Positions 1-64,000 of a DNA stretch of 64,000 bases are shown here, in pieces. Both the position numbers and the translations under genes were made by a program. How positions within the stretch are numbered: position 1 is the stretch's first letter; the number at the start of each line of letters is the position of its first letter. The DNA is from a virus (taxonomy: Duplodnaviria > Heunggongvirae > Uroviricota > Caudoviricetes > Herelleviridae). The stretch lies in the IMG/VR virus record IMGVR_UViG_3300020128_000040; one strand, given 5' to 3'. The notes beneath the pieces are model-generated. The model did not search any database, was not told where the DNA came from, and saw nothing but the letters and a program-made list of their open reading frames with translations.

Positions 1-2018
1 AGGAAGGCCACCTGCTCCCCGCGGGCCAGGCACTCGTCCACGTAGGGGCGGACGATCGAGTGCATGTAGGCGGACAGGTCGGTGCGGAACTTCGTGATCT
101 GGCGGTACTCCCGGTAGTCCAGGCGCACCTTCTCGGTGAACTCCTTGGCCGTGACCGCCGCCAGGGAGTCCGCCTGGAGCTGGATCTGGGCGAACTGGTT
201 CGCGTCGATGTTGCTCAGGTGGACGTTGGCGAAGTCCAGGATGGCCTGGTTGGAGCGGTAGTTCGTGGTCAGCTGGTAGGTCGCGAAGACCCCGGAGGAC
301 TCCAACGCGTTCAGCGCCTTGGGGTTCGACGCCCGGAACTCGTACAGAGTCTGGGACGCGTCGCCCACGATGAGCAGGTTCTCCTTGTGCTTGGCCACGT
401 ACTTCAGCGCGTAGATGAACTCGAAGATCGAGTTGTCCTGCACCTCGTCGATGATGAGGTACCGGCTCGACACGTGCGGCGGCTCGGCCATGGTGTCGAT
501 CATCTGGTAGGCCAGGATGATCTCCAGCTCCAGGCAGGTCTGCCCGATGCGGTCGAGGATCTCCAGCACCTGCGGCTGGTAGTGCTCCACGAACGCGTTG
601 AGCGCGGTGGTCGAGCCCGGCAGCTTCTTGTCCATCTCCAGCAGCCGACGGCGGAAGGCCTTGGCCAGGTCGTCCATCGGGTAGAAGATGTCGAGGCTGT
701 TGAGGATCGTGTCCACGCTCGACAGGTCGTGCCGCGGGTGGTTCAGGGAGTAGATGTCGTGAATCATGCGCGCGATGGTCATGGACCCCACGCGTGGGTT
801 CTTGTCCTTGATGTTGTCGGCTGCCGCGTTGGTGAACGACAGCACGGTGATCTCGGACGGGTCGACCCCGGCCGCCTCCAGGTACGCGATGCGCGCCAGG
901 ATGACGGTGGACTTGCCGGTCCCGGCCCCGGCCTGCACCAGCGTCAGCGGCTCGTCCGTCGTGATGGCGGCCCGCTGCTGGGTGGAGAAGTGCGCGGGGA
1001 GCGCCGACGCCGCCTGCGCGTTCACAGGTGGCGACGGCAGCTGGGACTTGAAGGAGCTCAGCTCCTCCAGGGTGTGGCTCATCAGCAGGTTCAAGTTCTG
1101 CTTGGACAGGGTCGTGGCGATGTTCGGCGGGCAGACCGCGTTGATCGTCGTGTGGATCTGGCGGTACGCCTCCAGGGAGACGTTGTAGGTCTCCAGGTAG
1201 CGCAGCTGCGAGGCGAGCCGGTTCAGCGACTGCTCCGAGGGGGTGCCTGCGGCGAACACCTCGGTGATGTAGTCTCCGACGTGCTCGGCGATGTCGGTGC
1301 CCGCCCACTGCTCCGCCAGGCGGCAGACGCGGTCGTGCACGTCATAGTCGTCCATCCACGCGGCCAGGTCGTCGGCGTCGACGAACACCGGGTTGCCGGT
1401 GCCCGTGCGGGCCGAGGTCGCCGTTGCGATGAGGTCCTCCACGTCGTCCAGCGGGGCGTAGCTCCAGTCCAGGAGCACCACGCCCTCGCCCAGCGGCGCG
1501 TTGCGGCCGGAGGAGTGGTCCACGACGCGGGCCCGGGCGGGCGAGGAGCCCACCGGGAGCACGTAGAGCTCCATCCGGTACAGGATGCGCTTGGAGCGCG
1601 AGACCTTGTCGCCCCCGCCGTCCTCGGTGATGATGATCCCCTGCGGGGTCATGCCCAGGAAGGCGTCGAAGGCGAGCTTGGTCGCCGCCGAGGTGATGTG
1701 GAACAGGTCCTCGGGCACGGGGACCGGGATGGTCGCGCCGTAGGCGGGCGCCTCCTCCAGGGTGTACTGGGTCAGGGTGCCCAGCGGGATCGTGCTCGTG
1801 GTGATCGAGCTGCCCGTGGAGCGGGTCTTGGTCGCCACCGCGCCCACCGGCACCGAGTGGCGGCCCTCGCCGAGCGGGTAGCGCCCGGGCCGGGTGCTGC
1901 TGTTGAGCAGCCCCGTGGACTTGCCGGACCCGGTCAGGGAGCGGGAGAAGAACTTGGGGGTCTGCGCCTTGGTGGCGGCGGCAGCGAAGAGCGAGGGGTC
2001 GTCCATCTGGATCGGCAT
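1..2018 (-). CDS. UvrD/REP-family (SF1) helicase, 3' end runs off the window
   Basis: Manual translation from ATG at 2018 (AAAGGAAG RBS): QAGAGTGKST (motif I), TVLSFTNAAA (Ia), YLIIDEVQD (II), VGDASQTLYEFR (III), LTTNYRS (IV). Absent from the ORF track because it has no stop in the window. Confidence 0.92.
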   Translation of the reverse strand, partial: MPIQMDDPSLFAAAATKAQTPKFFSRSLTGSGKSTGLLNSSTRPGRYPLGEGRHSVPVGAVATKTRSTGSSITTSTIPLGTLTQYTLEEAPAYGATIPVPVPEDLFHITSAATKLAFDAFLGMTPQGIIITEDGGGDKVSRSKRILYRMELYVLPVGSSPARARVVDHSSGRNAPLGEGVVLLDWSYAPLDDVEDLIATATSARTGTGNPVFVDADDLAAWMDDYDVHDRVCRLAEQWAGTDIAEHVGDYITEVFAAGTPSEQSLNRLASQLRYLETYNVSLEAYRQIHTTINAVCPPNIATTLSKQNLNLLMSHTLEELSSFKSQLPSPPVNAQAASALPAHFSTQQRAAITTDEPLTLVQAGAGTGKSTVILARIAYLEAAGVDPSEITVLSFTNAAADNIKDKNPRVGSMTIARMIHDIYSLNHPRHDLSSVDTILNSLDIFYPMDDLAKAFRRRLLEMDKKLPGSTTALNAFVEHYQPQVLEILDRIGQTCLELEIILAYQMIDTMAEPPHVSSRYLIIDEVQDNSIFEFIYALKYVAKHKENLLIVGDASQTLYEFRASNPKALNALESSGVFATYQLTTNYRSNQAILDFANVHLSNIDANQFAQIQLQADSLAAVTAKEFTEKVRLDYREYRQITKFRTDLSAYMHSIVRPYVDECLARGEQVAF

Positions 2019-2118
2019 CGGGTCTTCCTTTCGTATTTATGCGGCTATGTGTCTGGCGGCGAGCCTCCCCCCGGGCCGGGGCCCAGGGGGGAGGAGCGCG
2101 GCATGGTCGGCCGACGGC

Positions 2119-4068
2119 TCAGGCCTGCGCCGGAACGGCTTCCTCCTCGTCGAGGGGGGTGGCCGCGGCGGCGGGGGCGGCGAGCAGCGGCTGCGCCGAG
2201 GGCGCCATCAGGGCGTCCTCGATCAGGCGGCGGGCCTCGTTCTCAGCGGGGCGGGCCCCCAGCTGGCGCTGGAAGGTCGCACGCACCGAGGCCTCCACGA
2301 TGTCGTCCGGCAGGGCCGGCGGCAGCACGGTGGCGTTGCGGGGCATCGTCGAGACGATGCGCTCGCGCTCGCGGGAGTACGCCGAGCGGAGGATCTCCGC
2401 GTAGACGGACTCGTCGATCGGGCGGAACGCCAGCAGGTGCATGAAGCGCCCCAGGAACTCCGGGTCGAAGGCCTGCTCCAGCGCCGAGGTCACCTGCTGC
2501 CGGTTGAACCGCGGGGGCTCACTGCCACCGGCGGAGAACCCCGCCGCCGGCTTGCCCCCGAGGGCCTCGCGGCCCGCGTTGGTGGTGGCGATGACGACGG
2601 CCTTGGAGAAGTCGACCACCTTGCCCGAGGCCATCCGCATCCAGCCCTCGTCGAGGGCGGTCAGCAGCAGCCGGTGGATGGTGCGGTCGGCCTTCTCGAT
2701 CTCGTCCAGGAGGATCACCCGGTACGGGTTGGACTCCAGGGTGTCGAACGGCAGCTCCTTGTTCGAGTCGCTGCCCACGTAGCCCGGCCCGGCCCCGATG
2801 AGCTTCGAGGCGTCGTGCGAGGTGTGGTACTCGCCCATGTTCAGCATGATCGGCTCCTGGCCCGTCAGGGCCCGGGCGATCACCTTCACGGCCTCGGTCT
2901 TGCCGACCCCGGAGGGACCGGCGAACATCCAGGTCATCGGGCGGCGGCGCGGGAACACCTCGAGGGCGTCACGGCGCATGGCGACCATGACCTCCTCCAG
3001 CGCCTCGTCCTGGCCCTTGATGCACAGCAGCGCGTCGCGGGCGGCGGCCTCGTCGAACGGGACCTTCGTGGGGATGCCCGTGGCCAGGCGCAGGGCGACG
3101 GCGTGGGCCTTCTCCTTCGTCAGGGGCACGGGGGTCATGGCCTTGAGCTGGGCGGCGTAGACCTGGTCACCGGCGGCCTCTGCCTCGGCGATCAGCCGGC
3201 GGTGGGTCACCACTGTGTCCCCCATGGCCCGGTCCATCAGGGTCAGGGCGCTGTCGGGGCGGTGCTCGGCGGCCCGGGAGTTCTCGTCCGCGATCCGGGC
3301 GATCTCCACCAGGGTGTGGTCGGCGACCGCCACAGCGTGGCTGTAGTGGGCGTGCAGCGAGGCCGAGGCCGAGCGCAGCACCTCCACCGTCTGCTCCCGG
3401 CTCAGCTCGTCCACGACCACGCGCGAGAACCGGCGCGCGAACGCCGGGTCGTCGTCGAGGTCGCGGGCCTCCTGGGCGGTGGTCGCGCCGATGAGGCGCA
3501 TGTCGCCGCGGGCCAGGGCCGGCTTGAGGATCTGGGCGATCTTGCGGTAGGTCTCGGAGTTCGACTGCAGCAGGTGGATCTCGTCGATGAACAGGACCGC
3601 GTTGTTCTTGCGGTCGGTGGCGAAGTCCACCACCGCCGCGACGCGGGACTCCAGCTCGCCCACGATGCCCGTCCCGGCCACGAGGCTGGACAGCGGCAGC
3701 TCCCAGACGGTGCTCTTGGCCATGGTCGGGGGCACCAGCGGCGAGCCGGTGGCGATGAGCCGGGCGATCTCCTCGACGATGCGGGTCTTGCCCACGCCGG
3801 CCGGGCCCACCAGCAGCGGGTTCGGCTTCGACTTGGAGATCAGCACCGACATGGTCAGCTGGATGAGCTGGTCGCGGAACATCGCGGGGTCGGCCGCCTT
3901 GAAGCGGTCGTTGTAGTCGATCATGATGTCGGTGACATCGTTGACCTGCTGGGCGGCTCCGCCCATCGACGGCAGCGGCGGCAGGCCCGGGCCACCAGGG
4001 CCGGCAGGCCCGCCGGGGCCACCAGGGCCGAGGTCGTCGTCGTCTGTAAAGTTGTGGAACGAGCTCAT
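2119..4068 (-). CDS. ClpA/ClpB-type double AAA+ ATPase lacking the usual N-domain
   Basis: NPLLVGPAGVGKT / LFIDEIH / GATT / FARRF, then GPSGVGKTE / KLIGAGPGYVG / LLDEIEKA / VDFSKAVVIATTN / PEFLGRF / GARP. Start MSSFHNF at 4068 follows a GAGAGGAG RBS. Confidence 0.92.
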   Translation of the reverse strand: MSSFHNFTDDDDLGPGGPGGPAGPGGPGLPPLPSMGGAAQQVNDVTDIMIDYNDRFKAADPAMFRDQLIQLTMSVLISKSKPNPLLVGPAGVGKTRIVEEIARLIATGSPLVPPTMAKSTVWELPLSSLVAGTGIVGELESRVAAVVDFATDRKNNAVLFIDEIHLLQSNSETYRKIAQILKPALARGDMRLIGATTAQEARDLDDDPAFARRFSRVVVDELSREQTVEVLRSASASLHAHYSHAVAVADHTLVEIARIADENSRAAEHRPDSALTLMDRAMGDTVVTHRRLIAEAEAAGDQVYAAQLKAMTPVPLTKEKAHAVALRLATGIPTKVPFDEAAARDALLCIKGQDEALEEVMVAMRRDALEVFPRRRPMTWMFAGPSGVGKTEAVKVIARALTGQEPIMLNMGEYHTSHDASKLIGAGPGYVGSDSNKELPFDTLESNPYRVILLDEIEKADRTIHRLLLTALDEGWMRMASGKVVDFSKAVVIATTNAGREALGGKPAAGFSAGGSEPPRFNRQQVTSALEQAFDPEFLGRFMHLLAFRPIDESVYAEILRSAYSRERERIVSTMPRNATVLPPALPDDIVEASVRATFQRQLGARPAENEARRLIEDALMAPSAQPLLAAPAAAATPLDEEEAVPAQA

Positions 4069-4154
4069 GACGAGGGCTCTCCTCTCGGATTTATGCCCTG
4101 GCAGGCCCGGCCCGCCCCGCGAGGGGGCAGGACGGGCGCCAGGGGGGGTCGGCT

Positions 4155-5846
4155 TCAGGCCGTGATCCCGATCAGCTTCTGGGGCACTGCCGGGTCGATG
4201 TGGGTCATGCTCTTGGAGAAGTTGCGGGCGAAGTGCACCATCCGGTCCCAGTCCATCCCCGAGCACGGGGCGTAGTACAGGTTCGGCGGGTGCGGCACCT
4301 TGTTGGTCGAGGGCGACCACTCGAAGTCCGTCAGGATCAGCGAGAAGCGCTCCCGCCGGCGGGCGGACATGTTGATGTACTCCCAGATCTGGCGGTAGTC
4401 GGTGCCGCCGGACACCTTGGGGATGCGGCGGAACTCGGCCCAGATGGCCGACACGGACTTGTTCGCCGTCTTCAGCAGCACCTCCTGGCTCATCATGTGC
4501 GAGAAGCTGTTGAAGTACAGGTCGACGTTCATCGACTTGGCCATCTTGATTAGCATCAGCACCGCGTCCTGGTAGTTCGCCTCGCTGATCGAGCCCGAGG
4601 TGTCCACGTAGACGTGGAGGTCGGGCAGGTACCTGGTCGAGGCGATCCGGCCGGGCCGGTTGAAGTCGTCCGGGTCGCGCCTGGACGCCTTCAGGAACGT
4701 GGTCTTCACCCGCTTCACGGCGTTGCGCGAGCGGTTGACCTCCTTCATGCGCTTCAGGGCGCGGATGACGCCCTTGGACAGGTCGACCTTGCTCGGGGCC
4801 TTCTTGCGGAAGCGCACCGACGCCGAGCGCCCCGAGGGGGCCAGCTTGTTCGACTGCGCGTTGGCGGCCGCGGCCGAGGCCTTGGCCATCGCCCGCGGGA
4901 GGGCCGTGAGCTTGGACAGCGCGCTGTTGGAGATCACGCGCACGCCCGAGGAGAGCGTGGCGTTGATGAGGCGCCACTCGTTGTCGATCTTCTTCGGCGA
5001 GGTGCGCGCGTGCGCCTCCACGTTCACCAGGACGACCGTCTTGGGGATGAACAGCTCCGCCATGTGGAACGGCATGATGCCGGCCGTGGGCTGCTGCGAC
5101 CCCGACGCCGAGCCGGCGACCGCCTGGTAGGCGGTCAGCAGGTGCACGAGCACCCGGGGGAAGGAGTACTCGTCGTTGCCGTCCGTCTCGTCCTTGCGCA
5201 GCACCAGGCCCTCGGTGAGGCCGGTCAGGCGCATCGCCAGGAACTTCGTCATGAGCGAGGTGGTCGAGGCGGGCAGCGGGGCGGCGGCCGACAGGGCGGT
5301 GAACTGCTGGGAGGCCCACTGCACGAAGTCGTCGAAGGCCGCGGCGCCCTGGAACCAGAAGCCCAGGGTCTCCGGGCTGTAGGTGTAGGCCAGCGAGGCG
5401 AAGAACTCGTCCTCCGAGCCGCCGGACAGCAGCGCCTTGGCCGTGGGGACCACGTCGGTCGCGGCGGTGTAGAGCACCGACGGGCCGGGGTGCGGCAGCG
5501 GGGTGCGCGAGGAGCGGGCGGCCTGCACCACGTAGGTGGCGCCAACCAGCAGTGGGGTGGTCTTGTCATAGCGGACGAGGCCCTGCTGCAGGACTGATTT
5601 CACGGCGTCCTCGGCGGCCATGTCGACGGTGTCGAGCATGGTGCGCAGGACCAGGGCGCGCAGGTCGTCCTGGTCGAGGGAGCGCCCCTTGGAGTCGGTC
5701 AGCGAGACCGGCCCCGCCCCCAGCGGGGTCATCAGGGGCTCGACGACGGCCTTCTCCAGCGCCGCCACCGGGTCGTACACGCCGGCGACCGGCAAGGGCT
5801 GGGTCGCGTCCAGCACGGCTGGGCGCTGGTTGCTCAGTGTGAGCAT
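4155..5846 (-). CDS. vWA (MIDAS) domain protein
   Basis: C-terminal LHVYVDTSGSIS (DxSxS), GGTD and ILTD. GAAGGAGG RBS before MLTLSNQ. Lies directly downstream of a MoxR ATPase. Confidence 0.85.
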   Translation of the reverse strand: MLTLSNQRPAVLDATQPLPVAGVYDPVAALEKAVVEPLMTPLGAGPVSLTDSKGRSLDQDDLRALVLRTMLDTVDMAAEDAVKSVLQQGLVRYDKTTPLLVGATYVVQAARSSRTPLPHPGPSVLYTAATDVVPTAKALLSGGSEDEFFASLAYTYSPETLGFWFQGAAAFDDFVQWASQQFTALSAAAPLPASTTSLMTKFLAMRLTGLTEGLVLRKDETDGNDEYSFPRVLVHLLTAYQAVAGSASGSQQPTAGIMPFHMAELFIPKTVVLVNVEAHARTSPKKIDNEWRLINATLSSGVRVISNSALSKLTALPRAMAKASAAAANAQSNKLAPSGRSASVRFRKKAPSKVDLSKGVIRALKRMKEVNRSRNAVKRVKTTFLKASRRDPDDFNRPGRIASTRYLPDLHVYVDTSGSISEANYQDAVLMLIKMAKSMNVDLYFNSFSHMMSQEVLLKTANKSVSAIWAEFRRIPKVSGGTDYRQIWEYINMSARRRERFSLILTDFEWSPSTNKVPHPPNLYYAPCSGMDWDRMVHFARNFSKSMTHIDPAVPQKLIGITA

Positions 5847-5932
5847 GGTCTGCCTCCTTCTGGGGCTCGATGTCATGGGCCGGGCGCGCCCGGCCCCAGG
5901 GGCGTCCCCACCCCCAGGGCCGAGCGGCTGGC

Positions 5933-7204
5933 TCAGGCGTTGATGCCGATCATGTTGGCGACCGGGCGGATGCGCTGCTCCACGATCGGGGCGTTGGTGT
6001 CCAGTGCCGCGCGGAGGTTGTCCTCGTTGAGGCCGCCGGAGGTCATCAGGCTGAGCAGCGTGGTGCCGTGGTCGGCCTCGAGCTGGTCGGTCTGCGCCAC
6101 GAGCTGGCGGATGATCGCGGTGTTGTCGGCCCCGTCGTAGATGGCGTAGACCAGCGCGCCGGACTTCTCACGGTCGTTCAGCTGGCTGATCAGGCCGTCC
6201 AGGGCGGAGTTGCTCCCCGCCGCGGCGAGGTCGTCCCAGCAGCCCGGGCGGGGCGCGGTGGCCTTGCGCGACTTGCCGCCGGCCGAGGCCTGGGCGAAGG
6301 ACGCGCCGATCTCCCCGATCAGCATTGTGGAGAAGGTGGTCAGACCGACGTGCGCCTCCACGATCTCGTGGAGCATCGTCACGCCGGTGCGGGCGCCGGC
6401 GTCCACCGGGGTCTGGAAGAGCTCCTTGAGCAGGTCGGGGTCGGCTTCGTCGAGGAAGTCGCTGATCGCCTCGATGGTGCGCGGCGTGGTCAGCTGCAGC
6501 ATCTCCTCGCCCGCGTCCATCAGGTCGGCGAACGTCGCGGTCTGCGAGTCGTCGTCGTCGTCGGAGCCGTCCACCGCGGTGAAGCTCAGCGGGGCGGACT
6601 TCTCGAACACCGACTCGGGGTTCTTCACCAGCACGGCGCGCACCCAGTCGTTCAGCGGCCGGGTGCCGTTGTCGCGGGAGTCGAGGTAGTCGATGACCGA
6701 CGGGGCGTCGGGCTCCACCTGGTACACGGCGAACCGGGACAGGCTGGCGTCGTCGAGAGCGACGACGTTGCCCTTGGTGTTGCCGGTCACCAGGATCTTC
6801 AGGTTGTCGGGGAGCACCTGGTCCCCGAGCTCGCGCTCGGTGGAGATGCTCAGCGCGCCCGAGGTCACGTCCGGGGTGGTCCGGTTGATCTCGTCCAGCA
6901 GGAGGTAGACGATGCTGCGCGGGTTGTCGTTGGCGTACTGCACGGCTGAGCGCACCTTGTGGTGCGCGAAGAACTTCTGCTCGAAGCTCTTCTTGTCCTC
7001 GGTCGGCACCAGGCGGGCGCCGGTCAGGTCGGCCTTGTCGGCCAGCTGGTTGACCTGCACGACGAAGCACTTGGAGTCGGTGGCGCGCGCCAGCGACTTG
7101 ACGATCGAGGTCTTGCCGATCCCGGGCTCGCCCGCCAGGAAGACGGTGTTGCCGGCGGCCATGTCGAGGCCGAGGATCTTGACGAAGGTGTCGGAGATCT
7201 TCAT
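5933..7204 (-). CDS. MoxR-family AAA+ ATPase
   Basis: GEPGIGKTS, LLLDEINR, TGN, SLSRF, TTPRT. Start MKISDTF at 7204. Confidence 0.88.
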   Translation of the reverse strand: MKISDTFVKILGLDMAAGNTVFLAGEPGIGKTSIVKSLARATDSKCFVVQVNQLADKADLTGARLVPTEDKKSFEQKFFAHHKVRSAVQYANDNPRSIVYLLLDEINRTTPDVTSGALSISTERELGDQVLPDNLKILVTGNTKGNVVALDDASLSRFAVYQVEPDAPSVIDYLDSRDNGTRPLNDWVRAVLVKNPESVFEKSAPLSFTAVDGSDDDDDSQTATFADLMDAGEEMLQLTTPRTIEAISDFLDEADPDLLKELFQTPVDAGARTGVTMLHEIVEAHVGLTTFSTMLIGEIGASFAQASAGGKSRKATAPRPGCWDDLAAAGSNSALDGLISQLNDREKSGALVYAIYDGADNTAIIRQLVAQTDQLEADHGTTLLSLMTSGGLNEDNLRAALDTNAPIVEQRIRPVANMIGINA

Positions 7205-7486
7205 GGTATTTGGGTTCCTTTGCTCGTTGCCGCCCACGGGCGGCGGATGCGGGTACCGCCCCCACGCCCCAAGCAGGGGCGCGGTCAGGAGGATGGGATG
7301 GAATGAGAGGGGCGGCACAGCCGCAAGAAGGCTGGAGGCACGGCGCCAGGGACGCCGTAGCCTGCCAGCCGCTTTCCCGGCTGCGCGCCAAGCGCAGCCA
7401 GCGCGGCGCCGGAGGCGCACCCCACGCTGACTAGCGCCCGCGACGGCGCCAGCCGGCGCGAGGGGCCGCCCGTCAGGGCGGTGTTT

Positions 7487-7957
7487 CTAGTCCTTGTCCT
7501 TACTCTCGCCCTTGACCGGCCCGCTCCCGGAGGGGGCGAGGCCGGAGACGTCGTGCTCGGAGCGGGGCACGGCCCTCACCTCGTAGGAGGTGGACGACGG
7601 CAGCGAGGCCACGAACCGGTCGAACGGCACGGGCTCGTAGGGCCGAGGGGGCTGGGGCCTGTGCTTGCGCACGCCGGCGGCGGCCAGGATCTCGAACTCC
7701 TTCAGCTCCTGCCTGTAGGAGCGCTCCAAGGAGGCGTGCTCGCGGCGGCGGCGGTCGTCGTCCTGCTTGTGCAGGCCCTCCAGCCGGGTGTTCAGCCGGG
7801 CGGCGCGGGAGGCGGCGTCATCAGGGGAGGCGAACCAGCCCTCGTCCTCGACGAGCTCCTCCTCGGTGACGGGGCGCCCGTCATGGCCCTCATGGGTGTG
7901 CAGCGAGACGATGACGTGCACGACGTCGTCCGTCCCGCGGGGGGATGATGCTGGCAT
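7487..7957 (-). CDS. hypothetical protein
   Basis: AAGGAGG RBS, GC3-rich codons, charged helical middle segment. Confidence 0.7.
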   Translation of the reverse strand: MPASSPRGTDDVVHVIVSLHTHEGHDGRPVTEEELVEDEGWFASPDDAASRAARLNTRLEGLHKQDDDRRRREHASLERSYRQELKEFEILAAAGVRKHRPQPPRPYEPVPFDRFVASLPSSTSYEVRAVPRSEHDVSGLAPSGSGPVKGESKDKD

Positions 7958-8031
7958 GGGTACCTCCTTGGTACTATGGATGCTGGGATACCAGCATAAA
8001 ACGAATAACGAACCGAGAGGGGGGCGGGCCC

Positions 8032-8673
8032 ATGATGGGACGCAACCACATCGTGGCGGGCCTCGGCCTGGCCGCACTGGGGGCCAGCGCGTTGAGGGGC
8101 GCGGCCCACCTGGAGGGGATGTCGTGGCAGGGGCGGCCCGAGTCGCTGCCCGGATGGGCCGGCGACCTCGTCGAGAAGGGGCTGGACGCCCTTGGCTCGG
8201 CGGCCTCATGGGCGCAGGGCTGGCTCGTGCCGACCAGCGAGGGCCCGTGGCACTGGGCGTACCTGGCGGCGGCCGCGGCGCTGTTCGTGCTGGGCACGCT
8301 GCTGCCCGACATCGACTCGGGCAAGTCGATCCTGGGCAGGCGGATGGCGCTGCCCCTGGGCCCCCACCGGGGCATCACGCACACCGACTGGGCGCTGGCG
8401 CTGCTGCTGGTGGCCTCCCTGCCGGGGCCGACCAGGGCGCTGGCCTTCCTGTGGTTGGGGGCCGTGACCCACTGCGAGCTGGACGGGTGGTCCACCGCGG
8501 GCAGGGCGAGGCTCTGGCCGCTCGGGCGGCACAGGACGATCATCGGGCCCGATGGCGAGCCCTGCGTGGTGCGCCCGAGCCCCCGGGCGCTGCACTACCG
8601 GACCGGCGGGACCGCCGAGCACGTGCTGGCCTGGGGGCTGGCAGCCCTCGGCGCCGCATCGCTCTTCTGGTAG
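8032..8673 (+). CDS. YdjM-like inner-membrane metal-dependent hydrolase
   Basis: MMGRNH, GTLLPDIDS, HRGITHT and THCELD motifs with several hydrophobic helices. Confidence 0.85.
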   Translation: MMGRNHIVAGLGLAALGASALRGAAHLEGMSWQGRPESLPGWAGDLVEKGLDALGSAASWAQGWLVPTSEGPWHWAYLAAAAALFVLGTLLPDIDSGKSILGRRMALPLGPHRGITHTDWALALLLVASLPGPTRALAFLWLGAVTHCELDGWSTAGRARLWPLGRHRTIIGPDGEPCVVRPSPRALHYRTGGTAEHVLAWGLAALGAASLFW

Positions 8674-8764
8674 GCCCGTCGCGCAGGACCCACGCCCCGG
8701 CGGCCACCAAGGCCACCAGGAGCAAGGCGCACAGCGAGATCGCGACGACCTGGGCGGCGCCCAT
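8540..8764 (-). CDS. possible small membrane protein
   Basis: ATG overlaps the primase stop (TGATG) and is followed by a hydrophobic run (VVAISLCALLLVALVAAGAWV). It overlaps the 3' end of the convergent hydrolase, so it is uncertain. Confidence 0.35.
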   Translation of the reverse strand: MGAAQVVAISLCALLLVALVAAGAWVLRDGPTRRAMRRRGLPAPRPARARRSRRSGSAAPGGSGAPRRARHRAR

Positions 8765-9771
8765 CAGCCCTCCTCCTCGGCCTCGGAGGCCAGGCGCTGG
8801 GCTATCAGGGCTGCGGCAGAGTTCAGCAGTAGCGGCATGCCGTTGCGGGCCTCGTCGTGCTTGGGGCGGTGCTCCAGCAGCGAGGCGGCCGCGTCGTAGA
8901 GCAGCCAGGTCAGGGCGCTCTCGTCGTATTCGTAGTCCGGCGTCACGGACTCTACGGCCTTGACGACATTGCGCAGGCGGTTGTAGAGCACGCCCAGCAC
9001 CGAGAACTCGAAGCGGGACATGTCCCCGCCGAAGTCGGCCGGGTCGCGCTTGTGGCCCCCGCGGGTGACGATCTCCAGGATCTGCTCGCGCCGCGGGACC
9101 TCGGGGCGCTCGGCGTCGATGTCGAGGTCGACCGTGAGCACCTCCACGGCCTGCGAGGCGACCTCCGCGTACAGGCCCTCCCACGAGGGCGCCGGGCCGG
9201 AGGCGGGTCCGAGCCCGGAGGTGTCGCCCACGGGTGAGCCGGTGAACGTGGCCCAGTGCTCGATGAGGACCTCCCACCAGCCCCGCGGGTGCTTGAGCAC
9301 CACCTTGGCGGCGGCCACAGGGAAGTCGTAGAAGTTCGTGGGTAGCGGCATCAGCAGGTGGAAGCCCTTGCCCGACATGGAGCGCTCGCGGTACAGGTCC
9401 CCGCCCATCGACAGCAGCCGGGCGGCCTCCCCCGGCGGGCAGGAGGACTCGATGTCGACCATGAGCACGCGGTCGACGGTGCCGCGCAGCCAGAACGCCC
9501 GGTTGGCGGCGCGCGGCAGGAAGTCGGTCAGCTCGTCGAGCGTGACGAGGCAGCGCTCGTCGGTGGCCCAGGCCCCGCGCACGGGGCCGTCGTGCTGGCA
9601 GCGCGACCCGCAGCCGTCCATCAGGTGGCGGATGTCGATCGGCCGCTTGGTCGAGTCCGAGACCGTCCAGCGGGGCTCTCGGCCGAGCTGGGCCACCGCG
9701 GGGTTGGTGTAGATCAAGGGGAGATCGGCTCGGGCGTCGTCCCCGGTGTAGTCGTCATGGGCGTTGGCCAC
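8764..9771 (-). CDS. AEP-superfamily primase/primase-polymerase-like protein
   Basis: hhhDhE motif (LMVDIES) and the ERSMSGKGFHLL (SxSGxGxH) motif. Confidence 0.75.
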   Translation of the reverse strand: MANAHDDYTGDDARADLPLIYTNPAVAQLGREPRWTVSDSTKRPIDIRHLMDGCGSRCQHDGPVRGAWATDERCLVTLDELTDFLPRAANRAFWLRGTVDRVLMVDIESSCPPGEAARLLSMGGDLYRERSMSGKGFHLLMPLPTNFYDFPVAAAKVVLKHPRGWWEVLIEHWATFTGSPVGDTSGLGPASGPAPSWEGLYAEVASQAVEVLTVDLDIDAERPEVPRREQILEIVTRGGHKRDPADFGGDMSRFEFSVLGVLYNRLRNVVKAVESVTPDYEYDESALTWLLYDAAASLLEHRPKHDEARNGMPLLLNSAAALIAQRLASEAEEEG

Positions 9772-9815
9772 AGGGCTGCCTCCTCGGCTTCTGAGAACGT
9801 GCGTGCTACGAAGAA

Positions 9816-9849
9816 AGCGGGGCCCGCGGCCGAAGCCGGGGACCCCGCT
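9816..9849 (-). terminator. probable intrinsic terminator
   Basis: AGCGGGG...CCCCGCT stem with a GCCG/CGGC inner stem, followed by CTTTCTT on the minus strand, just after the 9873 stop. Confidence 0.55.
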
Positions 9850-9872
9850 CTCTCATCATGGTGCGCCGGCGG

Positions 9873-10787
9873 TCAGCCGCCGAAGCCGATGCCCGGGCCG
9901 GCGGCGTCGCCCCACGGGTTGTCGCCCGCGTCGAACGCGGACTGGCCCTGAGGAGTGGCCTGCGCGGCCTGCTGGCGCTTGAGCTCGGCGAGCTGGCGCT
10001 CCAGGGCCTCCACGTCCGCCGAGGGGGCGGGCGCGGCCTGCTGCTGCACCGGCTGCTGGGCCGGGGCCGCCACAGGCGCGGGGGCGGCGAACGCGCCGGG
10101 GCCGGGGAGGGCGAAGCCCTCGTCGGTCACGACGGTGCCCTGCGGGAGGCCGCCGTCAGCGGCAGGGGCTCCGCCCTCAGGGGCCGCCGAGGGCGCGATG
10201 CGCTGGACCGGCCCGGAGATGACCACGCCGATCGCCGACAGCGCAGCGTTGTCCACGCCGCCGCCGCCGTAGTAGCGGGGCGCCTCGTTGAGGATGACCT
10301 GCTGCAGGCCGAGGCCCTTGTTGGCGTAGTCGCCCTGGGTGAAGGTGGTGAGCACCAGCGTCACGTCGAGCCCGGAGTCGAGGTCCTGGGGGAGCACGAG
10401 CTGGCGGTGGCTGCCGCTGCCGTCCCGCTCGTCGGCCGGGATCGGCTCGAAGACCGGGGGCAGGTTCGGCGACTTGTCGTCGATCGAGAAGCCGCGCTTG
10501 CCGGCGTTGTCGCCCTTCTTCACCTCGTAGATCTTGCTGTTGACGAAGATCTCCTCGGGGGTCGGGTTCTGCGCGTCCACGGGCACGACCGCCGCGTCGA
10601 TCAGCGAGATCGTGGTGTGCGGCTTGGTGGTCGGGTACTTCGAGCCCCGGGCCCGGGCCGCGGCGATCGACTTGACGAGTTCCTCGCCGTCGATGTGGCG
10701 GGTCAGGCGGGAGAACGAGATGCGCCCGCGCAGGAAGATGGTCTGGTTCTCGCGCAGCTGGTCCGCGCGTGGGACGGTGACAGTCAT
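9873..10787 (-). CDS. putative phage-type ssDNA-binding protein (gp2.5/DUF2815-like)
   Basis: Beta-rich N-terminal region ending NKGLGLQQVIL, an Ala/Pro/Gln linker and an acidic-aromatic tail (FDAGDNPWGD). Sits in a replication gene context. Confidence 0.55.
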   Translation of the reverse strand: MTVTVPRADQLRENQTIFLRGRISFSRLTRHIDGEELVKSIAAARARGSKYPTTKPHTTISLIDAAVVPVDAQNPTPEEIFVNSKIYEVKKGDNAGKRGFSIDDKSPNLPPVFEPIPADERDGSGSHRQLVLPQDLDSGLDVTLVLTTFTQGDYANKGLGLQQVILNEAPRYYGGGGVDNAALSAIGVVISGPVQRIAPSAAPEGGAPAADGGLPQGTVVTDEGFALPGPGAFAAPAPVAAPAQQPVQQQAAPAPSADVEALERQLAELKRQQAAQATPQGQSAFDAGDNPWGDAAGPGIGFGG

Positions 10788-10954
10788 CTGTGTCCTTCTT
10801 TCGGTGTGGTTGCTGATCAGTGGTTGCTGGTCAGTGGCGGCGTCCTCGGAGGTTTACCGAGGACCATGAGCTAGTCTATACTGAAACAGACTGCAATACG
10901 AGCAGAATCGACGTGTCAGCACAGACGGGTGCGAGCACAGGGAGGAAGGTCCCC

Positions 10955-11491
10955 ATGAGCGACCAGGAACGGCAGGCGGGAGGCGGCAGCCGCCCACGCC
11001 AGCCCCATTACGGGAGGGCGCCCATGACGGGCGCCATCTTCGCGACGGGGGCCCTCCTGGCCCTCGCCCTCGTAGGAGGCGCGGGGGTGGCACTCACCCT
11101 CGCGGAACCAGGCGCCCAGGCGGCGCCGAAGGCGTCGGCCAGCGCCGACCCCCCGGGCACGCAGGGCCCGGGCCCCACGCAGGAGCCCGGTGAAAACCCG
11201 ACGGACGGGCCCTCCCCGGAGCCGAGCCAGGAGCCAACCCAGCCCCCGGGTCACGATAGTGACCCGAAGGAGGAAGGCCCTGCCAAGCAGGAGGGGGACA
11301 CCATCCACCCGGTGGCCCCCGGCGACACCCTGTCCTCCATCTCGAAGGAGTACGGCGTCAGCGTGGACCAGCTCGTCAAGTACAACGAGATCGACGACCC
11401 CGACCTGATCTACGCCGGGTCGGCCCTGAGGGTGCCGTACCTGCTGATCCCCCAGGTCGACCCTGAGACCGGCGAGATCACCAGCCCCTAG
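10955..11491 (+). CDS. membrane-anchored LysM domain protein
   Basis: One TM helix, a Pro-rich linker and HPVAPGDTLSSISKEYGVSVDQLVKYNEIDDPDLIYAGSALRVP. Confidence 0.92.
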   Translation: MSDQERQAGGGSRPRQPHYGRAPMTGAIFATGALLALALVGGAGVALTLAEPGAQAAPKASASADPPGTQGPGPTQEPGENPTDGPSPEPSQEPTQPPGHDSDPKEEGPAKQEGDTIHPVAPGDTLSSISKEYGVSVDQLVKYNEIDDPDLIYAGSALRVPYLLIPQVDPETGEITSP

Positions 11492-11510
11492 AGGGGTACC
11501 GAGCGCATCC

Positions 11511-11544
11511 AGGCCCCGCCACCCCGTGAGGGAGGGCGGGGCCT
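11511..11544. terminator. hairpin between convergent genes
   Basis: AGGCCCCGCC...GGCGGGGCCT inverted repeat between the LysM and SNF2 stops. Confidence 0.6.
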
Positions 11545-11559
11545 TCTCGCGCCCGCGGG

Positions 11560-13365
11560 TCACAGCGGGCTGATGCCGAGGTCCCCCAGGACGTCCTCGA
11601 CGTCCTGGTAGTAGGCCGAGTCGTCGTGGCGCACGGCCTCCAGGAGGCCGTCCTGGACGCGCTTTTTGCGCTCCAGGGCCCACGGGAGGGTGGCGTCCTT
11701 GGTGCCCTTGGCGACCATCTGCATGACCTGGACGTGCTGCCCCTGGCCGATGCGGATCAGGCGGCCGTTGAGCTGCTGGTAGTGCTCCAGGGAGTCGGGC
11801 AGGGTGTACCACACCAGGGTGTGGCCGCCCGCCTGCAGGTTCAGGCCCGGCCCAGCGCTGCGCGGGTGCAGCAGCATGACCGGGATGGACTTGTCGTTCC
11901 ACGCCTTGACCATGGCGCGGGAGCCGTCGAACTTGACGACGTCGACCCCGTCCCTGGCCAGGGCCGCGGTGATGCGGTCGATCTCCGAGACGAAGCGGTA
12001 GGCCACGAGCACGTTGCTCGAGGCGTTGCCCACCAGGTGGCGGAGCATCTCCTCCTTCTCCTGGTGGATGACCGCGTAGCCGCCAGCGTCGTCGGTGTAC
12101 ATCGTCCCCGAGGCGAACTGCACGAGCTTGCCGTGCAGGATGCCCGCGTTGTCGGCCGTGATGACCAGGCGCGAGGGGTCGTTGGGGTGCGGGGAGGCGA
12201 GCTCCAGCACGCGCTCCTTGACGAACTCTTTGTAGGCGTCCATGACGTCGCGCGGCAGGGTCACGTTGACCGTGTCGATGGAGAACGGCGGCATCGGGAT
12301 CGAGGTGTTCTCCGCGCTCATGACGAACGGGGCGACCAGCTCGTAGATCTGCTTGTCCGCGCCGGGCAGCAGCTCCCACTTCACCGGCCGGCCGTCGACG
12401 TGCATCGTCGGGGTGAAGAAGCGGGCGCGGTACTGGGTGTAGGTGCCCAGGGTCTTGCCCTGGTCGATCAGGTAGATCTGCGCCCACAGGTCGAGCATCG
12501 ACTGCGGCGACGGCGTCCCGGTCAGCTCGACCAGCCGGTCGATCGCCGGGCGGACCCGCTTGAGGGCCTTGAACCGCTCCGAGGAGGGGTTCTTCATGTT
12601 CTGGGACTCGTCGATGATGACCGTCGGGAACGGCCACTGCACGGCGTCGCGGTACTTCTTCCTCCCATTGGCGTAGACGCCGTCCTCGACCCGCACGACG
12701 GGCATGCGGTCCACCAGGCCGGCCTGGCACTCGCGGCAGCCCTTGCCGCCGCAATGGCGGCAGTCGACGGGGCGCACGGCGATGGTGCCGGCGTCCTTCA
12801 GCTCCTTGATGCGGCGCATCACCTCCGCTTTCGTCAAGGGCTTGCCCTTGGGCGGCTGGGGGCCGGCCGCGGCGCGGACGGCCTCGACCAGCTCGGCCTG
12901 CGGCACGGGGCCGGAGGCCACCAGCGGGTCGAGCACGCTCAGGTGGCGGGGCTCCAGGGGCGAGGGCGGCGGGCCGACGGGCACCACGAGGTGCTCGGGG
13001 CGGGAGGGCTGCACCAGCAGCTCCTGGTTGATGAAGTACATGGTGGGCGGGTCGGTGAACACCTCGTCGAAGGCGCGCAGGCGCGCCTCCTTGGACAGCG
13101 GCACGTCGTCGGCGTCCACCAGCAGGCTCTTGGTGCGCAGCGGGAAGCCCCACTTGTCGATCTCGTCGAGCCAGGTCGAGCGGGCGATCGCCAGCGGGGC
13201 GACCACCAGGATGTGCCCGGCCGGGCGCACCTGCGCCAGCGCGGCCAGGGTGGACAGGGTCTTGGCCCCGCCGATGCCCAGGAACACCCCGCAGTGGGGG
13301 CGCGAGACGATGAAGTCGCGCGCCATCTGCTGGTGCGGCATCAGCTCCGGTACCTTGAAGGCCAT
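11560..13365 (-). CDS. phage-type SNF2/SF2 helicase
   Basis: LMPHQ, GIGGAKT, ILVVAPL, VIIDESQ, LTGTP, DLWAQ, GLNLQ and QLNGRLIRIGQ motifs. Confidence 0.9.
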   Translation of the reverse strand: MAFKVPELMPHQQMARDFIVSRPHCGVFLGIGGAKTLSTLAALAQVRPAGHILVVAPLAIARSTWLDEIDKWGFPLRTKSLLVDADDVPLSKEARLRAFDEVFTDPPTMYFINQELLVQPSRPEHLVVPVGPPPSPLEPRHLSVLDPLVASGPVPQAELVEAVRAAAGPQPPKGKPLTKAEVMRRIKELKDAGTIAVRPVDCRHCGGKGCRECQAGLVDRMPVVRVEDGVYANGRKKYRDAVQWPFPTVIIDESQNMKNPSSERFKALKRVRPAIDRLVELTGTPSPQSMLDLWAQIYLIDQGKTLGTYTQYRARFFTPTMHVDGRPVKWELLPGADKQIYELVAPFVMSAENTSIPMPPFSIDTVNVTLPRDVMDAYKEFVKERVLELASPHPNDPSRLVITADNAGILHGKLVQFASGTMYTDDAGGYAVIHQEKEEMLRHLVGNASSNVLVAYRFVSEIDRITAALARDGVDVVKFDGSRAMVKAWNDKSIPVMLLHPRSAGPGLNLQAGGHTLVWYTLPDSLEHYQQLNGRLIRIGQGQHVQVMQMVAKGTKDATLPWALERKKRVQDGLLEAVRHDDSAYYQDVEDVLGDLGISPL

Positions 13366-13700
13366 CAGTCGCCCCCCTCCTGCGCCCCGCGGGCGCGCTC
13401 CATGTCGTCGATGAGGGCGTCGACGAGCTCGTCGACCTGCTCCCTGGTGAAGGCGAGGTGGACCTCGCCGCCGGAGGAGCGGATCTCCTCGTGGCGCACC
13501 AGCTGCAGCTTGCTGGGGCGGCCGTCTCTGGCCTTGGTCTCCACGAACACCGTGCGGCCCAGCACGACGACCCGGTCGGGCACGCCGTTGGTCACGGACG
13601 CGGAGAACTTGTAGCAGCAGCCGCCAGCGGCCTTCACACGGGCCACGAGGTAGTCCTCGACCCTGGCCTCAGCCTTGCCCATGGGGGCCTCCTCGCTCAT
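13365..13700 (-). CDS. VRR-NUC domain nuclease
   Basis: E..VE..L, GVPDR, FVETK and SKLQ motifs. Translationally coupled to the SNF2 gene, a common phage pairing. Confidence 0.9.
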   Translation of the reverse strand: MSEEAPMGKAEARVEDYLVARVKAAGGCCYKFSASVTNGVPDRVVVLGRTVFVETKARDGRPSKLQLVRHEEIRSSGGEVHLAFTREQVDELVDALIDDMERARGAQEGGD

Positions 13701-13748
13701 TTAGGGCGGGCCCCGCGAGGGGGCCGCGCCATCGGCCGGACTCGGGCG

Positions 13749-16700
13749 CTACGCGGCGCCGTTCATCCAGTTCTTCTCATAGGTGTCGGCGAGTAGCTCG
13801 ACGTACACCCCGAGGTCCAGGCAGCCGAGGAGGTCGCGCAGGCGCGCCTCCCCCATGCAGTGCAGGTCCTCGTTCACGACCAGCGCCGACCACGAGGGGT
13901 CGATGCTGTTGATGCGGCGCACCGCGACGTCCTGGTCCACGGGCAGGAGCGTGAAGCCCTCGTCCGAGGCCTGCGAGACACGGCGGGTGAAGCCGTTCGC
14001 CTCCAGGATCTGCATCGCCACCGGGTCGTCGGAGACGGCCTGCAGGCCGTTCTTCTGCCGGTTCAGGCGCGTGGCCGGGTTGATGACCCACGCCCCGGCA
14101 GAGCGCAGCGACACCGCCCCCGGCTTGCCGGGGTGCACGTAGAACACGCGGTTGTGGTGCTGCAGCGGCCGGGCGTTCGTGATGCCCTCGTCGTCCGCCC
14201 CCGCCTGGGGGACGGGGTCAGAGGCGAACGGGATCGTGATCTTGCCGTTCGACGACGCGATCATGTTCTGGAACAGGCGCGCGGCCAGCACGCCGTCCTC
14301 CAGGTCCCGGGCCTCGAGCATCAGCCGCAGGGCCAGCTCGCGGTCCAGTGGCTCCTCCAGGGAGACCGGCCCCTTGCGCCCCTTGGGGGTGTAGCCCCCG
14401 GCGATGTAGCGCAGGTACCGGGCCAGCGCCCAGTCCAGCACCGCGGGGTGCGCCAGCGCCTTGTCGGGGCGGGGCCCCTCGTAGCACGCGAGCGTGCCGC
14501 CTGAGGCGTCGACGATCCTCGCCTCCCACGGCTCCTGGCCGTCGGCCGGCGGGCGCATCTCCAGCCGGTTGTTGGAGTCCTTGGACACGATGACCAGGGG
14601 CTCCGGCTCGATCTCGACGTTGATCAGCGCCTGTTGCTCGGCGAGCACGCGGTTGTTGGTCTCCTCGTCCAGGACGGAGTAGAGGCCGTCGGTGTTCGTG
14701 GAGATGATCCGCCCACCCGCGAGGGTCTGGGCCTGCCCGATGCGCCAGGAGAACAGCTGCCCGATGATCCGCATCGAGATGATCTGGTTGTTGACGCGGA
14801 TCGGCGAGTTGCCGAACGTCGTGTCACCAGCGCCCGAGGCGGAGTTCAGGATCAGCTTGGTCCCGTTGCGGAGCACCTTGAGGCGCTCGACCTCGTCGCG
14901 CGAGAGCGACGGGTCCTTCATCATGACGCCGTACCTGTCCTTGTCGGCCAGGATCTTGGCGTAGCGGTCCTCCCCGAGGTCGGGGTTGTAGAACGCGCTC
15001 ATGTTGCGCAGCATGTTCGGGTAGTACGAGGTGAAGTCCTCGTGGATCGCAGCGCCCGCGGAGGTGTGGGTGTACTTCGCCTTTAGCTTGTTCGACCTGT
15101 CGGGGGACGGCTCAAACAGCTCGGGCCGCTTGGGGCCCGGCTTCCAGCCCACGCCCGGGAACCGCGACTCGACCTCGGCCACGTCGGCCGGGTCGGGGTC
15201 GGGGCCCAGGGCCGTGATGGCCTCCGAGCGCTCCTTGAGCGCTTTGATGGTGCTCTTGGAGGTCAGCACGTCCTTGTAGGGAACGATGGCGGTCGAGCCG
15301 TCGGGCATCGGTACCTCCATCTCCTTGGCCAGGCGGATCGTGAGCGGGTCGGGCGACACGGCCCTCACCGCCTCGATGAACGCCTGCCACTGGTGCCACT
15401 CGGCCGAGTCGGCCTCGTAGGCGGCCACATCCGCCTCAGCGCCGTGGATGCCCCCGGTCGAGAACGTGGCGAAGCACGTGCTTGGGGAGCCGTCGGCGTT
15501 GAAGTAGGGGATGTTGTTCGGCCGCTTGGGCACGTCCTTGAGGACGTGCGGCGGGTGCTCCGCCAGGCTGTAGGTGTCCGCGTACTCCTGCGAGTCGTTG
15601 AAGTTCAGACCCTCGATCGACCTGTAGTACTGGTAGACCTCGTCGAACTGGGCCCGGGCCGAGGGGTCGGCCACGTGCTCGTAGAAGAAGTCGCGGCAGT
15701 CCTCCAGGACGTTGCGGCGCTCCACGCCGCGCTCGGCGGCCACCTGCTCGGAGGGGTAGAGGAACGACACCGCGGGGATGTCGGTCAGCTTCCCGTAGGG
15801 GCTGAGGATCTTGCCCACGAACTTCGCGGACGTCGAGTCCGGCGCCAAGCGGTCGCGGCGCACGGCCTGCGGGCGCACGTCGGGGCGGTGGGTCCCGCGC
15901 ACCGGCTGGTACACGGTCTCCGGGTACTCGTCCAGCAGGCCCTTCTTCAGGTCGAAGCCCGACGCGTAGGTCGGGTGCTGGGCCAGCTGGGCCAGGCCTA
16001 CGACGTCAGAGACGTTGTAGGCCAGCAGCTCGTAGAGGTCCTGCGCCGAGGCGATCCGCGCGTTGTGCGAGCCGAGGCGGTCCGACTCCAGGATCTGGCG
16101 GCCCTGGCCGCCCAGGAGGCGCTTGAGGCCGATGCGGCGCTGCACCTCGTTGAGCATGGCGATGTCGATGTGGCGTCCCGAGTGCAGGAACGCCTGGCGG
16201 ATCTTGTTCGCCGAGGAGTTCCAGCCCTTCGACCCGGCGACGGAGCCGTCGGTCAGGTAGCGGGGCATGTACTCCTTGAAGGCCGGGGAGAACAGCTGGT
16301 CGTTGTGCCGGCGCATGCCGGCGGCGGTCACCGGCCGGAATAACGCGGGGGCGTCCTGGGGGCGGCCGTCATGGACGGCCCTGGCCAGGTCGACGAAGGC
16401 CTCCATGAAGTACACCGCGAGCATCGTGGTGTCGTAGTTGTAGGAGTTGTACCCGGCCAGGTAGGGGTGCTGGCCCAGCGGGTCGTACCCGGGGTCGGTG
16501 TCGCACACCGGGCGCAGCCACGGGCCGTAGCTGGAGGGCGAGCCCGGGTCGTTGACCGAGTCGGCGTCCGACAGGCCGAAGACCTGGGCCAGGCGCTGGT
16601 TACCGCGCCACTCGCGCAGGTCGTAGGCGACCATGTGCCGCGGGGCGCCGGGGCGGTCCTGGTAGGACGGGTTGCGCTCGGCCACCACGTCCGCCAGCAC

Positions 16701-16868
16701 GGCGATGTCCACCTCGATCGAGGGGTCGTCCAGGAGGTAGAAGACCTCCAGCACGTTGGTGCGCGGGTTGTAGGAGCACAGCGTGAAGGCGTTCTGCAGG
16801 CTCTCGATGTCGTAGTAGGTGAACAGCGCGTTGCGGCTGGTCACCGGGGTCTTCCCTGGGCTCGTCAC
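13749..16868 (-). CDS. family B DNA polymerase with 3'-5' exonuclease (NTDG-type)
   Basis: ExoI YDIES, ExoII GYNSYNYD, ExoIII YNVSD; TGGIHG; motif A DFTSYYP; motif B KLILNSASG; motif C STNTDG. GTG start at 16868 has an AGAGGAG RBS and a GTGA overlap with the upstream stop. Confidence 0.88.
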   Translation of the reverse strand: MTSPGKTPVTSRNALFTYYDIESLQNAFTLCSYNPRTNVLEVFYLLDDPSIEVDIAVLADVVAERNPSYQDRPGAPRHMVAYDLREWRGNQRLAQVFGLSDADSVNDPGSPSSYGPWLRPVCDTDPGYDPLGQHPYLAGYNSYNYDTTMLAVYFMEAFVDLARAVHDGRPQDAPALFRPVTAAGMRRHNDQLFSPAFKEYMPRYLTDGSVAGSKGWNSSANKIRQAFLHSGRHIDIAMLNEVQRRIGLKRLLGGQGRQILESDRLGSHNARIASAQDLYELLAYNVSDVVGLAQLAQHPTYASGFDLKKGLLDEYPETVYQPVRGTHRPDVRPQAVRRDRLAPDSTSAKFVGKILSPYGKLTDIPAVSFLYPSEQVAAERGVERRNVLEDCRDFFYEHVADPSARAQFDEVYQYYRSIEGLNFNDSQEYADTYSLAEHPPHVLKDVPKRPNNIPYFNADGSPSTCFATFSTGGIHGAEADVAAYEADSAEWHQWQAFIEAVRAVSPDPLTIRLAKEMEVPMPDGSTAIVPYKDVLTSKSTIKALKERSEAITALGPDPDPADVAEVESRFPGVGWKPGPKRPELFEPSPDRSNKLKAKYTHTSAGAAIHEDFTSYYPNMLRNMSAFYNPDLGEDRYAKILADKDRYGVMMKDPSLSRDEVERLKVLRNGTKLILNSASGAGDTTFGNSPIRVNNQIISMRIIGQLFSWRIGQAQTLAGGRIISTNTDGLYSVLDEETNNRVLAEQQALINVEIEPEPLVIVSKDSNNRLEMRPPADGQEPWEARIVDASGGTLACYEGPRPDKALAHPAVLDWALARYLRYIAGGYTPKGRKGPVSLEEPLDRELALRLMLEARDLEDGVLAARLFQNMIASSNGKITIPFASDPVPQAGADDEGITNARPLQHHNRVFYVHPGKPGAVSLRSAGAWVINPATRLNRQKNGLQAVSDDPVAMQILEANGFTRRVSQASDEGFTLLPVDQDVAVRRINSIDPSWSALVVNEDLHCMGEARLRDLLGCLDLGVYVELLADTYEKNWMNGAA

Positions 16869-17164
16869 GGGGAGCTCCTCTCTTCGGGGGCCCTCGTCCA
16901 GGGGCCGAACAATGCTGTCACGGGCGCCCATGAGGCGCCCCTCGTCTCGCCGGAGGCGTCGGTCCAGGAGCCGTCGGCCCCCAGGACCCAGGGGTCGCCC
17001 TCGCGGTCGAGCCACACCCCCGGCTCGGAGGGGACCCCGCCGTCGGCGACCCGCTGGCGCAGGGACTCGTCCAGCCGGTCGCGGCCGGGGCCGTCGAGGC
17101 CCTCGGGGTAGGCCTCCTCGGGCAGGAGCCTGGCGGCCGCCGGGCCTGTGTCTGTCTGGGCCAT
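16865..17164 (-). CDS. hypothetical protein, coupled to the polymerase
   Basis: AAGGAGG RBS, 99 aa, Trp-rich (WLDREGDPWVLGADGSW), GTGA overlap with the polymerase start. Confidence 0.7.
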   Translation of the reverse strand: MAQTDTGPAAARLLPEEAYPEGLDGPGRDRLDESLRQRVADGGVPSEPGVWLDREGDPWVLGADGSWTDASGETRGASWAPVTALFGPWTRAPEERSSP

Positions 17165-17181
17165 GAGGGCCTCCTTCCTGG

Positions 17182-18876
17182 TCATGCGAACGGGTTCTCC
17201 CACGGCTTGGGCGGCTCGGGCTGCACCAGCGCCGCCACGGCGGCGGCAGGGGCGTGCTGCTGGGGCTGGGGGGCCCCGACGTAGCGCTGCAGCCCCCGGT
17301 ACATGCTCGCCGTCGCCGGCTGGCACAGCTTCGCCGGGTCGTTGCCCGTGTAGGAGGGCGACTGCCACGACTTCAGGTCGTAGGCCATGATGAGCAGCTC
17401 CGGGGCGTCCATCTTCGAGCCGGTCCGCACCTGGGCGGAGCGGTCGGCGCAGTACCACCCCGAGGAGGGGTCGACCACGGACACGAGGTCCTTGATGAAC
17501 ACGTTGCGCCCCACCGGGGAGCCCGAGGGGTTGGACCTGGCGAACCAGGACTTGTACAGGTCGTACAGGAACGCGAAAGGGAGCAGGTCCCACACGAAGT
17601 CCTCGTGGAGCTCCTCCCAGAACGCGCGGATCGGGTCGTTGAACTCCTTGTACTCGGCCAGCACGCGCCCGACGGCGTCGGGCTCGGACAGCGAGTAGTA
17701 GTCCATGTGCAGGACGCGCTTGAGCACGTAGCGCAGGACATCGGGGTGCGAGACGTACTCGTCCTTGATGTAGCGGCGCTCGTGGCCGGTGAAGCACTTC
17801 TCGAACGGCACGAACAGCTGCCGGCGGTAGAAGCTCTCGGAGCGGTCCTTGATCCGCGGGAACTCGTTCAGGCACTGGACCATGAAGCCCCAGAACTGGT
17901 ACGAGATCGGCGTCTTGTACTTGCGGTTGATCATCAGCACGTCGTTCGTGATGATGGCCTTGAGGTTGGCGGCCTTGTCGATGAACAGGCCGACGTCGTT
18001 TTCGTCCACGATGATCGCCGAGGCGCGGGTCAGGGGCTCCAGCATGAAGTCCTTGCCCATGTCCGCCAGCGGCAGCGAGGTGTGGGCCCCGGGGCCGCAC
18101 AGGTTGCGCATCAGCGCGACCAGGGTCCCCTTGCCGTTGTTGCCCCGCTCGGAGTAGAACCACGCCGACTTGTTCCAGCGCACGTGGGGGCGGATCACCG
18201 CGCCCACGATCTGCCAGAGCAGCTCGACGACCTCGGGGTCGTCGGACAGCGTCCCCATCCACTCCTCGACCTCCCAGGTGTCGCCGTCCGGCGTGTCGAA
18301 CACCGGGGAGACGGCGGCAGGGTCGTAGTCGACCGAGCTCTTGGACAGGAAGACGAGGTCCGGGGAGAACGGGAGCAGCTTCTTGGCCGCGTAGTCGAAG
18401 ACCCCGTTGCCCACGGCGATCAGGTCGCGGTCGGCGCAGCGGTGGACCCGGGGCGCCTGCTCGCGCAGCACGGCGAAGACCTCCTTGGCCCCGTTGATCG
18501 TCAGCTCACGGTTGTAGGCGCGGGCGATCGAGCGGATCTCCTCCTCGGCCGTCAGGTAGACGCCCTGGGAGGGGCCGGAGGCCGAGTAGACGGCCAGCAG
18601 GTCGTAGTCGGGGTCGGTGTTCTTGCCCGAGGGCGCGATCTTCACCACCCGGTGCAGGTGCACCAGGACCTGGGCCACCTGGGAGAAGGTGAGGGTCTGC
18701 AGCAGCGTGATGCGGTGCTTCGGGTCCCTGCCGGCGTTCTCGATCACGAACTCGGCGTTCGTCAGATCGAGCAGCTCGTTCTCGACCTGCTTGGCCGGCG
18801 GCGGGGACGAGGGGTCGAGCCCCTCGAGGTAGGAGGTTGTCACCTCCTGCACTATCTGGTTCTGTGGCTTTGCCAT
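17182..18876 (-). CDS. SF3 (D5/P4-type) replicative helicase
   Basis: D5_N-like DLIAVGNGVFD...FSPDLVFLSK; Walker A ERGNNGKGT; Walker B IIVDEND; motif C CLNEFP; FYRRQLFVPF. Confidence 0.88.
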   Translation of the reverse strand: MAKPQNQIVQEVTTSYLEGLDPSSPPPAKQVENELLDLTNAEFVIENAGRDPKHRITLLQTLTFSQVAQVLVHLHRVVKIAPSGKNTDPDYDLLAVYSASGPSQGVYLTAEEEIRSIARAYNRELTINGAKEVFAVLREQAPRVHRCADRDLIAVGNGVFDYAAKKLLPFSPDLVFLSKSSVDYDPAAVSPVFDTPDGDTWEVEEWMGTLSDDPEVVELLWQIVGAVIRPHVRWNKSAWFYSERGNNGKGTLVALMRNLCGPGAHTSLPLADMGKDFMLEPLTRASAIIVDENDVGLFIDKAANLKAIITNDVLMINRKYKTPISYQFWGFMVQCLNEFPRIKDRSESFYRRQLFVPFEKCFTGHERRYIKDEYVSHPDVLRYVLKRVLHMDYYSLSEPDAVGRVLAEYKEFNDPIRAFWEELHEDFVWDLLPFAFLYDLYKSWFARSNPSGSPVGRNVFIKDLVSVVDPSSGWYCADRSAQVRTGSKMDAPELLIMAYDLKSWQSPSYTGNDPAKLCQPATASMYRGLQRYVGAPQPQQHAPAAAVAALVQPEPPKPWENPFA

Positions 18877-19179
18877 TTCATGCCTTTCGGGTGCCCTTGT
18901 GCCGCAGCAGCGGCGGGCGTGTGTCGTGGGAGTGCCCTAGTCCGCTGGCGAAGCAGAAGAATCGTCGCATACGATCCTACCTCATCAGACGACGGGACGG
19001 GGGGCCTGCCCTCTTTCCGGGAGGCGTGGTCGGCCTCGCAGCACCGGGGGAGTACGAGGCATCGCCAGTACGACCCCCGGTGCGCGCTCCGCGCGCATCG
19101 TCCAGGAAGGCCTCCGGCGCGGGAGGGACCAGGGCCTCCTAGCAGCAGGAGGGGCACCGCCCCTCCAGTCGTCAGCACA

Positions 19180-19710
19180 GGCGAATGGCCTGGTCAGAGT
19201 GGGAAGACGTGTGGCAGCCGGGCTGGCCGCTCGTGGAAAAGGGCTGATCAGAGGGGTGATCGTCCTCCCGTGTCGCGGTTGTCGCGCTTCTTGCCAAAAA
19301 AAGCGCGACACAAGAAACCCCTGGTCAGCGGCTGGAAACGACAAAGCTGTCACGGATCTCTTTTCTAAAAGTGTGACAGTATAAATACCTGGTCACAGAT
19401 ATGAAACACGTCCTGTGTCGCGGTTGTCGCGGTTCTATACGACCTTTACATGCGTGCACGCATGCGCACACGCATACGATGAGTTTTACGAAAAAAAGCG
19501 AGACAACCGCGACAAACGCTGTTCTTGGTGTGCTGACCAGGGAAAAGGGGTGTCGCGCTTTTCCTCGGGCGATTTCGAGAAGTGTGACGCTGTTTCTGGA
19601 ATGTGCTCCTGACCAGGGATTCCCCTCCTGGGGGCTGTCGCGGTTCTCAGACCCCAAAAGCGCGACACGATTTCAGTGAAGATACGTCTGACCAGGGATT
19701 CCCTCTGCAT
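19180..19710. repeat. mirror-symmetric repeat array, candidate replication origin
   Basis: TGTCGCGGTTGTCGC at 19271 and 19416, inverted at 19498-19514; CCTGGTCA copies on the left and CTGACCAGGG at 19533/19609/19688 on the right; A-tracts. Non-coding and immediately upstream of the SF3 helicase. Confidence 0.7.
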
Positions 19711-19822
19711 GAGTCCGCCGGACCCCTCGACCACGTGCCGGTGCCCGGCGGCGAAGCGAAGGCCCCGGTCCCAGCGACAGGGTCGCCAGGGCCGGGGCCA
19801 TCACGGTCAGGGAGCGGGCCTC

Positions 19823-20497
19823 TCAGCCAGCGGCGGGGCACTGCGCCCAGATGCCGCGGGAGGCGGCCTGGGCCTCGGACTGCTCGGCGGCGTACTCGTC
19901 GCCGTCGGCGTGCGCCAGGCCCTCGGACACGAGGCGGGCGCCCAGGGGCGACCCGTCCACGGCCAGGGCCATGTAGCGGGGGCCGTCGGGTTCGATGGCG
20001 GCGTCCACCTCGGCGGCGGTGGCCTCGAAGACGTAGGTCGGCAGGACCTCCTCGCGCACCTGCGGGCCCCAGACCAGCCCGGCCTCCTGGCCGTGCAGCT
20101 GGTTGAGCAGCGCCACGGCGCCGTCGTAGGACGCCTCAGCGCCGCACTGGCCGGTCTCCGGCGCCTTGACGCCGGACACGCGGACGAGCCACGTGCGGTC
20201 GGAGCGCTCGTACGGCTCGGTCGAGCCGTCGGCCATCACGGCTTCCACGACCCGCAGGTCGAGGGCGTCACTCCAGCGCAGGTCCACCAGCGCGAGCCGG
20301 TAGGACACGGGCGCCTGCTCGGGCGCCTCGGCGCTCGGGGACGGTGACGGGGTCGCCATGACCTCCTGGGAGGCCTTGGTCGGGGCGGGGGTCGAGGCTG
20401 GCGCCTCGGGGGACCCCTGGCCCGCGCACCCGCTCAGGAGCACGGCTCCGACGGCTACTGCGGCCAGGGACTTGATGACGGTGTTCACAAGGGACAT
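19823..20497 (-). CDS. lipoprotein with thermonuclease (SNase)-like fold
   Basis: Lipobox LLSGC; VRVSGVKAPE..QCGAEA; LVSEGLA; EAQAASRGIWA. Confidence 0.7.
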   Translation of the reverse strand: MSLVNTVIKSLAAVAVGAVLLSGCAGQGSPEAPASTPAPTKASQEVMATPSPSPSAEAPEQAPVSYRLALVDLRWSDALDLRVVEAVMADGSTEPYERSDRTWLVRVSGVKAPETGQCGAEASYDGAVALLNQLHGQEAGLVWGPQVREEVLPTYVFEATAAEVDAAIEPDGPRYMALAVDGSPLGARLVSEGLAHADGDEYAAEQSEAQAASRGIWAQCPAAG

Positions 20498-20757
20498 GTC
20501 GGGTCCCTCCTCTCTAGGCTCTTGCGGCGAGCTGGCGCCGCTCGTAGAATGGGCTGCAGTGCATCGGGTGCACGAAGTGGCGACTGACAGTCGTTCGGGA
20601 GGGGTCGCCGTGGGAGGCGGCCCCTCCCTTCACATTTCACAGGGGGAGGGCGCCGGCATGGCGCCTGGCAAGCCCCCTGGGGGCGGTGCCGCGGGTGGCT
20701 CCGCCGGAAGGGCCAGGGGCGCTGTGGGCCCCGGCTCGGGCATATAGGTCGAGCATC

Positions 20758-21099
20758 TCACCTGGCGCCCGCACGGGCCGGCAGCGCCTCGCCGACGGCA
20801 CGCGGGCGCTCGACGACGTAGACGACGTCGAGCACGAGGTCGCGGCGGCCGCCGACGGCGACGACGCTGCGGTCGATGCTGAGCACCGACAGGCGCTCGG
20901 TGCGCTGGAAGAGCTCGTGGGTCGAGCGGATGCGCGCCTGCAGCGCGGCCTCGCTCTTCGCCGAGATGCGGATGCGGTGGTAGGAGCCCTCGTCGAGGGT
21001 CACCGGGCTGTTCCACAGCGGCACATTCAGCTTCAGGTCAATGGGCAGCGGGGCCTGGAGGCGCCCCGCAGAGTCGTACTTCACACGTCCGATGATCAT
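20758..21099 (-). CDS. hypothetical protein
   Basis: AGGAAGGAGG RBS before MIIGRVKYD; 113 aa. Confidence 0.7.
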   Translation of the reverse strand: MIIGRVKYDSAGRLQAPLPIDLKLNVPLWNSPVTLDEGSYHRIRISAKSEAALQARIRSTHELFQRTERLSVLSIDRSVVAVGGRRDLVLDVVYVVERPRAVGEALPARAGAR

Positions 21100-21355
21100 C
21101 TGGACCACCTCCTTCCTCTCGCTCCGCGGGCCCCCTCGTGGGGCCTCCTCGCGGGAGAGCACCAAGCTCTCACCCAACCACCCGGACGACCGGCGCGAGC
21201 CTCGGTCGTCCACCAGCCGCGAGCACAGACAAGCCCAAGACTACCGGCCGACCACGTCGGCACGGTAGGCTTGCAAGTGCGTATCCGTTGGAAACCCAAC
21301 GGAACACGCTTTTGAGAAGGACTCACGGACCGACAGCAGGAAGGAACGATCAGGG

Positions 21356-21667
21356 ATGCAGAAGGACACGATCACGGAAAGGCTCGCGGCAGCGGAGGGC
21401 GAGCTGCGCTCGCTGCGCGAGGACATCGAGGCGGGCGCCGCCCCGCAGGGCGGCACGCAGGCGTTCGCCGACGCCCAGATCAGGGCGTTCGGCTCCTGGG
21501 TGCTGGACCTGCTCGGCTTCGAGGGCGAGGACGCCTTCGACAACGTCGGCGAGGCCAGGACCCTCCTGGTCCCGCTCATCGCCAAGGGCCGCCCCCGCGA
21601 GGACGCCGGCTCGGCTGACGACGACGCGGGGGACGGCTTCGTGGACATCTTCGCCGACGAGGACTAG
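21356..21667 (+). CDS. hypothetical acidic protein
   Basis: AGGAAGGA RBS, N-terminal coiled coil, acidic C-terminus. Confidence 0.7.
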   Translation: MQKDTITERLAAAEGELRSLREDIEAGAAPQGGTQAFADAQIRAFGSWVLDLLGFEGEDAFDNVGEARTLLVPLIAKGRPREDAGSADDDAGDGFVDIFADED

Positions 21668-22443
21668 CCCTCGTCCGGGCCGGCCACCTCGAGCAGGGCC
21701 ACGACAGGCATCGCCGCAGCCAGCACGAGCAGGGCGATGGCGGCGGGGTGGGCGGCCAGGGCGATGACCTGGGACGGCACCGCCAGGGCGGCCAGGTTGA
21801 ACAGCGCGTGGCCGGCGACGACCACCCACAGCCTGCGGCCGAAGGCGGTGTAGACGGCGCACAGCACCAGCGCCATCGGCAGCGTGGCCGCGACCTGCAC
21901 GATGTTGCCGTGCAGGAGCGCGAAGAGCGCCGACGAGGCCACCGCGGCGGCCCACAGGGGCCACACCCTGGAGAGGCGGTCGTAGAAGATACCCCTCATC
22001 AGCGCCTCCTCGCCCACCGGGGCGAGCAGGAGGGTGGTGAGCAGCACCAGCCACACCGGGGCAGAGCCCATCGTCTCGCGGGACAGGTCGTAGGTCGGCG
22101 AGCCGAAGCGCGCGTAGAGCGCCACGGCGAGGCCCTGGCCCAGCAGGAACGCCCCGGCGAGGGCGCCCACGGCCAGCAGCCACGGCCTCAGCGAGCCCCG
22201 CGCGGCCACAGGCAGCGACCCGGGGGCCCGGAACGACCCCGTCGAGAGGCGCTTCACGGCGGCGAAGCAGGCCAGCGCCGCCACGGACGACCCGGCGGCC
22301 CCGGCGACCGGGGAGCCCGTGAAGTACACGACTCCCAGGCCCGCCAGGGCGTACACGGCGAACGACCCGACGAGGGCCGCGACGACCCCCATCGGGCGCC
22401 CCAGGAGCCGGGCGGCGCGGCCCTCTTTGCGGTTATCAGCCAT
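21664..22443 (-). CDS. CPBP (CAAX/Abi) family intramembrane metalloprotease
   Basis: APVGEEALMRG, SSALFALLHG and HALFN motifs with multiple TM helices. Confidence 0.9.
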   Translation of the reverse strand: MADNRKEGRAARLLGRPMGVVAALVGSFAVYALAGLGVVYFTGSPVAGAAGSSVAALACFAAVKRLSTGSFRAPGSLPVAARGSLRPWLLAVGALAGAFLLGQGLAVALYARFGSPTYDLSRETMGSAPVWLVLLTTLLLAPVGEEALMRGIFYDRLSRVWPLWAAAVASSALFALLHGNIVQVAATLPMALVLCAVYTAFGRRLWVVVAGHALFNLAALAVPSQVIALAAHPAAIALLVLAAAMPVVALLEVAGPDEG

Positions 22444-24424
22444 CACTGCCCTCCTCCACGAGCCTCTCGACGGTGAACTGCGGGGACTCCATGCCCTGGA
22501 ACGAGTTGATCGAGAGCTTGGCCCGCACGCGGATGACAGCCTCGCCAGGCACGGGCGAGGCGGCGCGGTCGCGTAGCTCGTCGGCGTGCTCGGCAGCGCC
22601 CCACCACAGGATCTTGAGGCCCGCCTGGGTGACCAGGCGCAGGTGGGAGCGGTCGGAGCCAATCACGTCCACCCGGCACGATGCCAGGTTCAGCACCAGC
22701 TCGAACTCCGGGACGGGGAAGGCGTGGCCGAACGGGCGGGCGTCCTCCAGGGTGAGGCCCATGTCGAGCAGCTCCCCGGGGTCGTCCATCGGGGCGTCGC
22801 AGTCGGGCGACGGCCCCAACCGCAGGGCGGGGGCGCCAGCCTCGTCCAGCGAGCCGTCGAGCCGCTTGGCCTCCAGCACGGCGTTGGCCGCGTCCCGCAG
22901 GGCGGCCGCGAACGCGGCCACGTCGGCCTCGTCGCGCATGCGCACCCCGCAGGCCTGCTCGTGACCCACGGCGGTGAAGCCGGCGGCGGTCATCGTGGTG
23001 ATGACCTGGAACCACATCGGGGCGCGGGCGGAGCCGCCACGGCGGGCGGAGGGGTCGTCGGAGGCGCCGACGACCACCACGGGCATGCCCGTCTCGGACA
23101 TCAGGCGGGAGGCGAGCAGGCCCATCATCCCGGTGGGGGCCTCGGTCGACCACACCCACGGGGCGTACGGCTGGGGCGCCGCGAGCAGCTCCTCCATGTA
23201 CGCCTCGGTCCAGGCCTTGCGCAGCTCGTTGCAGTCGAGCACGGCCTTGGCGTGCTCGAACTTGGCCTCGGGCGTCGGCGCCGTGAAGACCCCGAAGGCG
23301 TCGGCCATCGAGCCGCCCACGCGCCGGATGGCGTTGAACGCCGGCGACAGGTAGAAGGCGTAGAACTCCTCGTTCAGCGACGACACGCTGCGCAGCTTCC
23401 CGGGCCGGCGCTCGAACACGGGCTCGCCGTCGTCGCCGACGACCTGGTCGCCGTCCTCGTCGAGGACAGGCACCAGCGGGCCGTGCTCGCGGAAGGCGCG
23501 CAGAGCCAGGGCGAAGCCCTCGAAGGCGCCGAGGAACGGCGTCGAGTGCTGCCTGGAGAGCAGCAGCGACATGAGCATCGACGTCTCCACCTCGTACGGG
23601 GTGGCGAGGTCGGCCGCGGGCAGCGGCACGTACAGCATGCGGGCGATCGCGAGCGAGTCGCGGACCAGCTGGCGGTTCTCGTACAGCAGGGGCATCACGT
23701 CGGAGACGGTGCCGATGCCAGCGAACAGCTTGAGCAGGTCGATGTCACGGCTCTTGTGCGGGGCGTAGCGCCGCGCGTAGGCCGCGAGCACCTGCCACAG
23801 CACGAAGGCGCCGCAGATGCCAGGGTGCGGGTAGTTCTCGTCGATGCGCATCGGGTTCACGATCACGTCGGCGGGCGAGCCGTGGTCCAGCTGCATGTGG
23901 TGGTCGGTCACCAGCATCGTCAGGCCCAGCTGCTTGCCGCGGCCGATGCCCGCGTGGGAGTTGACGCCCCCGTCGCAGGTGATGACGGCGGACACGCCGG
24001 GGAACTGGGCGACCAGCTCGTCCACGGCCTCCGGCTGGATGTCGTGGCCGCGGCGGTAGTCGGGCACGTAGAGCCCGACGTTGAAGCCCAGCTCGGCGAG
24101 CCCGGCGTAGCCGAGGACGCCGGAGGTCACGCCGTCCATGTCGAAGTCGGGCAGCACGACGATGCGGCGGCCGGAGGAGCGGATCTCGTGCAGGGCGTCG
24201 ACCATCAGGCCGATGTCCTTCAGCTCGGGGTAGTACGGGTCGTTGATCTCGGCGATGTACTCGTCGGTCCAGCCCAGGCTCTCGCGCAGCAGCCCGAACA
24301 GCGACGAGCCGCGGTCGGAGGGGATGAAGATGATGGGCTCGGGGGCGGGCCCCCCGGGCAGCGCCCCCATCAGCGGGGCGGTGAGCTCGTCGGGCTCGAC
24401 GGGCTCGGTCACGGTGTCGGCCAT
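22436..24424 (-). CDS. recJ: RecJ-like DHH exonuclease
   Basis: DFDMDGVTS, ITCDGG, VTDHH, YPHPGICGA, GTVSDVMPL..ENR, GSAR, GHEQACG motifs. Confidence 0.88.
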   Translation of the reverse strand: MADTVTEPVEPDELTAPLMGALPGGPAPEPIIFIPSDRGSSLFGLLRESLGWTDEYIAEINDPYYPELKDIGLMVDALHEIRSSGRRIVVLPDFDMDGVTSGVLGYAGLAELGFNVGLYVPDYRRGHDIQPEAVDELVAQFPGVSAVITCDGGVNSHAGIGRGKQLGLTMLVTDHHMQLDHGSPADVIVNPMRIDENYPHPGICGAFVLWQVLAAYARRYAPHKSRDIDLLKLFAGIGTVSDVMPLLYENRQLVRDSLAIARMLYVPLPAADLATPYEVETSMLMSLLLSRQHSTPFLGAFEGFALALRAFREHGPLVPVLDEDGDQVVGDDGEPVFERRPGKLRSVSSLNEEFYAFYLSPAFNAIRRVGGSMADAFGVFTAPTPEAKFEHAKAVLDCNELRKAWTEAYMEELLAAPQPYAPWVWSTEAPTGMMGLLASRLMSETGMPVVVVGASDDPSARRGGSARAPMWFQVITTMTAAGFTAVGHEQACGVRMRDEADVAAFAAALRDAANAVLEAKRLDGSLDEAGAPALRLGPSPDCDAPMDDPGELLDMGLTLEDARPFGHAFPVPEFELVLNLASCRVDVIGSDRSHLRLVTQAGLKILWWGAAEHADELRDRAASPVPGEAVIRVRAKLSINSFQGMESPQFTVERLVEEGSDG

Positions 24425-24531
24425 GGGCCGGCCTCCTGTTCTCTCAAGATGGTCGGGTCACCCGCCATTCTAACATGGTAGGGGTCGTTTCCCCTGATAA
24501 AACAAAGGAAACGACCCCTCTACGGGTGGCC

Positions 24532-25110
24532 TCAGGCCTGGGCAGAGCCCTCGGCCTCACCAGGGAGCTCCGTCTGCGGGGCGTGCCCCACGTGGAACAC
24601 CCGGCGCGAGTACGCGCCGGAGGCCGAGCGGACGAGCCCGCGCTCAGGGGCGTCCATCATCAGCATGTCGCGGCCGGCGAACTGGAGGGCCTCCAGCACC
24701 ACCCCGGGCAGGGTGGCCAGGGAGAAGTCGAGGTCGGCGCGCTCGACCGCGTGGTCGAGGTGCTCGGACATCGACCCCACGCAGGCGGGCACCACCACGA
24801 CCGAGGCCGGCATGGTGGCTGCCTCGGCGGGGTCCACCGGCTCGATGGCCGCGGCCTGGCCGAGCAGGCGCTCGGTCTCAGGGTCGTCGGTGTCGATCTC
24901 GGGGCCGAGGTCCATCACCGTGTAGGCGATGCCGGCCCGCTGGAAGGCCGCCGCGGCGGCGACCCCCGCGGGGGTGATCAGGTCCACGTAGCCGTGCTCG
25001 ACGCCGTGGGCGCCGATCAGGGAGGCCGTGGTCTCGTCCACGAGCAGCGCGGACGCGCGGGAGTCGGCGAACACGGCCATGGCCTTGGGCGGTCGGATGT
25101 CTTGGGTCAC
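24532..25110 (-). CDS. hypothetical protein
   Basis: GTG start with GAGGAGG RBS and GTGA overlap; GC3-rich codons. Confidence 0.65.
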   Translation of the reverse strand: MTQDIRPPKAMAVFADSRASALLVDETTASLIGAHGVEHGYVDLITPAGVAAAAAFQRAGIAYTVMDLGPEIDTDDPETERLLGQAAAIEPVDPAEAATMPASVVVVPACVGSMSEHLDHAVERADLDFSLATLPGVVLEALQFAGRDMLMMDAPERGLVRSASGAYSRRVFHVGHAPQTELPGEAEGSAQA

Positions 25111-25793
25111 TTGTCCTCCTCGGACTCGGATGGGATGGTGGCCCCGGCTGGGGCCTGCACGGTGGCGGTCACAGTGCCCGGCTCGACCTCGGTCAGCCCG
25201 GCGTCCCGGACGGCGATGACGGCGTCACGGGCCTCCTCTGCCTCCTCGACCCTGACGACGGGCCGGCGCAGCCAGCGGTCGCGCACGTGCTCGCCGCTCA
25301 GCAGCAGCCACAGGCACACCGCGTGGGCCGCCTGGGCGGAGGCCTTCCCGGTGGACATGGCGGCCGACGGCGAGAGCCGCACCAGCGGCACGAGCAGCCG
25401 GGCGGCCGGGTCGGCCCTGGGGACCGGCCCCGACTGGGGTAGGGACCTGTCGGCGTCCAGGCCGGAGACCTGGAGCGAGCGCAGCTCGCGCGGCATCGCG
25501 TCATAGGCCATGGGTGGGAACGCCATGGCCACGGCCTCGCCGCTGGAGGCGGTGGAGACCTCGATGCCGAGGCCCTCGGCCACGGCCACGAGGCGGTCCC
25601 ACTGCGTCTGGCGCGAGACCCGGCGCACGCTCTTGGTGAACCGGCCCTCGAGCCACGCCACCCAGCGGGGGTCCAGGGGGTCCGACCGCAGCAGCGCCAG
25701 CCCAGAGGCGGCGGCGACGGCAGCGCAGGTGTCTAGGTGCCCGGCGGGCCTCACGGCGACGGCCTGCACCAGCTCAGACGGGCTGCGGCTCAT
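25107..25793 (-). CDS. peptidyl-tRNA hydrolase, Pth2-like
   Basis: MSTGKASAQAAHA, VVRV and AVRDAGLTEVEPGTVT match the PTH2 signature motifs. Confidence 0.8.
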   Translation of the reverse strand: MSRSPSELVQAVAVRPAGHLDTCAAVAAASGLALLRSDPLDPRWVAWLEGRFTKSVRRVSRQTQWDRLVAVAEGLGIEVSTASSGEAVAMAFPPMAYDAMPRELRSLQVSGLDADRSLPQSGPVPRADPAARLLVPLVRLSPSAAMSTGKASAQAAHAVCLWLLLSGEHVRDRWLRRPVVRVEEAEEARDAVIAVRDAGLTEVEPGTVTATVQAPAGATIPSESEEDK

Positions 25794-26338
25794 GCGGGGA
25801 CCTCCAGGGCGTAGACGTCCACGACGTCGCGGGCGAGCCGGGCCCACGCCGGGCGGAGCAGGTCCACCCGCGCGGAGAACTCCGCCTTGTCCTTGACGCC
25901 CTCGAAGAACGAGGGGTCGACGCCGAGGTACGAGGCGGCGCGCTCGGCCCTGGTCATCTCCTTGTACCCCTCGGGGTACGTGAGCGGGTAGCCAGAACGG
26001 TCGTGCTTCTCCGCCGTGAACCAGAACCAGGCGTTCTCCACGGCGTACATCGGCTCGCCGGTCACAGCGTTGTCGAGGTGGGCCCGCGCCATCAGCGCCA
26101 GCCATGGGAAGGCGGCGAGGATCTCCTCGACGCACTGCCCGCCACTGTCGGGCTCGGACGGGAAGCGGCCGTTCTCGCGCATCTCCCACACCGATCCGGT
26201 GAGGGAGAAGTAGGGTGGCTGGTCGCCGATGTGGGCGAGGCCGTAGACGGCCTCGACCCTGATCGTGCGGCCCTCGTGCTCGATGACGCGGCGCACGGTG
26301 CGGCTCCTGCGCCGCGTGATTTCCTGGGTAGACGACAT
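25790..26338 (-). CDS. hypothetical protein
   Basis: 182 aa, RBS present, ATGA overlap with the next gene. Confidence 0.7.
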   Translation of the reverse strand: MSSTQEITRRRSRTVRRVIEHEGRTIRVEAVYGLAHIGDQPPYFSLTGSVWEMRENGRFPSEPDSGGQCVEEILAAFPWLALMARAHLDNAVTGEPMYAVENAWFWFTAEKHDRSGYPLTYPEGYKEMTRAERAASYLGVDPSFFEGVKDKAEFSARVDLLRPAWARLARDVVDVYALEVPA

Positions 26339-26341
26339 GGC

Positions 26342-26515
26342 CTAGCCCTCCTTCTGCTCGTCTATCTGCTTGCGGTCGCGCACGGCCCTGGTGCCCTTGC
26401 GGGGCGCGGGCACGTGCGGGGACGACGCGCTGGACCTGCGCAGCTCGCGCATGGCAGCGGCCATCTCGGGATTGGCGACCCGCCACGGGCGGTCGCGCTT
26501 CTTCTTGGCGCCCAT
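26342..26515 (-). CDS. small basic protein
   Basis: MGAKKKRDRPW...MRELRRSSASSPH, 57 aa, RBS GAGAGGGG. Confidence 0.6.
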   Translation of the reverse strand: MGAKKKRDRPWRVANPEMAAAMRELRRSSASSPHVPAPRKGTRAVRDRKQIDEQKEG

Positions 26516-26528
26516 GGCGGGCCCCCTC

Positions 26529-26747
26529 TCATTGTGTCGGCTGCACGTGGTCGGGGCAGCGGGTGGGTCCGACGGACCAGCCCATGGAGACGAACTCCGC
26601 GGCCAGCTCTGCGTCGGTCTTGGAATACGAGCCCTCGATGCGCGCGGAGGCCGGGCACCCACCGGGGTGGGCGCACTCGACGACCGCGTACTGCGGGCCC
26701 TTGTCGTGGTCGGCCATGATGGCGGCCAGCCTGGCTCCTTGCGTCAT
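26529..26747 (-). CDS. small Cys/His protein
   Basis: CAHPGGC...CPDH, 72 aa, overlap-coupled. Confidence 0.6.
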   Translation of the reverse strand: MTQGARLAAIMADHDKGPQYAVVECAHPGGCPASARIEGSYSKTDAELAAEFVSMGWSVGPTRCPDHVQPTQ

Positions 26748-27100
26748 GGCAGGACCCCCTGGGCGCCACGGGCGTCGGGGCAGGGCCACGGGCGCCCGCA
26801 CTGCGAGCAGTGCCGCAGGTCGCGGCCGGGGCCGTCGACGGCCGCCTCCTCGGGGAAGGAGTGGAACGACCAGCAGCACACGGCGTCCTGGTGGTCGCCC
26901 TCGTGGCCCTCGGGCCTGGAGCAGGTCATGACCAGCTCGTCCACCTGCTGGCGGCCGTTGTGGCGGTGCGCCACGGGCCCGTCGGTGCGGGAGCCGCAGG
27001 TGACCCGCCCATGGGGGCGGTGGTCGGCGAGCACGGCCCGCGCGACGGCGACGGGCACCGAGCCGGGCTCGGCCTCCATCAGTTCTGACAGCGCGCTCAC
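26744..27100 (-). CDS. Cys/His-rich putative zinc-binding protein
   Basis: GTG start with GAGAGGAGG RBS; TCSRPEGHEGDH and CSQCGRPWPC motifs. Confidence 0.65.
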   Translation of the reverse strand: MSALSELMEAEPGSVPVAVARAVLADHRPHGRVTCGSRTDGPVAHRHNGRQQVDELVMTCSRPEGHEGDHQDAVCCWSFHSFPEEAAVDGPGRDLRHCSQCGRPWPCPDARGAQGVLP

Positions 27101-27825
27101 GGCGCCTCCTCTCCTGTGGTGACCCGGGCAACCATTGTCAGCTCCTCGAACCGGGCGAGGTACTCGGCCTCGGCGCGCTCCGGCGACCAGGCCTCGACCC
27201 CGACGCCGTACGGCTCGCCCTCCACCGCCCACTGGGCCGGCGGCTCGCCCAGCAGGGCGGCGCGCTCGTCCAGCAGCAGGCGGGTGTCGGCGGCCCCGAC
27301 CTCGCCCGGCATCTTGGGGCTGATGCCGAAGTGGGTGGCGATAGCCACCATGACGCGGTCCTCGGCCTGCCGGTAGGCGGGCATGTGGTTCTTCAGAGGC
27401 CGCACCATGTCGCCCACGTACGCCTCGGTGGCGTCGTGCAGCAGGCCCCACAGGGCGTGCTTGGGCGGGACGACCCGGGAGACGAGCACGCAGTGCTCGG
27501 CCACCGAGTAGAAGCGCCTCACGTGCCCGTTGTAGCGGCACAGCAGCGACAGCGCGTGGGCGATGTCGGCGATGTCGACCTCGGCTGGGTCGGGGTCCAT
27601 CGGGAAAAACTGCCTCCCGGTGTAGGTCTGCAGCCAGCTCCCCCGCGAGCGGACCTCGTTGGGGGCCTGCTCGTCCAGGAGGACGGCCGCCTGGCGCATG
27701 GCCTTGGCCATGCGGTGGCGTGTGAAGTCGGCAAGGGGCACCAGGTCCCCGTCCCGGGTGCCATCGGCGAACCAGGCGCAGGCCTCAAGCTCGCGCGGCA
27801 GGGCACCCTGTCTTGTCTCAGGCAT
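27097..27825 (-). CDS. HD-domain phosphohydrolase (YfbR/YfdR-like deoxynucleotidase)
   Basis: DIAHALSLLCRYNGH, YSVAEH, LLHDATEAYVGD and AD..LL.DE motifs. Confidence 0.85.
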   Translation of the reverse strand: MPETRQGALPRELEACAWFADGTRDGDLVPLADFTRHRMAKAMRQAAVLLDEQAPNEVRSRGSWLQTYTGRQFFPMDPDPAEVDIADIAHALSLLCRYNGHVRRFYSVAEHCVLVSRVVPPKHALWGLLHDATEAYVGDMVRPLKNHMPAYRQAEDRVMVAIATHFGISPKMPGEVGAADTRLLLDERAALLGEPPAQWAVEGEPYGVGVEAWSPERAEAEYLARFEELTMVARVTTGEEAP

Positions 27826-27879
27826 CGGAGCCTGCCTTCCTCCGGGGCCCGTGGCCCCAGTGATAGTGATTTCTGCGGC

Positions 27880-28230
27880 CTATGGCCGCTCGGTGCCGGG
27901 GGCGAGCTCAGCGAGCCCGTCGCGCACGGCGCTGACCAGGGCCCCGTCGGGGTCGGGGTCCTCGAAGAACCCCTCGTCCAGCACCGACAGGATGCCGGTG
28001 GGGCCGTGGGCGGTCGCGCCCAGCGCGGTGGCGCCCCGGACGCAGACGTACTCGTAGGGGTGCTCGTAGCCGCTCGGGGTGCTGCGCGCGGGCACGCGCC
28101 CCTTGATGATGTCCACGACGAGGACGACCCGTGCGAGCAGCTCCTCGTCCTCGGGCACGTCCGGGGCCAGCCCGGCGGCGTCCGCGGACGCGATCAGGGC
28201 CTCAGCGGCCCCCTGGGTGTTGTCAGGCAT
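27880..28230 (-). CDS. hypothetical protein
   Basis: GAGGAAAGGA RBS; 116 aa. Confidence 0.65.
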   Translation of the reverse strand: MPDNTQGAAEALIASADAAGLAPDVPEDEELLARVVLVVDIIKGRVPARSTPSGYEHPYEYVCVRGATALGATAHGPTGILSVLDEGFFEDPDPDGALVSAVRDGLAELAPGTERP

Positions 28231-28245
28231 GGGGTCATCCTTTCC

Positions 28246-28875
28246 TCAGCGCGTGAACGCCGCTACGACGTCCTCGGGGAACGTCACGTAGCACCGGTCG
28301 AAGCCGGTGATCTGGTCGAAGAGCAGCCGCAGCGCCTGGTCGTAGGGGATGCCCCTGCTCATCAGGTACCACAGCCGCTCGGGGTTGACGGGCGGCTCGC
28401 CGGACAGCGAGGTGATCGTCGAGTCGGGGTCGCAGGCCAGTGACACGGGGTCGCTGGCCATTACGTACTCGTGCGGCCACAGCCCGAGGTCACCACCGGG
28501 GGTGGAGATGACGGCCTGCTCGGCGCGCAGCCGGACCGACCGCCTGCGGCCGTCGAGCTTCAGGTGCGCGGTGATGGACCGGGAGCCGGCCTGCCGGCGG
28601 GCGCGCCACATCGACAACGGGGGCACCCGAAAGCGGTCCTTCAGCTCGGTGTGCGGCTCCCTGGTCACGATGACCCAGGAGCCGTCCTCGGCGACCCTCT
28701 TGCCCACGGTCTCGGGCAGGTAGCGCTCCAGCTCCTGGAAGGAGTGGAGGCGTTCGTAGATGGTCTGCCCGTCCTCGTCCAGCGCGGCCGCGGCCCGCAG
28801 GGCGGCCTGGTCGGCCAGCCACTGAGGGTTCACGACGGTGCGCTCGACGTCCAGGTACTTGCGCGGGTCAGACAC
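28246..28875 (-). CDS. hypothetical protein with a SufB/SufD-like C-terminal motif
   Basis: GTG start overlapping the upstream stop; C-terminus PPVNPERLWYLMSRGIPYDQALRLL. Confidence 0.65.
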   Translation of the reverse strand: MSDPRKYLDVERTVVNPQWLADQAALRAAAALDEDGQTIYERLHSFQELERYLPETVGKRVAEDGSWVIVTREPHTELKDRFRVPPLSMWRARRQAGSRSITAHLKLDGRRRSVRLRAEQAVISTPGGDLGLWPHEYVMASDPVSLACDPDSTITSLSGEPPVNPERLWYLMSRGIPYDQALRLLFDQITGFDRCYVTFPEDVVAAFTR

Positions 28876-29614
28876 GGTCGACGCCCTCCGCCTCCCAGCC
28901 GGCCAGCGACGAGGGCACGGCCGAGGCGTCGATCGAGGAGTCGTCGCCCGGGGGCACGACCTCCTCCAGCCCCAGCGGGTCGTCCCGCAGTGCCTGGTCG
29001 ACGTGGTCGGACACGTAGGCGTCGAGGCAGTCCTCCTGGCACAGAGTGTCGATGAAGAAGCTCGACTCCAGCGCCCACTGCGCGGCGGCGCCATCGGGGT
29101 AGCGCACAGCGAGGCTGGGGCCGTGCTGGCGCTCGATGATGACGTAGGCGTACGGGACGACGGTCATGGGCACCGCGGACAGCGCCTTGAGCGCGTCGTC
29201 GACGGCGTCCTCCCGCACCAGGTCCAGCAGGGCCTCCAGGGCCTTCTGGTCGCCGGACTTGCTGGCGGCCTTCAGCGAGGCCACCGACACCACGGGGTTC
29301 CCGTCGGAGAAGCACTGACCGGTGTGCAGGCGCGAGGCCTCGGGGTCGGCCAGGAGCGAGGTCACCCGCATCCCCGGGAACTCGTATTTGGGGTCCTCCC
29401 AGCCTTCAAAGGAGCACAGGTGCGCCAGCTCGTGGGCCAGCTCGTCGGCGAGCGTCCCGAGGCGGGCCTCCTCCACGGTGTATTGCTCGTCCAGCTTGAG
29501 GACCTTGTCGTCCTCGGCGGCGAAGCCGGCCTCCTTGAGCAGCGCCAGCACCTGGGCGGCGTCCTTGCGGGCGCACTCCAGGATCGTCAGCTGCATGTAC
29601 GTGCGGTCGCTCAT
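28868..29614 (-). CDS. hypothetical protein
   Basis: 248 aa, GC3-rich, ATGA overlap. Confidence 0.7.
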   Translation of the reverse strand: MSDRTYMQLTILECARKDAAQVLALLKEAGFAAEDDKVLKLDEQYTVEEARLGTLADELAHELAHLCSFEGWEDPKYEFPGMRVTSLLADPEASRLHTGQCFSDGNPVVSVASLKAASKSGDQKALEALLDLVREDAVDDALKALSAVPMTVVPYAYVIIERQHGPSLAVRYPDGAAAQWALESSFFIDTLCQEDCLDAYVSDHVDQALRDDPLGLEEVVPPGDDSSIDASAVPSSLAGWEAEGVDRV

Positions 29615-29769
29615 GGCAGGTCCTCGCCTTCGTCGTCGTCCTCCGCCTGGTCCGCCAGGTAGAGCTCGTAGTCGTCGCAGTCCCAGCCGTGCGAGGAGCA
29701 GAAGCCCTCATCGTCCACGACCGCCGACTGCAGCACCGGGCAGCGGTCGCTGCTGTGCCTCTTGCTCAT
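29611..29769 (-). CDS. small acidic Cys/His protein
   Basis: CPV...FCSSHGWDC, 52 aa, GAAGGAGG RBS. Confidence 0.55.
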   Translation of the reverse strand: MSKRHSSDRCPVLQSAVVDDEGFCSSHGWDCDDYELYLADQAEDDDEGEDLP

Positions 29770-29836
29770 GGCCTCTCGGCCTCCTTCCTTGTCCTCATTT
29801 GGCGCCCCGGGCGCCAGGGCCCGGGGCTCGAAGCGG

Positions 29837-31132
29837 TCACCCGGCGGAGCCGGGCGGCCCCAGGGCGGCGATGGCGGCGAGCCTCTCGGAGACCCGCTGC
29901 TCGAAGCCGTTGCCCGTGGGGCGGTAGTAGCCGCCCCTGGCGCCCTGCGGCAGGTAGTCCTGCGCGACGACCCCATGGGGGAAGTCGTGCGGGAACAGGT
30001 AGCCCTGCCCGTGGCCGAGGGCCTTGGCCCCCGGGTAGTGCGAGTCGCGCAGGTGCTTGGGCACCTCGCCAGTCCTGCCGGCGCGCACGTCGGCCAGGGC
30101 GCTGTCGATGCCCCGGATGACGGCCGGGCTCTTGGGAGCGGTAGCCACCGCGACCACGGCCTGGGCGAGGTTGATCCTCGCCTCGGGCATGCCGATCAGC
30201 TGCACCGCCTGGGCGGCGGCCACAGCGACGGGCAGCACCGAGGGGTCGGCCATGCCGACGTCCTCCGAGGCGTGCACCACGATGCGCCGGGCGATGAACC
30301 TGGGGTCCTCGCCCGCCTCGATCATCCTGGCGAGCCAGTGCAGGGCCGCGTCGGGGTCGGAGCCCCGCATCGACTTGATGAACGCGGAGATCACGTCGTA
30401 GTGCTGGTCGCCGTCACGGTCGTACCGCGCGATGGCGCGGGGAGCGACTCTCTCGACCAGCTCGAGGTCGACGTTCTGCAGGCCCTCGGCCATGGCGGCC
30501 GAGGCGACGGCCTCCATCAGCGTCAACGCCTGTCGGGCGTCGCCCGAGGCGCTGCGGGCCATGGCGGCCACGGCCTCCATGTCGAAGCCGACGGCGTCGT
30601 TCAAGCCCCTCTCGGAGTCGAGGGCCGTCATCATCAGGGCGACGAGGTCCTCCTCGCTGAGGGGGCTCAGGGTCAAGAGCACCGAGCGGGACATGAGCGC
30701 CGAGTTGACGCTGAAGCTCGGGTTCTCGGTGGTGGCCCCGATCAGGGACACGGTGCCCGCCTCCACTGCCGGGAGCAGGATGTCCTGCTGGGCCTTGGAG
30801 AAGCGGTGGATCTCGTCGATGAACAGCACGGTGCGCTCCCCGGAGCCGTCCAGCAGCGCCTGGGCGGCGGTGATCGCCTGGCGGACCTCCTTGACGCCGG
30901 CCGCGGTCGCGGAGAGCTCCACGAACCGCTGGTCGGTCTCGGCAGCGATCGCCTGGGCGATCGAGGTCTTGCCCGTGCCGGGAGGCCCCCACAGCAGCAC
31001 GGACACCGCGCTGGTGGAGGCGGCGAGGCCCCGCAGGGGGCTGCCGGCGCCGAGCAGGTGACCCTGCCCGACGACCTCGTCGAGGCTGGTCGGGCGCATG
31101 CGCGCCGCCAGCGGCTGGTTGCTTGCGGACAT
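29837..31132 (-). CDS. rarA: replication-associated recombination protein A (MgsA/RarA)
   Basis: PLAARMRP, GQGHLL, WGPPGTGKT, FIDEIHRFSKAQQD, GATTENPSF, GDAR, HYDVISAFIKSMRGSDPDAA, SEDVG, VPKHLRD. Confidence 0.96.
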   Translation of the reverse strand: MSASNQPLAARMRPTSLDEVVGQGHLLGAGSPLRGLAASTSAVSVLLWGPPGTGKTSIAQAIAAETDQRFVELSATAAGVKEVRQAITAAQALLDGSGERTVLFIDEIHRFSKAQQDILLPAVEAGTVSLIGATTENPSFSVNSALMSRSVLLTLSPLSEEDLVALMMTALDSERGLNDAVGFDMEAVAAMARSASGDARQALTLMEAVASAAMAEGLQNVDLELVERVAPRAIARYDRDGDQHYDVISAFIKSMRGSDPDAALHWLARMIEAGEDPRFIARRIVVHASEDVGMADPSVLPVAVAAAQAVQLIGMPEARINLAQAVVAVATAPKSPAVIRGIDSALADVRAGRTGEVPKHLRDSHYPGAKALGHGQGYLFPHDFPHGVVAQDYLPQGARGGYYRPTGNGFEQRVSERLAAIAALGPPGSAG

Positions 31133-31764
31133 CAGTCCTCCTTCGGTCGGCGCATCTGTGCGGCAGCGGCGCGGAGCGCTGCGACCAGCTCCTCCGGGTC
31201 CTCCACCAGCCGCTGGTCCTCGTGCCTGGGGTGCAGGTAGACGCCGGGCGAGGCGGAGGTGGTGTCGGCCACGACGGAGCCGTGGCCGGTCGTCCAGCGG
31301 GCGAGGCCGGGGGTCTCGAAGGCAGGCTTGGGCAGCGATGCCGGCGCCAGCGCGTCATAGGCCGCGAGGACCCTCTCGTCCTCACCGTCGCCGTCGCCGA
31401 CGAAGCCCCGCAGGGCCTCCTTCACGATCCCGGCGGGGTCGTGCGGCCACGCCGCGAAGCGGGGCTCCAGCTGGGGCCGGTACAGGGCGTAGAGGCCGAC
31501 CTGGTGGTCGATGACGAGCACGTAGTCGAGGCCGCCGAAGGCGACCTCGTGGACCTGGTGCGGCAGGGCGTCCACCTCGCTGCGCAGGCGCGCGCTGCCG
31601 TACTCGGCGGAGTCGCGGTCGACCTCGTCGCCGGTGTCCCAGCGGGCGAGGTGCTCCACGACGGCGGAGGTGGAGCCGCCCATGGCCTCAGCGGCCGCGA
31701 CGGCCGCGTCGTAGTCAGGCCCCTGGAGGGACACGACCAGGGTCAGCAGCGGGTTGGCGCTCAT
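31132..31764 (-). CDS. hypothetical protein
   Basis: 210 aa, coupled on both sides. Confidence 0.7.
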   Translation of the reverse strand: MSANPLLTLVVSLQGPDYDAAVAAAEAMGGSTSAVVEHLARWDTGDEVDRDSAEYGSARLRSEVDALPHQVHEVAFGGLDYVLVIDHQVGLYALYRPQLEPRFAAWPHDPAGIVKEALRGFVGDGDGEDERVLAAYDALAPASLPKPAFETPGLARWTTGHGSVVADTTSASPGVYLHPRHEDQRLVEDPEELVAALRAAAAQMRRPKED

Positions 31765-32003
31765 GGGGCCCCCTCGATCTGGACGTCCTCGTCGTGCAGC
31801 TCCACGACCAGCACGTGCCGGCCGTCGCGCCGCTCCACGCGCACGGTGGCGAGCGTGGAGCCGGAGTCGTCGTCGAAGTCGACGCGCCCGTAGTCGTCAG
31901 GCCGGGCCTGGCGGGAGCCGTCGGACCCGGCGGAGCCGTCAGGGTTCACCCAGGGGTGGGGCTCGGCCCGCTCCCCGGTGTCGTACGGCGTCAGGTCGCT
32001 CAT
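31761..32003 (-). CDS. hypothetical protein
   Basis: AAGGAGG RBS, 80 aa, ATGA overlaps. Confidence 0.65.
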   Translation of the reverse strand: MSDLTPYDTGERAEPHPWVNPDGSAGSDGSRQARPDDYGRVDFDDDSGSTLATVRVERRDGRHVLVVELHDEDVQIEGAP

Positions 32004-32467
32004 GCGAGGCCCTCCTTGGTGATGGCGCGGTACCAGCGCTTGGCGTCGTCGTAGTCGACCCCGCAGGCGCGCTCGACGGCGCGCACGGGGAAGCCGCCCA
32101 CCAGGCGCTCCAGGCGGACCACCAGGGCGGCGGACGCCAGGTCCTGGGGGCCAGGGGCGGAGGCCCGCTTCTCGGACACGGCCCGGGCGGGCTTGCCCGA
32201 CGCCCACGCCTTCACGGCGCGGTCGGCGAGCAGGTCGGGGTTGGCCTCTGCGAGCGGGGCCCGCAGGAGCCCCGCGAGGGACCGGCGCACCGCGACGCGG
32301 CGCAGGTCCGAGCTGCGCACCTGGCCGAACGGGTGCTCCACGCTGATCGAGGCGGCGACGTAGCGCCCCTCGTCGGGCTTGTAGGCGGCCGTGATGGACA
32401 CGGTCGGGTCCTGCACGGAGCCGGGACGGCTCACGGCCAGAAGGGCCGGGGTCTCGATGCGGGTCAT
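32000..32467 (-). CDS. putative DNA-binding protein with C-terminal HTH
   Basis: C-terminal GGFPVRAVERACGVDYDDAKRWY has an HTH-like pattern. Confidence 0.55.
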   Translation of the reverse strand: MTRIETPALLAVSRPGSVQDPTVSITAAYKPDEGRYVAASISVEHPFGQVRSSDLRRVAVRRSLAGLLRAPLAEANPDLLADRAVKAWASGKPARAVSEKRASAPGPQDLASAALVVRLERLVGGFPVRAVERACGVDYDDAKRWYRAITKEGLA

Positions 32468-32658
32468 GGTCCCTCCTCAGGGTGCTCGGACAGGTCCACC
32501 GTGACGGTGGCGCCGGTCTGGGGGTCGGTGACCTCGAAGACGCAGGCGTCGTCCGGGCCGGGCTCCCCACGGTTGAAGTTCTCGCGCCACACTCGGCGCG
32601 CGGCCTCTACGGGGTCGGACTCGTCGGAGTCGATCTCCCACTTCACTATCTGGGCCAT
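32464..32658 (-). CDS. hypothetical protein (actinophage-like)
   Basis: WEIDSD...AARRVW...VFEVTD, 64 aa, GAGAGGAGG RBS. Confidence 0.65.
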   Translation of the reverse strand: MAQIVKWEIDSDESDPVEAARRVWRENFNRGEPGPDDACVFEVTDPQTGATVTVDLSEHPEEGP

Positions 32659-32688
32659 CGCTGGCCTCCTCTCTCGTCGTGGCGCGCC

Positions 32689-32913
32689 TCAGGCGGCCTT
32701 GCGGCCCTGCCGGAGCATCGCCTTGCGCTCATTCGGTGTGGTGCCGCCCCACACGCCGTGCTGCTCGTTGTTCTTCAGGGCGTACGCTAGGCACTCCTCG
32801 ATCACGTCGCAGCCGCGGCACAGGGTCTTGGCGGTCTTGGCTTCCTCGGTGGTCTCCGGGAAGAACAGGTGCGGGTCGACGCTCGGGCACAGGGCCTCCT
32901 CCTGCCAGCTCAT
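32689..32913 (-). CDS. whiB: WhiB-family Fe-S transcription regulator
   Basis: W...ALC...DP.LFFP, AK..CRGC.V..ECL.YAL, GVWGG.T..ER: all four Cys present. Confidence 0.97.
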   Translation of the reverse strand: MSWQEEALCPSVDPHLFFPETTEEAKTAKTLCRGCDVIEECLAYALKNNEQHGVWGGTTPNERKAMLRQGRKAA

Positions 32914-33779
32914 GAGGCCCGCCTCGCGAGCTTCTCGAGCTCCAGCACGCGGGACGCGTCTGGGACCACAGGAGGCCCCACGTCGGCCCAGGAGGCCGTC
33001 AGCGGGGGCAGCGGTGGCGGCAGCATCGGGTCGTCGTTCGGCACGGCCTTGAGGGCGACGCCGGCGGTGGACCAGTCCTCGTGCATGGTCGAGGCGTTCA
33101 GCATCCCCTCGGGGCTGTAGCCGTTCTTCACGGCGCGCTTGAGGCGGTCGCCCGACAGGGCCTTGGCCATGAGCGAGCGCAGCCGCTTGCGGGCGGGCAC
33201 GAGCTCGTCCAGCGCGCCCTCGGGGATGTCGTCCAGCAGCAGGCCGGTGGTGAACGTCTCCTCCAGGGAGTTGCCCAGCTGCCACGTCGGTAGGTCGCCG
33301 AAGGTGCCCTCCGGGCTCTCCAGGGAGCACCAGGCGTCGCGCACGGCGTCCCACTCCTCGTCGGTTAGCTCGTCGGGGTGGTCGGTGTTGTCCCAGTAGC
33401 CGTACTCGGCGAACAGGCCGGTCGCCATCAGGGCCTCCTTGTAGGCGCCCCGGGCGGCGTAGGGGTATGCCAGCAGGTCGCCGGAGGCCGCCCTGCCGAA
33501 GACGATGGAGAACCTCAGCGGGTCGTTCAGCGTGTGGTGGGAGCCATAGGCCCTCTGGTGCTCCAGCCACTTCTCCTGGGCTGTGAAGAACACCATGCTG
33601 TTGTCCTTGACGCCCTCGGGGCGCCCGGCGTCCACGACCGAGGCGAACTGCTCGGCCACGATGGCCAGCCTCAGCCGGTGGAACACCGGCCGGATCGCCC
33701 GCGCCACTTGTGGGACGACCTTTGTGAGGTCGGCCTGGGGGTCGACGAGCCGCAGCCCGTCGTAGAGCTTGGTCGACAT
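32910..33779 (-). CDS. hypothetical protein
   Basis: Start MSTKLYDG after a GAGAGGAG RBS; 289 aa; ATGA overlap with whiB. Confidence 0.72.
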   Translation of the reverse strand: MSTKLYDGLRLVDPQADLTKVVPQVARAIRPVFHRLRLAIVAEQFASVVDAGRPEGVKDNSMVFFTAQEKWLEHQRAYGSHHTLNDPLRFSIVFGRAASGDLLAYPYAARGAYKEALMATGLFAEYGYWDNTDHPDELTDEEWDAVRDAWCSLESPEGTFGDLPTWQLGNSLEETFTTGLLLDDIPEGALDELVPARKRLRSLMAKALSGDRLKRAVKNGYSPEGMLNASTMHEDWSTAGVALKAVPNDDPMLPPPLPPLTASWADVGPPVVPDASRVLELEKLARRAS

Positions 33780-33977
33780 GGCGACAGCTCCTCTCTGCAT
33801 TTGGTCCTTGGTCTTGCTCTGTCTCGTCATCAGCGAGTCGACTGCGCATCCATGGGGTCAGGCTCAGCTCTCACACCTGCCCGAACCCGCCGCTAGGCGG
33901 GTGCAGGGGGAGGCTTGCACAGAAGAGAGAAGCCCCCGCCCCTTGGGAGGGACGAGGGCTGTCTCGGTGGGTGCTCG

Positions 33978-35165
33978 TTACGGGGTGGTCCACTGACCGC
34001 CGCGGCAGACGGCCACCAGGTGTTGGTTACCGCCCACGTTGGTGTAGCGCTCCTTGCCCTCAGGGCTGCAGGAGTAGTCAGGGGCACCCCCGCCTCCTCC
34101 GTTACCCGAGCCGGAGCCGCTACCGCTCCCGCTGCCTGAACCAGAGCCGGAGCCTGATCCACTGCCGCTCCCACTACCGGAGCCTGAGCCGGAGCCGCTT
34201 CCCGACCCGCTGCCAGAGCCCGAGCCGCTACCGCTGCCCTTGCCCGAACCAGAGCCGGAGCCCTTGCCGCTGTTGCTGCTGCCGCTGCCCTTGTTGCCGC
34301 TGGAGCCGGAGCCGTTGCCCTGGTTCTTGCGGGCCTCGGCGGCCTTGCGGTCGGCCTCGGCCTTCTCAGCGGCAGCCTTCTCAGCGGCGACGCGCTCGTC
34401 GAACGCGGTCTTCGCGGAGTCGACGGCGGCCTTGGCCTCGTCGATCGCGGTCTTGGCTGCGCCGACCTCTGCGGTGGCAGTGTCGAGAGCCTCGACCTCG
34501 TCGCGGGTGGCAGCGGCCGCGTCGGTGGTGACGGCTGCGTCCAGCGCTGCTCGCAGCGCCTCCAGCTTGCCGTCGTCCTCAGCGGACCCAGCGAAGCCCT
34601 CGGCGGCGTTGGCTGCCTCGTAGGTGGCCTCACCGGCGGACTTGGACTCGTTGTACGCGGTGACTGCCGCGGTGTAGTCAGCGGTCGCTGCTGCGATGAC
34701 GTGCTCGTCCACGGCCTCTGTGACCCCGGCGGCGGTCAGGCCGATGGTGTCGGCGTCCAGGCCGATCTGCACGGTGCGCTTGTCGGTCTCGGTGGCGGCC
34801 TCGTGGCTGTCGCACGCGAGCGCCTCAGCGGCGGGCCCCTCGGCCGCGAGCAGCTCCTCGGCGGACGCGATCAGTGCCGTGCCCTCCTCGGTGTCCGCAT
34901 AGCCGCGGGCCGCCTCGGAGCGGGCGTCGGCGATCTCATCCCTGAGCCGTTGCTCGGCTGCGCCGTAGGACTCGACCGCTGCCGCGTAGGAGATCGACGC
35001 CTCCTGGCAGGCCGCGTCGATCTTGGCCTGGTTGGCTGTGTTTACTGCGAGTGCGGTGCCCCCGGCCAGCGCGAGCGCGGCGACCACGGAGATCGCGACG
35101 ACCGCCGTCTTGCTCAGCCGACGGCGCTTGCCGCCTGTGTTGATGGTGCTGTTCTCGGAGCTCAT
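33978..35165 (-). CDS. membrane-anchored exported protein with Ala-rich helices, a Gly-Ser repeat and a small C-terminal Cys domain
   Basis: KRRRLSK plus a TM helix; [20 protein letters not shown]; a long (GS)n tract; terminal YSCSPEG...VCRGGQW. Confidence 0.85.
34090..34320 (-). repeat. (Gly-Ser)n low-complexity coding tract
   Basis: About 20 consecutive GS dipeptides encoded with mixed synonymous codons. Confidence 0.9.
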
Positions 35166-35399
35166 GGCTTCCCTCCTTCATGTCGTGGTCGCGCCTGTCG
35201 GCCCTGACCTGTGTGCTCATTATCCCACCTGGGCAGGGCTGCGCCCTTGCGCGGGTGGCAAGTATTGAACGAATCATTACCGTAATGATTTCGTTACCAA
35301 ACCCGGAGGCCGCGACAACGGCCTCCAAGCAACAGACCCTCGCCCCCTCGCCGCTCGCGGCGGAGGGCGTCGATCTCTCCTCCCGGAGGGGGCAGGGCG

Positions 35400-35801
35400 T
35401 CAGCCCACGTGGTTGAAGGCCGGGTGCGCCTGCTCGATGAGGGCCTCGAACCCGGTGTTGGGGTCTGAGCCGGCGGGGACGCTGCGCACGGCCTCGACGA
35501 AGCGGAGCATGCACGACCCGGCGAACCATTCCTCGATGGCCTCCAGGAGCTCGGCATCGTCCATCCGGTCCTGGTCACCGCCCTCGGTGCGGTCCACCAG
35601 CACCGGGTAGCCCAGCTCGCGCATGCGGGCGACCTGCCCGGCGTCCCTCAGGACGTAGATCTTGTGGCACTCGTCCCACGCGGCGCCAGCGGCGCCGTCC
35701 AGGGCAGTTTCGACCTTCTCCCAGGCCTCGTCCCTGGCCGTCTCGAGGACCTCCTCGGGGTCTATCGGCACGGTGGCCGTGTCCTCTGCTCGCTCTGTCA
35801 T
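35400..35801 (-). CDS. hypothetical protein (actinophage-like)
   Basis: WDECHKIYVL...MRELGY...WFAGSCMLRFV; GAGGCGAGAG RBS. Confidence 0.72.
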   Translation of the reverse strand: MTERAEDTATVPIDPEEVLETARDEAWEKVETALDGAAGAAWDECHKIYVLRDAGQVARMRELGYPVLVDRTEGGDQDRMDDAELLEAIEEWFAGSCMLRFVEAVRSVPAGSDPNTGFEALIEQAHPAFNHVG

Positions 35802-35999
35802 GCTCTCGCCTCGCTTCTCGTCGTGTCGGGGATGAGGTCTCCTGGAGACCTCTCCACCCGGCACCCGGACCGGCCGCAAGGCCGGGCTGCTCACCGCCCC
35901 CCGGCGCAGCCGCCGCGCTCGTTCCCGCAGGGGCGGCGGCCGGTGCTGCCGCAGGCGGGCAGGCGACCCGGACGCAGGACGGGGAAGGCTGTGGAAAAC

Positions 36000-36260
36000 C
36001 CGAGCGGGAGGAGACGGAGCGCAGCGACGGCGAGCGCCCCGCGAAGGGCCCGGCCGCGCGGAGGGCGGGGGCACCCTGAGGCAGCCCAACGGGGCTGTCG
36101 CAGGGCAAGGAGCGCAGCGACGCAGTAAGGCCCGACGAGCGCAGCTCGGAGTGGTGAGGAGACGGAGGAGGACCGAGCGCAGCGAGGCCCGGAACCGGCT
36201 CCGAAGGGGGTGTCGGCTATGCCGACCACCGAAGCGGGAAACGACCGAGCGAAGCGAGGG
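36000..36260. repeat. GAGCG(C/A)AGCG cluster, ssi/primosome-assembly-site-like
   Basis: Copies at 36018, 36110, 36137, 36171 and 36241; GAAGCGG at 36231. Confidence 0.55.
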
Positions 36261-36372
36261 TAGTGCCCGCGGAGGTGCCACCCCCCCTTATGCCCTTTCT
36301 GTTTCCCCTGGCTTCCAGAGCGTTAGCGGCGGAAACAGGGGTGGAAGTAGCTGCTGATCAGGTGTAACCGCT

Positions 36373-36550
36373 TCATGACCCCTGGGGTCATGACCCCCCT
36401 CGGCTTGCCGTTGGGGGTCATGAGGCCGAATAGGTTACGCCTGGTGGGGGGCCATCCAGGGGTATGAGGGTGGACGCCGTAGGTGGCACCCCTCATGACC
36501 CCTGTCGCGAAGCGGGTCCCCACGACCGCAGGGAGGGGGTCATGACCCCC
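36373..36550. repeat. TCATGA-centred palindrome array (GGGGTCATGACCCC)
   Basis: Full or half copies at 36373, 36384, 36413, 36493 and 36535. Confidence 0.8.
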
Positions 36551-37252
36551 CTGTTGCGTGCTCGGCAGCAGCTGTGGGAGCGGCCCGCCGCGACCTCCTC
36601 CTGGAGCCTCGTCCTGCCGCTTGGCAGCCCCTGGCCCCGGCTATCAGCCGTGCTGCGCAGCTGCTCCCGGGACGTAGTCGCGGGGGCCCTCCTGGCTTGC
36701 TGCCACTGTGGCCACCACTGTGGCTCCGCGCCCGTTGCGGCCCCTGCCGCGGTCGTCCCCAGGGCCTGGTGGCAGCCTGTGGATAACTGCGCTCCGTCGC
36801 AGGGCTCCGCAGGCGTGCCGGACGTCGCTGATGGATGTAGCCACTGGCCCCTGCGAGCCCCGGCGGCTGTGCTTGTTCTGTCTCGGCCGGGCACCGGCCG
36901 GGCCGCCGCTGGGAACCAGCCAGTGCCACCGTTCAGGGTGGCGAAGGCCGGGCGCAGCCCTTCAGCCTTCCTGGTGAGCTCTTGCCGTACCTTCTTCGGG
37001 CATCGCCCGTTCGCAGGTCCTACCCGTCTGTGCGTCCGCGGCCTCGGACGCGGGCGCGTGGCTCGCTCTGTGGCCTCGGCACCCGCCACCCATACCGCTC
37101 GTTGCCGAAGGCGCCCTGTGTGATAGTCGCTGCTGCGCGAGCAGCGCCTGTGGGCAGTCTGCTGCTGTCACATGATGGCCCTGAAGCAGGGGGCGGGAAC
37201 CGCGCATGCCAATCAAGCCACCTCGTGGCCCGAAGGCCGGATCGTTGGACGG

Positions 37253-37299
37253 CTTCCCCAAGTTCTGGACTCCACGCCCGTTAGACGAACTTGGGGAAG
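37253..37299. repeat. 13-bp perfect inverted repeat
   Basis: CTTCCCCAAGTTC (37253-37265) and GAACTTGGGGAAG (37287-37299). Confidence 0.8.
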
Positions 37300-37490
37300 T
37301 CGGCTCCCTCCGGCTCAGGACTGAGCGGCCTGGTGGAGAGCCCAGCGGGACGAGGATACGACCATAGCGAGCGCAGCGAGACGACGGGAGTATCGGAGGA
37401 GAGCTGGACTCGTCCGTGCGATCACCCGTTGCGGGGCCCGCCCCCGCCCCGTTCCTCGGGCCCGGATAAGGCTCCACGGCCCTGCGGTAG

Positions 37491-37730
37491 CGGTACCCGA
37501 TCTGGACACGCTTTGGTCTCACTGTGTCCAGATCGGGTACACGATGCGGCCTGATCGTAACCAGATGCGGTACCCGATTTGGCCACAATGGGTACCTGAT
37601 ACGTCCACCCGCCTGGAGGGCGGTACCCATTCTGGTTACTCCTTGGTCTCATCAGAGCCCATTAGCGGCCCTTGTTGGCGCCAGACACGGTACCCGATTT
37701 GGCCACAATGGGTACCACGTTTGGCCACTC
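37491..37730. repeat. GGTACCC-based repeat array, candidate centromere (parC-like)
   Basis: An exact 29-mer CGGTACCCGATTTGGCCACAATGGGTACC at 37568 and 37688; partial copies at 37491 and 37621; a related copy at 41841. Confidence 0.75.
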
Positions 37731-37770
37731 TGTTTGCCTGGCCGGCTGGCTGGGCACCAGCCGGGCCGGT

Positions 37771-37815
37771 GAAAAAAAGAGGGGGCCCCGACGACCGCTA
37801 GGTCGCTGGAGCCCC
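37771..37815 (-). terminator. probable intrinsic terminator
   Basis: GC hairpin (GGGGCCCC...GAGCCCC) abutting an A7 tract (U-tract on the minus strand), downstream of the HD gene. Confidence 0.5.
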
Positions 37816-37843
37816 CTGGTGGGTGCGGCTGGTCGGATACTGC

Positions 37844-38617
37844 TCACTCGCCGGGCGAGCGCTGGCTGTGCTCATTGCTGGTCTGCTCAGCGGCCCTGTC
37901 GGCTGCCTTGATGTGCCCGCGCAGCGCGAGCACCGCAGCCTCGACCCGCTCGAGGTGGAGGGCCGGGACCTCGTGGCCCCGGGACACAAGCGCCTCGCGC
38001 AGCACGGGCAGCGCGGGGGCGTATTTGGACGCGAGCTTGCGGACCATCGAGTCCGGCGCGCGGCCGTACTGGTGGGACAGCGAGCCCGCGTTGTCGACCA
38101 TGTCGGAGGCCTTGACCAGCAGCGGCCAGTCGTCCTCGTTCGAGGCGATCGCCTCGATCTTGGCCATGTAGTCCTCGGGCGAGGGCCGGGCCGCCTCGTT
38201 GGTCACCGCCTGGACGGTGGCGGCGACCCGGTCGCCGTAGGCCCGGGCCAGCCACGCGGCCGGCGCCTCCTTCACCGCGAGCTGGGAGGCGTAGCGGCTG
38301 GCGCAGTCCTCGACGGTGTCGTGCAGCAGCGCCGCTGTTGTGAGCCCGGCGTCGCGCAGGCCCCAGCGCCGCACCCGCAGCGCCACGCGCATCGGGTGCT
38401 CGATGTAGGGGGTCCGCTCCAGCGGCCCCCGGGCCTGGCGTGTTTGGCCCTCGTGGAGGAGGGCCGCGACCTGGGCGGCGGAGACGACCATCTCACGCTC
38501 GCCGGGGCCGTCACTGGTTATTTCGGCGAGCAGCTCGAACGACAGCAGCGCCGCGTCCATCCGCTTCAGGGGGATGCGCGGGTAGCGCGCTGTGCTCGTT
38601 GTTTGAGTGCTCGTCAT
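37844..38617 (-). CDS. RelA/SpoT-type HD hydrolase (small alarmone hydrolase, Mesh1-like)
   Basis: H.GQ.R...PYIEHPMRVA, AALLHDTVED and VKASDMVDN motifs; no synthetase domain. Confidence 0.88.
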   Translation of the reverse strand: MTSTQTTSTARYPRIPLKRMDAALLSFELLAEITSDGPGEREMVVSAAQVAALLHEGQTRQARGPLERTPYIEHPMRVALRVRRWGLRDAGLTTAALLHDTVEDCASRYASQLAVKEAPAAWLARAYGDRVAATVQAVTNEAARPSPEDYMAKIEAIASNEDDWPLLVKASDMVDNAGSLSHQYGRAPDSMVRKLASKYAPALPVLREALVSRGHEVPALHLERVEAAVLALRGHIKAADRAAEQTSNEHSQRSPGE

Positions 38618-38725
38618 GTCTCTGCCCTCCTGGGCTGGTGGCTGGTCGGGGTGCGCCCCTGCTTTTGTGACAGCCCCCGCCGCCGGCCCCCGGTCGGCGG
38701 GAGCCTGAGGCTCGACCGGCTTGGG

Positions 38726-38977
38726 TCAGAAGATGTCGACGGCAGGGGTCGTCCGGCCCGGGCGGCGCAGCGCCTGCTCGGCCCACCACGGGTCGTCGTC
38801 GCCGGGCAGCGGCGCTGTGCCACTGGTGGTGGCCGGCGCCCCGGGCGAAGGGGGCACAGCCGCCTCGTTGTCTTCGGCCCAGTCGGCGAGCAGCTCGGGG
38901 GTGGCCCGGAGCCTCGTCGGCGTCCAGTAGGCGATGAGGCACTGCTGGCGGTCCTTGCGGATCTCGGCGTCGGTCAT
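38726..38977 (-). CDS. hypothetical protein
   Basis: MTDAEIRKDRQQCLIAYW, 83 aa. Confidence 0.5.
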   Translation of the reverse strand: MTDAEIRKDRQQCLIAYWTPTRLRATPELLADWAEDNEAAVPPSPGAPATTSGTAPLPGDDDPWWAEQALRRPGRTTPAVDIF

Positions 38978-39050
38978 GCCGAGCAATCGACCAGTCTTCT
39001 CAGTGTCCTCATCGGGCGCCTCCTCTCATCAGGGGTCACGGGACGTGCGG

Positions 39051-39239
39051 TCATCTCAGCCTCATGGCCACGAGCACGGTCAGGACGAAGAAGATGTAGG
39101 CGGCCACGGCGCCGGCTGGCTGCGGCCTGTTCTGCTGCGCCAGGGTGAGGCACAGCGCCACGGTGGCGACGAGCACGGAGACGGCCGCGGCCGCCTCGTA
39201 GGCCCATTGCAGCCTGGCGGCCGTGGGGTCAGCGCTCAT
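39051..39239 (-). CDS. small 2-TM membrane protein
   Basis: Two hydrophobic stretches; ATGA overlap. Confidence 0.6.
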   Translation of the reverse strand: MSADPTAARLQWAYEAAAAVSVLVATVALCLTLAQQNRPQPAGAVAAYIFFVLTVLVAMRLR

Positions 39240-39703
39240 GGCTGGGCCACCTCTCGCTTCTGTTGGGCCCAGCGGGCGCGGTCGGCCTCGGTGGGCAGGG
39301 CGCTGCTCACCGGTGACCTCAGCCCCAGGGAGGCGGCGCAGTCGGCGAGCACGAGCATCGCCTCTGCGAGGCCGACGTCCTGGGAGAAGTGCGTGGAGCG
39401 GCCCAGGTACTTGTACCACTCGCCGGTCAGCCCCGAGGCGAAGTGCTCGAAGTTGGGCGGGCAGGTCGGGTGGTCCTCCTCGCCGTCGGCGTCCAGCGCC
39501 CACGGGTGGCGGCCGCCGTCGCACCAGCAGAAGTCCCGGATCGCGAAGACCTCGTTGGAGAACTCCTCGGCGCAGTTGGAGCCGGGCGGGTTCTTGATCT
39601 GGTCCCCGTCCTCGCCGGCCAGGCCGACGACCATGTCGCCCAGGGCCTGGCAGACCAGCTCCATGGCTGCTGATTCGTGCTGGTTCCTCTCAGTGGCGCT
39701 CAT
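39236..39703 (-). CDS. hypothetical protein (actinophage-like, Cys/His motif)
   Basis: CWCDGGRH...CPPNFEH...WYKYLGR; GAAGGAGAG RBS. Confidence 0.72.
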   Translation of the reverse strand: MSATERNQHESAAMELVCQALGDMVVGLAGEDGDQIKNPPGSNCAEEFSNEVFAIRDFCWCDGGRHPWALDADGEEDHPTCPPNFEHFASGLTGEWYKYLGRSTHFSQDVGLAEAMLVLADCAASLGLRSPVSSALPTEADRARWAQQKREVAQP

Positions 39704-40014
39704 TGTCGCTCTCCTTCTCCGCTGTGGTGCCGCTTGGCCAGATATGGCCCGGCCTCGCCGCGCACCAGGTCCGCGAGGGCCTGGGCGTAGGCGTCCTTGG
39801 CCTTCTCGACCTCGTGCTGGTGGTAGATGCCGTACCCGCCCTCGGCGGTGGCGGCGTCCCACGCCTGGATCGCCGCGGCCAGGTCCAGCCGCGCCTCGGC
39901 CTCAGCCCTGGATAGGGCCTTGATGGCGGGGTCGGAGCTCGACCGGCGCATGCCCAGGGTGAAAGTGGCTGCCGCCCGGCGGCTGGCTGCCTCATTGTTG
40001 TCCTCGTCGGCCAT
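39700..40014 (-). CDS. hypothetical protein
   Basis: GAAGGAGGG RBS, helical, 104 aa. Confidence 0.65.
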   Translation of the reverse strand: MADEDNNEAASRRAAATFTLGMRRSSSDPAIKALSRAEAEARLDLAAAIQAWDAATAEGGYGIYHQHEVEKAKDAYAQALADLVRGEAGPYLAKRHHSGEGERQ

Positions 40015-40034
40015 GGCGCGGCCCTCCTTCGTTC

Positions 40035-41012
40035 TCAGTACCCGCGGTCGCGGGCGGTGTGCAGCGCCTCGAAGAGCGCCCAGTGGTCGCAGGCGTAGAG
40101 CCCGGAGTTGTGGATCGGGTTCAGCTCCACGACCAGCGCCCGGCCCGTCGCCAGGTCCAGCGCGCAGTCGATGGTCACGGTGCCGCCGTGCTCGGCGGCG
40201 ACCCTCCGGGCGAGGTCGCCCAGGGCGACCTGCACCGCGTGCGGGGTCTCGGTCATCTCCGAGGGGCCCTCGGACCCGTGGTGGCCGCGCAGCATCCTGC
40301 CTTGCAGCAGGCCCGGCTCGTGATCCAAGGGGGTGAGCTCCTCGACGCAGCCGGCGGCTGTGACGATGTGCCCGTCCACGGCGAAGAAGCGGGTCTCCCA
40401 CGTCATGTCCACCCAGTCCTGGGCGAGCAGGGAGGCGGGCAGCCCCTCGAGGCGCACGTACTCCCAGTTCAGCGCCTCGGCGACGGCTGTGTCATTGGCG
40501 GCCCGGTCAGGGGCGGTGGGCAGCGCCCAGATGCCGCCCTTGCGGGTGGCTGACTTCAGCACGACGGTGCCGATTCCGGCCGCATGGCGCTCGGCCATCC
40601 AGTCGGCGACGTCGCTCGCGTTGTCGTCTGTGCCGACGCCTGCCAGCCGCATCTGGCGGCCGCCGTGCTCCTGGACCAGGGGGTGGGCCAGGAACTGGTC
40701 GCGGGCGTGGCCGCCCTCCTCGTCCCGGGAGACGGGGCCGAGCCGCGGCGAGGCGCCGTCGTGGCGCTGGGCCACGACCATCGCCCCCTCGGTGGCCCTC
40801 CAGGACGCAGCCATGCGGCAGGCGTCCTCCCAGAAGTCCTCGTAGTCGGCTGTCGGGTCGGCCTGCTCGATGAGGGGCTCACGGCCCGATGCGGCCAGCG
40901 CCTCGCGGACCTCGGCCAGGATCTCGCCGGCCACGAGTTCGTGGCCGGGCTTGACGCCCGGGAAGTCGCGCAGCGACCCCGTGAACACTGTCTTGATCTG
41001 ATCCTCGGCCAT
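40035..41012 (-). CDS. ATP-grasp domain protein (DUF4343/R2K-like)
   Basis: VVLKS, WETRFFAVDG, TIDCA and VVELNPIHNSGLY motifs; GAAGGAGG RBS. Confidence 0.75.
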   Translation of the reverse strand: MAEDQIKTVFTGSLRDFPGVKPGHELVAGEILAEVREALAASGREPLIEQADPTADYEDFWEDACRMAASWRATEGAMVVAQRHDGASPRLGPVSRDEEGGHARDQFLAHPLVQEHGGRQMRLAGVGTDDNASDVADWMAERHAAGIGTVVLKSATRKGGIWALPTAPDRAANDTAVAEALNWEYVRLEGLPASLLAQDWVDMTWETRFFAVDGHIVTAAGCVEELTPLDHEPGLLQGRMLRGHHGSEGPSEMTETPHAVQVALGDLARRVAAEHGGTVTIDCALDLATGRALVVELNPIHNSGLYACDHWALFEALHTARDRGY

Positions 41013-41279
41013 GGCGGGCCTCCTTCTCGTGCTGGTGTCGTGCTTCGTTCGATGCTGTGCCTCAGCCGGTGGCGCCCCAGAGCTTGCCGGGGGCGAGGCT
41101 GTCGGCGGGCAGCCGCAGGACGAGCCTGTCGCGGCAGGACGGGTCGCCGGGCTCCAGCGGCTTGCTGGGGTGCCCTCCGCCGGCCGGCGCTGCCGGGACT
41201 TCTTGCTCGCGTTGGTGAACATAGTGTCGGCCACCCCTCTCATAGGTGCTCGGTCGGCGGACAGGCACAGTCGCGCGGC

Positions 41280-41531
41280 TCAGGTCGTGATGACTGTCTC
41301 GCCGGAGTTGTGCTGCAACCCGGTCTCGGCGTCGTACTCGCGCCCGTTGTCCAGCAGCAGCAGCGTCAACCCCCTCGGCCCGCCCCGCCGCTCCACCACT
41401 GTGCGCTCGCCCAGGGCACGGCGTGCCTGCTGGGCGTCGGAGGCGGCCACGACGGGGTCGTCGGCCGGCTTGTGGGTGGGGTTCATTCCCACTGTGAGGC
41501 GCTCGCCCCTCTCGTTGGTCATATTGGTCAC
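41280..41531 (-). CDS. hypothetical protein
   Basis: GTG start with AGGAAG upstream; 83 aa. Confidence 0.45.
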   Translation of the reverse strand: MTNMTNERGERLTVGMNPTHKPADDPVVAASDAQQARRALGERTVVERRGGPRGLTLLLLDNGREYDAETGLQHNSGETVITT

Positions 41532-41840
41532 GCTGATACTTCTTCCTGCTCATAGCTGTAGGTCCGTAGGTGAAAAAAGCAGGGGCCGCCGCCAGGTGGC
41601 GACGGCCCCAGGTACCCGCTCCCTCGCATGGAGGGCGGGCGGCGACGAGGCGGCCCCAGGGCCGTCGCGGAGGTGCGTGCTCCGCGCGCAGGCCCCCTCG
41701 CCGACCGGCACAGCCCCGCGCGGTAGCGCGTCGGGCGTGCCAGGCCGCGTGAGCGGACCACCTCGTCAAGGAACATCCCGTAGCGGCTCCGCCGCTACGC
41801 AGGAACCGCAACCAGCGCAGCAGGGCAGCGGAGACCAGGA

Positions 41841-41925
41841 GGTACCCGATCTGGCCACATCTTGGGCCATAATGGGTACCGAACACGTACCCGTCTTGCG
41901 CCACACCCGGTCCACACTGTATAGT
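41841..41925 (+). promoter_or_regulatory. operator repeats and sigma70-like promoter of the partition operon
   Basis: GGTACCCGATCTGGCCACA...AATGGGTACC (41841-41880), a degenerate copy over TTGCGC (41896), 18-nt spacer, TATAGT (41920). Confidence 0.6.
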
Positions 41926-42002
41926 TTCTCTTGGAGTACCAAGAGAAACGACTGATCCGGGAAGGTCAGGAGCAACGAGAGCAGAACAGGAGGCTCAATG
42001 CG

Positions 42003-42488
42003 ATGACGACCAAGAGCAGGAGCGCCCCTCCGCACCGCGTGCGGCTGTCGATCCCAGCGGCCGACGCCTCGACGCTGGAGTGGCTGTCCAAGCAGGACAA
42101 CGCCTCGCAGTCGATGCGCGCCCTGGTGCGCGACTACATCGAGCGGCACGGCTACACCGACCCCACGAGCAGGCCCGTGCGCCAGCTGCCCCGCAGGGGG
42201 CGGCCGCCGCTGGAGGAGGCTGGCCCGTTCGATGAGGCCGACGACAATGACGACAGCGCGCAGGAGGCGGTAGCAGCAGTGGCGCAGGTTCCGTCGAAGT
42301 CAGAGCTTGCAGAGAGGGCGCCGCAGCGCCAGCCGAGGCCCGCGCCGCAGCAACCAGCACAGCGACCAACGGCCAAGACAATGACGACAGCACCACAGCA
42401 TCAGCAACCAGCCCAGCACGACCCGGGCTCCACGCCTGGGGCGTCCGGGGTGGGCGCCTTCCTGGCCGGGAGCCGGGATGAGGACTAG
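42003..42488 (+). CDS. ribbon-helix-helix protein, ParR-like adaptor
   Basis: RVRLSIP (beta) ADASTLEWLSKQ (helix) NASQSMRALVRDYIERHG (helix), then a long disordered tail. AGGAGG RBS; directly upstream of ParM. Confidence 0.7.
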   Translation: MTTKSRSAPPHRVRLSIPAADASTLEWLSKQDNASQSMRALVRDYIERHGYTDPTSRPVRQLPRRGRPPLEEAGPFDEADDNDDSAQEAVAAVAQVPSKSELAERAPQRQPRPAPQQPAQRPTAKTMTTAPQHQQPAQHDPGSTPGASGVGAFLAGSRDED

Positions 42489-42544
42489 CGCCGCGGTAGC
42501 GGTGCTTTCGGACCAGTAGAGACACAGAACCAGGAGAAAGACAC

Positions 42545-43789
42545 ATGACCAAGCCAGACATGACCCTCGTGGGGGGCGTCGACATCGGCAACGGCTACAC
42601 CAAGGGCGTCGTGCGCGGCGACCTCGTGCGGGCCACCGACGAGGTCGACCTGCCCTCCGGCGTCAAGAGCGTGACCCGCCCGGCGCCCAAGACCCCGCAG
42701 CCCGACTCGGCCGCGGCCGAGCTGGCCGGGGGCGACTTCTACAACGCGCTCGACGCCTCGTTCGCTTCGCCGCTGGTGGGCAACGAGCACCGGCGCATCT
42801 TCGGCCGGGCAGGCCTGCAGGCGGAGGGCTCGCGCTACATCGAGTTCAACCTCGCCGGCGAGCAGCCCAAGGCCAACCAGGAGCTCAGCAAGGTGCTCGT
42901 GCTCGGCGTCTTCGCGGCCAAGGCCGTCAAGGACTGGGTCGCGGCCCACGACGGGGCGCTGCCCGACCGCGAGATCACCGCTGAGGTCCACGCGGGGCTG
43001 GCATTGCCGATCAGCGAATATGTGGCAGAGCACAAGGGCTACCCGCTGCGCTTCACGCAGGCCCCGCACCTGGTGACGGTGAAGAACTTCGAGACCCCGG
43101 TGCGGGTGCGCCTGGTGTTCGCCAGCGTCGCGGTGCTGCCCGAGGGCGCCTCCGCGCAGTTCGCGATCAACGACAAGGGCTTGCCGCTGTTCGAGCTGCT
43201 GCTGGCCGACCTGCGCTCGCGCGGGATCGAGCTGCCCGGCGTGGAGCCCAGGCACCTGTACGAGGCCAAGCACACCGTCGGCGTCGACATCGGCGAGGGC
43301 ACGGTGAACTACCCCGTGTTCAGCCAGTCGCCCGCCACGGGTAAGGGCGAGTTCAACGGCGCGGCCTCGGCCACCCTCGGGGTCGGCTACGGCTCGGTGT
43401 TGCTCAACGCCATGGCGTCGATGGAGGGCCGCAGCGACTTCAGCTACGGCTCGCGCAAGGAGCTCAGCGAGTTCCTCCAGCACGCCCCGAGCCCGCTGCT
43501 CAAGGCCCGCTACGAGGCGACCCGCGAGTTCGTGGACGAGGAGGTCGCCGACTTCTGCGAGCAGGTCGTCGACCGGCTCGAGGAGGTCCTGGGCAACGCC
43601 GGGCCCACCGAGGTCGTCTACGTCTACGGCGGCGGCTCCGGCCCCGTCAAGGACGCGCTGTACCCGGCGATCCTGGAGCGCATCAAGCACGTGCCGGTGT
43701 GCTACCTGGACTCCGAGTACTCCCGCCACCTGAACCGCGAGGGCCTGTACCTGGCGGCCAAGCACGGCGCGAAGGCCGCAAAGGCCTGA
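42545..43789 (+). CDS. parM: ParM/StbA-family actin-like partition ATPase
   Basis: VDIGNGYTK (phosphate 1), LALPISEY, VLPEGASA, VDIGEGTVN (phosphate 2), YGGGS (adenosine). Confidence 0.9.
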   Translation: MTKPDMTLVGGVDIGNGYTKGVVRGDLVRATDEVDLPSGVKSVTRPAPKTPQPDSAAAELAGGDFYNALDASFASPLVGNEHRRIFGRAGLQAEGSRYIEFNLAGEQPKANQELSKVLVLGVFAAKAVKDWVAAHDGALPDREITAEVHAGLALPISEYVAEHKGYPLRFTQAPHLVTVKNFETPVRVRLVFASVAVLPEGASAQFAINDKGLPLFELLLADLRSRGIELPGVEPRHLYEAKHTVGVDIGEGTVNYPVFSQSPATGKGEFNGAASATLGVGYGSVLLNAMASMEGRSDFSYGSRKELSEFLQHAPSPLLKARYEATREFVDEEVADFCEQVVDRLEEVLGNAGPTEVVYVYGGGSGPVKDALYPAILERIKHVPVCYLDSEYSRHLNREGLYLAAKHGAKAAKA

Positions 43790-43877
43790 CACCGGCCCGG
43801 GGGCCGGGGAGGGCCGCGACGCCCGCCCCGGTCCCCTTCGGCCTACCCCCGACGAGCGACTACGAGGAGATGGAGAC

Positions 43878-44247
43878 ATGGCATCAAGGCTTGATGCTGG
43901 AGGGGCCCTGCCGACCACGCAGGAGATCGACCACGCCGTGAGGGTGTCGTCAGACAACAAGAAGTGGGCCGACGACGCCGAGCGCCTGGCCGAGGCCAAG
44001 ATCAAGGCGCTCGCGCCGGACGTGGGCATGGAGGAGCTGTCCCGCCTCATGGTGCCCGAGATCGTCGAGTCCCTGGCGGCGCTGCTCATCGCCCTGGGCG
44101 ACGGCTCGCTGTCGCAGGTGCTGGTGCTGCGCGAGGTGCGCGCCCTGCGCGAGGACCAGGCGGAGGCAGCACGAGGAGCTCATCCAGGCGCTGCAGGCCG
44201 TCGGCCGCCGCACGGCGGGCCCGCCCCCGGGAGGGGTGCGGATCTGA
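43878..44247 (+). CDS. hypothetical protein, probably frameshifted near 44163
   Basis: GGAGATGGAG RBS. Codon quality drops after 44163; an alternative frame continues HEELIQALQAV and ends at TGA 44245-44247, overlapping the next ATG. Confidence 0.55.
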
Positions 44248-44726
44248 TGGCCGGCCAGTACGCGAGCGGGACCTCGGTGGACGCCGGGACGTCCCGCGCC
44301 GAGATCGAGCGGACGCTGGCGCGCTACGGCGCGACCGCGTTCGGCTACATGACCCAGGAGTCCGAGGGCTCCTCCCGGGCGGCTGTCACGTTCGTGGCGC
44401 ACGGGCGCCAGGTCAGGCTGACCGTGGCGATGCCCTCGCGGGCCGACCGCAGGTTCACCCACACCCCGAGCACCAAGAAGCCCAGGACGCCCGAGGCCGC
44501 CTACAAGGAGTGGGAGGCCGAGACGCGGCGCGTCTGGCGGGCGCTGGCGCTGCTGGTCAAGGCTCTGCTGGAGGCAGTGGACTCGGGCATCACGACATTC
44601 GAGGAGGCCTTCCTGCCGTACACCATCGTCCCGGGCACGGGGCGCACGGTCCACGAGCAGGTGGGCGCTGACATGGAGCGGGCGATCGCCTCGGGCGAGC
44701 CGCCGCGCCTCCAGATAGGGGCATAG
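44247..44726 (+). CDS. conserved phage-like hypothetical protein
   Basis: YASGTSV...SRAEIERTLARYGA.AFGY...WRALALLVKALLEAVDSGITTFEEAFL; own GGAGGGG RBS. Confidence 0.7.
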   Translation: MAGQYASGTSVDAGTSRAEIERTLARYGATAFGYMTQESEGSSRAAVTFVAHGRQVRLTVAMPSRADRRFTHTPSTKKPRTPEAAYKEWEAETRRVWRALALLVKALLEAVDSGITTFEEAFLPYTIVPGTGRTVHEQVGADMERAIASGEPPRLQIGA

Positions 44727-44727
44727 C

Positions 44728-45801
44728 TTGAGCACCGAGACCGCACCGAGGGGGCGGCGCAAGCCGCCGCCGAGCTCACTGGGGGGAGGGGACTTCCTGG
44801 GCACCAGCGAGCACGTGGGCAATAGTGGGGGCGGGGTTGCCGCCTCTGCTCCTGAGCCTGTTGCTGCTGCTGCAGTGGCAGCGCCGGAGACGACGTTCGA
44901 CTTCGCCGGGCCGCCGGACGACTTCGACCTCATCATGCGAGGGGTGGGCCAGTGGTCGCCGGCCCCCGACGAGCAGCGCCCGCGCCTGGACGCCCGGCGC
45001 AGGGCGCGCCGCAGGCGGCGCGTCACCACCGCCGTCGTCATGGTCGTGGCCCTGGGGCTCATCGCCCTGGGCGCGCACTTCGTGATGAAGGGGCTGGCCG
45101 GGGAGACCGTCGAGGAGATGCCGCTGCCGGAGGAGACCTTCGCGGTTACCGAGGGCGAGGCCGTGACACGGGCCCAGGAGCAGGCCGGGGACCCCGACGC
45201 GGGGGCCGAGCCGCCAGCAGGGCTGGAGGCGATGGGCCCCAACCAGGTCTGGGTGCCCCAGCTCGACCCCGGGCTGGCCGACGCCAGGCCCGACCAGGAG
45301 TTCGTGCCCAGCAAGTACGCCGGGCTGCCGACGCTGCGCATCCCCTCCGACCCGCGCGAGGCTGTGTGGTATTCAGCCGGCGGGCCGATGTGGGGCGGGG
45401 ACGAGGGCACCACCCTGGTGGCCGCCCACGTGGCCACGCGCAAGAACCCGGGCGTGTTCCGGGGCATCGACAAGCTCCAGCCGGGCGACGTGGTCTGGAC
45501 CACGGACGCCGATAACAGGCGCCAGGCCTGGGCCGTCACGCAGCTGTGGGCCGCCGAGCACAAGGCGTTCCCGCAGGAGTACTTCTCCGCCGAGGGCGAG
45601 CGCAGGCTCGTCATCACCACGTGCGGAGGGCGGATCAACGCCCAGGGCTACTACGCCCAGAACGTGTTCCTGGTGGCCGTCCCGGTGACCGTGCCCGGCT
45701 CGACCGTGTACGAGCCGGCCCCCCAGGAGCAGGGGGCGGACGAGGCGGGGGGCGCCGAGGACGTGGCGGAAGACACGCCCGAGGAGCAGCCGGAGGGGTG
45801 A
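44728..45801 (+). CDS. class F sortase
   Basis: TM anchor, AVWY...G..GTTLVAAHV, F..IDKLQPGD and RLVITTCGG (catalytic His/Cys). Confidence 0.9.
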   Translation: MSTETAPRGRRKPPPSSLGGGDFLGTSEHVGNSGGGVAASAPEPVAAAAVAAPETTFDFAGPPDDFDLIMRGVGQWSPAPDEQRPRLDARRRARRRRRVTTAVVMVVALGLIALGAHFVMKGLAGETVEEMPLPEETFAVTEGEAVTRAQEQAGDPDAGAEPPAGLEAMGPNQVWVPQLDPGLADARPDQEFVPSKYAGLPTLRIPSDPREAVWYSAGGPMWGGDEGTTLVAAHVATRKNPGVFRGIDKLQPGDVVWTTDADNRRQAWAVTQLWAAEHKAFPQEYFSAEGERRLVITTCGGRINAQGYYAQNVFLVAVPVTVPGSTVYEPAPQEQGADEAGGAEDVAEDTPEEQPEG

Positions 45802-45985
45802 CCTCCGGCCCTGTCTACTGATACACGAGCACTCTTTGCGGTATTGTTTACTGTGAGGACCGCCCCTCGACATCCCAGCACGACTGGGGGCCGAGGGGCT
45901 TCCGCCTGAGGCACCAGCGGTAACGCGCGGGTGCGGGCAGGCACGATGAAAGACGCACTACCACCTCAGAGAAAGGAACAGGATA

Positions 45986-48900
45986 GTGACCCTCACTACC
46001 TTGCAGCGCGGCGGACCGCCGCGCGAGGACCGGCGCCACAAGCGCCGCCGCGCGGGAGGGGCCCTCACGGCCTCCGCCCTCGCGCTCGTCCTGGCGGCGA
46101 GCATGACGCCGGCGGCCAACGCCGCCATCGGCTCAGGAGGCGCCAACGGCGGCTCCGGCGGCCAGTCCGGCGAGTACATCTCCGTGATCAACATCGACGA
46201 CGCCTGGGCGGCCACGCCGGTCCAGGGCTGGGGCGAGAGCAGCATCCAGTACTTCGTCGACCAGTTCCGGTCCCATGTCAACTCGGACTACGGCTTCAAC
46301 GCTATCGACGGCAACTGGAACAACCACAGCGTCTTCTCTCGCGAGAACGTGGACATTGCGTGCCGCGGCGCCATCGACGAGGCGATCTCCCGCGACAGCG
46401 GGGCGACCCAGGCCCGCGTGGTCTCCATGGCCGTCTCCTGGCGCGTGAGCGGTTCGACCAACTCGGTCGTCGTCTCCGGCCAGGCCAAGGGCGGCTACCG
46501 CTCCGACGTGGTCAACCTGTGGGACAGCAGCGGGTTCGTGAACCACACGGCCGAGTCCCGCGCCGACATCCGCGCCAAGCACCTCGAGCAGATCGACGGC
46601 ATGGGCAGCTCCATCCGCGTCACCTGCGTGGCGCTGAACGACACGGAGGTCGTCCGCGACTATCCGCTGTCGATCACCACCGACCGGGCCAACACCTTCT
46701 CGCTCTCGGGCGGCACCGGGGCGGTCCACGACCGCATCCACGCCAACCGCGGCGACTCGACCATCTCCGAGAACCTCAACGGGCAGGTCGTGCTCCACTG
46801 GGACGGCGTGACGGGCCAGGCCGCGACCTCGCGGACCAAGAACGTCACCATCGCCAATACGGGCACCACCAACTCCCCGACCTTCACCCCGGCCGACTTC
46901 GGCTGGACCGTGTGGCCTGCGGGGCAGTTCTGGTTCGACGTGATCATCCCCAAGCAGGGCTCGATGGCGGCGGGCGTCAACACCCCTGACCGCGACCCGC
47001 GTGAGACCTGGAGCGCGGAGTTCGACCTGGACATCACGACCGACCACTCCGGCGGGTTCTCCCTCGCAGGGTCGACCGGGCCGGTGAGCGACCTCGTGCA
47101 CGCCAGCTCCAACGGCTCGCGCGTGGGCGGCACCGTCAACGCCAACGTGATCCTCAACTGGGACGGCTTCGGTTCCAACGCCGCGCCCAAGGCCGCGACC
47201 AAGGCCTTCGCAGTGAGGCTCGACGGCGACACCCGCACGCCGAACTTCACTCCGGCCGACTTCGGCTGGAACGCGTGGCCCGCAGGGCGGTTCTGGTTCG
47301 ACATCCGCGTGCCGGAGCAGAGCCTGATGAGCGGCGCCGTGGACACCCCCGACCGGGACCCCCGGGAGACCTGGGTGGCGACGCCCCCTCCTCCTGAGAA
47401 GATCCTGACCTCGGGGCCGCAGGCCGACGAGCTCGGCGACAACGAGGTGCTCGCCTCGGGCATGTCCTACGACGCGCGCATCAGCGCGACGGCGTCGGGC
47501 TACACCTCGATGCGCATCACCGACACGATCCACACCGACCAGGTGTTCATCGGGTCCGCCACCGCCGACGTCAACAGCGCGCCGTACGTGCTGGCGCCCG
47601 ACGGCTCCCGCGTGAGCGGGGCGACCGTGTCGATCAACCGTGGCACCGCAGGGCGCGTCGTCGTCAGCGCGACGTTCTCCGGCATCCCCGACCGTTTCCA
47701 GGGCCAGGACTACACCCTGGTCGTGCCGACCTACGTGCTGCCCACCGGGGCCGACTACGAGATCGAGGACGACTCCCGCGTCTGCTACGCCCCTGGCGTG
47801 TCGGGTATCGAGCGCTGCCTTGACGGCAACGACGAGGGCACCCGCAAGGTGACCCCTGCTCCTGACAAGGTCTGGGTGCTCGACGAGGAAGGCGCGCTTG
47901 TCGCGTCCGACCCTGCGCACACCAACCAGCAGGGCGTCGATCAGAAGACGTTCGCACCGGGCTCGGCTATCGCAGCCGTCGTTAACGGGCGCGTGCCCGC
48001 GAACCTCGCCGAGAACCTGACCCAGTACTCCATCACGGACGACTGGACCGGGGCGGCGCAGTACGTGGACTTCTCCGACGCCTCCCGCGTCAAGGTCTTC
48101 GCCGGCGGCATTGACGTGACCTCGCAGTTCACCGTGGCGGTCAACGGCACCACCACGACCGCGACGGCCAACGCCGCGTTCCTGGCCACCACCAAGGGCC
48201 TGAGCGCCGACCGTCCGGTCAAGCTCGTGATCAGCGGCGAGTTCCGCAACGACTACGACACTGGCGGCGAGCTGGCACGCCTGAGCAACGCCGGCTCCGA
48301 GCGCTGGAACAACGAGACCGTGCCGACCAACACCCCGCCGGTCTTCACGACCACCCCGACGCCTGACAAGGCATGGGTGCTCGACGAGGACGGCGCGCTC
48401 GTGGTCAACGACCCCGAGTGGACCAACGAGGTCGGCATGGACGGCAAGACGTTCCTCATGAACGACGAGGTGTACGCAGTGGTCAACGGCCGCATCCCGG
48501 GCAACCTGGGCCGCGCGCTGGACAACTACTCCATCACCGACGACTGGTCCGACGGCATCGAGTACGTCGACTTCTCCGACGCCAGCCTCGTGCAGGTGTA
48601 CTTCGGCGGCCAGCGGGTCACTGGGGAGTTCGACATCGCGATCGCCAACGGCGTGACCACCGCGACCGCCCGCCAGGCGTTCCTGGACCGCACCGCGGGC
48701 CTCGACGGCGACGTGCAGGTGAAGCTGGTCATCGGCGGCAAGTTCCGTGACGACTACGACACCCAGGGAGAGCTGGTCCGCCTGCTCAACAAGGGGTCGG
48801 AGACCTGGAACAACCGCACCCAGCCGACGAACGAGCCCCCCGTCTACACCTGGACCCCGGACCCTGACAAGTTCGTGATCGGGTCGGGCGAGGAGTCCGG

Positions 48901-51847
48901 CGACAACACCGGCGCGAACATCGACGGCATGAGCGTCTGGCCCGGCCAGAAGCTCGAGTACTCCATCGGCATCGACCTGCGCATCCCGGGCAACACCGCC
49001 CGCGGCGTGAAGTCGCTGGCAGTGGAGGACGCCTACGACCCGTTCGTCACCCCTGACTTCGAGACCATCGAGTTCTGGGACGGGCGCGACGACCGCGGCC
49101 GGCCGACCGTTGTTCCTGCGAGCAACTACAAGGTGACCGTCAACGAGGAGAACCACACGTTCCGCGTGGACTTCACCGAGGACTGGATCAACGCCAACGT
49201 CAACAACCCTGACGGCTCCGCCAACAGCGAGTGGCTGACCAAGGGCTGGCTCACCATGCGGTTCACCGCAGCGGTGAACGACGACATCGCCGGTGGCGAC
49301 ACCGTCGAGAACCAGGCGTTCCAGATCATCAACGACGCGCGCACCGAGACCGAGATCCCGACCGTGCGGATTCCGACTGTGGAGCCCGACAAGGAGGACT
49401 TGAACACCGACCTGGTCGACATCGACGGCAAGACCGTCGTGGCCGGCGACGTGATCCTGTACCGCCTCACGCTCGACGGAGGCCCCGCTCGCTCCGAGCT
49501 GGCCTACAACGTGCACAAGCTGGGCATGGTCGACGACTTCGACGACGAGTACCTGGACCTGTCGGTCGAGGGCATCCGCGTGACCGAGAAGGACACCGGG
49601 GCCGACGTCACCGACAAGTTCAACGTGCAGATCATCGACGGCGTGGCGTACATCTTCGCCAAGCAGGTCGACTCGGTGAACTTCAAGGGCCAGACCATCA
49701 GCGGGGACCCTCAGCCCGAGGACCTCGCGGTCTACTCCACCGCGCCGATCGACCCGCACACCACGCCGATCATCGACCAGTCGCTGCTCGGCAAGGACTA
49801 CTACGTGACCCTGGCGACCACCGTCGTCAAGGAGCTCGACGGCTACGTCATCGAGAACCAGGCCACGCAGAACATCCAGAACACCTGGCACCAGACGAAG
49901 ATCGTCTCCAACCCCCTCAAGGACATCGACCCTGACAAGGACGTCGTCGTCTCCGAGGAGACCAAGGACGACTCCATCGACGGCACCGAGGTCGCCCTCA
50001 ACAGCGACTTCAACTACCGCCTGAACAGCTCCGAGATCCCCGCGAACCGCGCCTACGAGGCGAGCCAGTGGTCGATCACGGACACGTTCAACCCTGTGTT
50101 CGACCAGTACACGGGCATCTGGGCGGCGTACGCCAACGAGGACATCTACGACGGTGACACGCTGGTCTACGCCAAGGGCGACCTGCTGCAGGACAGCGCT
50201 GGGCACGAGACCGAGCCCGGCTCGGCCATGTTCGACGTGACCTTCGACCAGGAGTCCTACACCTTCAAGATCGAGGCGACGCAGAAGTTCCTGGACCTGG
50301 TGAACACCAGGACCGACCTCTCGCAGAGCTTCTCGGTCTACACGAAGATGATCCGCATTGCGCCGAGCGAGCGGGTGGAGAACCAGGCGACCGAGTCGTA
50401 CAACGACTACGAGCGCGACACGAACATCGTGTGGACCTCCACTCCTGAGCACCCGGCTATCGACGTCGAGAAGTACACCCTCTCCGAGGGCATCATCGAC
50501 GGCGACCGCGACGACGTCCGTCTCGCCTACGAGATGACGCCGGAGCAGCTGGCGATGCAGGGCGAGGGTGACAACGCCGTGCAGACCGGTGTCGAGGTGG
50601 GCATCACCGTCACCAACACCGGCGACGTGAAGCTCGTGGACGTGGTGCTGACCGACGAGACGCACCAGGGCACCTGGGGCGACGTGGACGACCTGCTGTG
50701 CGTGGCTCCTGAGGGCACCGCGCTGGAGGACCAGGTAGTGGTCGAGGGCTCCGAGACCGCATGGGTCGAGATGTCTGCGATCACCGAGCTCGAAGTGGGC
50801 CAGAGCGTCGACTGCGTCGGCGTGCTGCGCGGCATGGAGCCGGGCATGACCCACGGCGACACGGTTACTGCTACCGGTAAGTCCGTGTTCACGGGCAAGG
50901 AGGTCTCCGACGACGACCCGTGGTTCGCCAAGGCACCTTCTGAGGTCGGTATCGACGTCGAGAAGTACACGCTGGAAGAGGGCGTGACCGACGGCGACCG
51001 GGACGTGTTCAAGGACGCGCTCACCCTCACCCCTGAGCAGGCCGAGAACGGCCTCCTGATCGGCATCGACGTCACCAACACCGGTGATGAGCCGCTGACC
51101 GACCTGAAGCTCGAGGACGCCACTCACGAGGCGACCACCGGTGATGTCACCGGCATCAAGTGGTGGACCGCGGTGGACGAGGACGCCAAGCAGGCGATCA
51201 TCGACCGCTACGAGGCCGACAAGGCCGCTGCTGAGGCGGCCCCTGAGGGCGACCCTGTGACGGTGGAGGACGAGACCGAGGCCCCGGCCGAGGGCTCTGA
51301 TGCCGAGGAGATCGTCGACCTGGAGGACGAGGGAGCAGCCGCTCCTTCGCCCGATGAGGCGGTAGCACCCGTCGTTGACGAGCAGGAGGCCGCCAAGCCC
51401 GTCCTGCGGGCCCCTGTGTTCGAGGCCTTCGACGGCGTCGAGTACCAGGTCCGCGAGCTGGACGAGCTGACCGTCCTCGCCCCGGGCGAGACGGTGCTGC
51501 TGGTGGGCACCCTGACCGGCGTCGAGCCGGGCACCGCGCACGGTGACACGTTCACCGCGTCGGGCAAGGGTGTCTACTCCGGCGACGAGGTCTCGGACGA
51601 CGACCCGTGGTTCGGCAAGCTGCCGAGCCCGGAGGTCCCCGACCCCGAGTGCCCGGTCTGCGAGAAGCCGACCCCCGACCCCGAGGACCCGCCGAAGATC
51701 GTCACCACCGGTGACGGGTTCGCCGAGGGCAACAACCTCATGGTCGCAGGCGGCGTTCTCCTGGCGCTCCTGGCCCTGATCGGGGCCGGCGGCTACGCCT
51801 ACCGGGTGCGCCGCATGGAGCAGGCCGAGGCGGGGGAGGACTCCTGA
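45986..51847 (+). CDS. 1953-aa sortase-anchored adhesin with antigen I/II (SspB-C2-like) isopeptide domains
   Basis: Signal peptide; paired repeats; K..DIDGKTV..GD...Y.L and SIDGTEVALNSDFNYRL domains; C-terminal IVTTG + TM + RVRR. Confidence 0.88.
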   Translation: MTLTTLQRGGPPREDRRHKRRRAGGALTASALALVLAASMTPAANAAIGSGGANGGSGGQSGEYISVINIDDAWAATPVQGWGESSIQYFVDQFRSHVNSDYGFNAIDGNWNNHSVFSRENVDIACRGAIDEAISRDSGATQARVVSMAVSWRVSGSTNSVVVSGQAKGGYRSDVVNLWDSSGFVNHTAESRADIRAKHLEQIDGMGSSIRVTCVALNDTEVVRDYPLSITTDRANTFSLSGGTGAVHDRIHANRGDSTISENLNGQVVLHWDGVTGQAATSRTKNVTIANTGTTNSPTFTPADFGWTVWPAGQFWFDVIIPKQGSMAAGVNTPDRDPRETWSAEFDLDITTDHSGGFSLAGSTGPVSDLVHASSNGSRVGGTVNANVILNWDGFGSNAAPKAATKAFAVRLDGDTRTPNFTPADFGWNAWPAGRFWFDIRVPEQSLMSGAVDTPDRDPRETWVATPPPPEKILTSGPQADELGDNEVLASGMSYDARISATASGYTSMRITDTIHTDQVFIGSATADVNSAPYVLAPDGSRVSGATVSINRGTAGRVVVSATFSGIPDRFQGQDYTLVVPTYVLPTGADYEIEDDSRVCYAPGVSGIERCLDGNDEGTRKVTPAPDKVWVLDEEGALVASDPAHTNQQGVDQKTFAPGSAIAAVVNGRVPANLAENLTQYSITDDWTGAAQYVDFSDASRVKVFAGGIDVTSQFTVAVNGTTTTATANAAFLATTKGLSADRPVKLVISGEFRNDYDTGGELARLSNAGSERWNNETVPTNTPPVFTTTPTPDKAWVLDEDGALVVNDPEWTNEVGMDGKTFLMNDEVYAVVNGRIPGNLGRALDNYSITDDWSDGIEYVDFSDASLVQVYFGGQRVTGEFDIAIANGVTTATARQAFLDRTAGLDGDVQVKLVIGGKFRDDYDTQGELVRLLNKGSETWNNRTQPTNEPPVYTWTPDPDKFVIGSGEESGDNTGANIDGMSVWPGQKLEYSIGIDLRIPGNTARGVKSLAVEDAYDPFVTPDFETIEFWDGRDDRGRPTVVPASNYKVTVNEENHTFRVDFTEDWINANVNNPDGSANSEWLTKGWLTMRFTAAVNDDIAGGDTVENQAFQIINDARTETEIPTVRIPTVEPDKEDLNTDLVDIDGKTVVAGDVILYRLTLDGGPARSELAYNVHKLGMVDDFDDEYLDLSVEGIRVTEKDTGADVTDKFNVQIIDGVAYIFAKQVDSVNFKGQTISGDPQPEDLAVYSTAPIDPHTTPIIDQSLLGKDYYVTLATTVVKELDGYVIENQATQNIQNTWHQTKIVSNPLKDIDPDKDVVVSEETKDDSIDGTEVALNSDFNYRLNSSEIPANRAYEASQWSITDTFNPVFDQYTGIWAAYANEDIYDGDTLVYAKGDLLQDSAGHETEPGSAMFDVTFDQESYTFKIEATQKFLDLVNTRTDLSQSFSVYTKMIRIAPSERVENQATESYNDYERDTNIVWTSTPEHPAIDVEKYTLSEGIIDGDRDDVRLAYEMTPEQLAMQGEGDNAVQTGVEVGITVTNTGDVKLVDVVLTDETHQGTWGDVDDLLCVAPEGTALEDQVVVEGSETAWVEMSAITELEVGQSVDCVGVLRGMEPGMTHGDTVTATGKSVFTGKEVSDDDPWFAKAPSEVGIDVEKYTLEEGVTDGDRDVFKDALTLTPEQAENGLLIGIDVTNTGDEPLTDLKLEDATHEATTGDVTGIKWWTAVDEDAKQAIIDRYEADKAAAEAAPEGDPVTVEDETEAPAEGSDAEEIVDLEDEGAAAPSPDEAVAPVVDEQEAAKPVLRAPVFEAFDGVEYQVRELDELTVLAPGETVLLVGTLTGVEPGTAHGDTFTASGKGVYSGDEVSDDDPWFGKLPSPEVPDPECPVCEKPTPDPEDPPKIVTTGDGFAEGNNLMVAGGVLLALLALIGAGGYAYRVRRMEQAEAGEDS

Positions 51848-51867
51848 CCCGCTGAGGCATCCTGACC

Positions 51868-51907
51868 GAGGGGCCCCGTCATCCGCAAGGGTGGCGGGGC
51901 CCCCTCG
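51868..51907 (+). terminator. terminator hairpin
   Basis: GAGGGGCCCCGTCATCC-GCAA-GGGTGGCGGGGCCCCCTC directly after the adhesin stop. Confidence 0.75.
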
Positions 51908-52032
51908 CTGCCGGGAGGCGTGGCGCGGCTGCTTGATCGCAGTGCCCCGGCAGGGTAGAGTTGTCAGTGAAGAAGCCGCCTGCCTCTTCGCTCTCCTTCC
52001 CGGAGTTGATGGTTCCTTTCTCTACAGGTCCG

Positions 52033-52075
52033 AAAAAGACAGACCCCCGACCGCTATGGTCGGGGGTCTCGTCTT
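52033..52075 (-). terminator. intrinsic terminator
   Basis: AGACCCCCGACC/GGTCGGGGGTCT perfect stem next to an A5 tract. Confidence 0.7.
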
Positions 52076-52092
52076 TGCCCACGGGCGGCGCA

Positions 52093-52296
52093 CTAGCCCA
52101 TGCGGTCGCGGCTCAGGTCGATGAGCCGGGTGGCGGTGTCCAGGTGCTGCTGGAACACGGCGGCCTTCGCGAGGTCGCCGTCGGCGAGGCACACGTCCAC
52201 GCTCGCGGCCAGGTGGAGCCGCAGCTCCCGGGCCTTCTGCTCCAGGGTCTTGTCATCGGCGTCCACGGGGACGACCTTGTAGTTCCTATCGGCCAT
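52093..52296 (-). CDS. hypothetical protein
   Basis: GAAGGAGG RBS, 67 aa. Confidence 0.65.
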   Translation of the reverse strand: MADRNYKVVPVDADDKTLEQKARELRLHLAASVDVCLADGDLAKAAVFQQHLDTATRLIDLSRDRMG

Positions 52297-52356
52297 GGGG
52301 GCCTCCTTCTCTCGATGCTCTCGCGGGTTCTCGCCCGATGCTCCTGCTCTCGTTCG

Positions 52357-52935
52357 TCAGGCGGCCGGGCGCTGGGACAGCCACCGGCGCACCGCGGCGC
52401 GGGCCGCGGGGAACTCGTCCCAGTCGTCGGGGTAGCGGGCGTCGTACTGGGACATGGACGCTATCCCCTGGTGCTGCACGAGCTCCACGAGGTCGGGCGC
52501 GTCCTGCGCGCGGCCGGACATCGCTGCATCTTCTACAGCCATGCGCTTGGCACGGGTGAGGGTGGCCACCGAGGCCACCGACAGGGCGATCGCCCTCAGC
52601 GGCGCCCCCGCCAGCGCCATCGGCTCCCACTCGGCGCCGATGAGCAGCTCGACGTGCTCGGCGTCGCCGTCCATCACGTTGTAGTTGTTCAGCCAGTCGG
52701 GGTCCAGCCCCAGGTCGGCGCCCACCTCGGCGACCATCGCCACCACCTGCGGCGGGTAGTCAGCGGTCACCGTGTCGATGTCAGCGGTATAAGCTCTAGC
52801 GCCGGCGCGCACGCCGTGCACCAGCAGCGCGAAGCCGCCGATGGCCCGGATCTCGATCTCCAGCCCGGCTGACACCAGCCTCGCGTCCAGCTCCCGCAGC
52901 GCGGCGAGCAGCTCGTCCTTCGTCCTCTTCGACAT
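52357..52935 (-). CDS. DUF6036-like nucleotidyltransferase
   Basis: IGGFALL, TADID, LGL.PDWLN, K...R.QD..D motifs; GGGAGG RBS. Confidence 0.78.
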   Translation of the reverse strand: MSKRTKDELLAALRELDARLVSAGLEIEIRAIGGFALLVHGVRAGARAYTADIDTVTADYPPQVVAMVAEVGADLGLDPDWLNNYNVMDGDAEHVELLIGAEWEPMALAGAPLRAIALSVASVATLTRAKRMAVEDAAMSGRAQDAPDLVELVQHQGIASMSQYDARYPDDWDEFPAARAAVRRWLSQRPAA

Positions 52936-53057
52936 GGTCACACCTCCCCGGGCACACGACCCGAACTCTCTGGCAACGGCGCCGTGCGCGCCCTCCACAG
53001 GGAGTCCCGCCGCGGCTGGTCCGCGGCACTTCACGGAGGCCCGCGACGTGAAGCAGA

Positions 53058-53095
53058 AGGCCCCGCCACCCCTGGATACCAGGGAGGGCGGGGCC
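53058..53095. repeat. hairpin nearly identical to 11511-11544
   Basis: AGGCCCCGCCACCCC...GGGAGGGCGGGGCC. Confidence 0.7.
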
Positions 53096-53120
53096 AGTCT
53101 CATGCTCGTGAGTCCTGTGG

Positions 53121-53462
53121 TCACAGGACGATGCCCACCTCGTCGAAGTATGGGTGGGCGCCCGTGGGGTGCTCGGACAGCACCAGGGGCAGTCCGCCGG
53201 GCGGGGCATGGCCCACGCGGCGGAGGTCGTCGACGCCGGGCAGCTCAGCCAGCGCCTTCTCGTAGCGCCCCTGCAGCACCAGCAGGTGCTTGAGCAGGTA
53301 GCGGGCCTCGGGGCCCATGCGGGAGGCGTCGATCGAGCGGGCGCGCTCCCGGGTGGTGGGGGTGCGCATCAGCATCGTGCGGTTCAGGACCCGGAACAGC
53401 TCGTAGAGCCGGTGCGGGTCACGGTCGGAGAAGTCCTGGTACAGGATGTCCGCGGCGTCCAC
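53121..53462 (-). CDS. hypothetical protein, possible partner of the NTase
   Basis: GTG start with GAAGGAG RBS; 113 aa. Confidence 0.65.
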   Translation of the reverse strand: MDAADILYQDFSDRDPHRLYELFRVLNRTMLMRTPTTRERARSIDASRMGPEARYLLKHLLVLQGRYEKALAELPGVDDLRRVGHAPPGGLPLVLSEHPTGAHPYFDEVGIVL

Positions 53463-53519
53463 TTCGGGGCTCCTTCGTTCTCGTGGGGGCTCTGGGTCGA
53501 GCGACGGGGCAGGGGTCGG

Positions 53520-53738
53520 CTAGAGGCCGTCCTGCGCCCAGTCGTACGGGCGGTTGGCGCGCTCCTGGCGCGCCTGCAGCTCGGCCTCCTGGCGCTGCAG
53601 GGCCTTGCGGTCCTTGCGGCGGATGACGGCCGCGGCGACCATCATGAGCACGATGAACGCGATCATGGCGACGCCGGTCCAGAAGACGCCCGCCTCCAGC
53701 GGGGTCATGGGGTCGAGGATGAGTGTCTGCTGCTTCAT
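53520..53738 (-). CDS. small single-TM protein
   Basis: Hydrophobic helix followed by a charged coiled coil; AGGAGG RBS. Confidence 0.7.
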   Translation of the reverse strand: MKQQTLILDPMTPLEAGVFWTGVAMIAFIVLMMVAAAVIRRKDRKALQRQEAELQARQERANRPYDWAQDGL

Positions 53739-53939
53739 TGCGGGCCTCCTGGGCTCTCGTGGTGCTGGCAGGGCTGAGCCTATTGGCCAGCCCGGCGGCC
53801 CGGGAGGGCCTGCGACGGGTGTTGACGGGTGGTTGGGGGCCCCCGCTCCCGCGCGGTCGTCAGCCTCGGCTGGCGCGGTCTGCCTCGCGGGGCGGGGGCG
53901 GTCTGTGGGGCGGGTGCGGGCGCTGTCGCGGCGCAGCCG

Positions 53940-54224
53940 CTACCAGTCGACCTCCTCGCGGGGGCCGGTGACGGCGCCCTCGGGGGTGATCCGGCGGGGG
54001 TCGCGGACCCTCAGCATCGTTCCGACGCGCGCCCCGGCGGCGTCGACGGCATGGACGGTGGTCTCGTCCTCGCCCATCAGGCGGACGATCTCCGGCCCGG
54101 TGAGCGCTGTGAAGCACGCGGGGTGGAAGGCCAGCCCGTAGGTGCGCATCTCGACGACGGGGCCGGGCAGTATCGTCTGCCGGCAGGCGTCGCAGGAGTA
54201 GGTGTTGCTCGTGGTGCGGCCCAT
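53940..54224 (-). CDS. small zinc-finger protein
   Basis: CDAC...HPAC; GAAGGAGG RBS. Confidence 0.65.
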   Translation of the reverse strand: MGRTTSNTYSCDACRQTILPGPVVEMRTYGLAFHPACFTALTGPEIVRLMGEDETTVHAVDAAGARVGTMLRVRDPRRITPEGAVTGPREEVDW

Positions 54225-54268
54225 GACGGCCCTCCTTCACTCGTTGGTGCTTCTTTGCTCGTTATCGG

Positions 54269-54373
54269 TCAGCGGGTCTCTGCGTAGCCGCAGGTCCCGC
54301 AGGTGTAGTGCAGCTGACCGCCCTTGAGGGTGGTCTCCTCCATCTGGTCCTCGTCGCAGTTGGGGCACTTCAT
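54269..54373 (-). CDS. 34-aa zinc ribbon peptide
   Basis: Manual translation MKCPNCDEDQMEETTLKGGQLHYTCGTCGYAETR; GAGGAG RBS. Confidence 0.65.
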   Translation of the reverse strand: MKCPNCDEDQMEETTLKGGQLHYTCGTCGYAETR

Positions 54374-54389
54374 CTGTTCATCTCCTCGT

Positions 54390-54506
54390 TCAGCGGATGA
54401 CGGTCGTCTGGCCGTTGTCCTCGTAGCGCAGCATGTAGCCGCCGCCTGCCAGATGGAAGACCCGCACGACGCGGCCGCTCTTGTCCCTGTACGTTCCTTC
54501 GGGCAT
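54390..54506 (-). CDS. 38-aa peptide
   Basis: Manual translation MPEGTYRDKSGRVVRVFHLAGGGYMLRYEDNGQTTVIR; GAGGAGG RBS. Confidence 0.55.
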   Translation of the reverse strand: MPEGTYRDKSGRVVRVFHLAGGGYMLRYEDNGQTTVIR

Positions 54507-54807
54507 GACTGCCACCTCCTCGTTCCTTCGATCCGGCGGCAGCCGGTCGGCTACTGCTCTCACAAGAGGTCTCGCGCACGGCTCCTGCCGGGCGCAGCGA
54601 GAAAGGTCGCACCGTTGGGCGCCCCTCCAGGGGCGGCCGCTCGCCGGCTCCCGCCAGGGGCGAGGGCCCGGGGCTGCTGGCAGGCCCGGGACGGAGGCCC
54701 AAAGACGAGAGCCCCGCGCAGGCTCACCGGATCTCTCCGGCCCTGCGCGGGGCTCCCGCTATTCAGTTGTGGTGGGTGCTGCTACTGCAGCGGCTCGTTG
54801 CGCCGGA

Positions 54808-55314
54808 TCAGGCGAACGGGGTCTCGCTGGCGTCGCCCTGCTGCGCCTTGAGCGCTGCGATCTGGGCCTCGAGGTCGGCCACGGACGGGCCGGAGGTCGC
54901 AGCCGCTGCGGGCTGGGCGGCAGGCTGCGCGGCAGCCTTCTTCGCCTTGCGCGCGTCGGTCACGGCCTTGGTCTCGAGGTAGCGGGGGTAGCCGTCGATC
55001 TCGACGGTCGGGCCGTCGGGGTACACGGTCTTGCCGTCCTTGGTGAACGGCTTGTGGCTCAGGCGGTAGTTGACCGCGATGAGGTCTCCCTCACCCACGT
55101 TCGCCCACGAGCCGATGCCGTTGGCGCGCGCCGGGATGAAGGCGCGGACCGGGATGAAGTCGGTGTCGGGCTCGTTCTTGCCGTTGCGGACGAAGTCCTC
55201 GTCCACGCCGAGCGAGAAGAGCAGCGCGACTGAGCCGTCGCTGTTCGGGAACTGCTTGATGCCACCCTTGCCGACGCGGCCGATGAGGTGTCCGTTGTTC
55301 GCGGGATTTGCCAT
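54808..55314 (-). CDS. ssb: single-stranded DNA-binding protein
   Basis: N.G.LIGR, FSLGVD..F, TDFIPVRAF and GDLIAV (OB fold); tail ending ETPFA. Confidence 0.85.
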   Translation of the reverse strand: MANPANNGHLIGRVGKGGIKQFPNSDGSVALLFSLGVDEDFVRNGKNEPDTDFIPVRAFIPARANGIGSWANVGEGDLIAVNYRLSHKPFTKDGKTVYPDGPTVEIDGYPRYLETKAVTDARKAKKAAAQPAAQPAAAATSGPSVADLEAQIAALKAQQGDASETPFA

Positions 55315-55600
55315 GGTAGTCCTGCTTCCTGCGGCCTGCGGCCGCTGATTTGGTTCTCTGCATGCAGTGCGGAGGATCTTGTGCGGTAGGTCTTTCTCCA
55401 AGACCCTTCCACGGGTCTGCCCGAAGACGGCCCCTCGGCCGTCTGTCAGAGCACGCCCTCCCTCAGGAGGCGTGCGACCCTGTCGAAGACAGCCCCGACA
55501 GCGACGCCCAGTCGCTGTCCGGCGCAGGGCCCGCCAGGGGCCCGCCGCCCTGCCCACCCGCAACAGCACCAGCAACAGCTCGCCGCTGCCACTGCTGCTG

Positions 55601-55930
55601 CTATTGCTCGCCGCCGCCCTTCGGCGGCCTGGGTCTGGGCCTGGTCAGGTCAACGCCCGTGGTGCGCGCCAACATCGCCAGCGCGTTGCGCTGCGCCCGG
55701 CGGTCGCTGGGCGTGGCGGCCATGATCAGCGGCCGGGACGAGGTGCCGACGCTGCCCTGAGGCAGGTCTTGCGCCCGGGGGTCGTCGTCCGGCAGCCACA
55801 GGGCCCAGTGGCCCGACTTGCGCAGCTCGGCCTCCAGGCCGTGCGCCCGGGCCCGGGAGACGAGCTCCTTGGCGCTGCCCGGGTACGACCTGGCGTGGCC
55901 CTGCTGCCTGCTGTCCTTGCGCCTGCTCAC
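55601..55930 (-). CDS. HicA-like putative mRNA interferase
   Basis: AKELV..AR..G.E...KSGHW...ATPSDRRAQRNA pattern. Confidence 0.6.
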   Translation of the reverse strand: MSRRKDSRQQGHARSYPGSAKELVSRARAHGLEAELRKSGHWALWLPDDDPRAQDLPQGSVGTSSRPLIMAATPSDRRAQRNALAMLARTTGVDLTRPRPRPPKGGGEQ

Positions 55931-55941
55931 GGGCCCGGGCC

Positions 55942-56316
55942 TCAGCTGCCCTCTCGGGGCAGCACCGTGACCGTGGCGTGCTCACAAGCATCAGCCTCCA
56001 GGGCCTCCTTGAGGTCCATCGCGGCCATGTCGCCGTCGAGGCGCAGGACGCACTTGGTCTCGATGTGGCCGCGGCGCAGGCCCGTGGTGAGCGAGCGGGG
56101 GCGGTGCCCCAGGTGCTCCAGGGCGGCGTAGACGCCCGTGTACCACTGCTGGGCCATGTCGTCGGCCTGGCGCTCGGTGATGCCGTCGGTCTCCACTGGG
56201 TGGCCCACGGTGACCTCGTAGCGCTGCTTGCGGCGGCCGCCCCCGACGCCCAGCAGGCGCTGGACCATCGAGATGGACGCCGGGCTGTCCGGACGTTGGT
56301 TGTCTGGCTGTGTCAT
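55942..56316 (-). CDS. hypothetical protein
   Basis: 124 aa, ATGA-coupled to the Panacea-like gene. Confidence 0.65.
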   Translation of the reverse strand: MTQPDNQRPDSPASISMVQRLLGVGGGRRKQRYEVTVGHPVETDGITERQADDMAQQWYTGVYAALEHLGHRPRSLTTGLRRGHIETKCVLRLDGDMAAMDLKEALEADACEHATVTVLPREGS

Positions 56317-56786
56317 GCTCTGTTCGATCCCCTCCTGCGGGCGCGCGAGCGCGCCTTGACGACGGCAGCGGCGGTCGCCGCTGCTAGTGCGGCCACGACG
56401 GCGGCCGCTGCTTTCTTGAACACCCTCGCCGGCGGCATGGGCGCTTGTTGGTCGCTGCTGTCGGGCGCGAGGCCCTCGGCCTCCATGCGCGCCCCCACCC
56501 TCGCCTGGACCTCGGGGTCGGTGAGCCGGTCGGCGAGCATTTGGGCGTCGACGAGGAACTCGCCCTTCAGCGCCTCATAGAGCACCGGGACGACGGGGCC
56601 GTTGGCCCACGCCTCGATCCGCTCAGGGAAGAGCGGCACGCCGTCCCACGCCAGGTGCCAGGCCTGGCTGTAGTAGACCAGGCGCTGCAGCTTCATGTGG
56701 GTCATCGGGCCGTGCTTGCCCAGGATGTACGTGGCGACGTCGAGGACGCCGGCGCTGCTGGTCCTCCTGGTTCCTTGGGCGCTCAT
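56313..56786 (-). CDS. Panacea/SocA (DUF4065)-like antitoxin, N-terminal half only
   Basis: DVATYIL...MKLQRLVYYSQAWHLA...PLF...IEAWANGPV; no TH.E.PW C-terminal motif seen. Confidence 0.8.
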   Translation of the reverse strand: MSAQGTRRTSSAGVLDVATYILGKHGPMTHMKLQRLVYYSQAWHLAWDGVPLFPERIEAWANGPVVPVLYEALKGEFLVDAQMLADRLTDPEVQARVGARMEAEGLAPDSSDQQAPMPPARVFKKAAAAVVAALAAATAAAVVKARSRARRRGSNRA

Positions 56787-57091
56787 ACGAGCACCCTGAC
56801 CAGCACAGCGCGGGAGTCGAACGGCCCCACGCGCAGGTCGGAGACCTCCTCGACCAGCCCAGAGGCGGCCAGGGAGGCGGCGACGCCCTCGCCCTCGGAC
56901 CAGTCCTTGATGTGGACATGGCCGGCCGGGGCGGCGACGCCGTAGGCGGCGAGGTTGACGGACAGGGTCTCGGGCCCCTCGTCGGTCATGAGGACCAGCG
57001 CGCGCTGGTCGTCGTCGTGCTCCACGGAGCCGGCCAGGGCGATGCCGGGGAACTGCACGGTGATGTCTTGTCTGATTTGCTGGAAGGCCAT
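56783..57091 (-). CDS. hypothetical protein
   Basis: LSVNL...IKDWSEGEGV..SL; 102 aa. Confidence 0.65.
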   Translation of the reverse strand: MAFQQIRQDITVQFPGIALAGSVEHDDDQRALVLMTDEGPETLSVNLAAYGVAAPAGHVHIKDWSEGEGVAASLAASGLVEEVSDLRVGPFDSRAVLVRVLV

Positions 57092-57131
57092 GGCTCGGCT
57101 CTCTTTCTGCTTGATGGGCGGTGCTGGTGGG

Positions 57132-57635
57132 TCAGGGTTGTATCACAGCCAGGAGGGCCGGGCCTTCGAGCCGCTGGGCGAGCCTGGTGATGCGGTCCGC
57201 CTCCTGCGGGGGCAGCACCGGGTCGAAACGGCCGGTGGCGCGCAGGGACGCGAGGTTGAGCGCCAGGCGCGCGGCGTGCCTGCGCCTCTTGAGGTCGCCA
57301 TGGGCGAACTTGCGGATCGTGCGCTCGTACTTGTCGAAGACGTCAGCCCCGGCCACGCGCATCGACTCGATCATCGGGCGGTAGGGCAGGCCCTCGACCG
57401 TCCACTCCTTGAACGGGGAGAACAAGGCCTCCACGCTCTGGTGCGAGCCGGAGGCGGCGTGGGCCAGGAACTGGTCCAGGCCCCTGGTGGAGCAGTCGGT
57501 GCCGTCGGGCAGGAAGCCGTGGCGGGCGCCTGGGCGGGATGAGGAGGTGACGACGAACACGTCGGTGTCGGAGCCCGCGTGGGCGAGCCCGTACAGGCGT
57601 GAGCCGTGGATCGTTCTGAACAGCTCCTGCGGCAT
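57132..57635 (-). CDS. RlaP-like (Nuc-transf) nucleotidyltransferase
   Basis: IHGSRLYGLAHAGSDTDVFVV (GS...DxD), EALFSP, HAARL; GAGGAGG RBS. Confidence 0.78.
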   Translation of the reverse strand: MPQELFRTIHGSRLYGLAHAGSDTDVFVVTSSSRPGARHGFLPDGTDCSTRGLDQFLAHAASGSHQSVEALFSPFKEWTVEGLPYRPMIESMRVAGADVFDKYERTIRKFAHGDLKRRRHAARLALNLASLRATGRFDPVLPPQEADRITRLAQRLEGPALLAVIQP

Positions 57636-57669
57636 CGTGGCCACCTCCTCCTCCATCATTCGTGGCGCA

Positions 57670-58188
57670 TCAGACCTGGTACGGCCGGCCGAAGGCCTCG
57701 ACCTGGTGGCGCACGGCGACCACGCCCTGGCCCACGGCCAGCTGCCAGCGGTCGCCCGGGTCCTCGCCCTGGGCGTCGATGACGCCGGTGAGCTCGTGGT
57801 CGCAGGTGAACGACGCCAGCCGCGGGTCCTCGGACATGTGCGCGTCGATGTACGCGCGGGCCGAGGGGGCCAGCAGCTTCTCGACCAGGTACTTCATCCA
57901 GGCGTCGGCGTCGTAGAACTTCTCCGCGCCGTTCCAGGCGATGGAGGCCCCGTCGTCGGACGGCTCCCAGCACAGCCAGAGGCCGGGCTGGTCGGGGTGG
58001 GGCTGGTTGGAGTCGATCACGTCGGGCGCGTCGTAGTGCATGAAGCCCTGGTTCGGCTCCACGTGCAGCGGGCCCTTCGTGCGGTTCATCCTGCGCGAGT
58101 CGGCCAGGTCCTTGAGGAACGAGACCTCGTCGGCGTTCAGCGGCGGGGTGACGGCGATCTCGCCGTCGAACTCTGTGGTGTAGCCCAT
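57670..58188 (-). CDS. conserved phage/plasmid-like hypothetical protein
   Basis: MGYTTEFDG, QPGLWLCW, WNGAEKFY...W.KYL; strong RBS. Confidence 0.75.
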   Translation of the reverse strand: MGYTTEFDGEIAVTPPLNADEVSFLKDLADSRRMNRTKGPLHVEPNQGFMHYDAPDVIDSNQPHPDQPGLWLCWEPSDDGASIAWNGAEKFYDADAWMKYLVEKLLAPSARAYIDAHMSEDPRLASFTCDHELTGVIDAQGEDPGDRWQLAVGQGVVAVRHQVEAFGRPYQV

Positions 58189-58239
58189 GGTCGGGATCTC
58201 TTTCTTTTGTGGGACGGTGGCGGGTCGGGGTTGGGCAGC

Positions 58240-58776
58240 TCAACCGAAGACGACGACGCCCTCGTCGGCGGCCAGGGTGAGGCCCGTGAGCCAGCCCTCG
58301 TAGGCCGCGAGGTCGTACTCGTCCAGGCGCTCGCGCGCCAGGTCGTGGTGCTGGCGGAAGTCCGCCAGCAGGTCGTCAGCGGCCTCATGGCCGATCGCGC
58401 CCTCGTTGTCGGCGAAGTTGATCAGCTCGAAGAACGGCTGCTCGGAGTAGGACACGGGGTCGTGCCACACCTGGGAGGGCGTGAGCCCGACCAGGCCAGC
58501 CAGCGCCTCGCGGAAGGCGCCGTAGCCACTGTAGGAGCGGCTCATGACCAGGGCCGTCTCGGTGGCGTCCGTGGTGCGGTAGACAGCGCGGGCGATGAAG
58601 CCGTCGTCGTCGGGCACGTCGTGGCCGGGGATGCCCCGCGTGGAGGCCTCGAAGCCGCCGTAGGCCATGGTGGTGACCAGCTCGGCGCCGCCCTGCTGGA
58701 CGTCGTCCCAGGCCTGCTCAGGGGTCATGCCGGGGACGTGCTCCAGCTTGCTGTACGCGATGATCGAGACTCCCAT
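58240..58776 (-). CDS. hypothetical protein
   Basis: MGVSI.AY...SYSGYGAFRE.LA...PFFELINFADNEG. Confidence 0.72.
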   Translation of the reverse strand: MGVSIIAYSKLEHVPGMTPEQAWDDVQQGGAELVTTMAYGGFEASTRGIPGHDVPDDDGFIARAVYRTTDATETALVMSRSYSGYGAFREALAGLVGLTPSQVWHDPVSYSEQPFFELINFADNEGAIGHEAADDLLADFRQHHDLARERLDEYDLAAYEGWLTGLTLAADEGVVVFG

Positions 58777-58843
58777 GACGGGGCCCCCTCTCCAGTAGGT
58801 GTGATGAGTGAGTGCTTCTACCAGACCACCCGGGCCCGCCCCC

Positions 58844-61147
58844 TCAGGGGCGGGACTCCAGGGCGTCGAAGACGCCGGCCAGGTCGAGGCGGGGCGTCCC
58901 GTCGAGACCTGCCACGTCGAACGCGCCAGCCCTGACGGCCTCCAGGAGGCCGGCCTGGGCCAGCGAGCGCTCCAGCTCCAGGTTGGCGCGCCCGAGAGTG
59001 TCGGAGGCGCCGCGCCAGTAGCGCTCCAGCGGCGTGCGCACGGCCTTGCGGGCCGAGTAGCCGGCCGCCTTGACCTTGGAGCGGTAGTCCGCCGCGTCGA
59101 CGAGCACGGCGCCCTCATGCAGGTCGGCCTCGGCCGCCGCGATGAGCGCGTCGATCCCCTCGGGGCCCTCGGCCACGCCCATGACGCTGTCGTGGGCGAG
59201 CTCCAGGGAGAACCTCCTGGCGATGTTGCGCGCCATGCGGTCGTCCGTGCGGAAGGCCTCCTGGTTGCGGATCGCGTCCAGGAGCACCAGCCGGTCGGGG
59301 CCGGGCTCGTTGACTGGGTGCGGGTCGTCGGAGCGCAGCGCCTCGAACACGGCCGTGACGCCGGTGCGCTCCAGCATCTCTCGCAGCTGCACGCAGCCCT
59401 GGGAGGTGAGCTCGGTCAGGAGCATCCGCTTGGCCGCCTCGGCGTAGGGCGTGGCGCCCGACTTCGAGAACACGGCGAGATGCCCGTGGACCGAGGCCAC
59501 GAGCACGAGGTAGCCGTTGTACTTCTTCACGGCCCGCACCGGGTACGCGGTGACGGAGGGGTCCTCCCACTGGGCCAGCGACCGGCCGGGCTCCTCGCCG
59601 ATGTGGAAGAACTTCTCGTACCCGCGCGCCAGGACCTCGCCGGTGGACGAGTCCATGAACAGGCCCCGGGCGTGCACGGAGACGTCGTCCCACGCGCCCT
59701 CCTGGAAGGCCTGCCGGGTGAAGTTCGCAGCCACGACCCCGTCCCAGCCCTCGACGGGCCGGACGGTGACGTGCGCGCTGGAGCGCATGCGCTCCAGCAG
59801 CGGCAGGGCGGGCTCCTTGCGGCGCAGCCAGGGCATCTGCGAGAAGTGCGCAGCAGAGGCGGCGTCCACGCCGTCGGCGTACTCGTGCAGCTCCGGGGCG
59901 TCAGAGCCCCTGGTGATGACGGCGACGCGGACGTGGCCGCCGGTGGAGGCGCCGGCCTCCAGGCACACGACCGGCCCGTCGGGCGTCTCGCGCACGGCGG
60001 GGACGGGGCCCTCATTGGCGCGGCCGTTGCGGTGGCCGTGCAGCTGCCTGCCGGCCAGGTCGAACGACCCGACGTCGTACGACGTCTTGCCGCGGTAGGC
60101 GTGCGCCCGGTCGCCGGTGCCGTAGACGAGCTCGGCGTCGGCGACATGGAGCATCGACGACAGGGCCCGGCGGCGGACCGCCTCGGACACGCCGCCGTGG
60201 GTGACCAGCCACGGGCGCGACGGCGAGCCGTCGGCGCGCGGGGCGCCCGGGATCAGCACCAGCGGCACCGTGGCGTCCACGAAGGCGGCCTGCTGGCCGG
60301 CCATGACCCCGTGGGCCAGCAAGGCGTCACGGGTCTCGCGGGTGTCTGGGAACGGCGCGCGCGCCGTGTTGTTGGCGACGGCCCGCAGGTTCAGCTCATG
60401 GTTGCCGGTGACGACGGTCGCCCTGCCCTCGGCCAGCAGGCCGTGCACCAGGTCCCAGACCCCCACGGGGTCGGGGCCGCGGTCGAACAGGTCCCCGGCG
60501 AACACCCAGCGGGTGCCCGGGGCGTCCAGCTCGGCGACCGCCTGGCGCAGGGGCGCGGAGCACGAGTGCACGTCGCCCACCACGACCACGCGGTCGGCGT
60601 TGACGGTCTGCGGCAGCACGAGGTCGTGCGTGAGCAGGAGCGCGTTCTGCACTTCCTGGGCGGTCCCGGCGATGACGGGCGCGCCCTGAGGCACAGCCTT
60701 GTCGCATCCGGCCTCCCACATCTCGCGCAGGCGGTCCTCGTCGAGCGCGTCCGTGCCCCGGTGGGCGTTGCGGCGCAGCAGCTCCTCGAACGGGACGTCG
60801 CCCTGCACGTCGACGACGAAGGGGCGGTAGCCGTGGCGGCGGGCCCGGCGCACCAGGTCGGACTGGTCGCGCAGGGGCAGGCTGGTGGCGTCCCACACGA
60901 CGGTGTGGCCGTCGGCCATGCGGGCCTCCAGCGCCGCGAAGGCGGCGTCGACGGCGGCGCGGTCGACCTCGGAGCGCACCCGCAGGGTGGCGGAGGGGGC
61001 GCCGTCGGCGTCGAAGCAGGACACCGGGGCCGCGAACAGCTCCCGGAACCGGTCGAAGCCGAGGGCGAGGGGCTCGAGGCCCAGCTCGTGGACGAGGCTG
61101 GTCTTGCCGGAGCCGGGGGCCCCGCGGAGTATCAGCATGACGCGCAT
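58844..61147 (-). CDS. polynucleotide kinase-metallophosphoesterase-RNA ligase fusion (Pnkp-like, Rnl1-type ligase)
   Basis: GAPGSGKT, FDRFR, VWDAT (kinase); GDVH, GDLFDRGPD, GNHE, HGG, HGH (calcineurin-like phosphoesterase); ARGYEKFF, KYNG, FE, EGAV, KVK (covalent nucleotidyltransferase motifs). Confidence 0.9.
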   Translation of the reverse strand: MRVMLILRGAPGSGKTSLVHELGLEPLALGFDRFRELFAAPVSCFDADGAPSATLRVRSEVDRAAVDAAFAALEARMADGHTVVWDATSLPLRDQSDLVRRARRHGYRPFVVDVQGDVPFEELLRRNAHRGTDALDEDRLREMWEAGCDKAVPQGAPVIAGTAQEVQNALLLTHDLVLPQTVNADRVVVVGDVHSCSAPLRQAVAELDAPGTRWVFAGDLFDRGPDPVGVWDLVHGLLAEGRATVVTGNHELNLRAVANNTARAPFPDTRETRDALLAHGVMAGQQAAFVDATVPLVLIPGAPRADGSPSRPWLVTHGGVSEAVRRRALSSMLHVADAELVYGTGDRAHAYRGKTSYDVGSFDLAGRQLHGHRNGRANEGPVPAVRETPDGPVVCLEAGASTGGHVRVAVITRGSDAPELHEYADGVDAASAAHFSQMPWLRRKEPALPLLERMRSSAHVTVRPVEGWDGVVAANFTRQAFQEGAWDDVSVHARGLFMDSSTGEVLARGYEKFFHIGEEPGRSLAQWEDPSVTAYPVRAVKKYNGYLVLVASVHGHLAVFSKSGATPYAEAAKRMLLTELTSQGCVQLREMLERTGVTAVFEALRSDDPHPVNEPGPDRLVLLDAIRNQEAFRTDDRMARNIARRFSLELAHDSVMGVAEGPEGIDALIAAAEADLHEGAVLVDAADYRSKVKAAGYSARKAVRTPLERYWRGASDTLGRANLELERSLAQAGLLEAVRAGAFDVAGLDGTPRLDLAGVFDALESRP

Positions 61148-61203
61148 GGGTCAGCCTCTCTTCCTGGTCGGTGGATCGGGTGATGGCAATGATGGCAATG
61201 GTG

Positions 61204-61277
61204 CGCCCCAGGCAGGACTCGAACCTGCGACAACGCGGCGTAGGAGGCCGCTGCTCTGTCCACTGAGCTACTGGAGC
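61204..61277 (-). tRNA. tRNA-Arg(CCT)
   Basis: Folded by hand: acceptor GCTCCAG/CTGGGGC, D arm GCTC/GAGC, anticodon stem GCGGC/GCCGC with loop CT-CCT-AC, T arm GCAGG-TTCGAGT-CCTGC. Confidence 0.93.
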
Positions 61278-61296
61278 TGGCCGGGGCGGGGGCGGC

Positions 61297-61476
61297 TCAG
61301 CCCTGCTCGCGCAGGGCCCGGCGGGCCTCCCTGGCGCCCTGCTGCCGACGGGTGCGGCCGTCGGACTTCTTGTAGTACTTGCCAGTGCGGCAGTACGCGC
61401 ACCCGCCGTTGGCGGACTCGGGGCAGTTCTTGCCGGAGCGCGGGCGGCCCTTCTGGTCGCGGTCACTGCGGGACAT
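61297..61476 (-). CDS. 59-aa basic Cys-containing protein
   Basis: Manual translation MSRSDRDQKGRPRSGKNCPESANGGCAYCRTGKYYKKSDGRTRRQQGAREARRALREQG; GAGGAGG RBS. Confidence 0.6.
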   Translation of the reverse strand: MSRSDRDQKGRPRSGKNCPESANGGCAYCRTGKYYKKSDGRTRRQQGAREARRALREQG

Positions 61477-62104
61477 CAGGGGCCTCCTCTGTGTCGGCGC
61501 TGTCGGCGGGGTCGATGGCGACCCGGATGGTCATGGCGTCCTCGTAGGCGTCGCGGTCTGCGGTACTCAGGACCTCCACCCCCTGTACCGCCATGGGGCC
61601 CAGCAGCGGTCCGTCAGGGCCCAGCACGATCAGTTGGCGGGTGTGGATGGAAGAGAGCACCAGGTCGGAGGCCGGTAGTACCCAGTCGATGGCACGGTCG
61701 GACGAGGCCACCTGCTCGGGTACGAGGTACACGTCCAGGCCCCCGCGGTGGCTGGACTCCCAGTAGAAGCCGAGCATGCCCGCCCGCAGGCGGGACATGG
61801 CCAGCTCCGCGGTGGAGAAGCCGCCGGAGACCAGCTCCAGCCTGCGCACGCGGCGGTGGCGCGGGCTCAGCGGGTCTTCCTCGTACTCGGGGGCGAGGCG
61901 GACGAAGCCGTTCATCAGGGCCTGGCGGGCCCACTCGACCAGCTGGTCGAAGGTGCCGGTGAAGCCCTCGTCGATCCAGGCCTCGCGCCGGCCCTGCTCC
62001 GTCTCGGAGAACGGGGTGACGTCCTCGGCGGCGTCGAGCAGCCCCTCGAGGATGTCCTCGGGGAGGCCGCCGATGATGTCTTCGTACGGGTCCTGCTGGG
62101 CCAT
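61463..62104 (-). CDS. hypothetical protein
   Basis: GAGGAGG RBS before MAQQDPY; LELVSGGFS...FYWESSHRGG. Confidence 0.7.
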   Translation of the reverse strand: MAQQDPYEDIIGGLPEDILEGLLDAAEDVTPFSETEQGRREAWIDEGFTGTFDQLVEWARQALMNGFVRLAPEYEEDPLSPRHRRVRRLELVSGGFSTAELAMSRLRAGMLGFYWESSHRGGLDVYLVPEQVASSDRAIDWVLPASDLVLSSIHTRQLIVLGPDGPLLGPMAVQGVEVLSTADRDAYEDAMTIRVAIDPADSADTEEAPDVPQ

Positions 62105-62123
62105 GGCGGCCTCCTCTTCTTGG

Positions 62124-63440
62124 TCAGATGGTGTGGATCTTGCGTCCGGTGACGGTCCCGAGTGTGGCGTCGCCGCGCACGAAGCCGTCCACCCAGATGA
62201 CACGGTGCTGCTGGGTCGAGGCGTACCACTGGTTGCGCCAGTGGCCCCGCACCCAGTGCGCCCGCAGCCTGCGGCCGGTGACGGCCTCGAGCTGGTACCG
62301 GCCATGCTCGCTGTTCTTCAGGGAGACCACGCGTATGCGGCGGTCCTTCGGGGCCGAGGCGGCCTTGCGCCGCTGCTTCTTAGTGGCGGGCAGCTCGTCG
62401 GCCCCATTCCCGGGCTCCCCGACGACGGTCTGTGGCGACCGCAGCAGAGCTTGCACTGAGCGGAGCAGCCCTATGTTGGCGTGCATGATCCCGTGGTCGC
62501 CCTCGGAGACGGCCAGGCCGTACGGAAAGAAGGCGTGGTTCAGCACCCGGAACACTGGGTGGCTGTCGGTGTGCAGGTTCCGGAACACAGGCTCGCCGGC
62601 GTCACGCGCGGCCTTGAAGGCGGCGTCACTGATAGCAGCCTCGTGATTGGCGTTGATGAGGGTGTTGACTGTCACGGCCGGGCCCCGGGATGATATTCCG
62701 TGCTGCCATGTGAGCCCGTAGACGGGCACATCGACACCGCCTATGGTGTTCCCCAGGGCGGGCTCGGTCACCGGCGTCCTGAACATCACGATGCCGTTCG
62801 GCGCGACCATCTCGTCCTGGTGCAGCGGTGTCCGCGGGTGCTCCAGTGCCGCAGCTACAACCATGTCGGTGAAGTCCTCGCCCCCGAGCACGACGAACGT
62901 GTCATCGTCGGCCCAGAGCTCGGCTTCCAGCGACGCCCATATCCGTGGGTATTCGGCGAAGGGCGTGTCCATCGACAGCTTGTCCCCGTGCTCGACGAGC
63001 TTCATGGCCCATTCCAGTGGGGCATGCGGCGAGAGCGCCCACCGTGTGTGCGCAGCGATGGCCGACGCCATGCTCGAAGGCGTGAGTGTTGGGGGCAGGG
63101 CGTGTTTCCTCATGAGGGGCACATGAGGCATGGAGACGAGGAGCACGCCGTTCCCGGCCGGGACGAACACCATGCCCGACTTCTCCACGACCTCACGGGG
63201 GCCGGCGTAGAGAGGCGTTGGCACGCCAGGGGCCTCCGACGCCAGCTCGTACAGGTAGGACTCGCGGGCGTCGAGGGTGAGGACGTCCTCGTTGGGGGCC
63301 GGTTTCGGCCACGCCCTCTCGGCAGGGACACCGCCTGGGCCGGTGAGCTTGACGGCGTCCACGAGGTAGCCGGGCTGCTCAGGAGGGTTGTCGGGGTGCT
63401 TCCGCCTCAGTATGGCGTAACGGTCAGCGCTGGTCTTCAT
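62124..63440 (-). CDS. hypothetical protein with C-terminal HWVRGHWR motif
   Basis: 438 aa; AAGGAGG RBS; RAHWVRGHWRNQWY...IWVDGFVRG. Confidence 0.75.
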   Translation of the reverse strand: MKTSADRYAILRRKHPDNPPEQPGYLVDAVKLTGPGGVPAERAWPKPAPNEDVLTLDARESYLYELASEAPGVPTPLYAGPREVVEKSGMVFVPAGNGVLLVSMPHVPLMRKHALPPTLTPSSMASAIAAHTRWALSPHAPLEWAMKLVEHGDKLSMDTPFAEYPRIWASLEAELWADDDTFVVLGGEDFTDMVVAAALEHPRTPLHQDEMVAPNGIVMFRTPVTEPALGNTIGGVDVPVYGLTWQHGISSRGPAVTVNTLINANHEAAISDAAFKAARDAGEPVFRNLHTDSHPVFRVLNHAFFPYGLAVSEGDHGIMHANIGLLRSVQALLRSPQTVVGEPGNGADELPATKKQRRKAASAPKDRRIRVVSLKNSEHGRYQLEAVTGRRLRAHWVRGHWRNQWYASTQQHRVIWVDGFVRGDATLGTVTGRKIHTI

Positions 63441-63444
63441 GGGG

Positions 63445-64000
63445 TCATCCCTCCTTGGCGTGCGAGCCGTCGGCGTAGTCGATCGCGAAGCCGGCGGCGG
63501 TGTTGGACACCTCGACCCGCAGGTCGAGGGAGCCGTCGCACGAGGCCACGTCCACCAGCACGGAGCGGGGGACGAGCTCGTCGCCGGTGTAGACCGGCGC
63601 GGCGGCGTAGTAGAGCGGGCACTCGGCGTTGGCCGGGTCGTCCAGGTACTGGCGGGCCAGCAGCTCGGTGAAGGCCATGCCGCCGGAGTACTGGCCGCCC
63701 GTCTGGGCCGAGCCCACGTTCTGGGTGCGGGTGCCGGTGACCAGGTTCTCCAGGACGGCGCCGCCGCCCAGGGAGTCGGCCAGCAGGTGCGAGCGGTTCC
63801 ACAGCCAGCCGGAGTAGGCCTTGGAGCCCTCCACGCCCTCCAGCGCGGGGATCTTCACCTGCGGGTTGGAGCCCGGCCAGCCGGCCGGGTCGACGTTGAT
63901 GTCCTGGCGGCCGCGGTCCTGGGCCTCCTGGCGCAGCTGCGGGGTCAGCGAGCCGTAGGCGCATACGGCCCTGCCGAGGTCGTCGAGAGGGCAGTAGGAG
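63445..64000 (-). CDS. DNA/RNA non-specific endonuclease (streptodornase-like), 5' end outside the window
   Basis: YCPLDDLGR, PAGW, WNRSHLLADSLGG, ENLVTGTRTQN, GGM..E. Confidence 0.88.
   Translation of the reverse strand, partial: SYCPLDDLGRAVCAYGSLTPQLRQEAQDRGRQDINVDPAGWPGSNPQVKIPALEGVEGSKAYSGWLWNRSHLLADSLGGGAVLENLVTGTRTQNVGSAQTGGQYSGGMAFTELLARQYLDDPANAECPLYYAAAPVYTGDELVPRSVLVDVASCDGSLDLRVEVSNTAAGFAIDYADGSHAKEG

Follow-up and report, generated by a model that had tools for sequence, protein, structure and literature searches.

In characterised MoxR/vWA pairs, the vWA protein selects the client and the MoxR ATPase remodels it. Such pairs have been summarised previously (PMC7911831), and CbbQO, NorQD and RavA-ViaA serve as a model for adaptor-guided remodelling via the MIDAS. 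However, these three systems are chromosomal, have metabolic clients and are linked to neither a Clp ATPase nor a helicase. Here we describe a locus in which a MoxR-vWA pair is followed by a compact Clp ATPase and a UvrD-like helicase, in a 64,000-nt stretch of DNA (hereafter the window; positions are 1-based and refer to the whole stretch).

Two further groups of described systems resemble the locus. The MoxR plus metallopeptidase-vWA pair (DUF2201/DUF2201_N; PHROG 1297/1314; the jumbo-phage pair of PMC7824862) shows the same MoxR-then-vWA adjacency, a homologous vWA half and an intact MIDAS. In the present locus, by contrast, the N-domain of the vWA protein has neither an HExxH motif nor detectable DUF2201_N homology, Clp and UvrD always follow, and the carriers are conjugative elements and probably not phages. 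The MoxR-vWA ternary conflict systems, characterised by turnover of their effectors and a varying architecture (Kaur et al. 2020, PMC7159879), have the same MoxR-vWA core and are common in Actinomycetota, whereas our locus lacks a third component and variable effector fusions, and its vWA domain belongs to another clade. Every component of the block has known counterparts. In the literature that could be searched we met neither their fixed combination nor this vWA variant, nor any description of the block, although Iyer and Aravind 2012 may mention it among NCgl1702 elements.

Gene organisation of the locus

The four genes are co-oriented on the minus strand and separated by spacers with GC hairpins (Table 1), which confirms the arrangement described in an earlier sequence-only reading of this DNA. 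The interval assigned there to a four-gene block, 2119-7204, covers only the MoxR, vWA and Clp genes, with uvrD just outside, from position 2018. The full length of UvrD was read from ~142 kb contigs of several samples, on which the locus recurs in identical form. Hairpins were scored as z for folding versus shuffled sequence; the MoxR-vWA and vWA-Clp spacers fold much more stably than their shuffled versions, the Clp-UvrD spacer less markedly so. All three spacers were examined and have no U-tract; as GC hairpins without U-tracts, they may be mRNA-stabilising elements or actinobacterial-type terminators. Stacked GC hairpins (z -2.7 and -3.4) also lie upstream of moxR at 7205-7470 (-). The window has only two copies of the heptamer CATAAAT (0.12 expected), at 2035-2041 and 4089-4095 (-), just upstream of uvrD and clp; the heptamer was rejected as a conserved signal before these genes because it is not kept in distant loci.

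Table 1. Features of the block and of the adjoining replication array in the window
Feature	Position	Strand	Description
UvrD/PcrA-like SF1 helicase	1..2018	-	N-terminal extension ~340 aa; gene cut by window edge; full length 991 aa
Clp-UvrD spacer	2019..2118	-	100 bp; weaker GC hairpin, z -1.3
Class I Clp/Hsp100 ATPase, compact	2119..4068	-	649 aa; acidic G/P-rich short tail replaces N-domain; vestigial M-domain; ClpP-docking xGF loop
vWA-Clp spacer	4069..4154	-	86 bp; GC hairpin, z -3.2
vWA adaptor	4155..5846	-	563 aa; 330-aa N-domain without clear fold match; DUF2201-clade vWA domain, MIDAS intact
MoxR-vWA spacer	5847..5932	-	86 bp; GC hairpin, z -2.8, then ribosome-binding site
MoxR-type AAA+ ATPase	5933..7204	-	423 aa; family-specific C-terminal domain; acidic loop near residues 212-220
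Archaeo-eukaryotic primase (AEP)	8764..9771	-	PICI/NrS-1-like motifs invariant; weak PDB primase and PHROG primase matches
Gene preceding primase, SSB-like by inference only	9873..10787	-	in 48/50 relatives
SNF2-like helicase	11560..13365	-	profile match
Family-B DNA polymerase (PolB)	13749..16931	-	proofreading motifs; co-occurs with the block
D5/P4-type SF3 helicase	17182..18852	-	–

Conservation of the block within a replication array

The block was compared among 50 relatives, that is, genomes or records chosen via the vWA protein from Actinomycetota, Kurthia and gut MAGs; the counts include close kin and reflect shared descent, not independent events. The order MoxR-vWA-Clp-UvrD is kept in all 50 relatives on the same contig and strand, within about 7-13 kb and down to ~30% identity. 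MoxR-vWA-Clp forms a tight core, the vWA gene adjoining moxR in every relative. Small genes are often inserted ahead of uvrD, and the Clp-UvrD joint is the loosest of the block, where a gap of 0.3-4 kb, or as many as three small genes, is common. Gene order is the single line of evidence for the claim that the module is wired to a helicase.

Upstream of moxR, the primase gene is found in 49/50 relatives and the SSB-like gene in 48/50 (Table 1), usually abutting in Actinomycetota. Further upstream, 49 of the 50 have a PolB whose motifs are intact. The conserved unit is larger than four genes: the primase and SSB-like genes also belong to it. For the product of the SSB-like gene no family match was found, and its SSB identity is unconfirmed by those searches. 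In the reverse direction, 20 of 22 records found via PolB carry the vWA gene, including all 11 with terminal repeats; the two others are linear, of 79 and 33 kb. In PLSDB, the same three of 72,556 plasmids carry vWA, a full-length MoxR orthologue and PolB. Order conservation and PolB linkage thus hold among the homolog-bearing genomes, and the earlier proposal of a dedicated protein-remodelling module on a mobile element is supported, the module being conserved and linked to a PolB replicon. Host housekeeping genes were rejected as an explanation of the block, since the hosts keep separate ClpC/ClpB and the block occurs in only 3/151 genomes of one family.

The nearest named relatives of the window locus are from Microbacteriaceae, at about 62% identity. 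The PolB of the window has NTDG as its third motif, gives no Pfam match and is unannotated in RefSeq plasmids. A small hypothetical gene, an inverted YdjM-like gene and an inverted LysM gene (7487-8673 and 10955-11491) break up the conserved array in the window. In Arthrobacter sp. Hiyo8 (G040/L070), the MoxR, primase and PolB matches are fragmented, by decay or sequencing error, and one 229,674-bp circle (G072) has seven D5-type primase-helicase matches on a single element.

Structural features of the MoxR and vWA proteins

The MoxR protein matches AAA_5 (E 1e-11), with AAA_5/AAA_3 above cut-off. Its Walker A and Walker B motifs, N142, R157 and P241-R-T are invariant among 31 relatives, and the presence of sensor 1, arginine finger and sensor 2 beside both Walker motifs in these 31 sequences identifies it as an AAA+ ATPase.

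The vWA fold spans residues ~405-563 (Z 10.2, rmsd 3.8, 141 aligned). Across 140 sequences that reach down to 25% identity, the MIDAS (DxSxS, T, D) has D415, S417, S419 and D507 invariant and T482 conserved at 90% or more. The C-terminal half is of the DUF2201 clade, with an RxxRR arm (hhalign 94%). Taken by their motifs, all motors in the block look catalytically intact, together with the invariant MIDAS. The N-domain folds confidently (pLDDT 96) and gave no clear structural match against PDB (best Z 4.4) or BFVD, which does not by itself prove a new fold; hhalign found no homology to DUF2201_N, and the HExxH zinc-peptidase motif is absent from the consensus. Several zincin-like chains are among the weak structural matches to residues ~100-325 (Z 2.4-3.8). 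With the HExxH motif missing and the zincin-like matches weak, the N-domain may only tentatively be read as a dead peptidase.

The family comprises 320 representatives at 50% clustering, 73 loci in GTDB species genomes and 10-27 IMG/VR records. All full-length members are ~535-615 aa with a single architecture, and members in this size range have no fused effector. Atlas searches with the N-domains of vWA and UvrD gave leads only. Co-folding of vWA with Mg and Clp(1-345) scored 0.00, which carries no weight either way.

Structural features of the Clp and UvrD proteins

Like the ClpA/ClpC/ClpE-ClpP proteases, the Clp protein has two AAA modules with intact Walker motifs, a GYVG second pore loop and a ClpP-docking loop; its xGF loop aligns with that of ClpC, and 90% or more of the aligned rows keep G510-F511. 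It differs from them in the vestigial M-domain, in the first pore-loop tyrosine, which is lost in most members, in being element-encoded and in having no N-domain. The last point bears out the earlier description as an N-domain-less ClpA/B-type ATPase: no Clp_N match was found, a double Clp_N domain is absent (score far below cut-off), and a short acidic tail takes the place of the domain. Identity to the host Clp proteins is 30-33%. The long M-domain or dedicated N-domain and the missing ClpP loop of the ClpB, ClpG and ClpK disaggregases were not found here.

Element-borne clpP genes are present in the gut clade (G045:137122, G046:7964, G063:39832, G037:C8:116142 and G036:C84:1366), lying between PolB and the block in G045 and G037, whereas most actinobacterial members have none. 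The retained ClpP loop, the vestigial M-domain and the clpP carried by some elements point to an unfoldase for proteolysis rather than a disaggregase, and the earlier label of disaggregase is not supported. The conjugation region of the Gordonia plasmid pGKT2 encodes a second compact Clp-type ATPase of 588 aa (L095:15351-17117).

The helicase matches UvrD-helicase (E 7e-25); SF1A helicase motifs I-IV and the C-terminal domain are present and intact. Weak matches to helicase IV/HelD were also obtained. In the window's own element, a PemK-family toxin gene lies shortly downstream of uvrD (L090:18128-18817).

The carriers are large conjugative elements

Judged by gene content, the carriers are large conjugative elements of Gram-positive bacteria, ~100-250 kb, circular or integrated in chromosomes; one copy of the block is on a 639 kb plasmid. 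A MobL relaxase was found in 5/5 and a coupling protein in 4/5 elements tested. A phage origin was judged improbable; one terminase family was searched for and is absent from 5/5 elements. INPHARED holds no match to the vWA protein. Bifidobacterium pMP7017 was rejected as a carrier, being absent from the plasmid matches to vWA and PolB. About 30 IMG/VR "virus" records (L077-L086, L126-L152) are such elements, and the five tested carry MobL without the searched terminase family.

A large ORF matching RNA polymerase beta-type profiles was found in 12 of 15 related elements (among L095, G046-G065 and W01-W03). In pGKT2 it encodes a single-chain polymerase that combines beta- and beta'-type domains and is annotated as hypothetical (L095:25722-30185). 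Most of the elements encode such a fused beta/beta' RNA polymerase, of ~1,900 residues. The tra genes and the polymerase gene lie tens of kb from the block, the latter often on the opposite strand.

Other genes of the window include an actin-like partition protein, a sortase and a 1,953-aa antigen I/II-type adhesin (42545-51847, +), as well as an RNA-repair module, namely a kinase-phosphoesterase-RNA ligase fusion beside tRNA-Arg(CCT) (58844-61277, -). A RecJ-like exonuclease (22436-24424, -) and a RarA/MgsA ATPase (29837-31132, -) are shared with pGKT2. By eye, 32689-32913 (-) looks like a WhiB-type regulator and 56313-56786 (-) like a DUF4065/PanA-type antitoxin.

Corynebacterium glutamicum CGP3 is probably a relative of these elements, on the basis of annotation and of profile matches in the C. 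glutamicum control genome to MobL, the coupling protein, this PolB and this vWA; the protein searches for block relatives returned no C. glutamicum protein. NCgl1702 itself presumably lies within CGP3. NCgl1702-like mobile elements (named in PMC7824862) are distinguished by a fused RNA polymerase, which they have in common with the 12 relatives above. CGP3 (cg1890-cg2071) contains cg1980, whose annotation is MoxR-like ATPase and which increases on exposure to ciprofloxacin (PMC5055667); it further encodes an Lsr2-type silencer (PMC5137423) and an actin-like protein (PMC5539076). CGP3 is described as a cryptic prophage, unlike the conjugative-element reading given here. An Lsr2 gene between the SNF2 and SSB-like genes of two relatives (L002:15085-15456 and L003:14892-15275) recalls CgpS of CGP3.

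Proposed function and alternatives

We tentatively propose, with confidence a little short of even, that the block is a remodel-and-degrade module for the private replisome of the element, with the element's own replication proteins as predicted clients; these are the best guess because the block sits in the primase-SSB-PolB array. A large conjugative element would bring its own replisome, and the block would be part of its backbone machinery. By analogy with CbbQO, NorQD and RavA-ViaA, the vWA protein would grip an acidic client residue via its metal site and the MoxR ring would pull the client loose; the N-domain-less Clp, acting like ClpA/C/X, would thread the freed protein into a host or element copy of ClpP, and UvrD would unwind or clear DNA. 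The likeliest clients would be proteins of the D5 helicase-primase-PolB complex, during loading, restart or disassembly. The Clp-ClpP arm might even replace the zinc peptidase usual in DUF2201-clade vWA proteins, lost here, though we suggest this tentatively. The replisome reading is weakened in that gene neighbourhood alone assigns the client, and the giant RNA polymerase and the T4SS of the same elements are equally possible clients. Also against it stand the second Clp of pGKT2, the missing clpP in most actinobacterial members and the first pore tyrosine, mostly lost.

Large enzyme complexes are the typical clients of MoxR/vWA pairs, and the block could instead assemble, activate or recycle the RNA polymerase; UvrD would then play a PcrA/HelD-like part where transcription complexes stall. 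The frequency of the beta-type ORF, the two domain types in the pGKT2 protein, and the long N-extension and helicase IV/HelD matches of UvrD argue for this reading, which we nevertheless hold to be unlikely, since the polymerase gene is distant and often on the other strand, and no polymerase was detected, albeit with a weak profile, in the complete block-bearing circles G045 and G072. A role in conjugation, with UvrD unwinding nicked DNA for the MobL relaxase and the ATPases unfolding the relaxase or assembling the mating apparatus, would suit the MobL and coupling-protein genes. Transfer of Gram-positive ICEs depends on a PcrA-type helicase. The block is located in the replication array, however, and the tra region of pGKT2 has a second SF1-like helicase domain protein beside its own Clp-type ATPase, so we regard this role as improbable.

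There is likewise only a small chance that the block helps the element, once transferred, to establish itself or take over the host, by degrading or remodelling proteins of the latter (defence complexes, nucleoid or replication factors). If it lacks the usual adaptor domains, a ClpP-coupled unfoldase can retarget host ClpP, as jumbo phages do with ClpP/ClpS (PMC7824862), and the surroundings of clp often contain inserted small variable genes; yet the strong cross-phylum conservation and fixed lengths are unlike host-targeting effectors. An anti-phage conflict system or a stand-alone heat-stress disaggregase cargo is very improbable, despite the MoxR-vWA cores of ternary conflict systems (PMC7159879), the generic GajB matches of UvrD and the ClpG/ClpK profile similarity. 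No third component (VMAP, iSTAND, beta-propeller or FtsH) was found beside the block, whose neighbours are the primase and Clp; six proteins searched for Gabija gave partial GajB matches and no GajA, PADLOC returned generic AAA and helicase matches only, and Clp retains its ClpP loop and scores far below the ClpG, ClpK and ClpB cut-offs. The fixed architecture, without a variable effector, and the presence in every member, not a patchy subset, argue against defence, and a conflict system in the usual sense, as raised earlier, is not supported.

Implications for MoxR/vWA pairs on mobile elements

To our knowledge, hardly any clients have been described for the MoxR/vWA pairs of mobile elements. 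The pair described here belongs to the invariant backbone of its elements, sits next to a private replisome and has few candidate clients. It is conceivable, though on the doubtful side, that a host-independent, two-stage protein control, in which MoxR-vWA extraction feeds an adaptor-less Clp-ClpP, is obligatory in an overlooked class of self-replicating and self-transcribing conjugative elements with CGP3 as a member, and that the Clp arm replaced a peptidase once fused to vWA. The short list of candidate clients and the culturable carriers (Gordonia pGKT2, Arthrobacter, Streptomyces and probably C. glutamicum CGP3) make the client question directly testable, and CGP3, if a relative, would permit direct genetics. 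Altogether, the vWA protein marks a cross-phylum class of elements that is filed in databases as viruses or untyped plasmids.

Follow-up and report, generated by a model that had tools for sequence, protein, structure and literature searches.

A module of replication genes in the 64,000-nucleotide stretch of DNA analysed here (the window) is probably, if not securely, the vegetative replicon of a circular conjugative element of about 142 kb from a Micrococcales-type host, and the module may copy this element largely without host replication enzymes. Two assemblies of the source element agree on a circle (142,171 minus 141 bp and 142,060 minus 30 bp both give 142,030 bp), implying the circularity that a preliminary description of this DNA had named as a point to check; a Logan contig of the element that ends inside the window was used as further support. 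The genes listed in that description all proved real by profile, PHROG, motif or structure evidence, the AEP primase being graded as likely, and its picture of a megaplasmid-like element with its own polymerase, helicase, primase and SSB is supported. Conjugative plasmids normally carry an initiator and use the host fork; a family bringing its own helicase, primase, SSB and proofreading polymerase would represent a different replicon design.

The SF3 helicase of the P4 alpha/D5 type (17182..18876, minus strand, 564 aa) matched TIGR01613 (168 bits against a cut-off of 108.7), D5_N, DUF5906 and Pox_D5, the latter corresponding to a winged helix at its C-terminus. A variant Walker A motif (GNNGKGT), DEND and the Asn of motif C are conserved in homologues. 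The protein has no fused primase domain, the AEP being a separate gene, and is likely the initiator-helicase. Upstream of the helicase gene lies a candidate origin (19189..19707), in which TGTCGCG boxes and CCTGGTCA boxes in both orientations surround the GC minimum of the window (47.5% GC in the repeat cluster). All nine copies of TGTCGCG(G/C)TT in the window, where 0.39 would be expected, fall in both orientations at 19271-19667. In two relatives of 126 kb (G006) and 251 kb (G007), the strongest non-coding 7-mer cluster of the whole element is found upstream of the SF3 gene at a distance of at most about 1 kb; clusters were likewise found upstream of this gene in eight further relatives. The motifs of the relatives are TGT-type and lineage-specific, and the layout of repeats and helicase recurs in most relatives tested. 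Binding of the helicase to the repeats is a prediction drawn from positional conservation only. Against a vegetative replicon, the cluster is weak in the Gordonia plasmid pGKT2 and displaced in one relative (L093); another (L098) showed no repeat cluster upstream of the SF3 gene. In three circular relatives, GC skew gave no clear indication of the candidate origin. Contigs from an RNA run span the stretch including the non-coding repeats, although contigs as such do not show expression.

Separated from the helicase gene by a small ORF (16865..17185, minus strand), a gene of 1039 aa (13749..16868, minus strand) encodes a divergent family B DNA polymerase, recognised by structure and motifs; the start at 17015 given in the preliminary description made this ORF too long. 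The polymerase was identified by structure only, since sequence searches against Pfam, NCBIfam and PDB returned no match. Its predicted model (pLDDT 91.7) matched Pol alpha with an E value of 2.5e-9 in Foldseek, VIA gave Z 12.3 with an rmsd of 6.5 over 489 aligned residues, and 18 of the 19 top rows of the structure search were PolB entries by title. The match to phi29 Pol (Z 8.6, VIA) ranked below RNA-primed PolBs. The exonuclease motifs I-III (YDIE, GYNSYNYD, YNVSD) retain their catalytic acids, and the polymerase motifs A, B and C read DFTSYYP, KLILNSASG and STNTDG. Motifs B and C deviate from the canonical form (Tyr replaced by Ser, Ala or Thr; first Asp missing), yet they are fixed across the family, and the catalytic motifs are kept across about 140 (143) family representatives. 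Judged from the model, the gene product has a family B polymerase fold with intact exonuclease and polymerase motifs, and its activity is predicted. The protein begins directly with the exonuclease domain, the N-terminal domain being absent, and about 320-340 residues separate ExoIII from motif A. The family comprises 353 clusters at 50% identity (E below 1e-30); it is large and uncharacterised, and a candidate for a processive enzyme that works without a clamp. Tree building was confined to a quick, midpoint-rooted version without bootstrap.

The remaining replication genes surround this core. A stand-alone AEP primase(-polymerase) resembling NrS-1 and Prim-Pol (8764..9771, minus strand, 335 aa) is likely: ESM Atlas features (0.96-0.98) and a TM of 0.58 point to Prim-Pol/NrS-1-type clusters, the motifs D106-x-E108, S131-x-S-G-x-G-x-H138 and E167/H172 are invariant in 13 homologues, and the gene is conserved in 12 of 16 relatives. 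It had no Pfam, PHROG or PDB match, and an AEP profile run against PDB and Pfam was also empty. The neighbouring product (9873..10787, minus strand) is, by its predicted OB fold with a long flexible tail, a T7 gp2.5/Enc34-type SSB (DUF2815 Z 8.2, T7 gp2.5 Z 8.0, Enc34 SSB Z 6.8, next 4.8). An SNF2-family helicase or translocase of phage type (11560..13365, minus strand; PF00176, phrog_62 E 7e-105), a VRR-NUC nuclease with a PD...E-x-K motif (13365..13700, minus strand; phrog_93 E 4e-25) and a RecJ 5'-3' ssDNA exonuclease with DHH, DHHA1 and RecJ_OB domains (22436..24424, minus strand) complete the region. Elsewhere on the minus strand are RarA/MgsA (29837..31132), a UvrD-like SF1 helicase truncated at the beginning of the window (3..2018) and a second, bacterial-type SSB (54808..55314), a weak match (E 0.001) whose pGKT2 homologue is annotated as ssDNA-binding. 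Neither a beta clamp nor Pol III alpha was found in the window or in five relatives; therefore "self-contained", the earlier wording, is too strong.

The order RecJ, origin, SF3, PolB, VRR-NUC, SNF2, SSB, AEP, MoxR, vWA, Clp, UvrD is retained from elements of 70% GC to elements of 43% GC. The downstream part is a conserved block (2119..7204, minus strand) of a MoxR AAA protein (5933-7204), a vWA-like protein (4155-5846) and a Clp-type double AAA protein (2119-4068). The order was found in plasmids such as pGKT2 and in circular elements of 105-250 kb, both actinobacterial and Firmicutes-like. The label "actinobacterial" consequently does not fit the family as a whole. Likewise, the extrachromosomal nature is borne out by circular plasmids and elements, but not throughout, as copies of the module occur on chromosomes of 9.8 and 6.2 Mb.

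The closest described system is pGKT2 of Gordonia sp. KTR9 (NC_018580, 182 kb), with the same backbone and order. It shares RecJ, SF3 (54%), PolB (38%, annotated as hypothetical), SNF2, SSB, AEP, MoxR, vWA, Clp, UvrD, RarA and ParM, the ParM/AlpC-like actin of the window (42545..43789, plus strand) being 43% identical to its homologue, and it carries MobL and a coupling protein. It differs by a longer PolB (1299 aa), the weak repeat cluster and an extra ParA. An unannotated 646-aa ORF beside parA, common to 21 smaller Gordonia-type plasmids, likely marks a second replicon; pGKT2 is typed rep_cluster_394. The plasmid is known for RDX degradation; no description of its replisome was found in the literature searched. 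Transfer of pGKT2 to Gordonia, Rhodococcus and Nocardia has been reported (PMC5640721). The 187-kb cryptic prophage CGP3 of Corynebacterium glutamicum encodes the primase cg1959, the actin AlpC and the Lsr2-like CgpS, shares its alpAC arrangement with pGKT2 according to the literature, and excises and amplifies as a circle; it differs in being integrated and described as a prophage. CGP3 probably belongs to the same family. The C. glutamicum control genome matched MobL, TIGR01613 and phrog_1252, for which a location in CGP3 and orthology are presumed. A search from the pGKT2 polymerase gave no named Corynebacterium protein among the best 120 matches. We put at even chances the joint claim that these elements, pGKT2 and probably CGP3 among them, form a large, so far unrecognised class of conjugative megaplasmids or ICE-like elements in Actinomycetota and Bacillota, with their own Rep-free, clamp-free, phage-type replisome and an undescribed PolB group, independent of host DnaA, DnaB, DnaG and Pol III.

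In a working replicon, the winged-helix tail of the SF3 helicase would bind the two-way repeats in the manner of P4 alpha and D5 proteins, and the helicase would then melt the low-GC core and unwind the DNA. The separate AEP would make primers, the T7-type SSB would cover single strands, and the family B polymerase would elongate and proofread, its large insertion perhaps substituting for a clamp. RecJ would trim 5' ends, and SNF2, VRR-NUC, RarA and UvrD would serve fork repair and resolution. Ligase, topoisomerases and probably Pol I would still come from the host. A classical Rep initiator, DnaB, DnaG and Pol III would be dispensable, aiding replication in new hosts after transfer. The data favour the module as the working replicon, because eight circular relatives had neither a tyrosine integrase (PF00589) nor a large serine recombinase (PF07508), and Rep3_N and Replicase were not found where tested (Rep3_N in five relatives). 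Searches with RepA_C and RepA_N had no positive control that responded and carry no weight. Among viruses, a polymerase is invariably accompanied by a helicase and almost invariably by a primase (PMC4889955), and SF3, AEP and PolB form the same trio here, which we counted for the replicon. Against it stand the complete plasmid pGS01, which keeps PolB, SSB and AEP without an SF3 helicase and must hence initiate replication some other way, the second candidate replicon of pGKT2, the chromosomal copies, the missing clamp, and three Clostridia MAGs with this PolB and no close SF3 or AEP. A 425-aa protein near parA of pGS01 was considered as its Rep, and this identification failed.

Some of these observations would suit a conditional replisome. 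Such a module would amplify the circle upon excision or SOS induction, or would copy the incoming single strand and establish the element once conjugation has taken place, routine maintenance being left to integration or a host-dependent Rep. An Lsr2-like protein silences the integrated CGP3, whose circular form is amplified about 10-fold on mitomycin C (PMC5137423, PMC4446434). Several relatives have Lsr2 genes on the flanks of the module (none was recognised in the window), the chromosomal copies fit, and PolB, AEP and SSB without helicase in pGS01 would be the subset for second-strand synthesis. However, the eight circular gut elements without integrases or tested Rep families need some maintenance, and the origin-like array adjoins the helicase gene; we regard conditional use as unlikely, though a serious contender. 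It is improbable that SF3 and AEP initiate at the repeats while host Pol III elongates, with PolB, RecJ, SNF2, VRR-NUC and RarA as a repair and recombination kit. A P4-family primase-helicase alone does suffice for small plasmids, such as 5-kb plasmids of Streptococcus thermophilus, no clamp is encoded, PolB lacks partners in the Clostridia MAGs, and its motifs B and C depart from the canonical ones, a feature also of some damage-tolerance PolBs (PMC7544198). Yet its exonuclease motifs are intact, unlike in the translesion B2/G2 group, piPolB, an efficient replicase, is missing the first Asp as well, and in most relatives the polymerase gene follows the helicase gene immediately downstream.

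An ordinary prophage or phage-plasmid with its virion genes beyond the window is scarcely credible. SNF2, VRR-NUC, SF3, T7-type SSB and WhiB genes are frequent in phages, IMG/VR includes 23 relatives, and the survey of the element's own virion genes covered the 64-kb window, with 78 kb of the source contig, ERZ27245367 k141_157792, outside it. Nevertheless, terminases (PF03354, PF03237) were absent from all 22 relatives and the HK97 capsid (PF05065), one family that does not cover all capsids, from all 11 examined, with positive controls matched. PolB and AEP had no match in 50,697 phage records. The 51 otherwise unannotated ORFs of the window yielded no virion family in Pfam (15 families, all listed) or among the 25 listed of 43 PHROG families. 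Coupling protein PF12696 was present in 20 of 22 relatives and the MobL relaxase above cut-off in 8 of 8, counts that refer to relatives, the source element's own MobL lying outside the window. With coupling protein and MobL, and without terminase or HK97 capsid, in its relatives, the element is best read as conjugative and not as a phage-plasmid. The non-virion claim of the preliminary description is thereby supported, its phage-plasmid option is not, and of the virion and T4SS genes it asked about, no virion family was recognised in the window and no terminase or HK97 capsid in the relatives examined, whereas MobL and coupling protein are present in relatives. The prophage or phage-plasmid reading is largely refuted. 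The findings also suggest a conjugative nature for CGP3 and for a set of "complete viruses" in IMG/VR.

Origins of P4 alpha/D5-type replicons carry short repeats in both orientations. These replicons combine, as here, an SF3 helicase with a C-terminal winged-helix origin-binding domain (PMC4889955); the present element differs in its separate AEP, added polymerase and SSB, conjugation and a more than 10 times larger size. HelPrimPolB of Lactococcus phage 1706-like phages unites the same trio and shares a weak phrog_1252 match (E 1e-17), whereas here there are three separate ORFs and no virion genes. Membership of that group was rejected, the family profile missing two 1,300-aa helicase-primase-polymerase fusions. 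Pipolins, which are bacterial mobile elements and not viruses, encode a PolB of their own (piPolB) that has, as here, a motif C without the first Asp; the present family, at 100-640 kb, has in contrast a dedicated primase, helicase, SSB and conjugation module. It was not assigned to piPolB, as motif C is STNTDG and not SxTTDG, and KDSNNR, KDANNR or KDTNNR replaces KH-x8-KTRG. The Bifidobacterium megaplasmid pMP7017 is likewise a large conjugative actinobacterial plasmid. It replicates via a Rep_3-type RepB and iterons (PMC8313286), unlike the five relatives without Rep3_N. A literature search, with most subscription papers outside its coverage, gave no description of the replisome or family. 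Pfam, NCBIfam and replicon typing all overlook this PolB-based design, and an own replisome could account for broad host range. As pGKT2 and CGP3 reside in tractable strains, the claim is directly testable.

The 16-kb region also holds non-replication genes, namely a LysM protein (11024..11491, plus strand) that several relatives carry in the same place, a probable lipoprotein, and a CPBP (Rce1-like) intramembrane protease (21664..22443, minus strand) conserved beside recJ. Further along, a class F-like sortase and a 1953-aa antigen I/II-type adhesin (44875..51847, plus strand), present too in the circular relative G006, are consistent with mating-pair adhesion.

Codon-based gene calling yielded 69 genes covering 85% of the window, which has a GC content of 70%. 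The replication genes listed for 8764-24424 in the preliminary description were confirmed. SNF2, VRR-NUC, the SF3 helicase (17182-18876) and RecJ received direct HMM support. The product of a 304-aa gene (9873-10787) is, as judged by structure comparison, a predicted T7 gp2.5/Enc34-type SSB (Z 8.2, 8.0 and 6.8; next match 4.8). A 335-aa gene (8764-9771) likely encodes an AEP, based on similarity in the ESM Atlas and on invariant DxE, SxSGxGxH and E...H motifs. In relatives, a MoxR, vWA and Clp-type ATPase block (2119-7204 in the window) always follows the AEP gene; it may serve the replication proteins as a chaperone or remodelling factor.

Sequence searches of Pfam, NCBIfam and PDB with the 1039-aa gene at 13749-16868 returned no match, and PHROG gave a partial polymerase match. 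The AlphaFold model (pLDDT 91.7) matched family B polymerases over its full length, identifying the product as a predicted family B polymerase (PolB). Exonuclease and polymerase motifs are kept across about 140 representatives of this family (353 clusters, E below 1e-30). The N-terminus is the exonuclease domain, with nothing before it; the family's median ExoIII-to-motif A spacing is 341 residues, motif C reads STNTDG and KxY is replaced by KDSNNR. The main text of the 2020 PolB classification does not name a group of this kind (PMC7544198). In three Clostridia MAGs (L002, L003, L005) the same PolB occurs without close SF3, AEP or SSB homologues, at L003 among housekeeping-like genes. MAG G001 carries two HelPrimPolB-like helicase-primase-PolB fusion genes of roughly 1,300 aa (L079, L080).

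All nine window copies of TGTCGCG(G/C)TT (0.39 expected) sit in the gap on the upstream side of the SF3 gene, at the GC minimum of the window; they occur in both orientations and are interspersed with CCTGGTCA boxes. In G006, G007, L004, L006, L031, L094 and four gut elements, the strongest repeat cluster of the element or locus is likewise found upstream of SF3, at a distance of about 0.4-1.2 kb; the motifs differ from those of the window, yet are TGT-type. The cluster is displaced in Plantibacter and weak in pGKT2, and none was seen upstream of the SF3 gene at locus L098. Kept position combined with diverging sequence is the pattern expected of a helicase-bound origin. In D5/P4 helicases the C-terminal winged helix is the origin-binding part (PMC4889955), and this domain was found in the window's SF3 helicase. 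By analogy, the repeats are a candidate origin to which the helicase would bind, working like a P4-type origin. Two SF3 gene copies occur in Firmicutes-like elements (G007, at 128390 and 218237; also G001 contig C8). A second, GGTACC-type cluster (37492-37716; six copies, both orientations) lies inside a 2-kb non-coding gap and is possibly parC for the ParM system or another origin-like site. Five of the six window copies of GAGCGNAGCGA (0.49 expected) are in the non-coding gap at 36017-36257 and 37369; presumably they resemble single-strand initiation or oriT-adjacent plasmid motifs.

PolB is encoded on ENA contig k141_157792 (142,171 bp); ant metagenomes contain the stretch, as do some wastewater runs. 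The same stretch is present on a Logan contig (142,060 bp) that terminates inside the window and belongs to a different assembly, though possibly to the same sample set. Assembly at k=31 leaves an overlap of 30. Once overlaps (141 and 30) are removed, both assemblies measure 142,030 bp; the equal lengths and the contig end within the window thus point to a circularly permuted molecule; circularity was one of the points that the preliminary description had proposed to inspect. Since the closest named polymerases (62-63% identity) are from Cryobacterium, Plantibacter and Microbacterium, the host is probably a member of the Micrococcales. A sortase and an antigen I/II adhesin encoded in the window are consistent with conjugation.

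PolB and AEP had no matches among phage records. PolB matched three complete plasmids (Streptomyces, 639 kb; Gordonia pGKT2; Rhodococcus pGS01), 23 IMG/VR contigs, many of them circular (105-250 kb), chromosomal loci of Streptomyces and Nocardioides, and Clostridia MAGs. RecJ-to-UvrD gene order is kept among relatives, and in a quick tree these conjugative elements bracket the window's PolB. The full gene list of pGKT2, which has moved between genera (PMC5640721), includes a relaxase and a coupling protein and lacks a virion module. The proposal of a self-contained replisome on a non-virion megaplasmid or phage-plasmid stands in part: the phage-plasmid reading was not supported, as among relatives no terminase (0/22) or HK97 capsid (0/11) was found, against MobL in 8/8 and coupling protein in 20/22; that the element is a phage is highly improbable. 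Relaxase and coupling protein, but no terminase, occur in IMG/VR records G006-G024 (L017-L039), many of which are listed as viruses with 100% completeness; these records look like misfiled conjugative elements.

We favour, with some reserve, a Rep-free theta replicon in which SF3, AEP, SSB and PolB work as one replisome. The helicase would initiate and unwind, AEP would prime, SSB would coat single strands and PolB would elongate with proofreading, ligase and topoisomerases being supplied by the host. This reading is preferred because the circular relatives examined lack integrases and any Rep family testable with positive controls, and relatives lack Pol III and clamp, yet the circular ones retain the replication block and repeat array. 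Against it, pGS01 has no SF3 helicase, pGKT2 has a probable second replicon, PolB stands alone in some copies and some elements are integrated. Conditional use of the module, following induction or transfer, is a tentative alternative suggested by the 10-fold amplification of the circle of CGP3, the C. glutamicum "prophage"; elongation by host Pol III, with PolB as a repair enzyme, appears unlikely. An unannotated 646-aa pGKT2 ORF adjoining parA (L015:2418-4358), common to 21 Gordonia-type plasmids, is probably a Rep of rep_cluster_394.

The Rep-free replicon would work like phage replisomes of the SF3, AEP and PolB type. Unlike HelPrimPolB it is not a fused chain, and by the tests run the module is not a pipolin and the element not a phage-plasmid. 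Among described elements, pGKT2 comes closest, probably together with CGP3. The two are connected through alpAC (PMC4446434), CGP3 carries a primase and an Lsr2-like silencer (PMC5137423), and the C. glutamicum control genome was positive for MobL, P4 primase and the PHROG of this polymerase; CGP3 is thus probably akin to pGKT2-like elements. Elements of this kind are already known; their replication module appears undescribed.

Elsewhere, an RNA-repair cluster (57132-61277) comprises a 767-aa kinase-phosphatase-RNA ligase fusion (phrog_8238, E 1e-91), tRNA-Arg(CCT) and an RlaP-like nucleotidyltransferase. Other matches, the alignment-mode ones tied to genes by sequence inspection, were a 5'-deoxynucleotidase-like HD protein (27097-27711), a WhiB regulator (32689-32913), a SpoT-like HD hydrolase (37844-38560) and a probable Panacea/SocA antitoxin (56313-56786).

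Follow-up and report, generated by a model that had tools for sequence, protein, structure and literature searches.

Reps of SaPIs are self-loading initiator-helicases (PMC9371898; bioRxiv 10.64898/2026.10.17.759575), and their origins, located immediately downstream of rep (PMC9371898), consist of 6-12 short iterons of 5-7 nt arranged with at least two opposed iterons on each side of an AT-rich centre (PMC9371898; bioRxiv 10.64898/2026.10.17.759575). PriRep5 of SaPI5 binds its iterons via the C-terminal winged helix (PMC9371898); the beta-hairpin wing of this C-terminal domain (CTD) reads the bases of the 7-mer TGCAACC, and the flexible domains of SaPI Reps are able to reach inverted iterons as well (PMC9371898; bioRxiv 10.64898/2026.10.17.759575). 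Rep/ori modules of this type, with Reps of the SF3 class such as PriRep5 and Rep1, are further characterized by a C-terminal domain that binds iterons specifically and independently of ATP, by melting of the origin and by residence on a phage-inducible chromosomal island.

Positions 19180-19710 of the window, namely the whole 64,000-nt (64-kb) stretch of DNA analyzed in this study, share a number of properties with this design. They adjoin the gene for a homologous SF3 helicase, predicted to comprise an N-terminal tier, an ATPase and a C-terminal winged helix with a beta-hairpin wing; they hold about ten short iterons (7 nt here, compared with TGCAACC in SaPI5), direct and inverted ones being mixed; and at least two opposed iterons stand on each side of an easily melted centre. 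As in SaPIs, the iteron words and the C-terminal wing vary between elements. In contrast to the 15-kb phage satellites, the host here appears to be a large conjugative element that encodes a family-B polymerase of its own, the helicase lacks a fused primase, and the array of about 500 bp (about 300 bp in SaPIs) lies 300-800 bp upstream of the helicase, a downstream location being found only in some Firmicutes relatives. Moreover, a second conserved motif, CTGACCWGG (CCWGG core), occurs here at a fixed 9-nt offset, and the spacer carries a sequence-conserved alternating purine/pyrimidine tract instead of plain AT-rich DNA. We thus regard it as likely that vegetative replication of a large conjugative element, either a plasmid or an integrated element, in a high-GC Gram-positive bacterium starts from 19180-19710 as an origin of the SaPI-Rep type, a reading that was supported by the comparison described below. 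The module would then be a SaPI origin design with extra conserved parts, recurring in dozens of relatives from two bacterial phyla.

In phage P4, the alpha protein has both a fused primase and an origin-binding domain at its C terminus. Its ori carries octamer-type iterons in both orientations near the gene, and an additional cis site, crr, is required at a distance of several kb. The locus resembles P4 in its P4-family helicase (TIGR01613), in iterons of both orientations and in the proximity of the array to the gene; unlike P4, its helicase has no primase, and the window holds no second cluster of the iteron TGTCGCG or of the 10-mer CTGACCWGGG. In SV40/polyoma and the papillomaviruses, inverted pairs of short words place two SF3 hexamers (large T antigen, E1) in head-to-head orientation, melting takes place at an A/T tract and at an imperfect palindrome, and auxiliary sites bind a second factor such as E2. 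Inverted pairs of recognition words, an A/T tract, a palindrome and sites for a second motif are likewise present here, but the candidate melting elements lie between the iteron pairs and not outside them, and the putative DNA-reading domain is a C-terminal winged helix in place of an N-terminal origin-binding domain. The fold match of the helicase to E1 is distant only (VIA Z about 11).

Classical iteron plasmids (Rep_3/RepB-type) differ in having direct repeats of 17-22 bp and a dedicated rep gene, whereas the present array is built of 7-mers at a 9-bp period and adjoins the SF3 helicase and a lipoprotein-like ORF. The Bifidobacterium megaplasmid pMP7017, which uses the winged-helix Rep initiator RepB and 20-mer iterons, is similar in being a large, low-copy conjugative actinobacterial plasmid in which tandem and inverted iterons flank an essential AT-rich region, and differs from the locus by its 20-mers and dedicated RepB as against 7-mers and an adjoining SF3 helicase; neither 'primase' nor 'helicase' occurs in the text of the paper (PMC8313286). 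pMP7017 was rejected as a relative, RepB with 20-mer iterons being a different system.

Iteron array in the intergenic gap

The features of the locus are as follows (a strand is given where one applies).

17182-18876, - strand: SF3 (D5/P4-type) helicase gene, 564 aa; Pfam D5_N, DUF5906 and Pox_D5; TIGR01613
17284-17586, - strand: C-terminal winged-helix domain, residues about 431-531, from the secondary structure of the AF2 model
17413-17457, - strand: predicted wing hairpin W474-K488, within the C-terminal winged helix
18877-19180, - strand: untranslated GC-rich leader from the candidate origin to the helicase start codon; GC 63-75%; no credible ORF
19189-19196, 19320-19327 and 19388-19395, - strand: three motif-A copies (TGACCAGG on the - strand), each followed by 9 nt and then TGT
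19271-19310: outer iterons of the helicase-proximal arm, TGTCGCGgtTGTCGCG (+) and inverted CGCGACA at 19304-19310
19351-19405: least stable duplex of the 64-kb window, candidate unwinding element; overlaps the promoter-like site
19405 to 19378, - strand: promoter-like TTCATA-16-TATACT from a promoter scan, pointing toward the helicase
19416-19514: candidate origin core, TGTCGCGgtTGTCGCG (19416-19431), 67-nt spacer, CGAGACAacCGCGACA (19499-19514)
19447-19478: perfect purine/pyrimidine alternation of 32 nt, containing the 16-bp palindrome CATGCGTGCACGCATG (19449-19464)
19491-19497: A7 run (T7 in the helicase direction), adjoining the helicase-distal tandem iterons; then AAAACT
19534-19696, + strand: three motif-A copies (CTGACCAGGGA) at 76/79-bp spacing; a 77-78-bp spacing recurs in relatives
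19551-19667: outer iterons of the distal arm, TGTCGCG at 19551 (+), 19636 (+) and 19661 (-)
19758-19802, - strand: GC-rich, terminator-like hairpin without a T-run, an inverted repeat directly past the stop of the upstream gene
19823-20497, - strand: ORF of 224 aa with a lipoprotein-like signal (LSGC); right border of the gap, reading toward it

The initial annotation had described a non-coding gap of about 900 bp with an inverted architecture and had inferred two protein-binding motifs in it. From the helicase start at 18876 to the stop codon of the following gene at 19823, the gap was found to measure 946 bp and to be free of any credible ORF; both motif classes were present, every motif position and the 76-79-bp spacing of the right arm were recovered, and the inverted architecture held, with the tandem iteron pairs and three motif-A copies on either side opposing each other around position 19465 or so. 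Within the gap, GC content fell to 44-59% at 19250-19700, compared with 70-80% in the flanks and an overall comparison value of about 72%. The 224-aa ORF at the right border matched no Pfam or PHROG family. An Rfam search of the region returned nothing at gathering or permissive thresholds except for a sub-threshold match on the terminator-like hairpin, and a DNA similarity search of the gap against plasmids gave no match.

The first motif class, hereafter motif A (CTGACCAGGG, CTGACCWGG), was represented by CCTGGTCA at 19189, 19320 and 19388 on the + strand and at 19534, 19610 and 19689 on the - strand, the right-hand copies being lengthened to CTGACCAGGGA at 19533, 19609 and 19688. The window contained 18 copies of CCTGGTCA, where shuffled sequences predict 3.1, and six of the 18 lay inside 508 bp, giving a Poisson estimate of about 1e-9 with the rest of the window as background. 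Of the five copies of the 10-mer CTGACCWGGG in the 64 kb, four fell in this array. The strict mirror arrangement of three copies facing three was peculiar to this element, most relatives having the order + - + +.

The second class, the iteron TGTCGCG, was likewise present in 18 copies in the window, nine of them within 397 bp (Poisson estimate about 1e-17, same background). Ten strong TGTCGCG/TGTCTCG copies and about three weak ones were located in 19271-19667. The longer word TGTCGCGGTTGTCGCG appeared at 19271 and 19416, with an inverted, slightly degenerate partner, GCGAGACAACCGCGACA, at 19498. In the core, two tandem iterons on the + strand at a 9-bp period are followed by the spacer and by two inverted tandem iterons on the - strand, with one mismatch relative to a strict signature of four identical 7-mers. 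The spacer reads, in the helicase direction, T7, AAAACT and the 32-nt purine/pyrimidine alternation; palindrome and alternation fall at the centre of the array, close to the midpoint (about 19465) of the inverted tandem pairs at 19416-19431 and 19499-19514. A7 runs were found both at 19297-19303 and at 19491-19497.

Both motifs were linked in a composite unit, CTGACCAGG-N9-TGT, in which TGT is the iteron start. Five of the six motif-A copies fitted this unit within one mismatch, and only one other site in the window did so (one mismatch). The consensus built from 135 distinct sites in relatives was CTGACCWGGg.AAAC..cTGTACCACG, and in the complete 639-kb plasmid of one relative, CTGACCWGG-N9-TGT occurred three times, always at the corresponding site. 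CTGACCAGGG would read as a second, origin-specific site at a fixed 9-nt offset from an iteron, with a conserved second factor or a second surface of the helicase as its probable binder. A role of motif A as a -35 element was also considered and was dropped owing to unsuitable spacing to any -10-like hexamer.

With regard to duplex stability, the minimum of the window, at 19351-19405, amounted to -46.5 kcal/mol per 40 bp in the nearest-neighbour calculation, compared with a window mean of -64.3 (sd 3.7); it lies inside the array, just outside the core on the helicase side. The TTCATA-16-TATACT element overlapping it was the sole promoter-like site in the scanned 18700-20000. As single-stranded DNA, the core folded better than shuffled sequences (z = -3.65), an effect that mainly reflects pairing of the inverted iteron arms.

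Conservation of the module among relatives

By helicase homology, 82 loci were collected, of which 80 came from a scan of one genome per species (47-68% identity), partly from complete chromosomes and partly from contigs about 200 kb long. The 639-kb Streptomyces plasmid and the 182-kb Gordonia plasmid pGKT2 encode helicase homologues 54% identical to that of the window and share the downstream order of a large hypothetical protein and a DEAD/DEAH (SNF2-type) helicase; in the Streptomyces plasmid, the annotation places a VRR-NUC gene between these two. The relatives were either plasmids of 180-640 kb or chromosomal. Full-text searches found no paper describing an origin for this element family.

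The absence of equivalent repeats at homologous helicases had been set beforehand as the result that would speak against an origin. Such repeats were found upstream of the helicase in about 50 actinobacterial relatives, as well as just downstream of it in several Firmicutes relatives, and the origin reading survived. Most of the 82 loci carried the same module adjoining the helicase homologue, in genera including Streptomyces, Arthrobacter, Promicromonospora, Kribbella, Actinomadura, Brevibacterium, Rothia and Leucobacter, and also in Lachnospiraceae and Ruminococcus. The approximately 50 actinobacterial loci displayed, 600-900 bp upstream of the helicase, a dip in GC content with 7-11 copies of TGTACCACG and with TGACCWGG at offsets of about -994+, -910-, -716+ and -639+, the last two being 77-78 bp apart. 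In the Firmicutes relatives L065, L073, L078 and L080, the array was immediately downstream of the helicase; it therefore follows the helicase gene and not the promoter position.

The general design, [w-N2-w]...[rc w-N2-rc w], was found in most relatives: a distal tandem iteron pair is followed by a spacer of 63-150 nt, which holds an A/T run and a purine/pyrimidine tract, and by a proximal inverted tandem pair, past which composite A-N9-iteron units occur, each with an inverted partner iteron. Four identical 7-mers arranged as inverted tandem pairs, the strict signature, were found in 17 of the 80 loci and nowhere in the whole-replicon control sequence (1.085 Mb). The iteron 7-mer itself varied by lineage, the main word among relatives being TGTACCA and that of the window TGTCGCG; other variants were TGTAGCA (L028), TGTCTCA (L066), TGTACCC (L059), TGTCCCG (L058), CTACCAC (L049), TGTGGCA (L073 and L078), GTGTCAC (L065) and GTTAGAG (L080). 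Motif CTGACCWGG and the central tract, by contrast, were conserved. Since the architecture was kept while the iteron word changed, the pattern is that expected of coevolution between an initiator and its iterons.

Several searches gave no such array. Next to the helicases of the closest relatives (Leifsonia, Microbacterium and Plantibacter; 64-68% identity) none was detected, nor was an iteron array seen within 7 kb of the helicase of pGKT2. Pattern searches of Microbacteriaceae genomes yielded no composite A-B site and tandem matches at control level only; one match, G001:C6, was rejected as an unrelated contig. A metagenome scan for the TGTCGCG core retrieved 17 contigs, none of which encoded this helicase, and in two of the 17 the repeats were situated inside the 3' end of Prim-Pol/DUF3987 genes. 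Cumulative GC skew was monotonic in pGKT2 and noisy in the 639-kb plasmid, with no switch at the candidate site in either of these two complete relatives, and was for that reason uninformative.

Helicase and its candidate DNA-reading wing

A domain search of the helicase detected only D5_N, DUF5906 and Pox_D5 and no primase domain; among the operon ORFs examined, no primase gene was confirmed, including next to the helicase. The neighbouring genes encode a family-B polymerase, an SNF2 helicase and RecJ. A phmmer search against PDB identified PriRep5 of SaPI5 (7OLA; E 3.1e-46 over residues 104-448), the only solved relative found by sequence. The AF2 (AlphaFold) model of the helicase, built with 42 homologues (pLDDT 89.5), matched PriRep5 in Foldseek with an E value of 2.9e-31, and VIA Z scores of 40.8 and 40.1 were obtained to 7ola_D and 7om0_D, the score of 40.1 covering model residues 24-504 with the C-terminal winged helix included. 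In PriRep5, the aligned portion was the helicase part, beginning at chain residue 316, and the alignment to 7om0_D ended at model residue 504, which corresponds to chain residue 765. The modelled CTD consisted of a strand (431-433), helices (434-448 and 457-467) and a hairpin (474-475/483-484). On these grounds, we propose that the SF3 helicase may act as the self-loading initiator-helicase of the adjoining array.

The predicted wing has the sequence WYCADRS-AQVR in the window, while WHCPDKN-RKIR is near-invariant in TGTACCA elements across genera and is altered in every lineage with a variant iteron. Among pairs matched at an ATPase-core identity of 65-75%, wing identity was 0.71 where the two helicases shared an iteron (n=193) and 0.46 where their iterons differed (n=220), and five variant lineages retained a core 70-75% identical to that of a TGTACCA helicase with a wing just 28-60% identical. 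As the pairs are not phylogenetically independent, this covariation is supportive, not conclusive; it points to the helicase itself as the iteron reader. The C-terminal domain of the helicase had also been singled out in the initial annotation, in agreement with the covariation.

Alternatively, the region may be an origin whose iterons are read by a separate initiator, such as a stand-alone winged-helix protein, another protein of the element or the host DnaA, which would then recruit the helicase. This arrangement is suggested by the closest relatives: a scan of a whole 200-kb Microbacterium contig located an unmistakable core at 107,813-107,935, comprising CTGACCTGG, AGTACCGaaTGTACCG, a 40-nt purine/pyrimidine tract and then CGGTACAtCGGTTACA, directly upstream of a gene for a helicase-CTD-like domain only and about 9 kb away from the helicase. 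The module is therefore separable from the helicase gene, and in some elements the iteron reader may be a stand-alone protein. The same contig also encodes a second helicase paralogue with its own TGTACCT core. Furthermore, eight perfect DnaA boxes (TTATCCACA) occur upstream of the helicase in L008, and the conservation of motif A in the face of a variable helicase wing makes at least one further binder likely. Against a separate initiator, the 64-kb window contains neither a CTD-only paralogue nor a second helicase, the wing-iteron covariation favours the helicase, and the PriRep5 precedent requires no other factor (PMC9371898). The DnaA boxes of L008 may be a feature in their own right, since a core of the TGTGGCA type is likewise present there, 3.3 kb upstream. 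Taken together, we judge an independent iteron reader to be unlikely.

Function of the region and the proposed initiation scheme

A further explanation is that the region serves for transcriptional control only. It sits upstream of a long co-directional operon and has the promoter-like TTCATA-16-TATACT inside the array. Looping operators, as in pLS20, typically consist of multiple sites in both orientations, tens of bp apart, and the layout of the array is of this kind. This explanation is nevertheless opposed by the occurrence of the same array downstream of the helicase gene in several Firmicutes relatives, by the initiator-type C-terminal domain of the helicase and by the location of the window's least stable duplex within the array; moreover, inverted tandem pairs around an easily melted, conserved spacer fit SF3 origins and not known operators. 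A purely regulatory function consequently appears quite improbable. It should be mentioned that the position upstream of the operon is also where an operator array would sit, and that origin and operator roles can coexist.

Conjugative elements also carry other cis-acting sites, often as inverted or direct repeats in AT-rich DNA, and the region might serve as an oriT (origin of transfer), as a partition centromere or as a site of recombination. However, no gene for a relaxase, a partition function or a recombinase lies next to it, its neighbours being the helicase and the lipoprotein-like ORF, with RecJ beyond; at least ten 7-mers of one class as inverted tandem pairs are not the usual layout of an oriT, and the array follows the helicase gene across phyla. 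We hold such a site to be very improbable. Lastly, short GC-rich words do recur randomly, and a relaxed inverted-tandem search gave about five other matches in the window, but a functionless chance pile-up of repeats or decayed insertion remnant is effectively refuted by the comparative data, namely conservation of the architecture across dozens of genera in two phyla and absence of the exact signature from the control sequence, along with the above enrichment estimates.

Under the preferred reading, that of a SaPI-Rep-type replication origin, the adjacent SF3 helicase would be its own initiator, and the beta-hairpin wing of its C-terminal winged helix would read the 7-bp iteron TGTCGCG. The two tandem iterons on each side of the 67-bp spacer, facing each other, would position two helicase hexamers, and the flanking direct and inverted iterons would be bound by the remaining flexible C-terminal domains. 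The DNA would then open between or beside the hexamers, the candidates being the A7/T7 run, the alternating tract and the unstable segment 19351-19405. Thereafter, the helicases would thread onto single strands, and the polymerase B of the element, together with the associated replication genes of the same operon, would take over. Because a promoter-like site lies inside the array, binding of the iterons probably also autoregulates the helicase operon. We infer each of these steps, from binding and melting through the double hexamer and bidirectionality to autoregulation, from the features described above.

The family to which the element would belong is found in Actinobacteria and Firmicutes and consists of large plasmids and of integrated conjugative elements that encode a helicase and a family-B polymerase of their own. 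A candidate origin with a likely initiator makes this family testable by mini-replicon and opens a possible route to new vectors for hard-to-transform actinomycetes. In addition, the self-loading mechanism of SF3 helicases, which is being solved structurally for SaPIs, would be extended to a wider and more varied set of replicons, and the naturally occurring pairs of iteron word and wing sequence provide material for the DNA-reading code of the wing.

The conserved central tract and the second motif go beyond what the SaPI model explains. It is conceivable, if on balance doubtful, that the tract as a conserved initiation element and CTGACCWGG as the site of a second factor or of methylation define a new modular class of origin, serving a large and as yet undescribed family of conjugative elements that replicate themselves with a family-B polymerase of their own. 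The 30-40-nt alternating tract, preceded by a T-run and AAAACT, would in that case be an element conserved in sequence across phyla independently of iteron specificity; it would readily convert to Z-DNA or a cruciform when supercoiled and could be the actual site of melting or priming. CTGACCWGG, with its CCWGG core, may bind a second conserved factor or carry a methylation mark by which firing is licensed or timed.

The tract was near-identical in the Microbacterium contig and in L049, a Clostridia MAG, and shorter or less similar tracts were seen in L077, L016, L029 and L044; the T7-N-AAAACT arrangement recurred in L049 and L077. AACT..TATGCGTGTGCGCGTGCATGCGCGCATGT was common to the window, the Microbacterium element and the Clostridia MAG, the iterons of the latter two being unrelated, and the pattern across these three was AACT..TA(T/C)GCGTGTGCGCGT.C..GC.CGCA.GT. 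Over 53 cores, the longest alternating run had a median of 11, whereas random windows of the same size had a median of 7, with 14 as the 99th percentile. L049 equalled the window at 32, followed by L016 (26), L029 (20) and L044 (19).

Cores and helicase paralogues in relatives

In the closest relative, a 200-kb contig of Microbacterium (G001:C8), an origin-like core and its adjoining gene were located at L131:7813-8794 (G001:C8:107813-108794). The gene, which lies directly downstream of the core, encodes a product of approximately 200 aa that was shown to align solely to the C-terminal winged-helix domain of the helicase (33% identity), with a shortened wing, the beta-hairpin of this domain. 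The product may be a stand-alone origin-binding protein. In addition, a second helicase paralogue (43-47% identity) was identified on the same Microbacterium contig (L126:4442-6510) and on a Leifsonia contig. A separate core, TGTACCTgcTGTACCT ... AGGTCCAccAGGTACA, lies upstream of the Microbacterium paralogue, so that two origins with different specificity may be present in a single element.

In a relative from a Lachnospiraceae metagenome-assembled genome (MAG), eight perfect DnaA boxes (TTATCCACA / TGTGGATAA; L008:2700-3050) were found within a 350-bp AT-rich stretch 450-800 bp 5' of the helicase, and a separate core of the inverted tandem, TGTGGC type was present 3.3 kb upstream. Host DnaA may be used or sensed by this element.

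Motif A and TGTCGCG cores in other genes

Motif A, the CTGACCWGG-type second origin motif, contains a CCWGG core both in the window (19189-19696) and in relatives. CCWGG is a Dcm/EcoRII-type site. The W position in the relatives was occupied by A at 55 and by T at 80 of the 135 distinct sites, a mixture that would be as expected if CCWGG plus its flanks alone is read. Control of the origin by methylation via CCWGG is a matter of speculation.

Meanwhile, inverted tandem TGTCGCG cores were also detected on metagenome contigs without a helicase of the window's family (L143:3213-3322, L151:1569-1676, and L139:998-1103). On two of these contigs, the core is situated in the 3' end of Prim-Pol plus DUF3987 genes and its repeats are translated as RDTRDT, and on one it lies within a DUF3631 gene; such cores may represent origins embedded in other primase-helicase genes.

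Neighboring gene, GC skew, and other conserved sequences

window:13749-17015, 1088-aa protein, downstream of the helicase
L022:2960-3030 (same offset in L011 and L007, relatives' loci), GAAGAACTCCNCCGAACCNCGACC, positions -540 to -470 relative to the helicase match

The 1088-aa protein gave zero matches in Pfam and NCBIfam. Its match to a phage DNA-polymerase PHROG was limited to residues 647-803 (E 1e-17), and this partial match suggests a very divergent family-B polymerase.

The cumulative GC skew of the complete Gordonia plasmid pGKT2 (whole record, L083-L092) rose monotonically round the 182-kb circle with no turning point, a profile that would be consistent with unidirectional replication or with genes oriented strongly to one side.

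In many relatives, a conserved GC-rich sequence, GAAGAACTCCNCCGAACCNCGACC, separates the origin array from the start of the helicase gene. It was not seen in the 300-bp GC-rich leader of the window (18877-19180), which carries several short hairpins in its place. Apart from the origin, approximately seven copies of GGGGTCATGAC-like words are clustered at 36373-36950 of the window, and on the Microbacterium contig GGGGTCATCTGGTGGC occurs eight times at 12.57 kb (L126:12567). These clusters constitute a further repeat site that is conserved in this family of elements.

Follow-up and report, generated by a model that had tools for sequence, protein, structure and literature searches.

A putative kinase-phosphatase-ligase RNA repair protein on a large actinobacterial conjugative plasmid

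A 767-aa gene within the 64,000-nucleotide stretch analysed here (the window) probably specifies an RNA repair enzyme of the "heal-and-seal" kind that is self-sufficient and travels as accessory cargo of a large conjugative plasmid from actinobacteria. Every catalytic motif expected of a one-polypeptide end-healing and sealing enzyme, as proposed in the original prediction, was intact, and on the strength of its sequence the protein is probably able to clean broken RNA and join it again. The gene and its neighbours are a new example of a catalogued phage and plasmid RNA-repair family and not a new system.

Gene order in the cluster

The tRNA gene, the 767-aa fusion gene, orfA, orfB and a 175-aa nucleotidyltransferase follow one another in this order on the minus strand, with a small ORF ahead of the tRNA.

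61297-61476, minus strand: ORF of 59 aa, basic and Cys-containing (ORF list; sequence)
61203-61277, minus strand: tRNA-Arg, anticodon CCT, reading AGG (ARAGORN; Rfam RF00005)
58844-61147, minus strand: putative trifunctional RNA repair protein of 767 aa, comprising kinase, phosphatase and ligase (ORF; Pfam; PHROG; AF2 model)
58240-58776, minus strand: orfA, 178 aa (ATG at 58776, with GGAGAGGGGG before the start)
57670-58188, minus strand: orfB, 172 aa (phrog_38666, function unknown, E = 2e-9)
57132-57659, minus strand: Pol-beta-type nucleotidyltransferase, 175 aa, of a short RlaP-related family (PF10127; phrog_388; alignment A3; AF2 model)

The start of the 59-aa ORF, which had no match in a Pfam search, overlaps the end of the upstream gene (ATGA), and the ORF stops 20 nt short of the tRNA. 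The tRNA had been predicted about 55 bp upstream of the 767-aa gene and was borne out there by ARAGORN, by Rfam RF00005 (60.1 bits, gathering score 29) and by the sequence; it lies inside the operon, with the ATG of the fusion gene 55 nt after it. Also as predicted, an RlaP-like nucleotidyltransferase is the third gene downstream of the fusion. No promoter or terminator consensus was found on the minus strand within the cluster, and no repeat of the tRNA 3′ end was present within the window as an integration scar. Third-position GC of the fusion gene was 0.97.

Domains of the fusion protein and class of its ligase

Pfam placed an AAA_33 kinase at residues 4-143 (E = 1.8e-12), Metallophos at 186-262 and RNA_lig_T4_1 (PF09511) at 493-692 (E = 4e-21), and the AF2 model of the 767-aa protein reached pLDDT 93.3 and pTM 0.85. 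The claim that a single gene holds the kinase, phosphatase and ligase motifs was upheld by these domains together with conserved catalytic residues and fold matches. Three modules were delimited.

60623-61147, minus strand: polynucleotide 5′-kinase module, residues 1-175 (P-loop GAPGSGKT with K15; D32, R35)
59828-60622, minus strand: binuclear metallophosphoesterase (2′,3′-phosphatase) module, residues 176-440 (motifs; VIA-align; HMMER)
58847-59815, minus strand: ATP-dependent RNA ligase module, residues 445-767 (VIA-align; profile matches; invariant columns)

The kinase module was superposed by VIA-align on Clostridium thermocellum Pnk (4gp7) with Z 18.4 and rmsd 2.1 over 155 aligned residues. 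Residues G9, G14, K15, D32 and R35 were invariant in alignment A1 and at least 90% conserved in alignment A2, and the 17-residue spacing from the P-loop Lys to the Asp matches that of K21 and D38, the corresponding Lys and Asp of CthPnk (PMC1920235, PMC3902929). The phosphatase module contains GDVHS (D192, H194), GDLFDRG (D219, D222, R223), GNHE (N249, H250), H317 and HGH (H370, H372), all of these residues being invariant in the family except H194, which alternates with Gln. It was aligned with the CthPnkp phosphatase domain (4j6o) by VIA-align (Z 23.0, 232 residues) and also by HMMER.

In the ligase module, the motifs quoted in the original prediction were located, ARGYEKFF at residues 507-514 and KYNG with K542. 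The set of ligase residues comprises R494, K512-F513, motif I (K542-x-N544-G545), K562, E602 and H610, followed by motif IV (E678-G679), motif V (K691/K693), K701/R704 and a helical C-domain at about 704-767; K542, K562, E602, E678-G679 and K691/K693 were invariant in alignment A2. The designation of the ligase as Rnl1-type holds at the Pfam level (PF09511), but its C-terminal domain aligned with that of fungal Trl1 and not with T4 Rnl1. Using VIA-align, the module matched Trl1-LIG (6n0t) with Z 25.8 and rmsd 3.0 over 307 residues (model 445-767 on chain 39-396), and T4 Rnl1 (9do4/5tt6/2c5u) with Z 24.0 and rmsd 2.5 over 238 residues, the latter alignment covering model 446-703 against chain 0-252 of 375 and stopping there. 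The Trl1 alignment, a single global fold alignment, was about 70 residues longer and took in the helical C-terminal domain. Profile matches gave E = 8e-22 for Trl1 and E = 3e-9 for T4 Rnl1. As modelled, the ligase is closest to fungal Trl1 ("Rnl6" type), C-terminal domain included, and T4 Rnl1 is less close.

Fungal Trl1 (Rnl6; 6n0t, 6n0v, 6n67, 8rbj, 9qw7) was the best match of the ligase module in both sequence and fold, sharing ARGLF, RGY(D/E)KFF, KxNG and a His aligned with Trl1 H227, but its domain order is the opposite, and it heals ends with a kinase that is GTP-dependent and with a cyclic phosphodiesterase of the 2H type. The T4 pair of Pnkp and Rnl1, which counters the PrrC anticodon nuclease, follows the same heal-then-seal logic, with a homologous adenylyltransferase domain and a homologous kinase (T4 Pnk, 1ly1, E = 2e-11). 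The T4 system differs in being split over two proteins, in using a DxDxT-type acylphosphatase as its phosphatase (PMC3592404) and in the C-terminal tRNA-specificity domain of Rnl1, which the VIA-align alignment with the fusion model did not reach.

Bacterial Pnkp (C. thermocellum; 4gp7, 4j6o; TIGR04075) has the same module order as the fusion and provides the closest solved kinase and phosphatase folds. It differs in its ligase, of the Rnl4/PNKP_ligase type, and in its Hen1 partner; the fusion has neither. TIGR04075 reached 54.4 bits where its cut-off is 750, and was matched at model positions 12-266 of 851 only (kinase and phosphatase), which ruled out the Hen1-dependent Pnkp (Rnl4) ligase type; the ligase part matches PF09511 instead. 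Because the ligase belongs to the Rnl1/Trl1 lineage and not to the Pnkp (Rnl4) type, Hen1 would not be needed, and the reported absence of a visible Hen1 was confirmed, with no Hen1 or methyltransferase match in any ORF between 55601 and 63858.

Family, carrier and gene neighbourhood

The predicted architecture is already known: hundreds of relatives occur in phages, plasmids and genomes, mostly annotated "RNA ligase". PHROG 8238 matched the fusion with E = 1.1e-91 and 309 bits (residues 1-712 on profile positions 1-685 of 737). This family (NCBI "RNA ligase": kinase, calcineurin-like phosphatase and PF09511) has the same domain order and length, and its carriers include Staphylococcus Sep1-like and Twort-like, Lactobacillus and Brochothrix phages and a plasmid of Tsukamurella tyrosinosolvens; its members are distant, with 25-32% identity over 91-99% of the protein. 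Unlike these listed relatives, the window copy lies on an actinobacterial conjugative plasmid in an operon that also holds a tRNA gene and a short gene of RlaP-like type. Matches were obtained in 198 phage records (104 covering at least 80% of the query) and 13 plasmid records (3 near full length), and two protein-cluster searches returned 70 and 655. The closest relatives (P0001-P0005) were 57-93% identical. Nothing nearer than 51% identity was found in a metagenome scan, and a 20-kb part of the window, queried by megablast against phage and plasmid sequences, had no match.

Judged from its sequence, the carrier is a plasmid, large and transferable, whose host is a high-GC Gram-positive bacterium. 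This agrees with the plasmid-like element originally proposed, the window primase-helicase sharing 54% identity with its counterparts on two large plasmids of actinobacteria. Among 401 genomes of the order the fusion turned up in 3, and related plasmids lack it; it is therefore sporadic cargo. The proposal of further translation-defence genes elsewhere on the element stood in part: an R2K ATP-grasp (40035-41243) was present, as was a weakly matching, alarmone-hydrolase-like HD protein (37844-38617; HD_4, 26.9 bits, just below the cut-off of 27.2), but Pth2 was not found in the ORFs covered by a non-exhaustive scan. PADLOC gave no defence-system match for the repair-cluster genes; its sole match in the scan was a marginal HicA-like one (E = 0.006) in the flanking ORF 55601-55930.

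The nucleotidyltransferase shows G19-S20, D31-x-D33, D55, GSHQSVEALFS and KRRRH. In alignment A3 (54 sequences) G19, S20, D31 and D33 were invariant and D55 was at least 90% conserved. PF10127 scored 21.9 bits against a cut-off of 23 and was matched over residues 13-38 only, while phrog_388 was matched with E = 8.5e-10. Homologues passed the PF10127 cut-off with up to 32.8 bits (P0072, 77-78% identical, 24.7; P0107, 32.8; P0133, 26.8; the copy in locus L001, 30.4), although they cover only about 19-179 of the 249 profile positions. As the window protein falls under the cut-off and its homologues pass it, it was classed as a relative of the RlaP family and not a clean member. Its AF2 model (pLDDT 93.9) has the NTase fold, with Hailong HalB as the best solved match (Z 9.3); the PfRlaP structure was absent from the PDB matches to the model, and the A3 profile had no sequence match in the PDB. 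The name RlaP reportedly comes from a 2016 paper by Burroughs and Aravind. RlaP proteins such as Pseudomonas fluorescens/aeruginosa RlaP and T4 NrdC.11 (PF10127; bioRxiv 10.64898/2025.12.29.696909) have in common with it a Pol-beta NTase core that carries three conserved acidic residues and precedes a helical region, and likewise a position near an RNA ligase gene, but are about 250 aa long against about 170 aa in the short family. In full-length RlaP this helical domain is C-terminal and its last helix packs back onto the NTase domain.

The suggested check on co-occurrence of the three genes was carried out on 80 deduplicated full-length fusion loci with an 8-kb reach. It linked the fusion to RlaP-type genes in part and not to the tRNA: an RlaP-type ORF lay within 8 kb on the same strand, often directly downstream, in 20 of the 80, and a tRNA adjoined the fusion in none of 60 related loci scanned, a set outside which the closest relatives P0001-P0005 (57-93% identical) fall. 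Across the loci scanned, the tRNA-Arg(CCT) is no conserved component of the repair module, and the nucleotidyltransferase is an optional partner of the fusion. At one of the 20 loci, in Pseudoclavibacter soli (L001), a spacer and then a short NTase follow the fusion as they do in the window, at 50% identity; at the 19 others a canonical RlaP lies near the fusion. When the neighbouring window genes were compared with 160 loci by tblastn, the nucleotidyltransferase in L001 was the only match. Neither orfA nor orfB has a counterpart there, a different 490-aa gene taking their place. The orfA product had no Pfam, NCBIfam, PHROG or PADLOC match. In the Atlas, unnamed families from phages and bacteria are its neighbours, and unnamed families from actinobacteria and phages are those of orfB. 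As a stand-alone gene the short NTase family is common in actinophages; in Streptomyces phage Jay2Jay it lies inside a tRNA gene array.

These counts bear on whether the cluster is a functional unit at all. The fusion might work alone, with the nucleotidyltransferase, orfA, orfB and the tRNA as independent phage-derived cargo gathered in one operon, a reading we regard as possible but doubtful. It is favoured by the 60 of 80 fusion loci without an RlaP-type ORF inside 8 kb, by the failure to find PF10127 in four of five fusion-carrying actinobacterial genomes, by the unconserved spacer genes and the missing tRNA adjacency, and by short NTases with no ligase in reach, as in the G268 prophage (flanked by the small and the large terminase gene) and in Microbacterium phage Lifes (adjoining DNA polymerase I). 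Against it, RlaP-type genes always share the strand of the fusion and are often directly adjacent, the P. soli locus preserves the gene order, and in Leucobacter sp. HY1910 the fusion and the NTase are each listed on a contig of 67,884 bases.

Proposed repair pathway and its meaning

The analysis shows how the cluster is built, that its catalytic residues are intact, which folds are related and how often the genes lie together; every enzymatic step and the biological role we infer. The breaks to be mended would be made by the usual culprits, tRNA anticodon nucleases from defence or toxin systems. By homology, the N-terminal P-loop kinase would put a phosphate on the 5′-OH, the central Pnkp-type metallophosphoesterase would open and then remove the cyclic phosphate, and the C-terminal ligase would adenylylate K542, transfer AMP to the 5′-phosphate and close the break.

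A side question of interest is whether the fusion ligase uses Trl1-like 2′-phosphate chemistry. The Rnl6 (Trl1-LIG) type is defined with a 2′-phosphate (sulfate) pocket of Asn150, His227, Arg334 and Arg337 (PMC6379707). The C-domain of the fusion ligase aligns with the "unique" C-domain of Trl1, and putative counterparts of all four sulfate ligands are conserved in the family (N544, H610, K/R701, R704): N544 and H610 are paired with Trl1 N150 and H227 by HMMER, whereas K/R701 and R704, invariantly basic, lie +8/+11 from motif V as against +9/+12 in Trl1, a register read from sequence spacing. A search meant to collect fungal Trl1 sequences for alignment residue by residue yielded fusions from bacteria and phages alone. 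In addition, many homologues have Gln in place of the His whose change (H189D) makes CthPnkp a phosphodiesterase yielding 2′-phosphate ends.

It is improbable, on balance, that the prokaryotic family is a true Rnl6 ligase with Trl1 C-domain and 2′-phosphate pocket, of which at least the Gln variants make 2′-phosphate and seal 3′-OH/2′-phosphate ends. If it were, natural 2′-phosphate RNA junctions in bacteria and phages would be the missing substrate of bacterial Tpt1/KptA, and the tRNA ligase domain of eukaryotes would probably derive from the fusion family. Slighter still is the chance that the window ligase itself follows the fungal route, needing or preferring a 3′-OH/2′-phosphate end and leaving a 2′-phosphate junction, with cyclic phosphodiesterase activity as the main role of its phosphatase. 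In the window protein the His (H194) is retained. Trl1 needs a 2′-phosphate end and Tpt1 afterwards, but the 2′-phosphotransferase Tpt1/KptA (PF01885) was found in only 7 of 38 fusion-carrying genomes or records and in 1 of 11 complete phage genomes, was never adjacent and had no match among the window ORFs scanned. An obligatory Trl1-like pathway was rejected as the main reading because Tpt1/KptA does not travel with the fusion.

The original prediction also held that the ligase might be activated by the NTase. RlaP is described as extending RNA 3′ ends by 1-2 nucleotides and not as a ligase activator (bioRxiv 10.64898/2025.12.29.696909). Together with a ligase that is not of the Hen1-dependent type and the 60 of 80 loci without RlaP, this spoke against activation. 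In the heal-and-seal scheme the nucleotidyltransferase would probably be an optional helper that restores 1-2 nucleotides lost from the 3′ end before sealing; alternatively, it may mend tRNA 3′ ends independently of the ligase.

Nucleotides are also added to RNA 3′ ends by known NTase toxins of the MenT type. A role for the nucleotidyltransferase as toxin in a toxin-antitoxin pair, blocking tRNA 3′ ends MenT-style with no part in repair, is nonetheless very unlikely. In its favour are this resemblance to RlaP chemistry and a Panacea/SocA antitoxin-like gene in the same operon (56313-56786; Pfam E = 1.5e-10), two genes beyond it and overlapping small genes on either side (56783-57091, 55942-56316). 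Against it, a 102-aa gene separates the two, no SocA homologue stood beside the nucleotidyltransferase at L001, in G268 or in the phage records covered, PADLOC gave no match for the protein, and its family belongs with RlaP and not with AbiEii/MenT.

As for the tRNA-Arg(CCT), it is most likely co-transcribed cargo that provides for decoding of AGG or duplicates a targeted tRNA; AGG makes up 10.3% of Arg codons, counted in window genes only.

RNA repair is a recognised phage counter-measure against tRNA-cutting defences, and protection from ribotoxins by the fusion enzyme is plausible. That a conjugative plasmid carries such a kit intact in a single protein suggests a like threat to plasmids, which they would meet and answer on entering new hosts. 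By joining Pnkp-type healing to a Trl1-like ligase, the compact enzyme would be handy for studying the evolution of repair-pathway choice (2′-OH versus 2′-phosphate ends), and its family may show the origin of the fungal and plant tRNA ligase domain.

Apparent operon and plasmid setting

One apparent operon on the minus strand runs from 63.9 kb down to ~55.6 kb of the window, whose G+C content is ~70%; third-position G+C in the operon is very high. It starts with a 438-aa gene and then a 213-aa gene, both unknown, and scans for promoter or terminator consensus sequences on the minus strand returned none inside the cluster. The original prediction had described the sequence (ORFs, tRNA position, domains) correctly in every detail, and its gene names were essentially right. 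The features that follow the first two genes are:

61297-61476 (-), 59-aa ORF, very basic, three Cys (C-x8-C-x2-C); start overlaps the preceding stop (ATGA)
61203-61277 (-), tRNA-Arg(CCT), detected by ARAGORN (Rfam 60.1 bits), 20 nt past the 59-aa ORF
58844-61147 (-), kinase-phosphatase-ligase fusion, 767 aa; ATG 55 nt past the tRNA
58240-58776 (-), 178-aa gene with a good ribosome-binding site
57670-58188 (-), 172-aa gene
57132-57659 (-), nucleotidyltransferase (NTase), 175 aa
56783-57091 (-), 102-aa gene
56313-56786 (-), SocA/Panacea-domain gene

The ATGA overlap couples translation of the 59-aa ORF to that of the upstream gene; no family match was found for this ORF. The 178-aa and 172-aa genes between ligase and NTase belong to unnamed families, mostly of phages and actinobacteria. 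The antitoxin-like SocA/Panacea gene overlaps both the 102-aa gene and a small unknown ORF (55942-56316) by 4 nt each, and 55942-57091 (-), directly downstream of the NTase, is a likely toxin-antitoxin module. At the head of the operon's gene run, an Endonuclea_NS_2 (DNA/RNA non-specific endonuclease) domain was matched with E 9e-8 at 63445-63999 (-), in an ORF that may extend past the window end. Elsewhere, a 255-aa ORF at 54808-55575 (-) gave a weak SSB-domain match (E 0.003, under the cut-off).

Other products encoded in the window are helicases of the UvrD, SNF2 and D5 types, RecJ, MgsA, a sortase, an actin-like protein and a surface adhesin of the antigen I/II type. A 639-kb Streptomyces plasmid and Gordonia pGKT2 both carry a primase-helicase 54% identical to that of the window. 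Neither plasmid was among the fusion matches in a tblastn search of plasmids, which makes the repair cluster accessory cargo of the plasmid-like element.

Domains and possible end chemistry of the fusion protein

Pfam searches of the fusion identified a P-loop kinase, a calcineurin-like metallophosphoesterase and RNA_lig_T4_1. Conservation was judged on an alignment of 61 fusion homologues. Most of the catalytic positions are either invariant in it or reach at least 90% conservation. Conserved residues were the P-loop with K15, D32 and R35 in the kinase; D192, D219, D222-R223, N249-H250, H317 and H370/H372 in the phosphatase; and R494, K512-F513, K542-x-N-G (motif I), K562, E602, E678-G679 (motif IV) and K691/K693 (motif V) in the ligase.

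An AlphaFold model built from the same alignment was confident throughout (pLDDT 93.3, pTM 0.85) and, in structure comparison, divided cleanly into three parts. The best solved match of residues 1-175 was C. thermocellum polynucleotide kinase (Z 18.4, 155 residues aligned), and that of residues 173-439 was the CthPnkp phosphatase domain (Z 23.0, 232 aligned). Residues 445-767 matched the fungal Trl1 ligase domain (chain residues 39-396, Z 25.8, 307 aligned), and residues 446-703 matched T4 Rnl1 (chain residues 0-252, Z 24.0, 238 aligned). Sequence profiles agreed (Trl1, E 8e-22; T4 Rnl1, E 3e-9; CthPnkp phosphatase, E 1e-18; T4 Pnk, E 2e-11), and the fusion is therefore a mosaic of the healing half of bacterial Pnkp and a sealing domain of the Rnl1/Trl1 lineage. 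Identity with the Pnkp of the Pnkp/Hen1 system was rejected: the NCBI equivalog model, with a cut-off of 750 bits, gave the protein a score of 54 and covered kinase and phosphatase only. No Hen1 is present in the cluster, as the original prediction had also stated. Where PMC6379707 turns to Hen1 dependence (citing its references 34 and 35), it is described as a property of the Rnl4 ligase module, which is part of the Pnkp/Hen1 system and absent from the fusion.

The C-terminal domain is what defines a ligase clade, and that of Trl1 has been described as unique (PMC6379707); in the model comparison, the C-terminal ~65 residues of the fusion align with it. Trl1 N150, H227, R334 and R337 hold a sulfate taken as a 2′-phosphate mimic and are described as missing from other ligase families. 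By alignment, all four appear to have conserved counterparts in the fusion family: N544 and H610 were aligned to N150 and H227 by HMMER, while K/R701 and R704 lie at +8 and +11 after motif V (+9 and +12 in Trl1), the register being taken from sequence spacing. In the phosphatase, the CthPnkp mutant H189D makes 2′-phosphate ends fit for yeast Trl1, instead of 2′-OH (PMC1920235). The corresponding residue 194 is H in the window protein, and the column holds 42 H and 19 Q among the 61 homologues and 71 H and 21 Q among 95 locus copies. The first metal-binding motif accordingly alternates between GDxHS/G and GDxQS/G across members (variation listed for loci L003, L005-L008, L016, L017, L024-L026, L041 and others).

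The C-terminal alignment, the sulfate-ligand counterparts and the Q-bearing members would be in keeping with a Trl1-type route. In such a pathway, Tpt1/KptA would have to take off the junction 2′-phosphate, but the search detected it in just 7 of the 38 fusion-bearing genomes or records and, among complete phage genomes, in 1 of 11, never beside the fusion. We consider a Trl1-type route improbable and, because Tpt1/KptA seldom accompanies the fusion, keep the phage-type route, with 2′-OH ends, as the main reading.

The nucleotidyltransferase and the tRNA gene

The NTase scored 21.9 bits against PF10127 (RlaP), just below the cut-off of 23, and matched phrog_388 'nucleotidyltransferase' with E 8.5e-10. 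Its family comprises at least 400 clusters of ~170-aa proteins, several of which clear the RlaP cut-off, aligned to profile positions ~19-179 of 249. The Pol-beta catalytic residues G19-S20, D31-x-D33 and D55 are conserved, as are the motifs GSHQSVEALFS and KRRRH. In comparisons with the confident NTase model (pLDDT 93.9), the Hailong HalB nucleotidyltransferase was the only solved structure like the whole protein (Z 9.3, 156 aligned, 14% identity), a modest resemblance that sequence does not support; the matches did not include the RlaP crystal structure.

Pseudomonas RlaP is reported to extend RNA 3′-OH ends by one or two nucleotides, with a preference for damaged RNA, and to be needed for restoring aminoacylation of tRNA with lost nucleotides (bioRxiv 10.64898/2025.12.29.696909). 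By analogy, the role would be gap filling and not ligase activation. The proposal of an NTase-activated ligase was not supported, since the preprint describes 3′-end nucleotide addition and the Hen1-dependent Rnl4 module is absent.

For linkage analysis, 241 loci were collected from genomes, viral contigs and metagenomes, and their six-frame ORFs were searched with two HMMs, one of the short family and one, iterated, of canonical RlaPs, the seeds of the latter having been checked against Pfam. After deduplication, 80 loci had a match spanning kinase to ligase; in 20 of these an RlaP-type ORF lay ≤8 kb from the fusion, always on the fusion's strand and often directly downstream. In Pseudoclavibacter soli (fusion 50% identical), the fusion is followed by an unrelated 490-aa gene, a short NTase and an R2K-clade ATP-grasp. 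The last, at 12452-13735 (+) of that locus and directly after the NTase, is 38% identical (E 1e-51) to a window gene at 40035-41243 (-), 16 kb from the repair cluster; fusion, short NTase and R2K ATP-grasp may form a recurring cargo set. Leucobacter sp. HY1910 is listed for both the fusion and an NTase homologue, each on a contig of equal size.

In four other actinobacterial genomes with the fusion, no PF10127 protein was found at any location. The short NTase adjoins DNA polymerase I in Microbacterium phage Lifes, lies between small and large terminase genes in an actinobacterial prophage (G268; locus positions 9994-10527), and sits inside a tRNA gene array in Streptomyces phage Jay2Jay (locus positions 4992-5513), where annotators called it a (tRNA) nucleotidyltransferase; the latter two have no RNA ligase nearby. 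Pairing of fusion and NTase is thus recurrent but optional, and the NTase is evidently able to work without the fusion ligase.

Adjacency of the tRNA was not shared by the loci covered: none of 60 related loci scanned had a tRNA directly upstream of the fusion, and the actinobacterial loci among them had none within 8 kb. No repeat of the tRNA 3′ end (integration scar) was found within the window. Of the 1068 Arg codons in all called genes of the window, 110 (10.3%) are AGG, and AGA makes up 1.5%; our impression, from the window's genes, is that 10.3% is a high share at this G+C content. Most economically, tRNA-Arg(CCT) would be an element-borne AGG decoder; alternatively, it may be a spare copy of a nuclease-targeted tRNA.

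Spread of the fusion family

The fusion architecture is not new and is already catalogued: PHROG 8238 ('RNA ligase') covers residues 1-712 with E 1e-91. By tblastn, the gene was found in 198 phage records, 104 near full length, from sources including Staphylococcus Sep1-like and Twort-like, Lactobacillus, Brochothrix, Bacillus and Pseudomonas phages, and in 13 plasmid records, three near full length; a 264-kb Tsukamurella plasmid is among them, and there the gene is annotated 'RNA ligase'. Protein searches around the window fusion gave 70 clusters, with Acidipropionibacterium, Leucobacter, Citricoccus, Mobiluncus and Actinomyces among the named sources; a search seeded with a distant member gave 655, and the three Pfam domains recur in almost all of these. 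Split forms (kinase-phosphatase alone, ligase alone) were seen too. Distribution is sporadic: in a sample of 401 genomes of the order to which the nearest genome relative belongs, 3 carry the fusion.

No member of the fusion family is, to our knowledge, the subject of a biochemical study, and the literature searched yielded none. The cluster adds a new member to a kind of RNA-repair gene set already catalogued in phages and plasmids and does not constitute a new system; it is of interest for its setting on a plasmid, for the tRNA within the operon and for an enzyme family with Trl1-like features.
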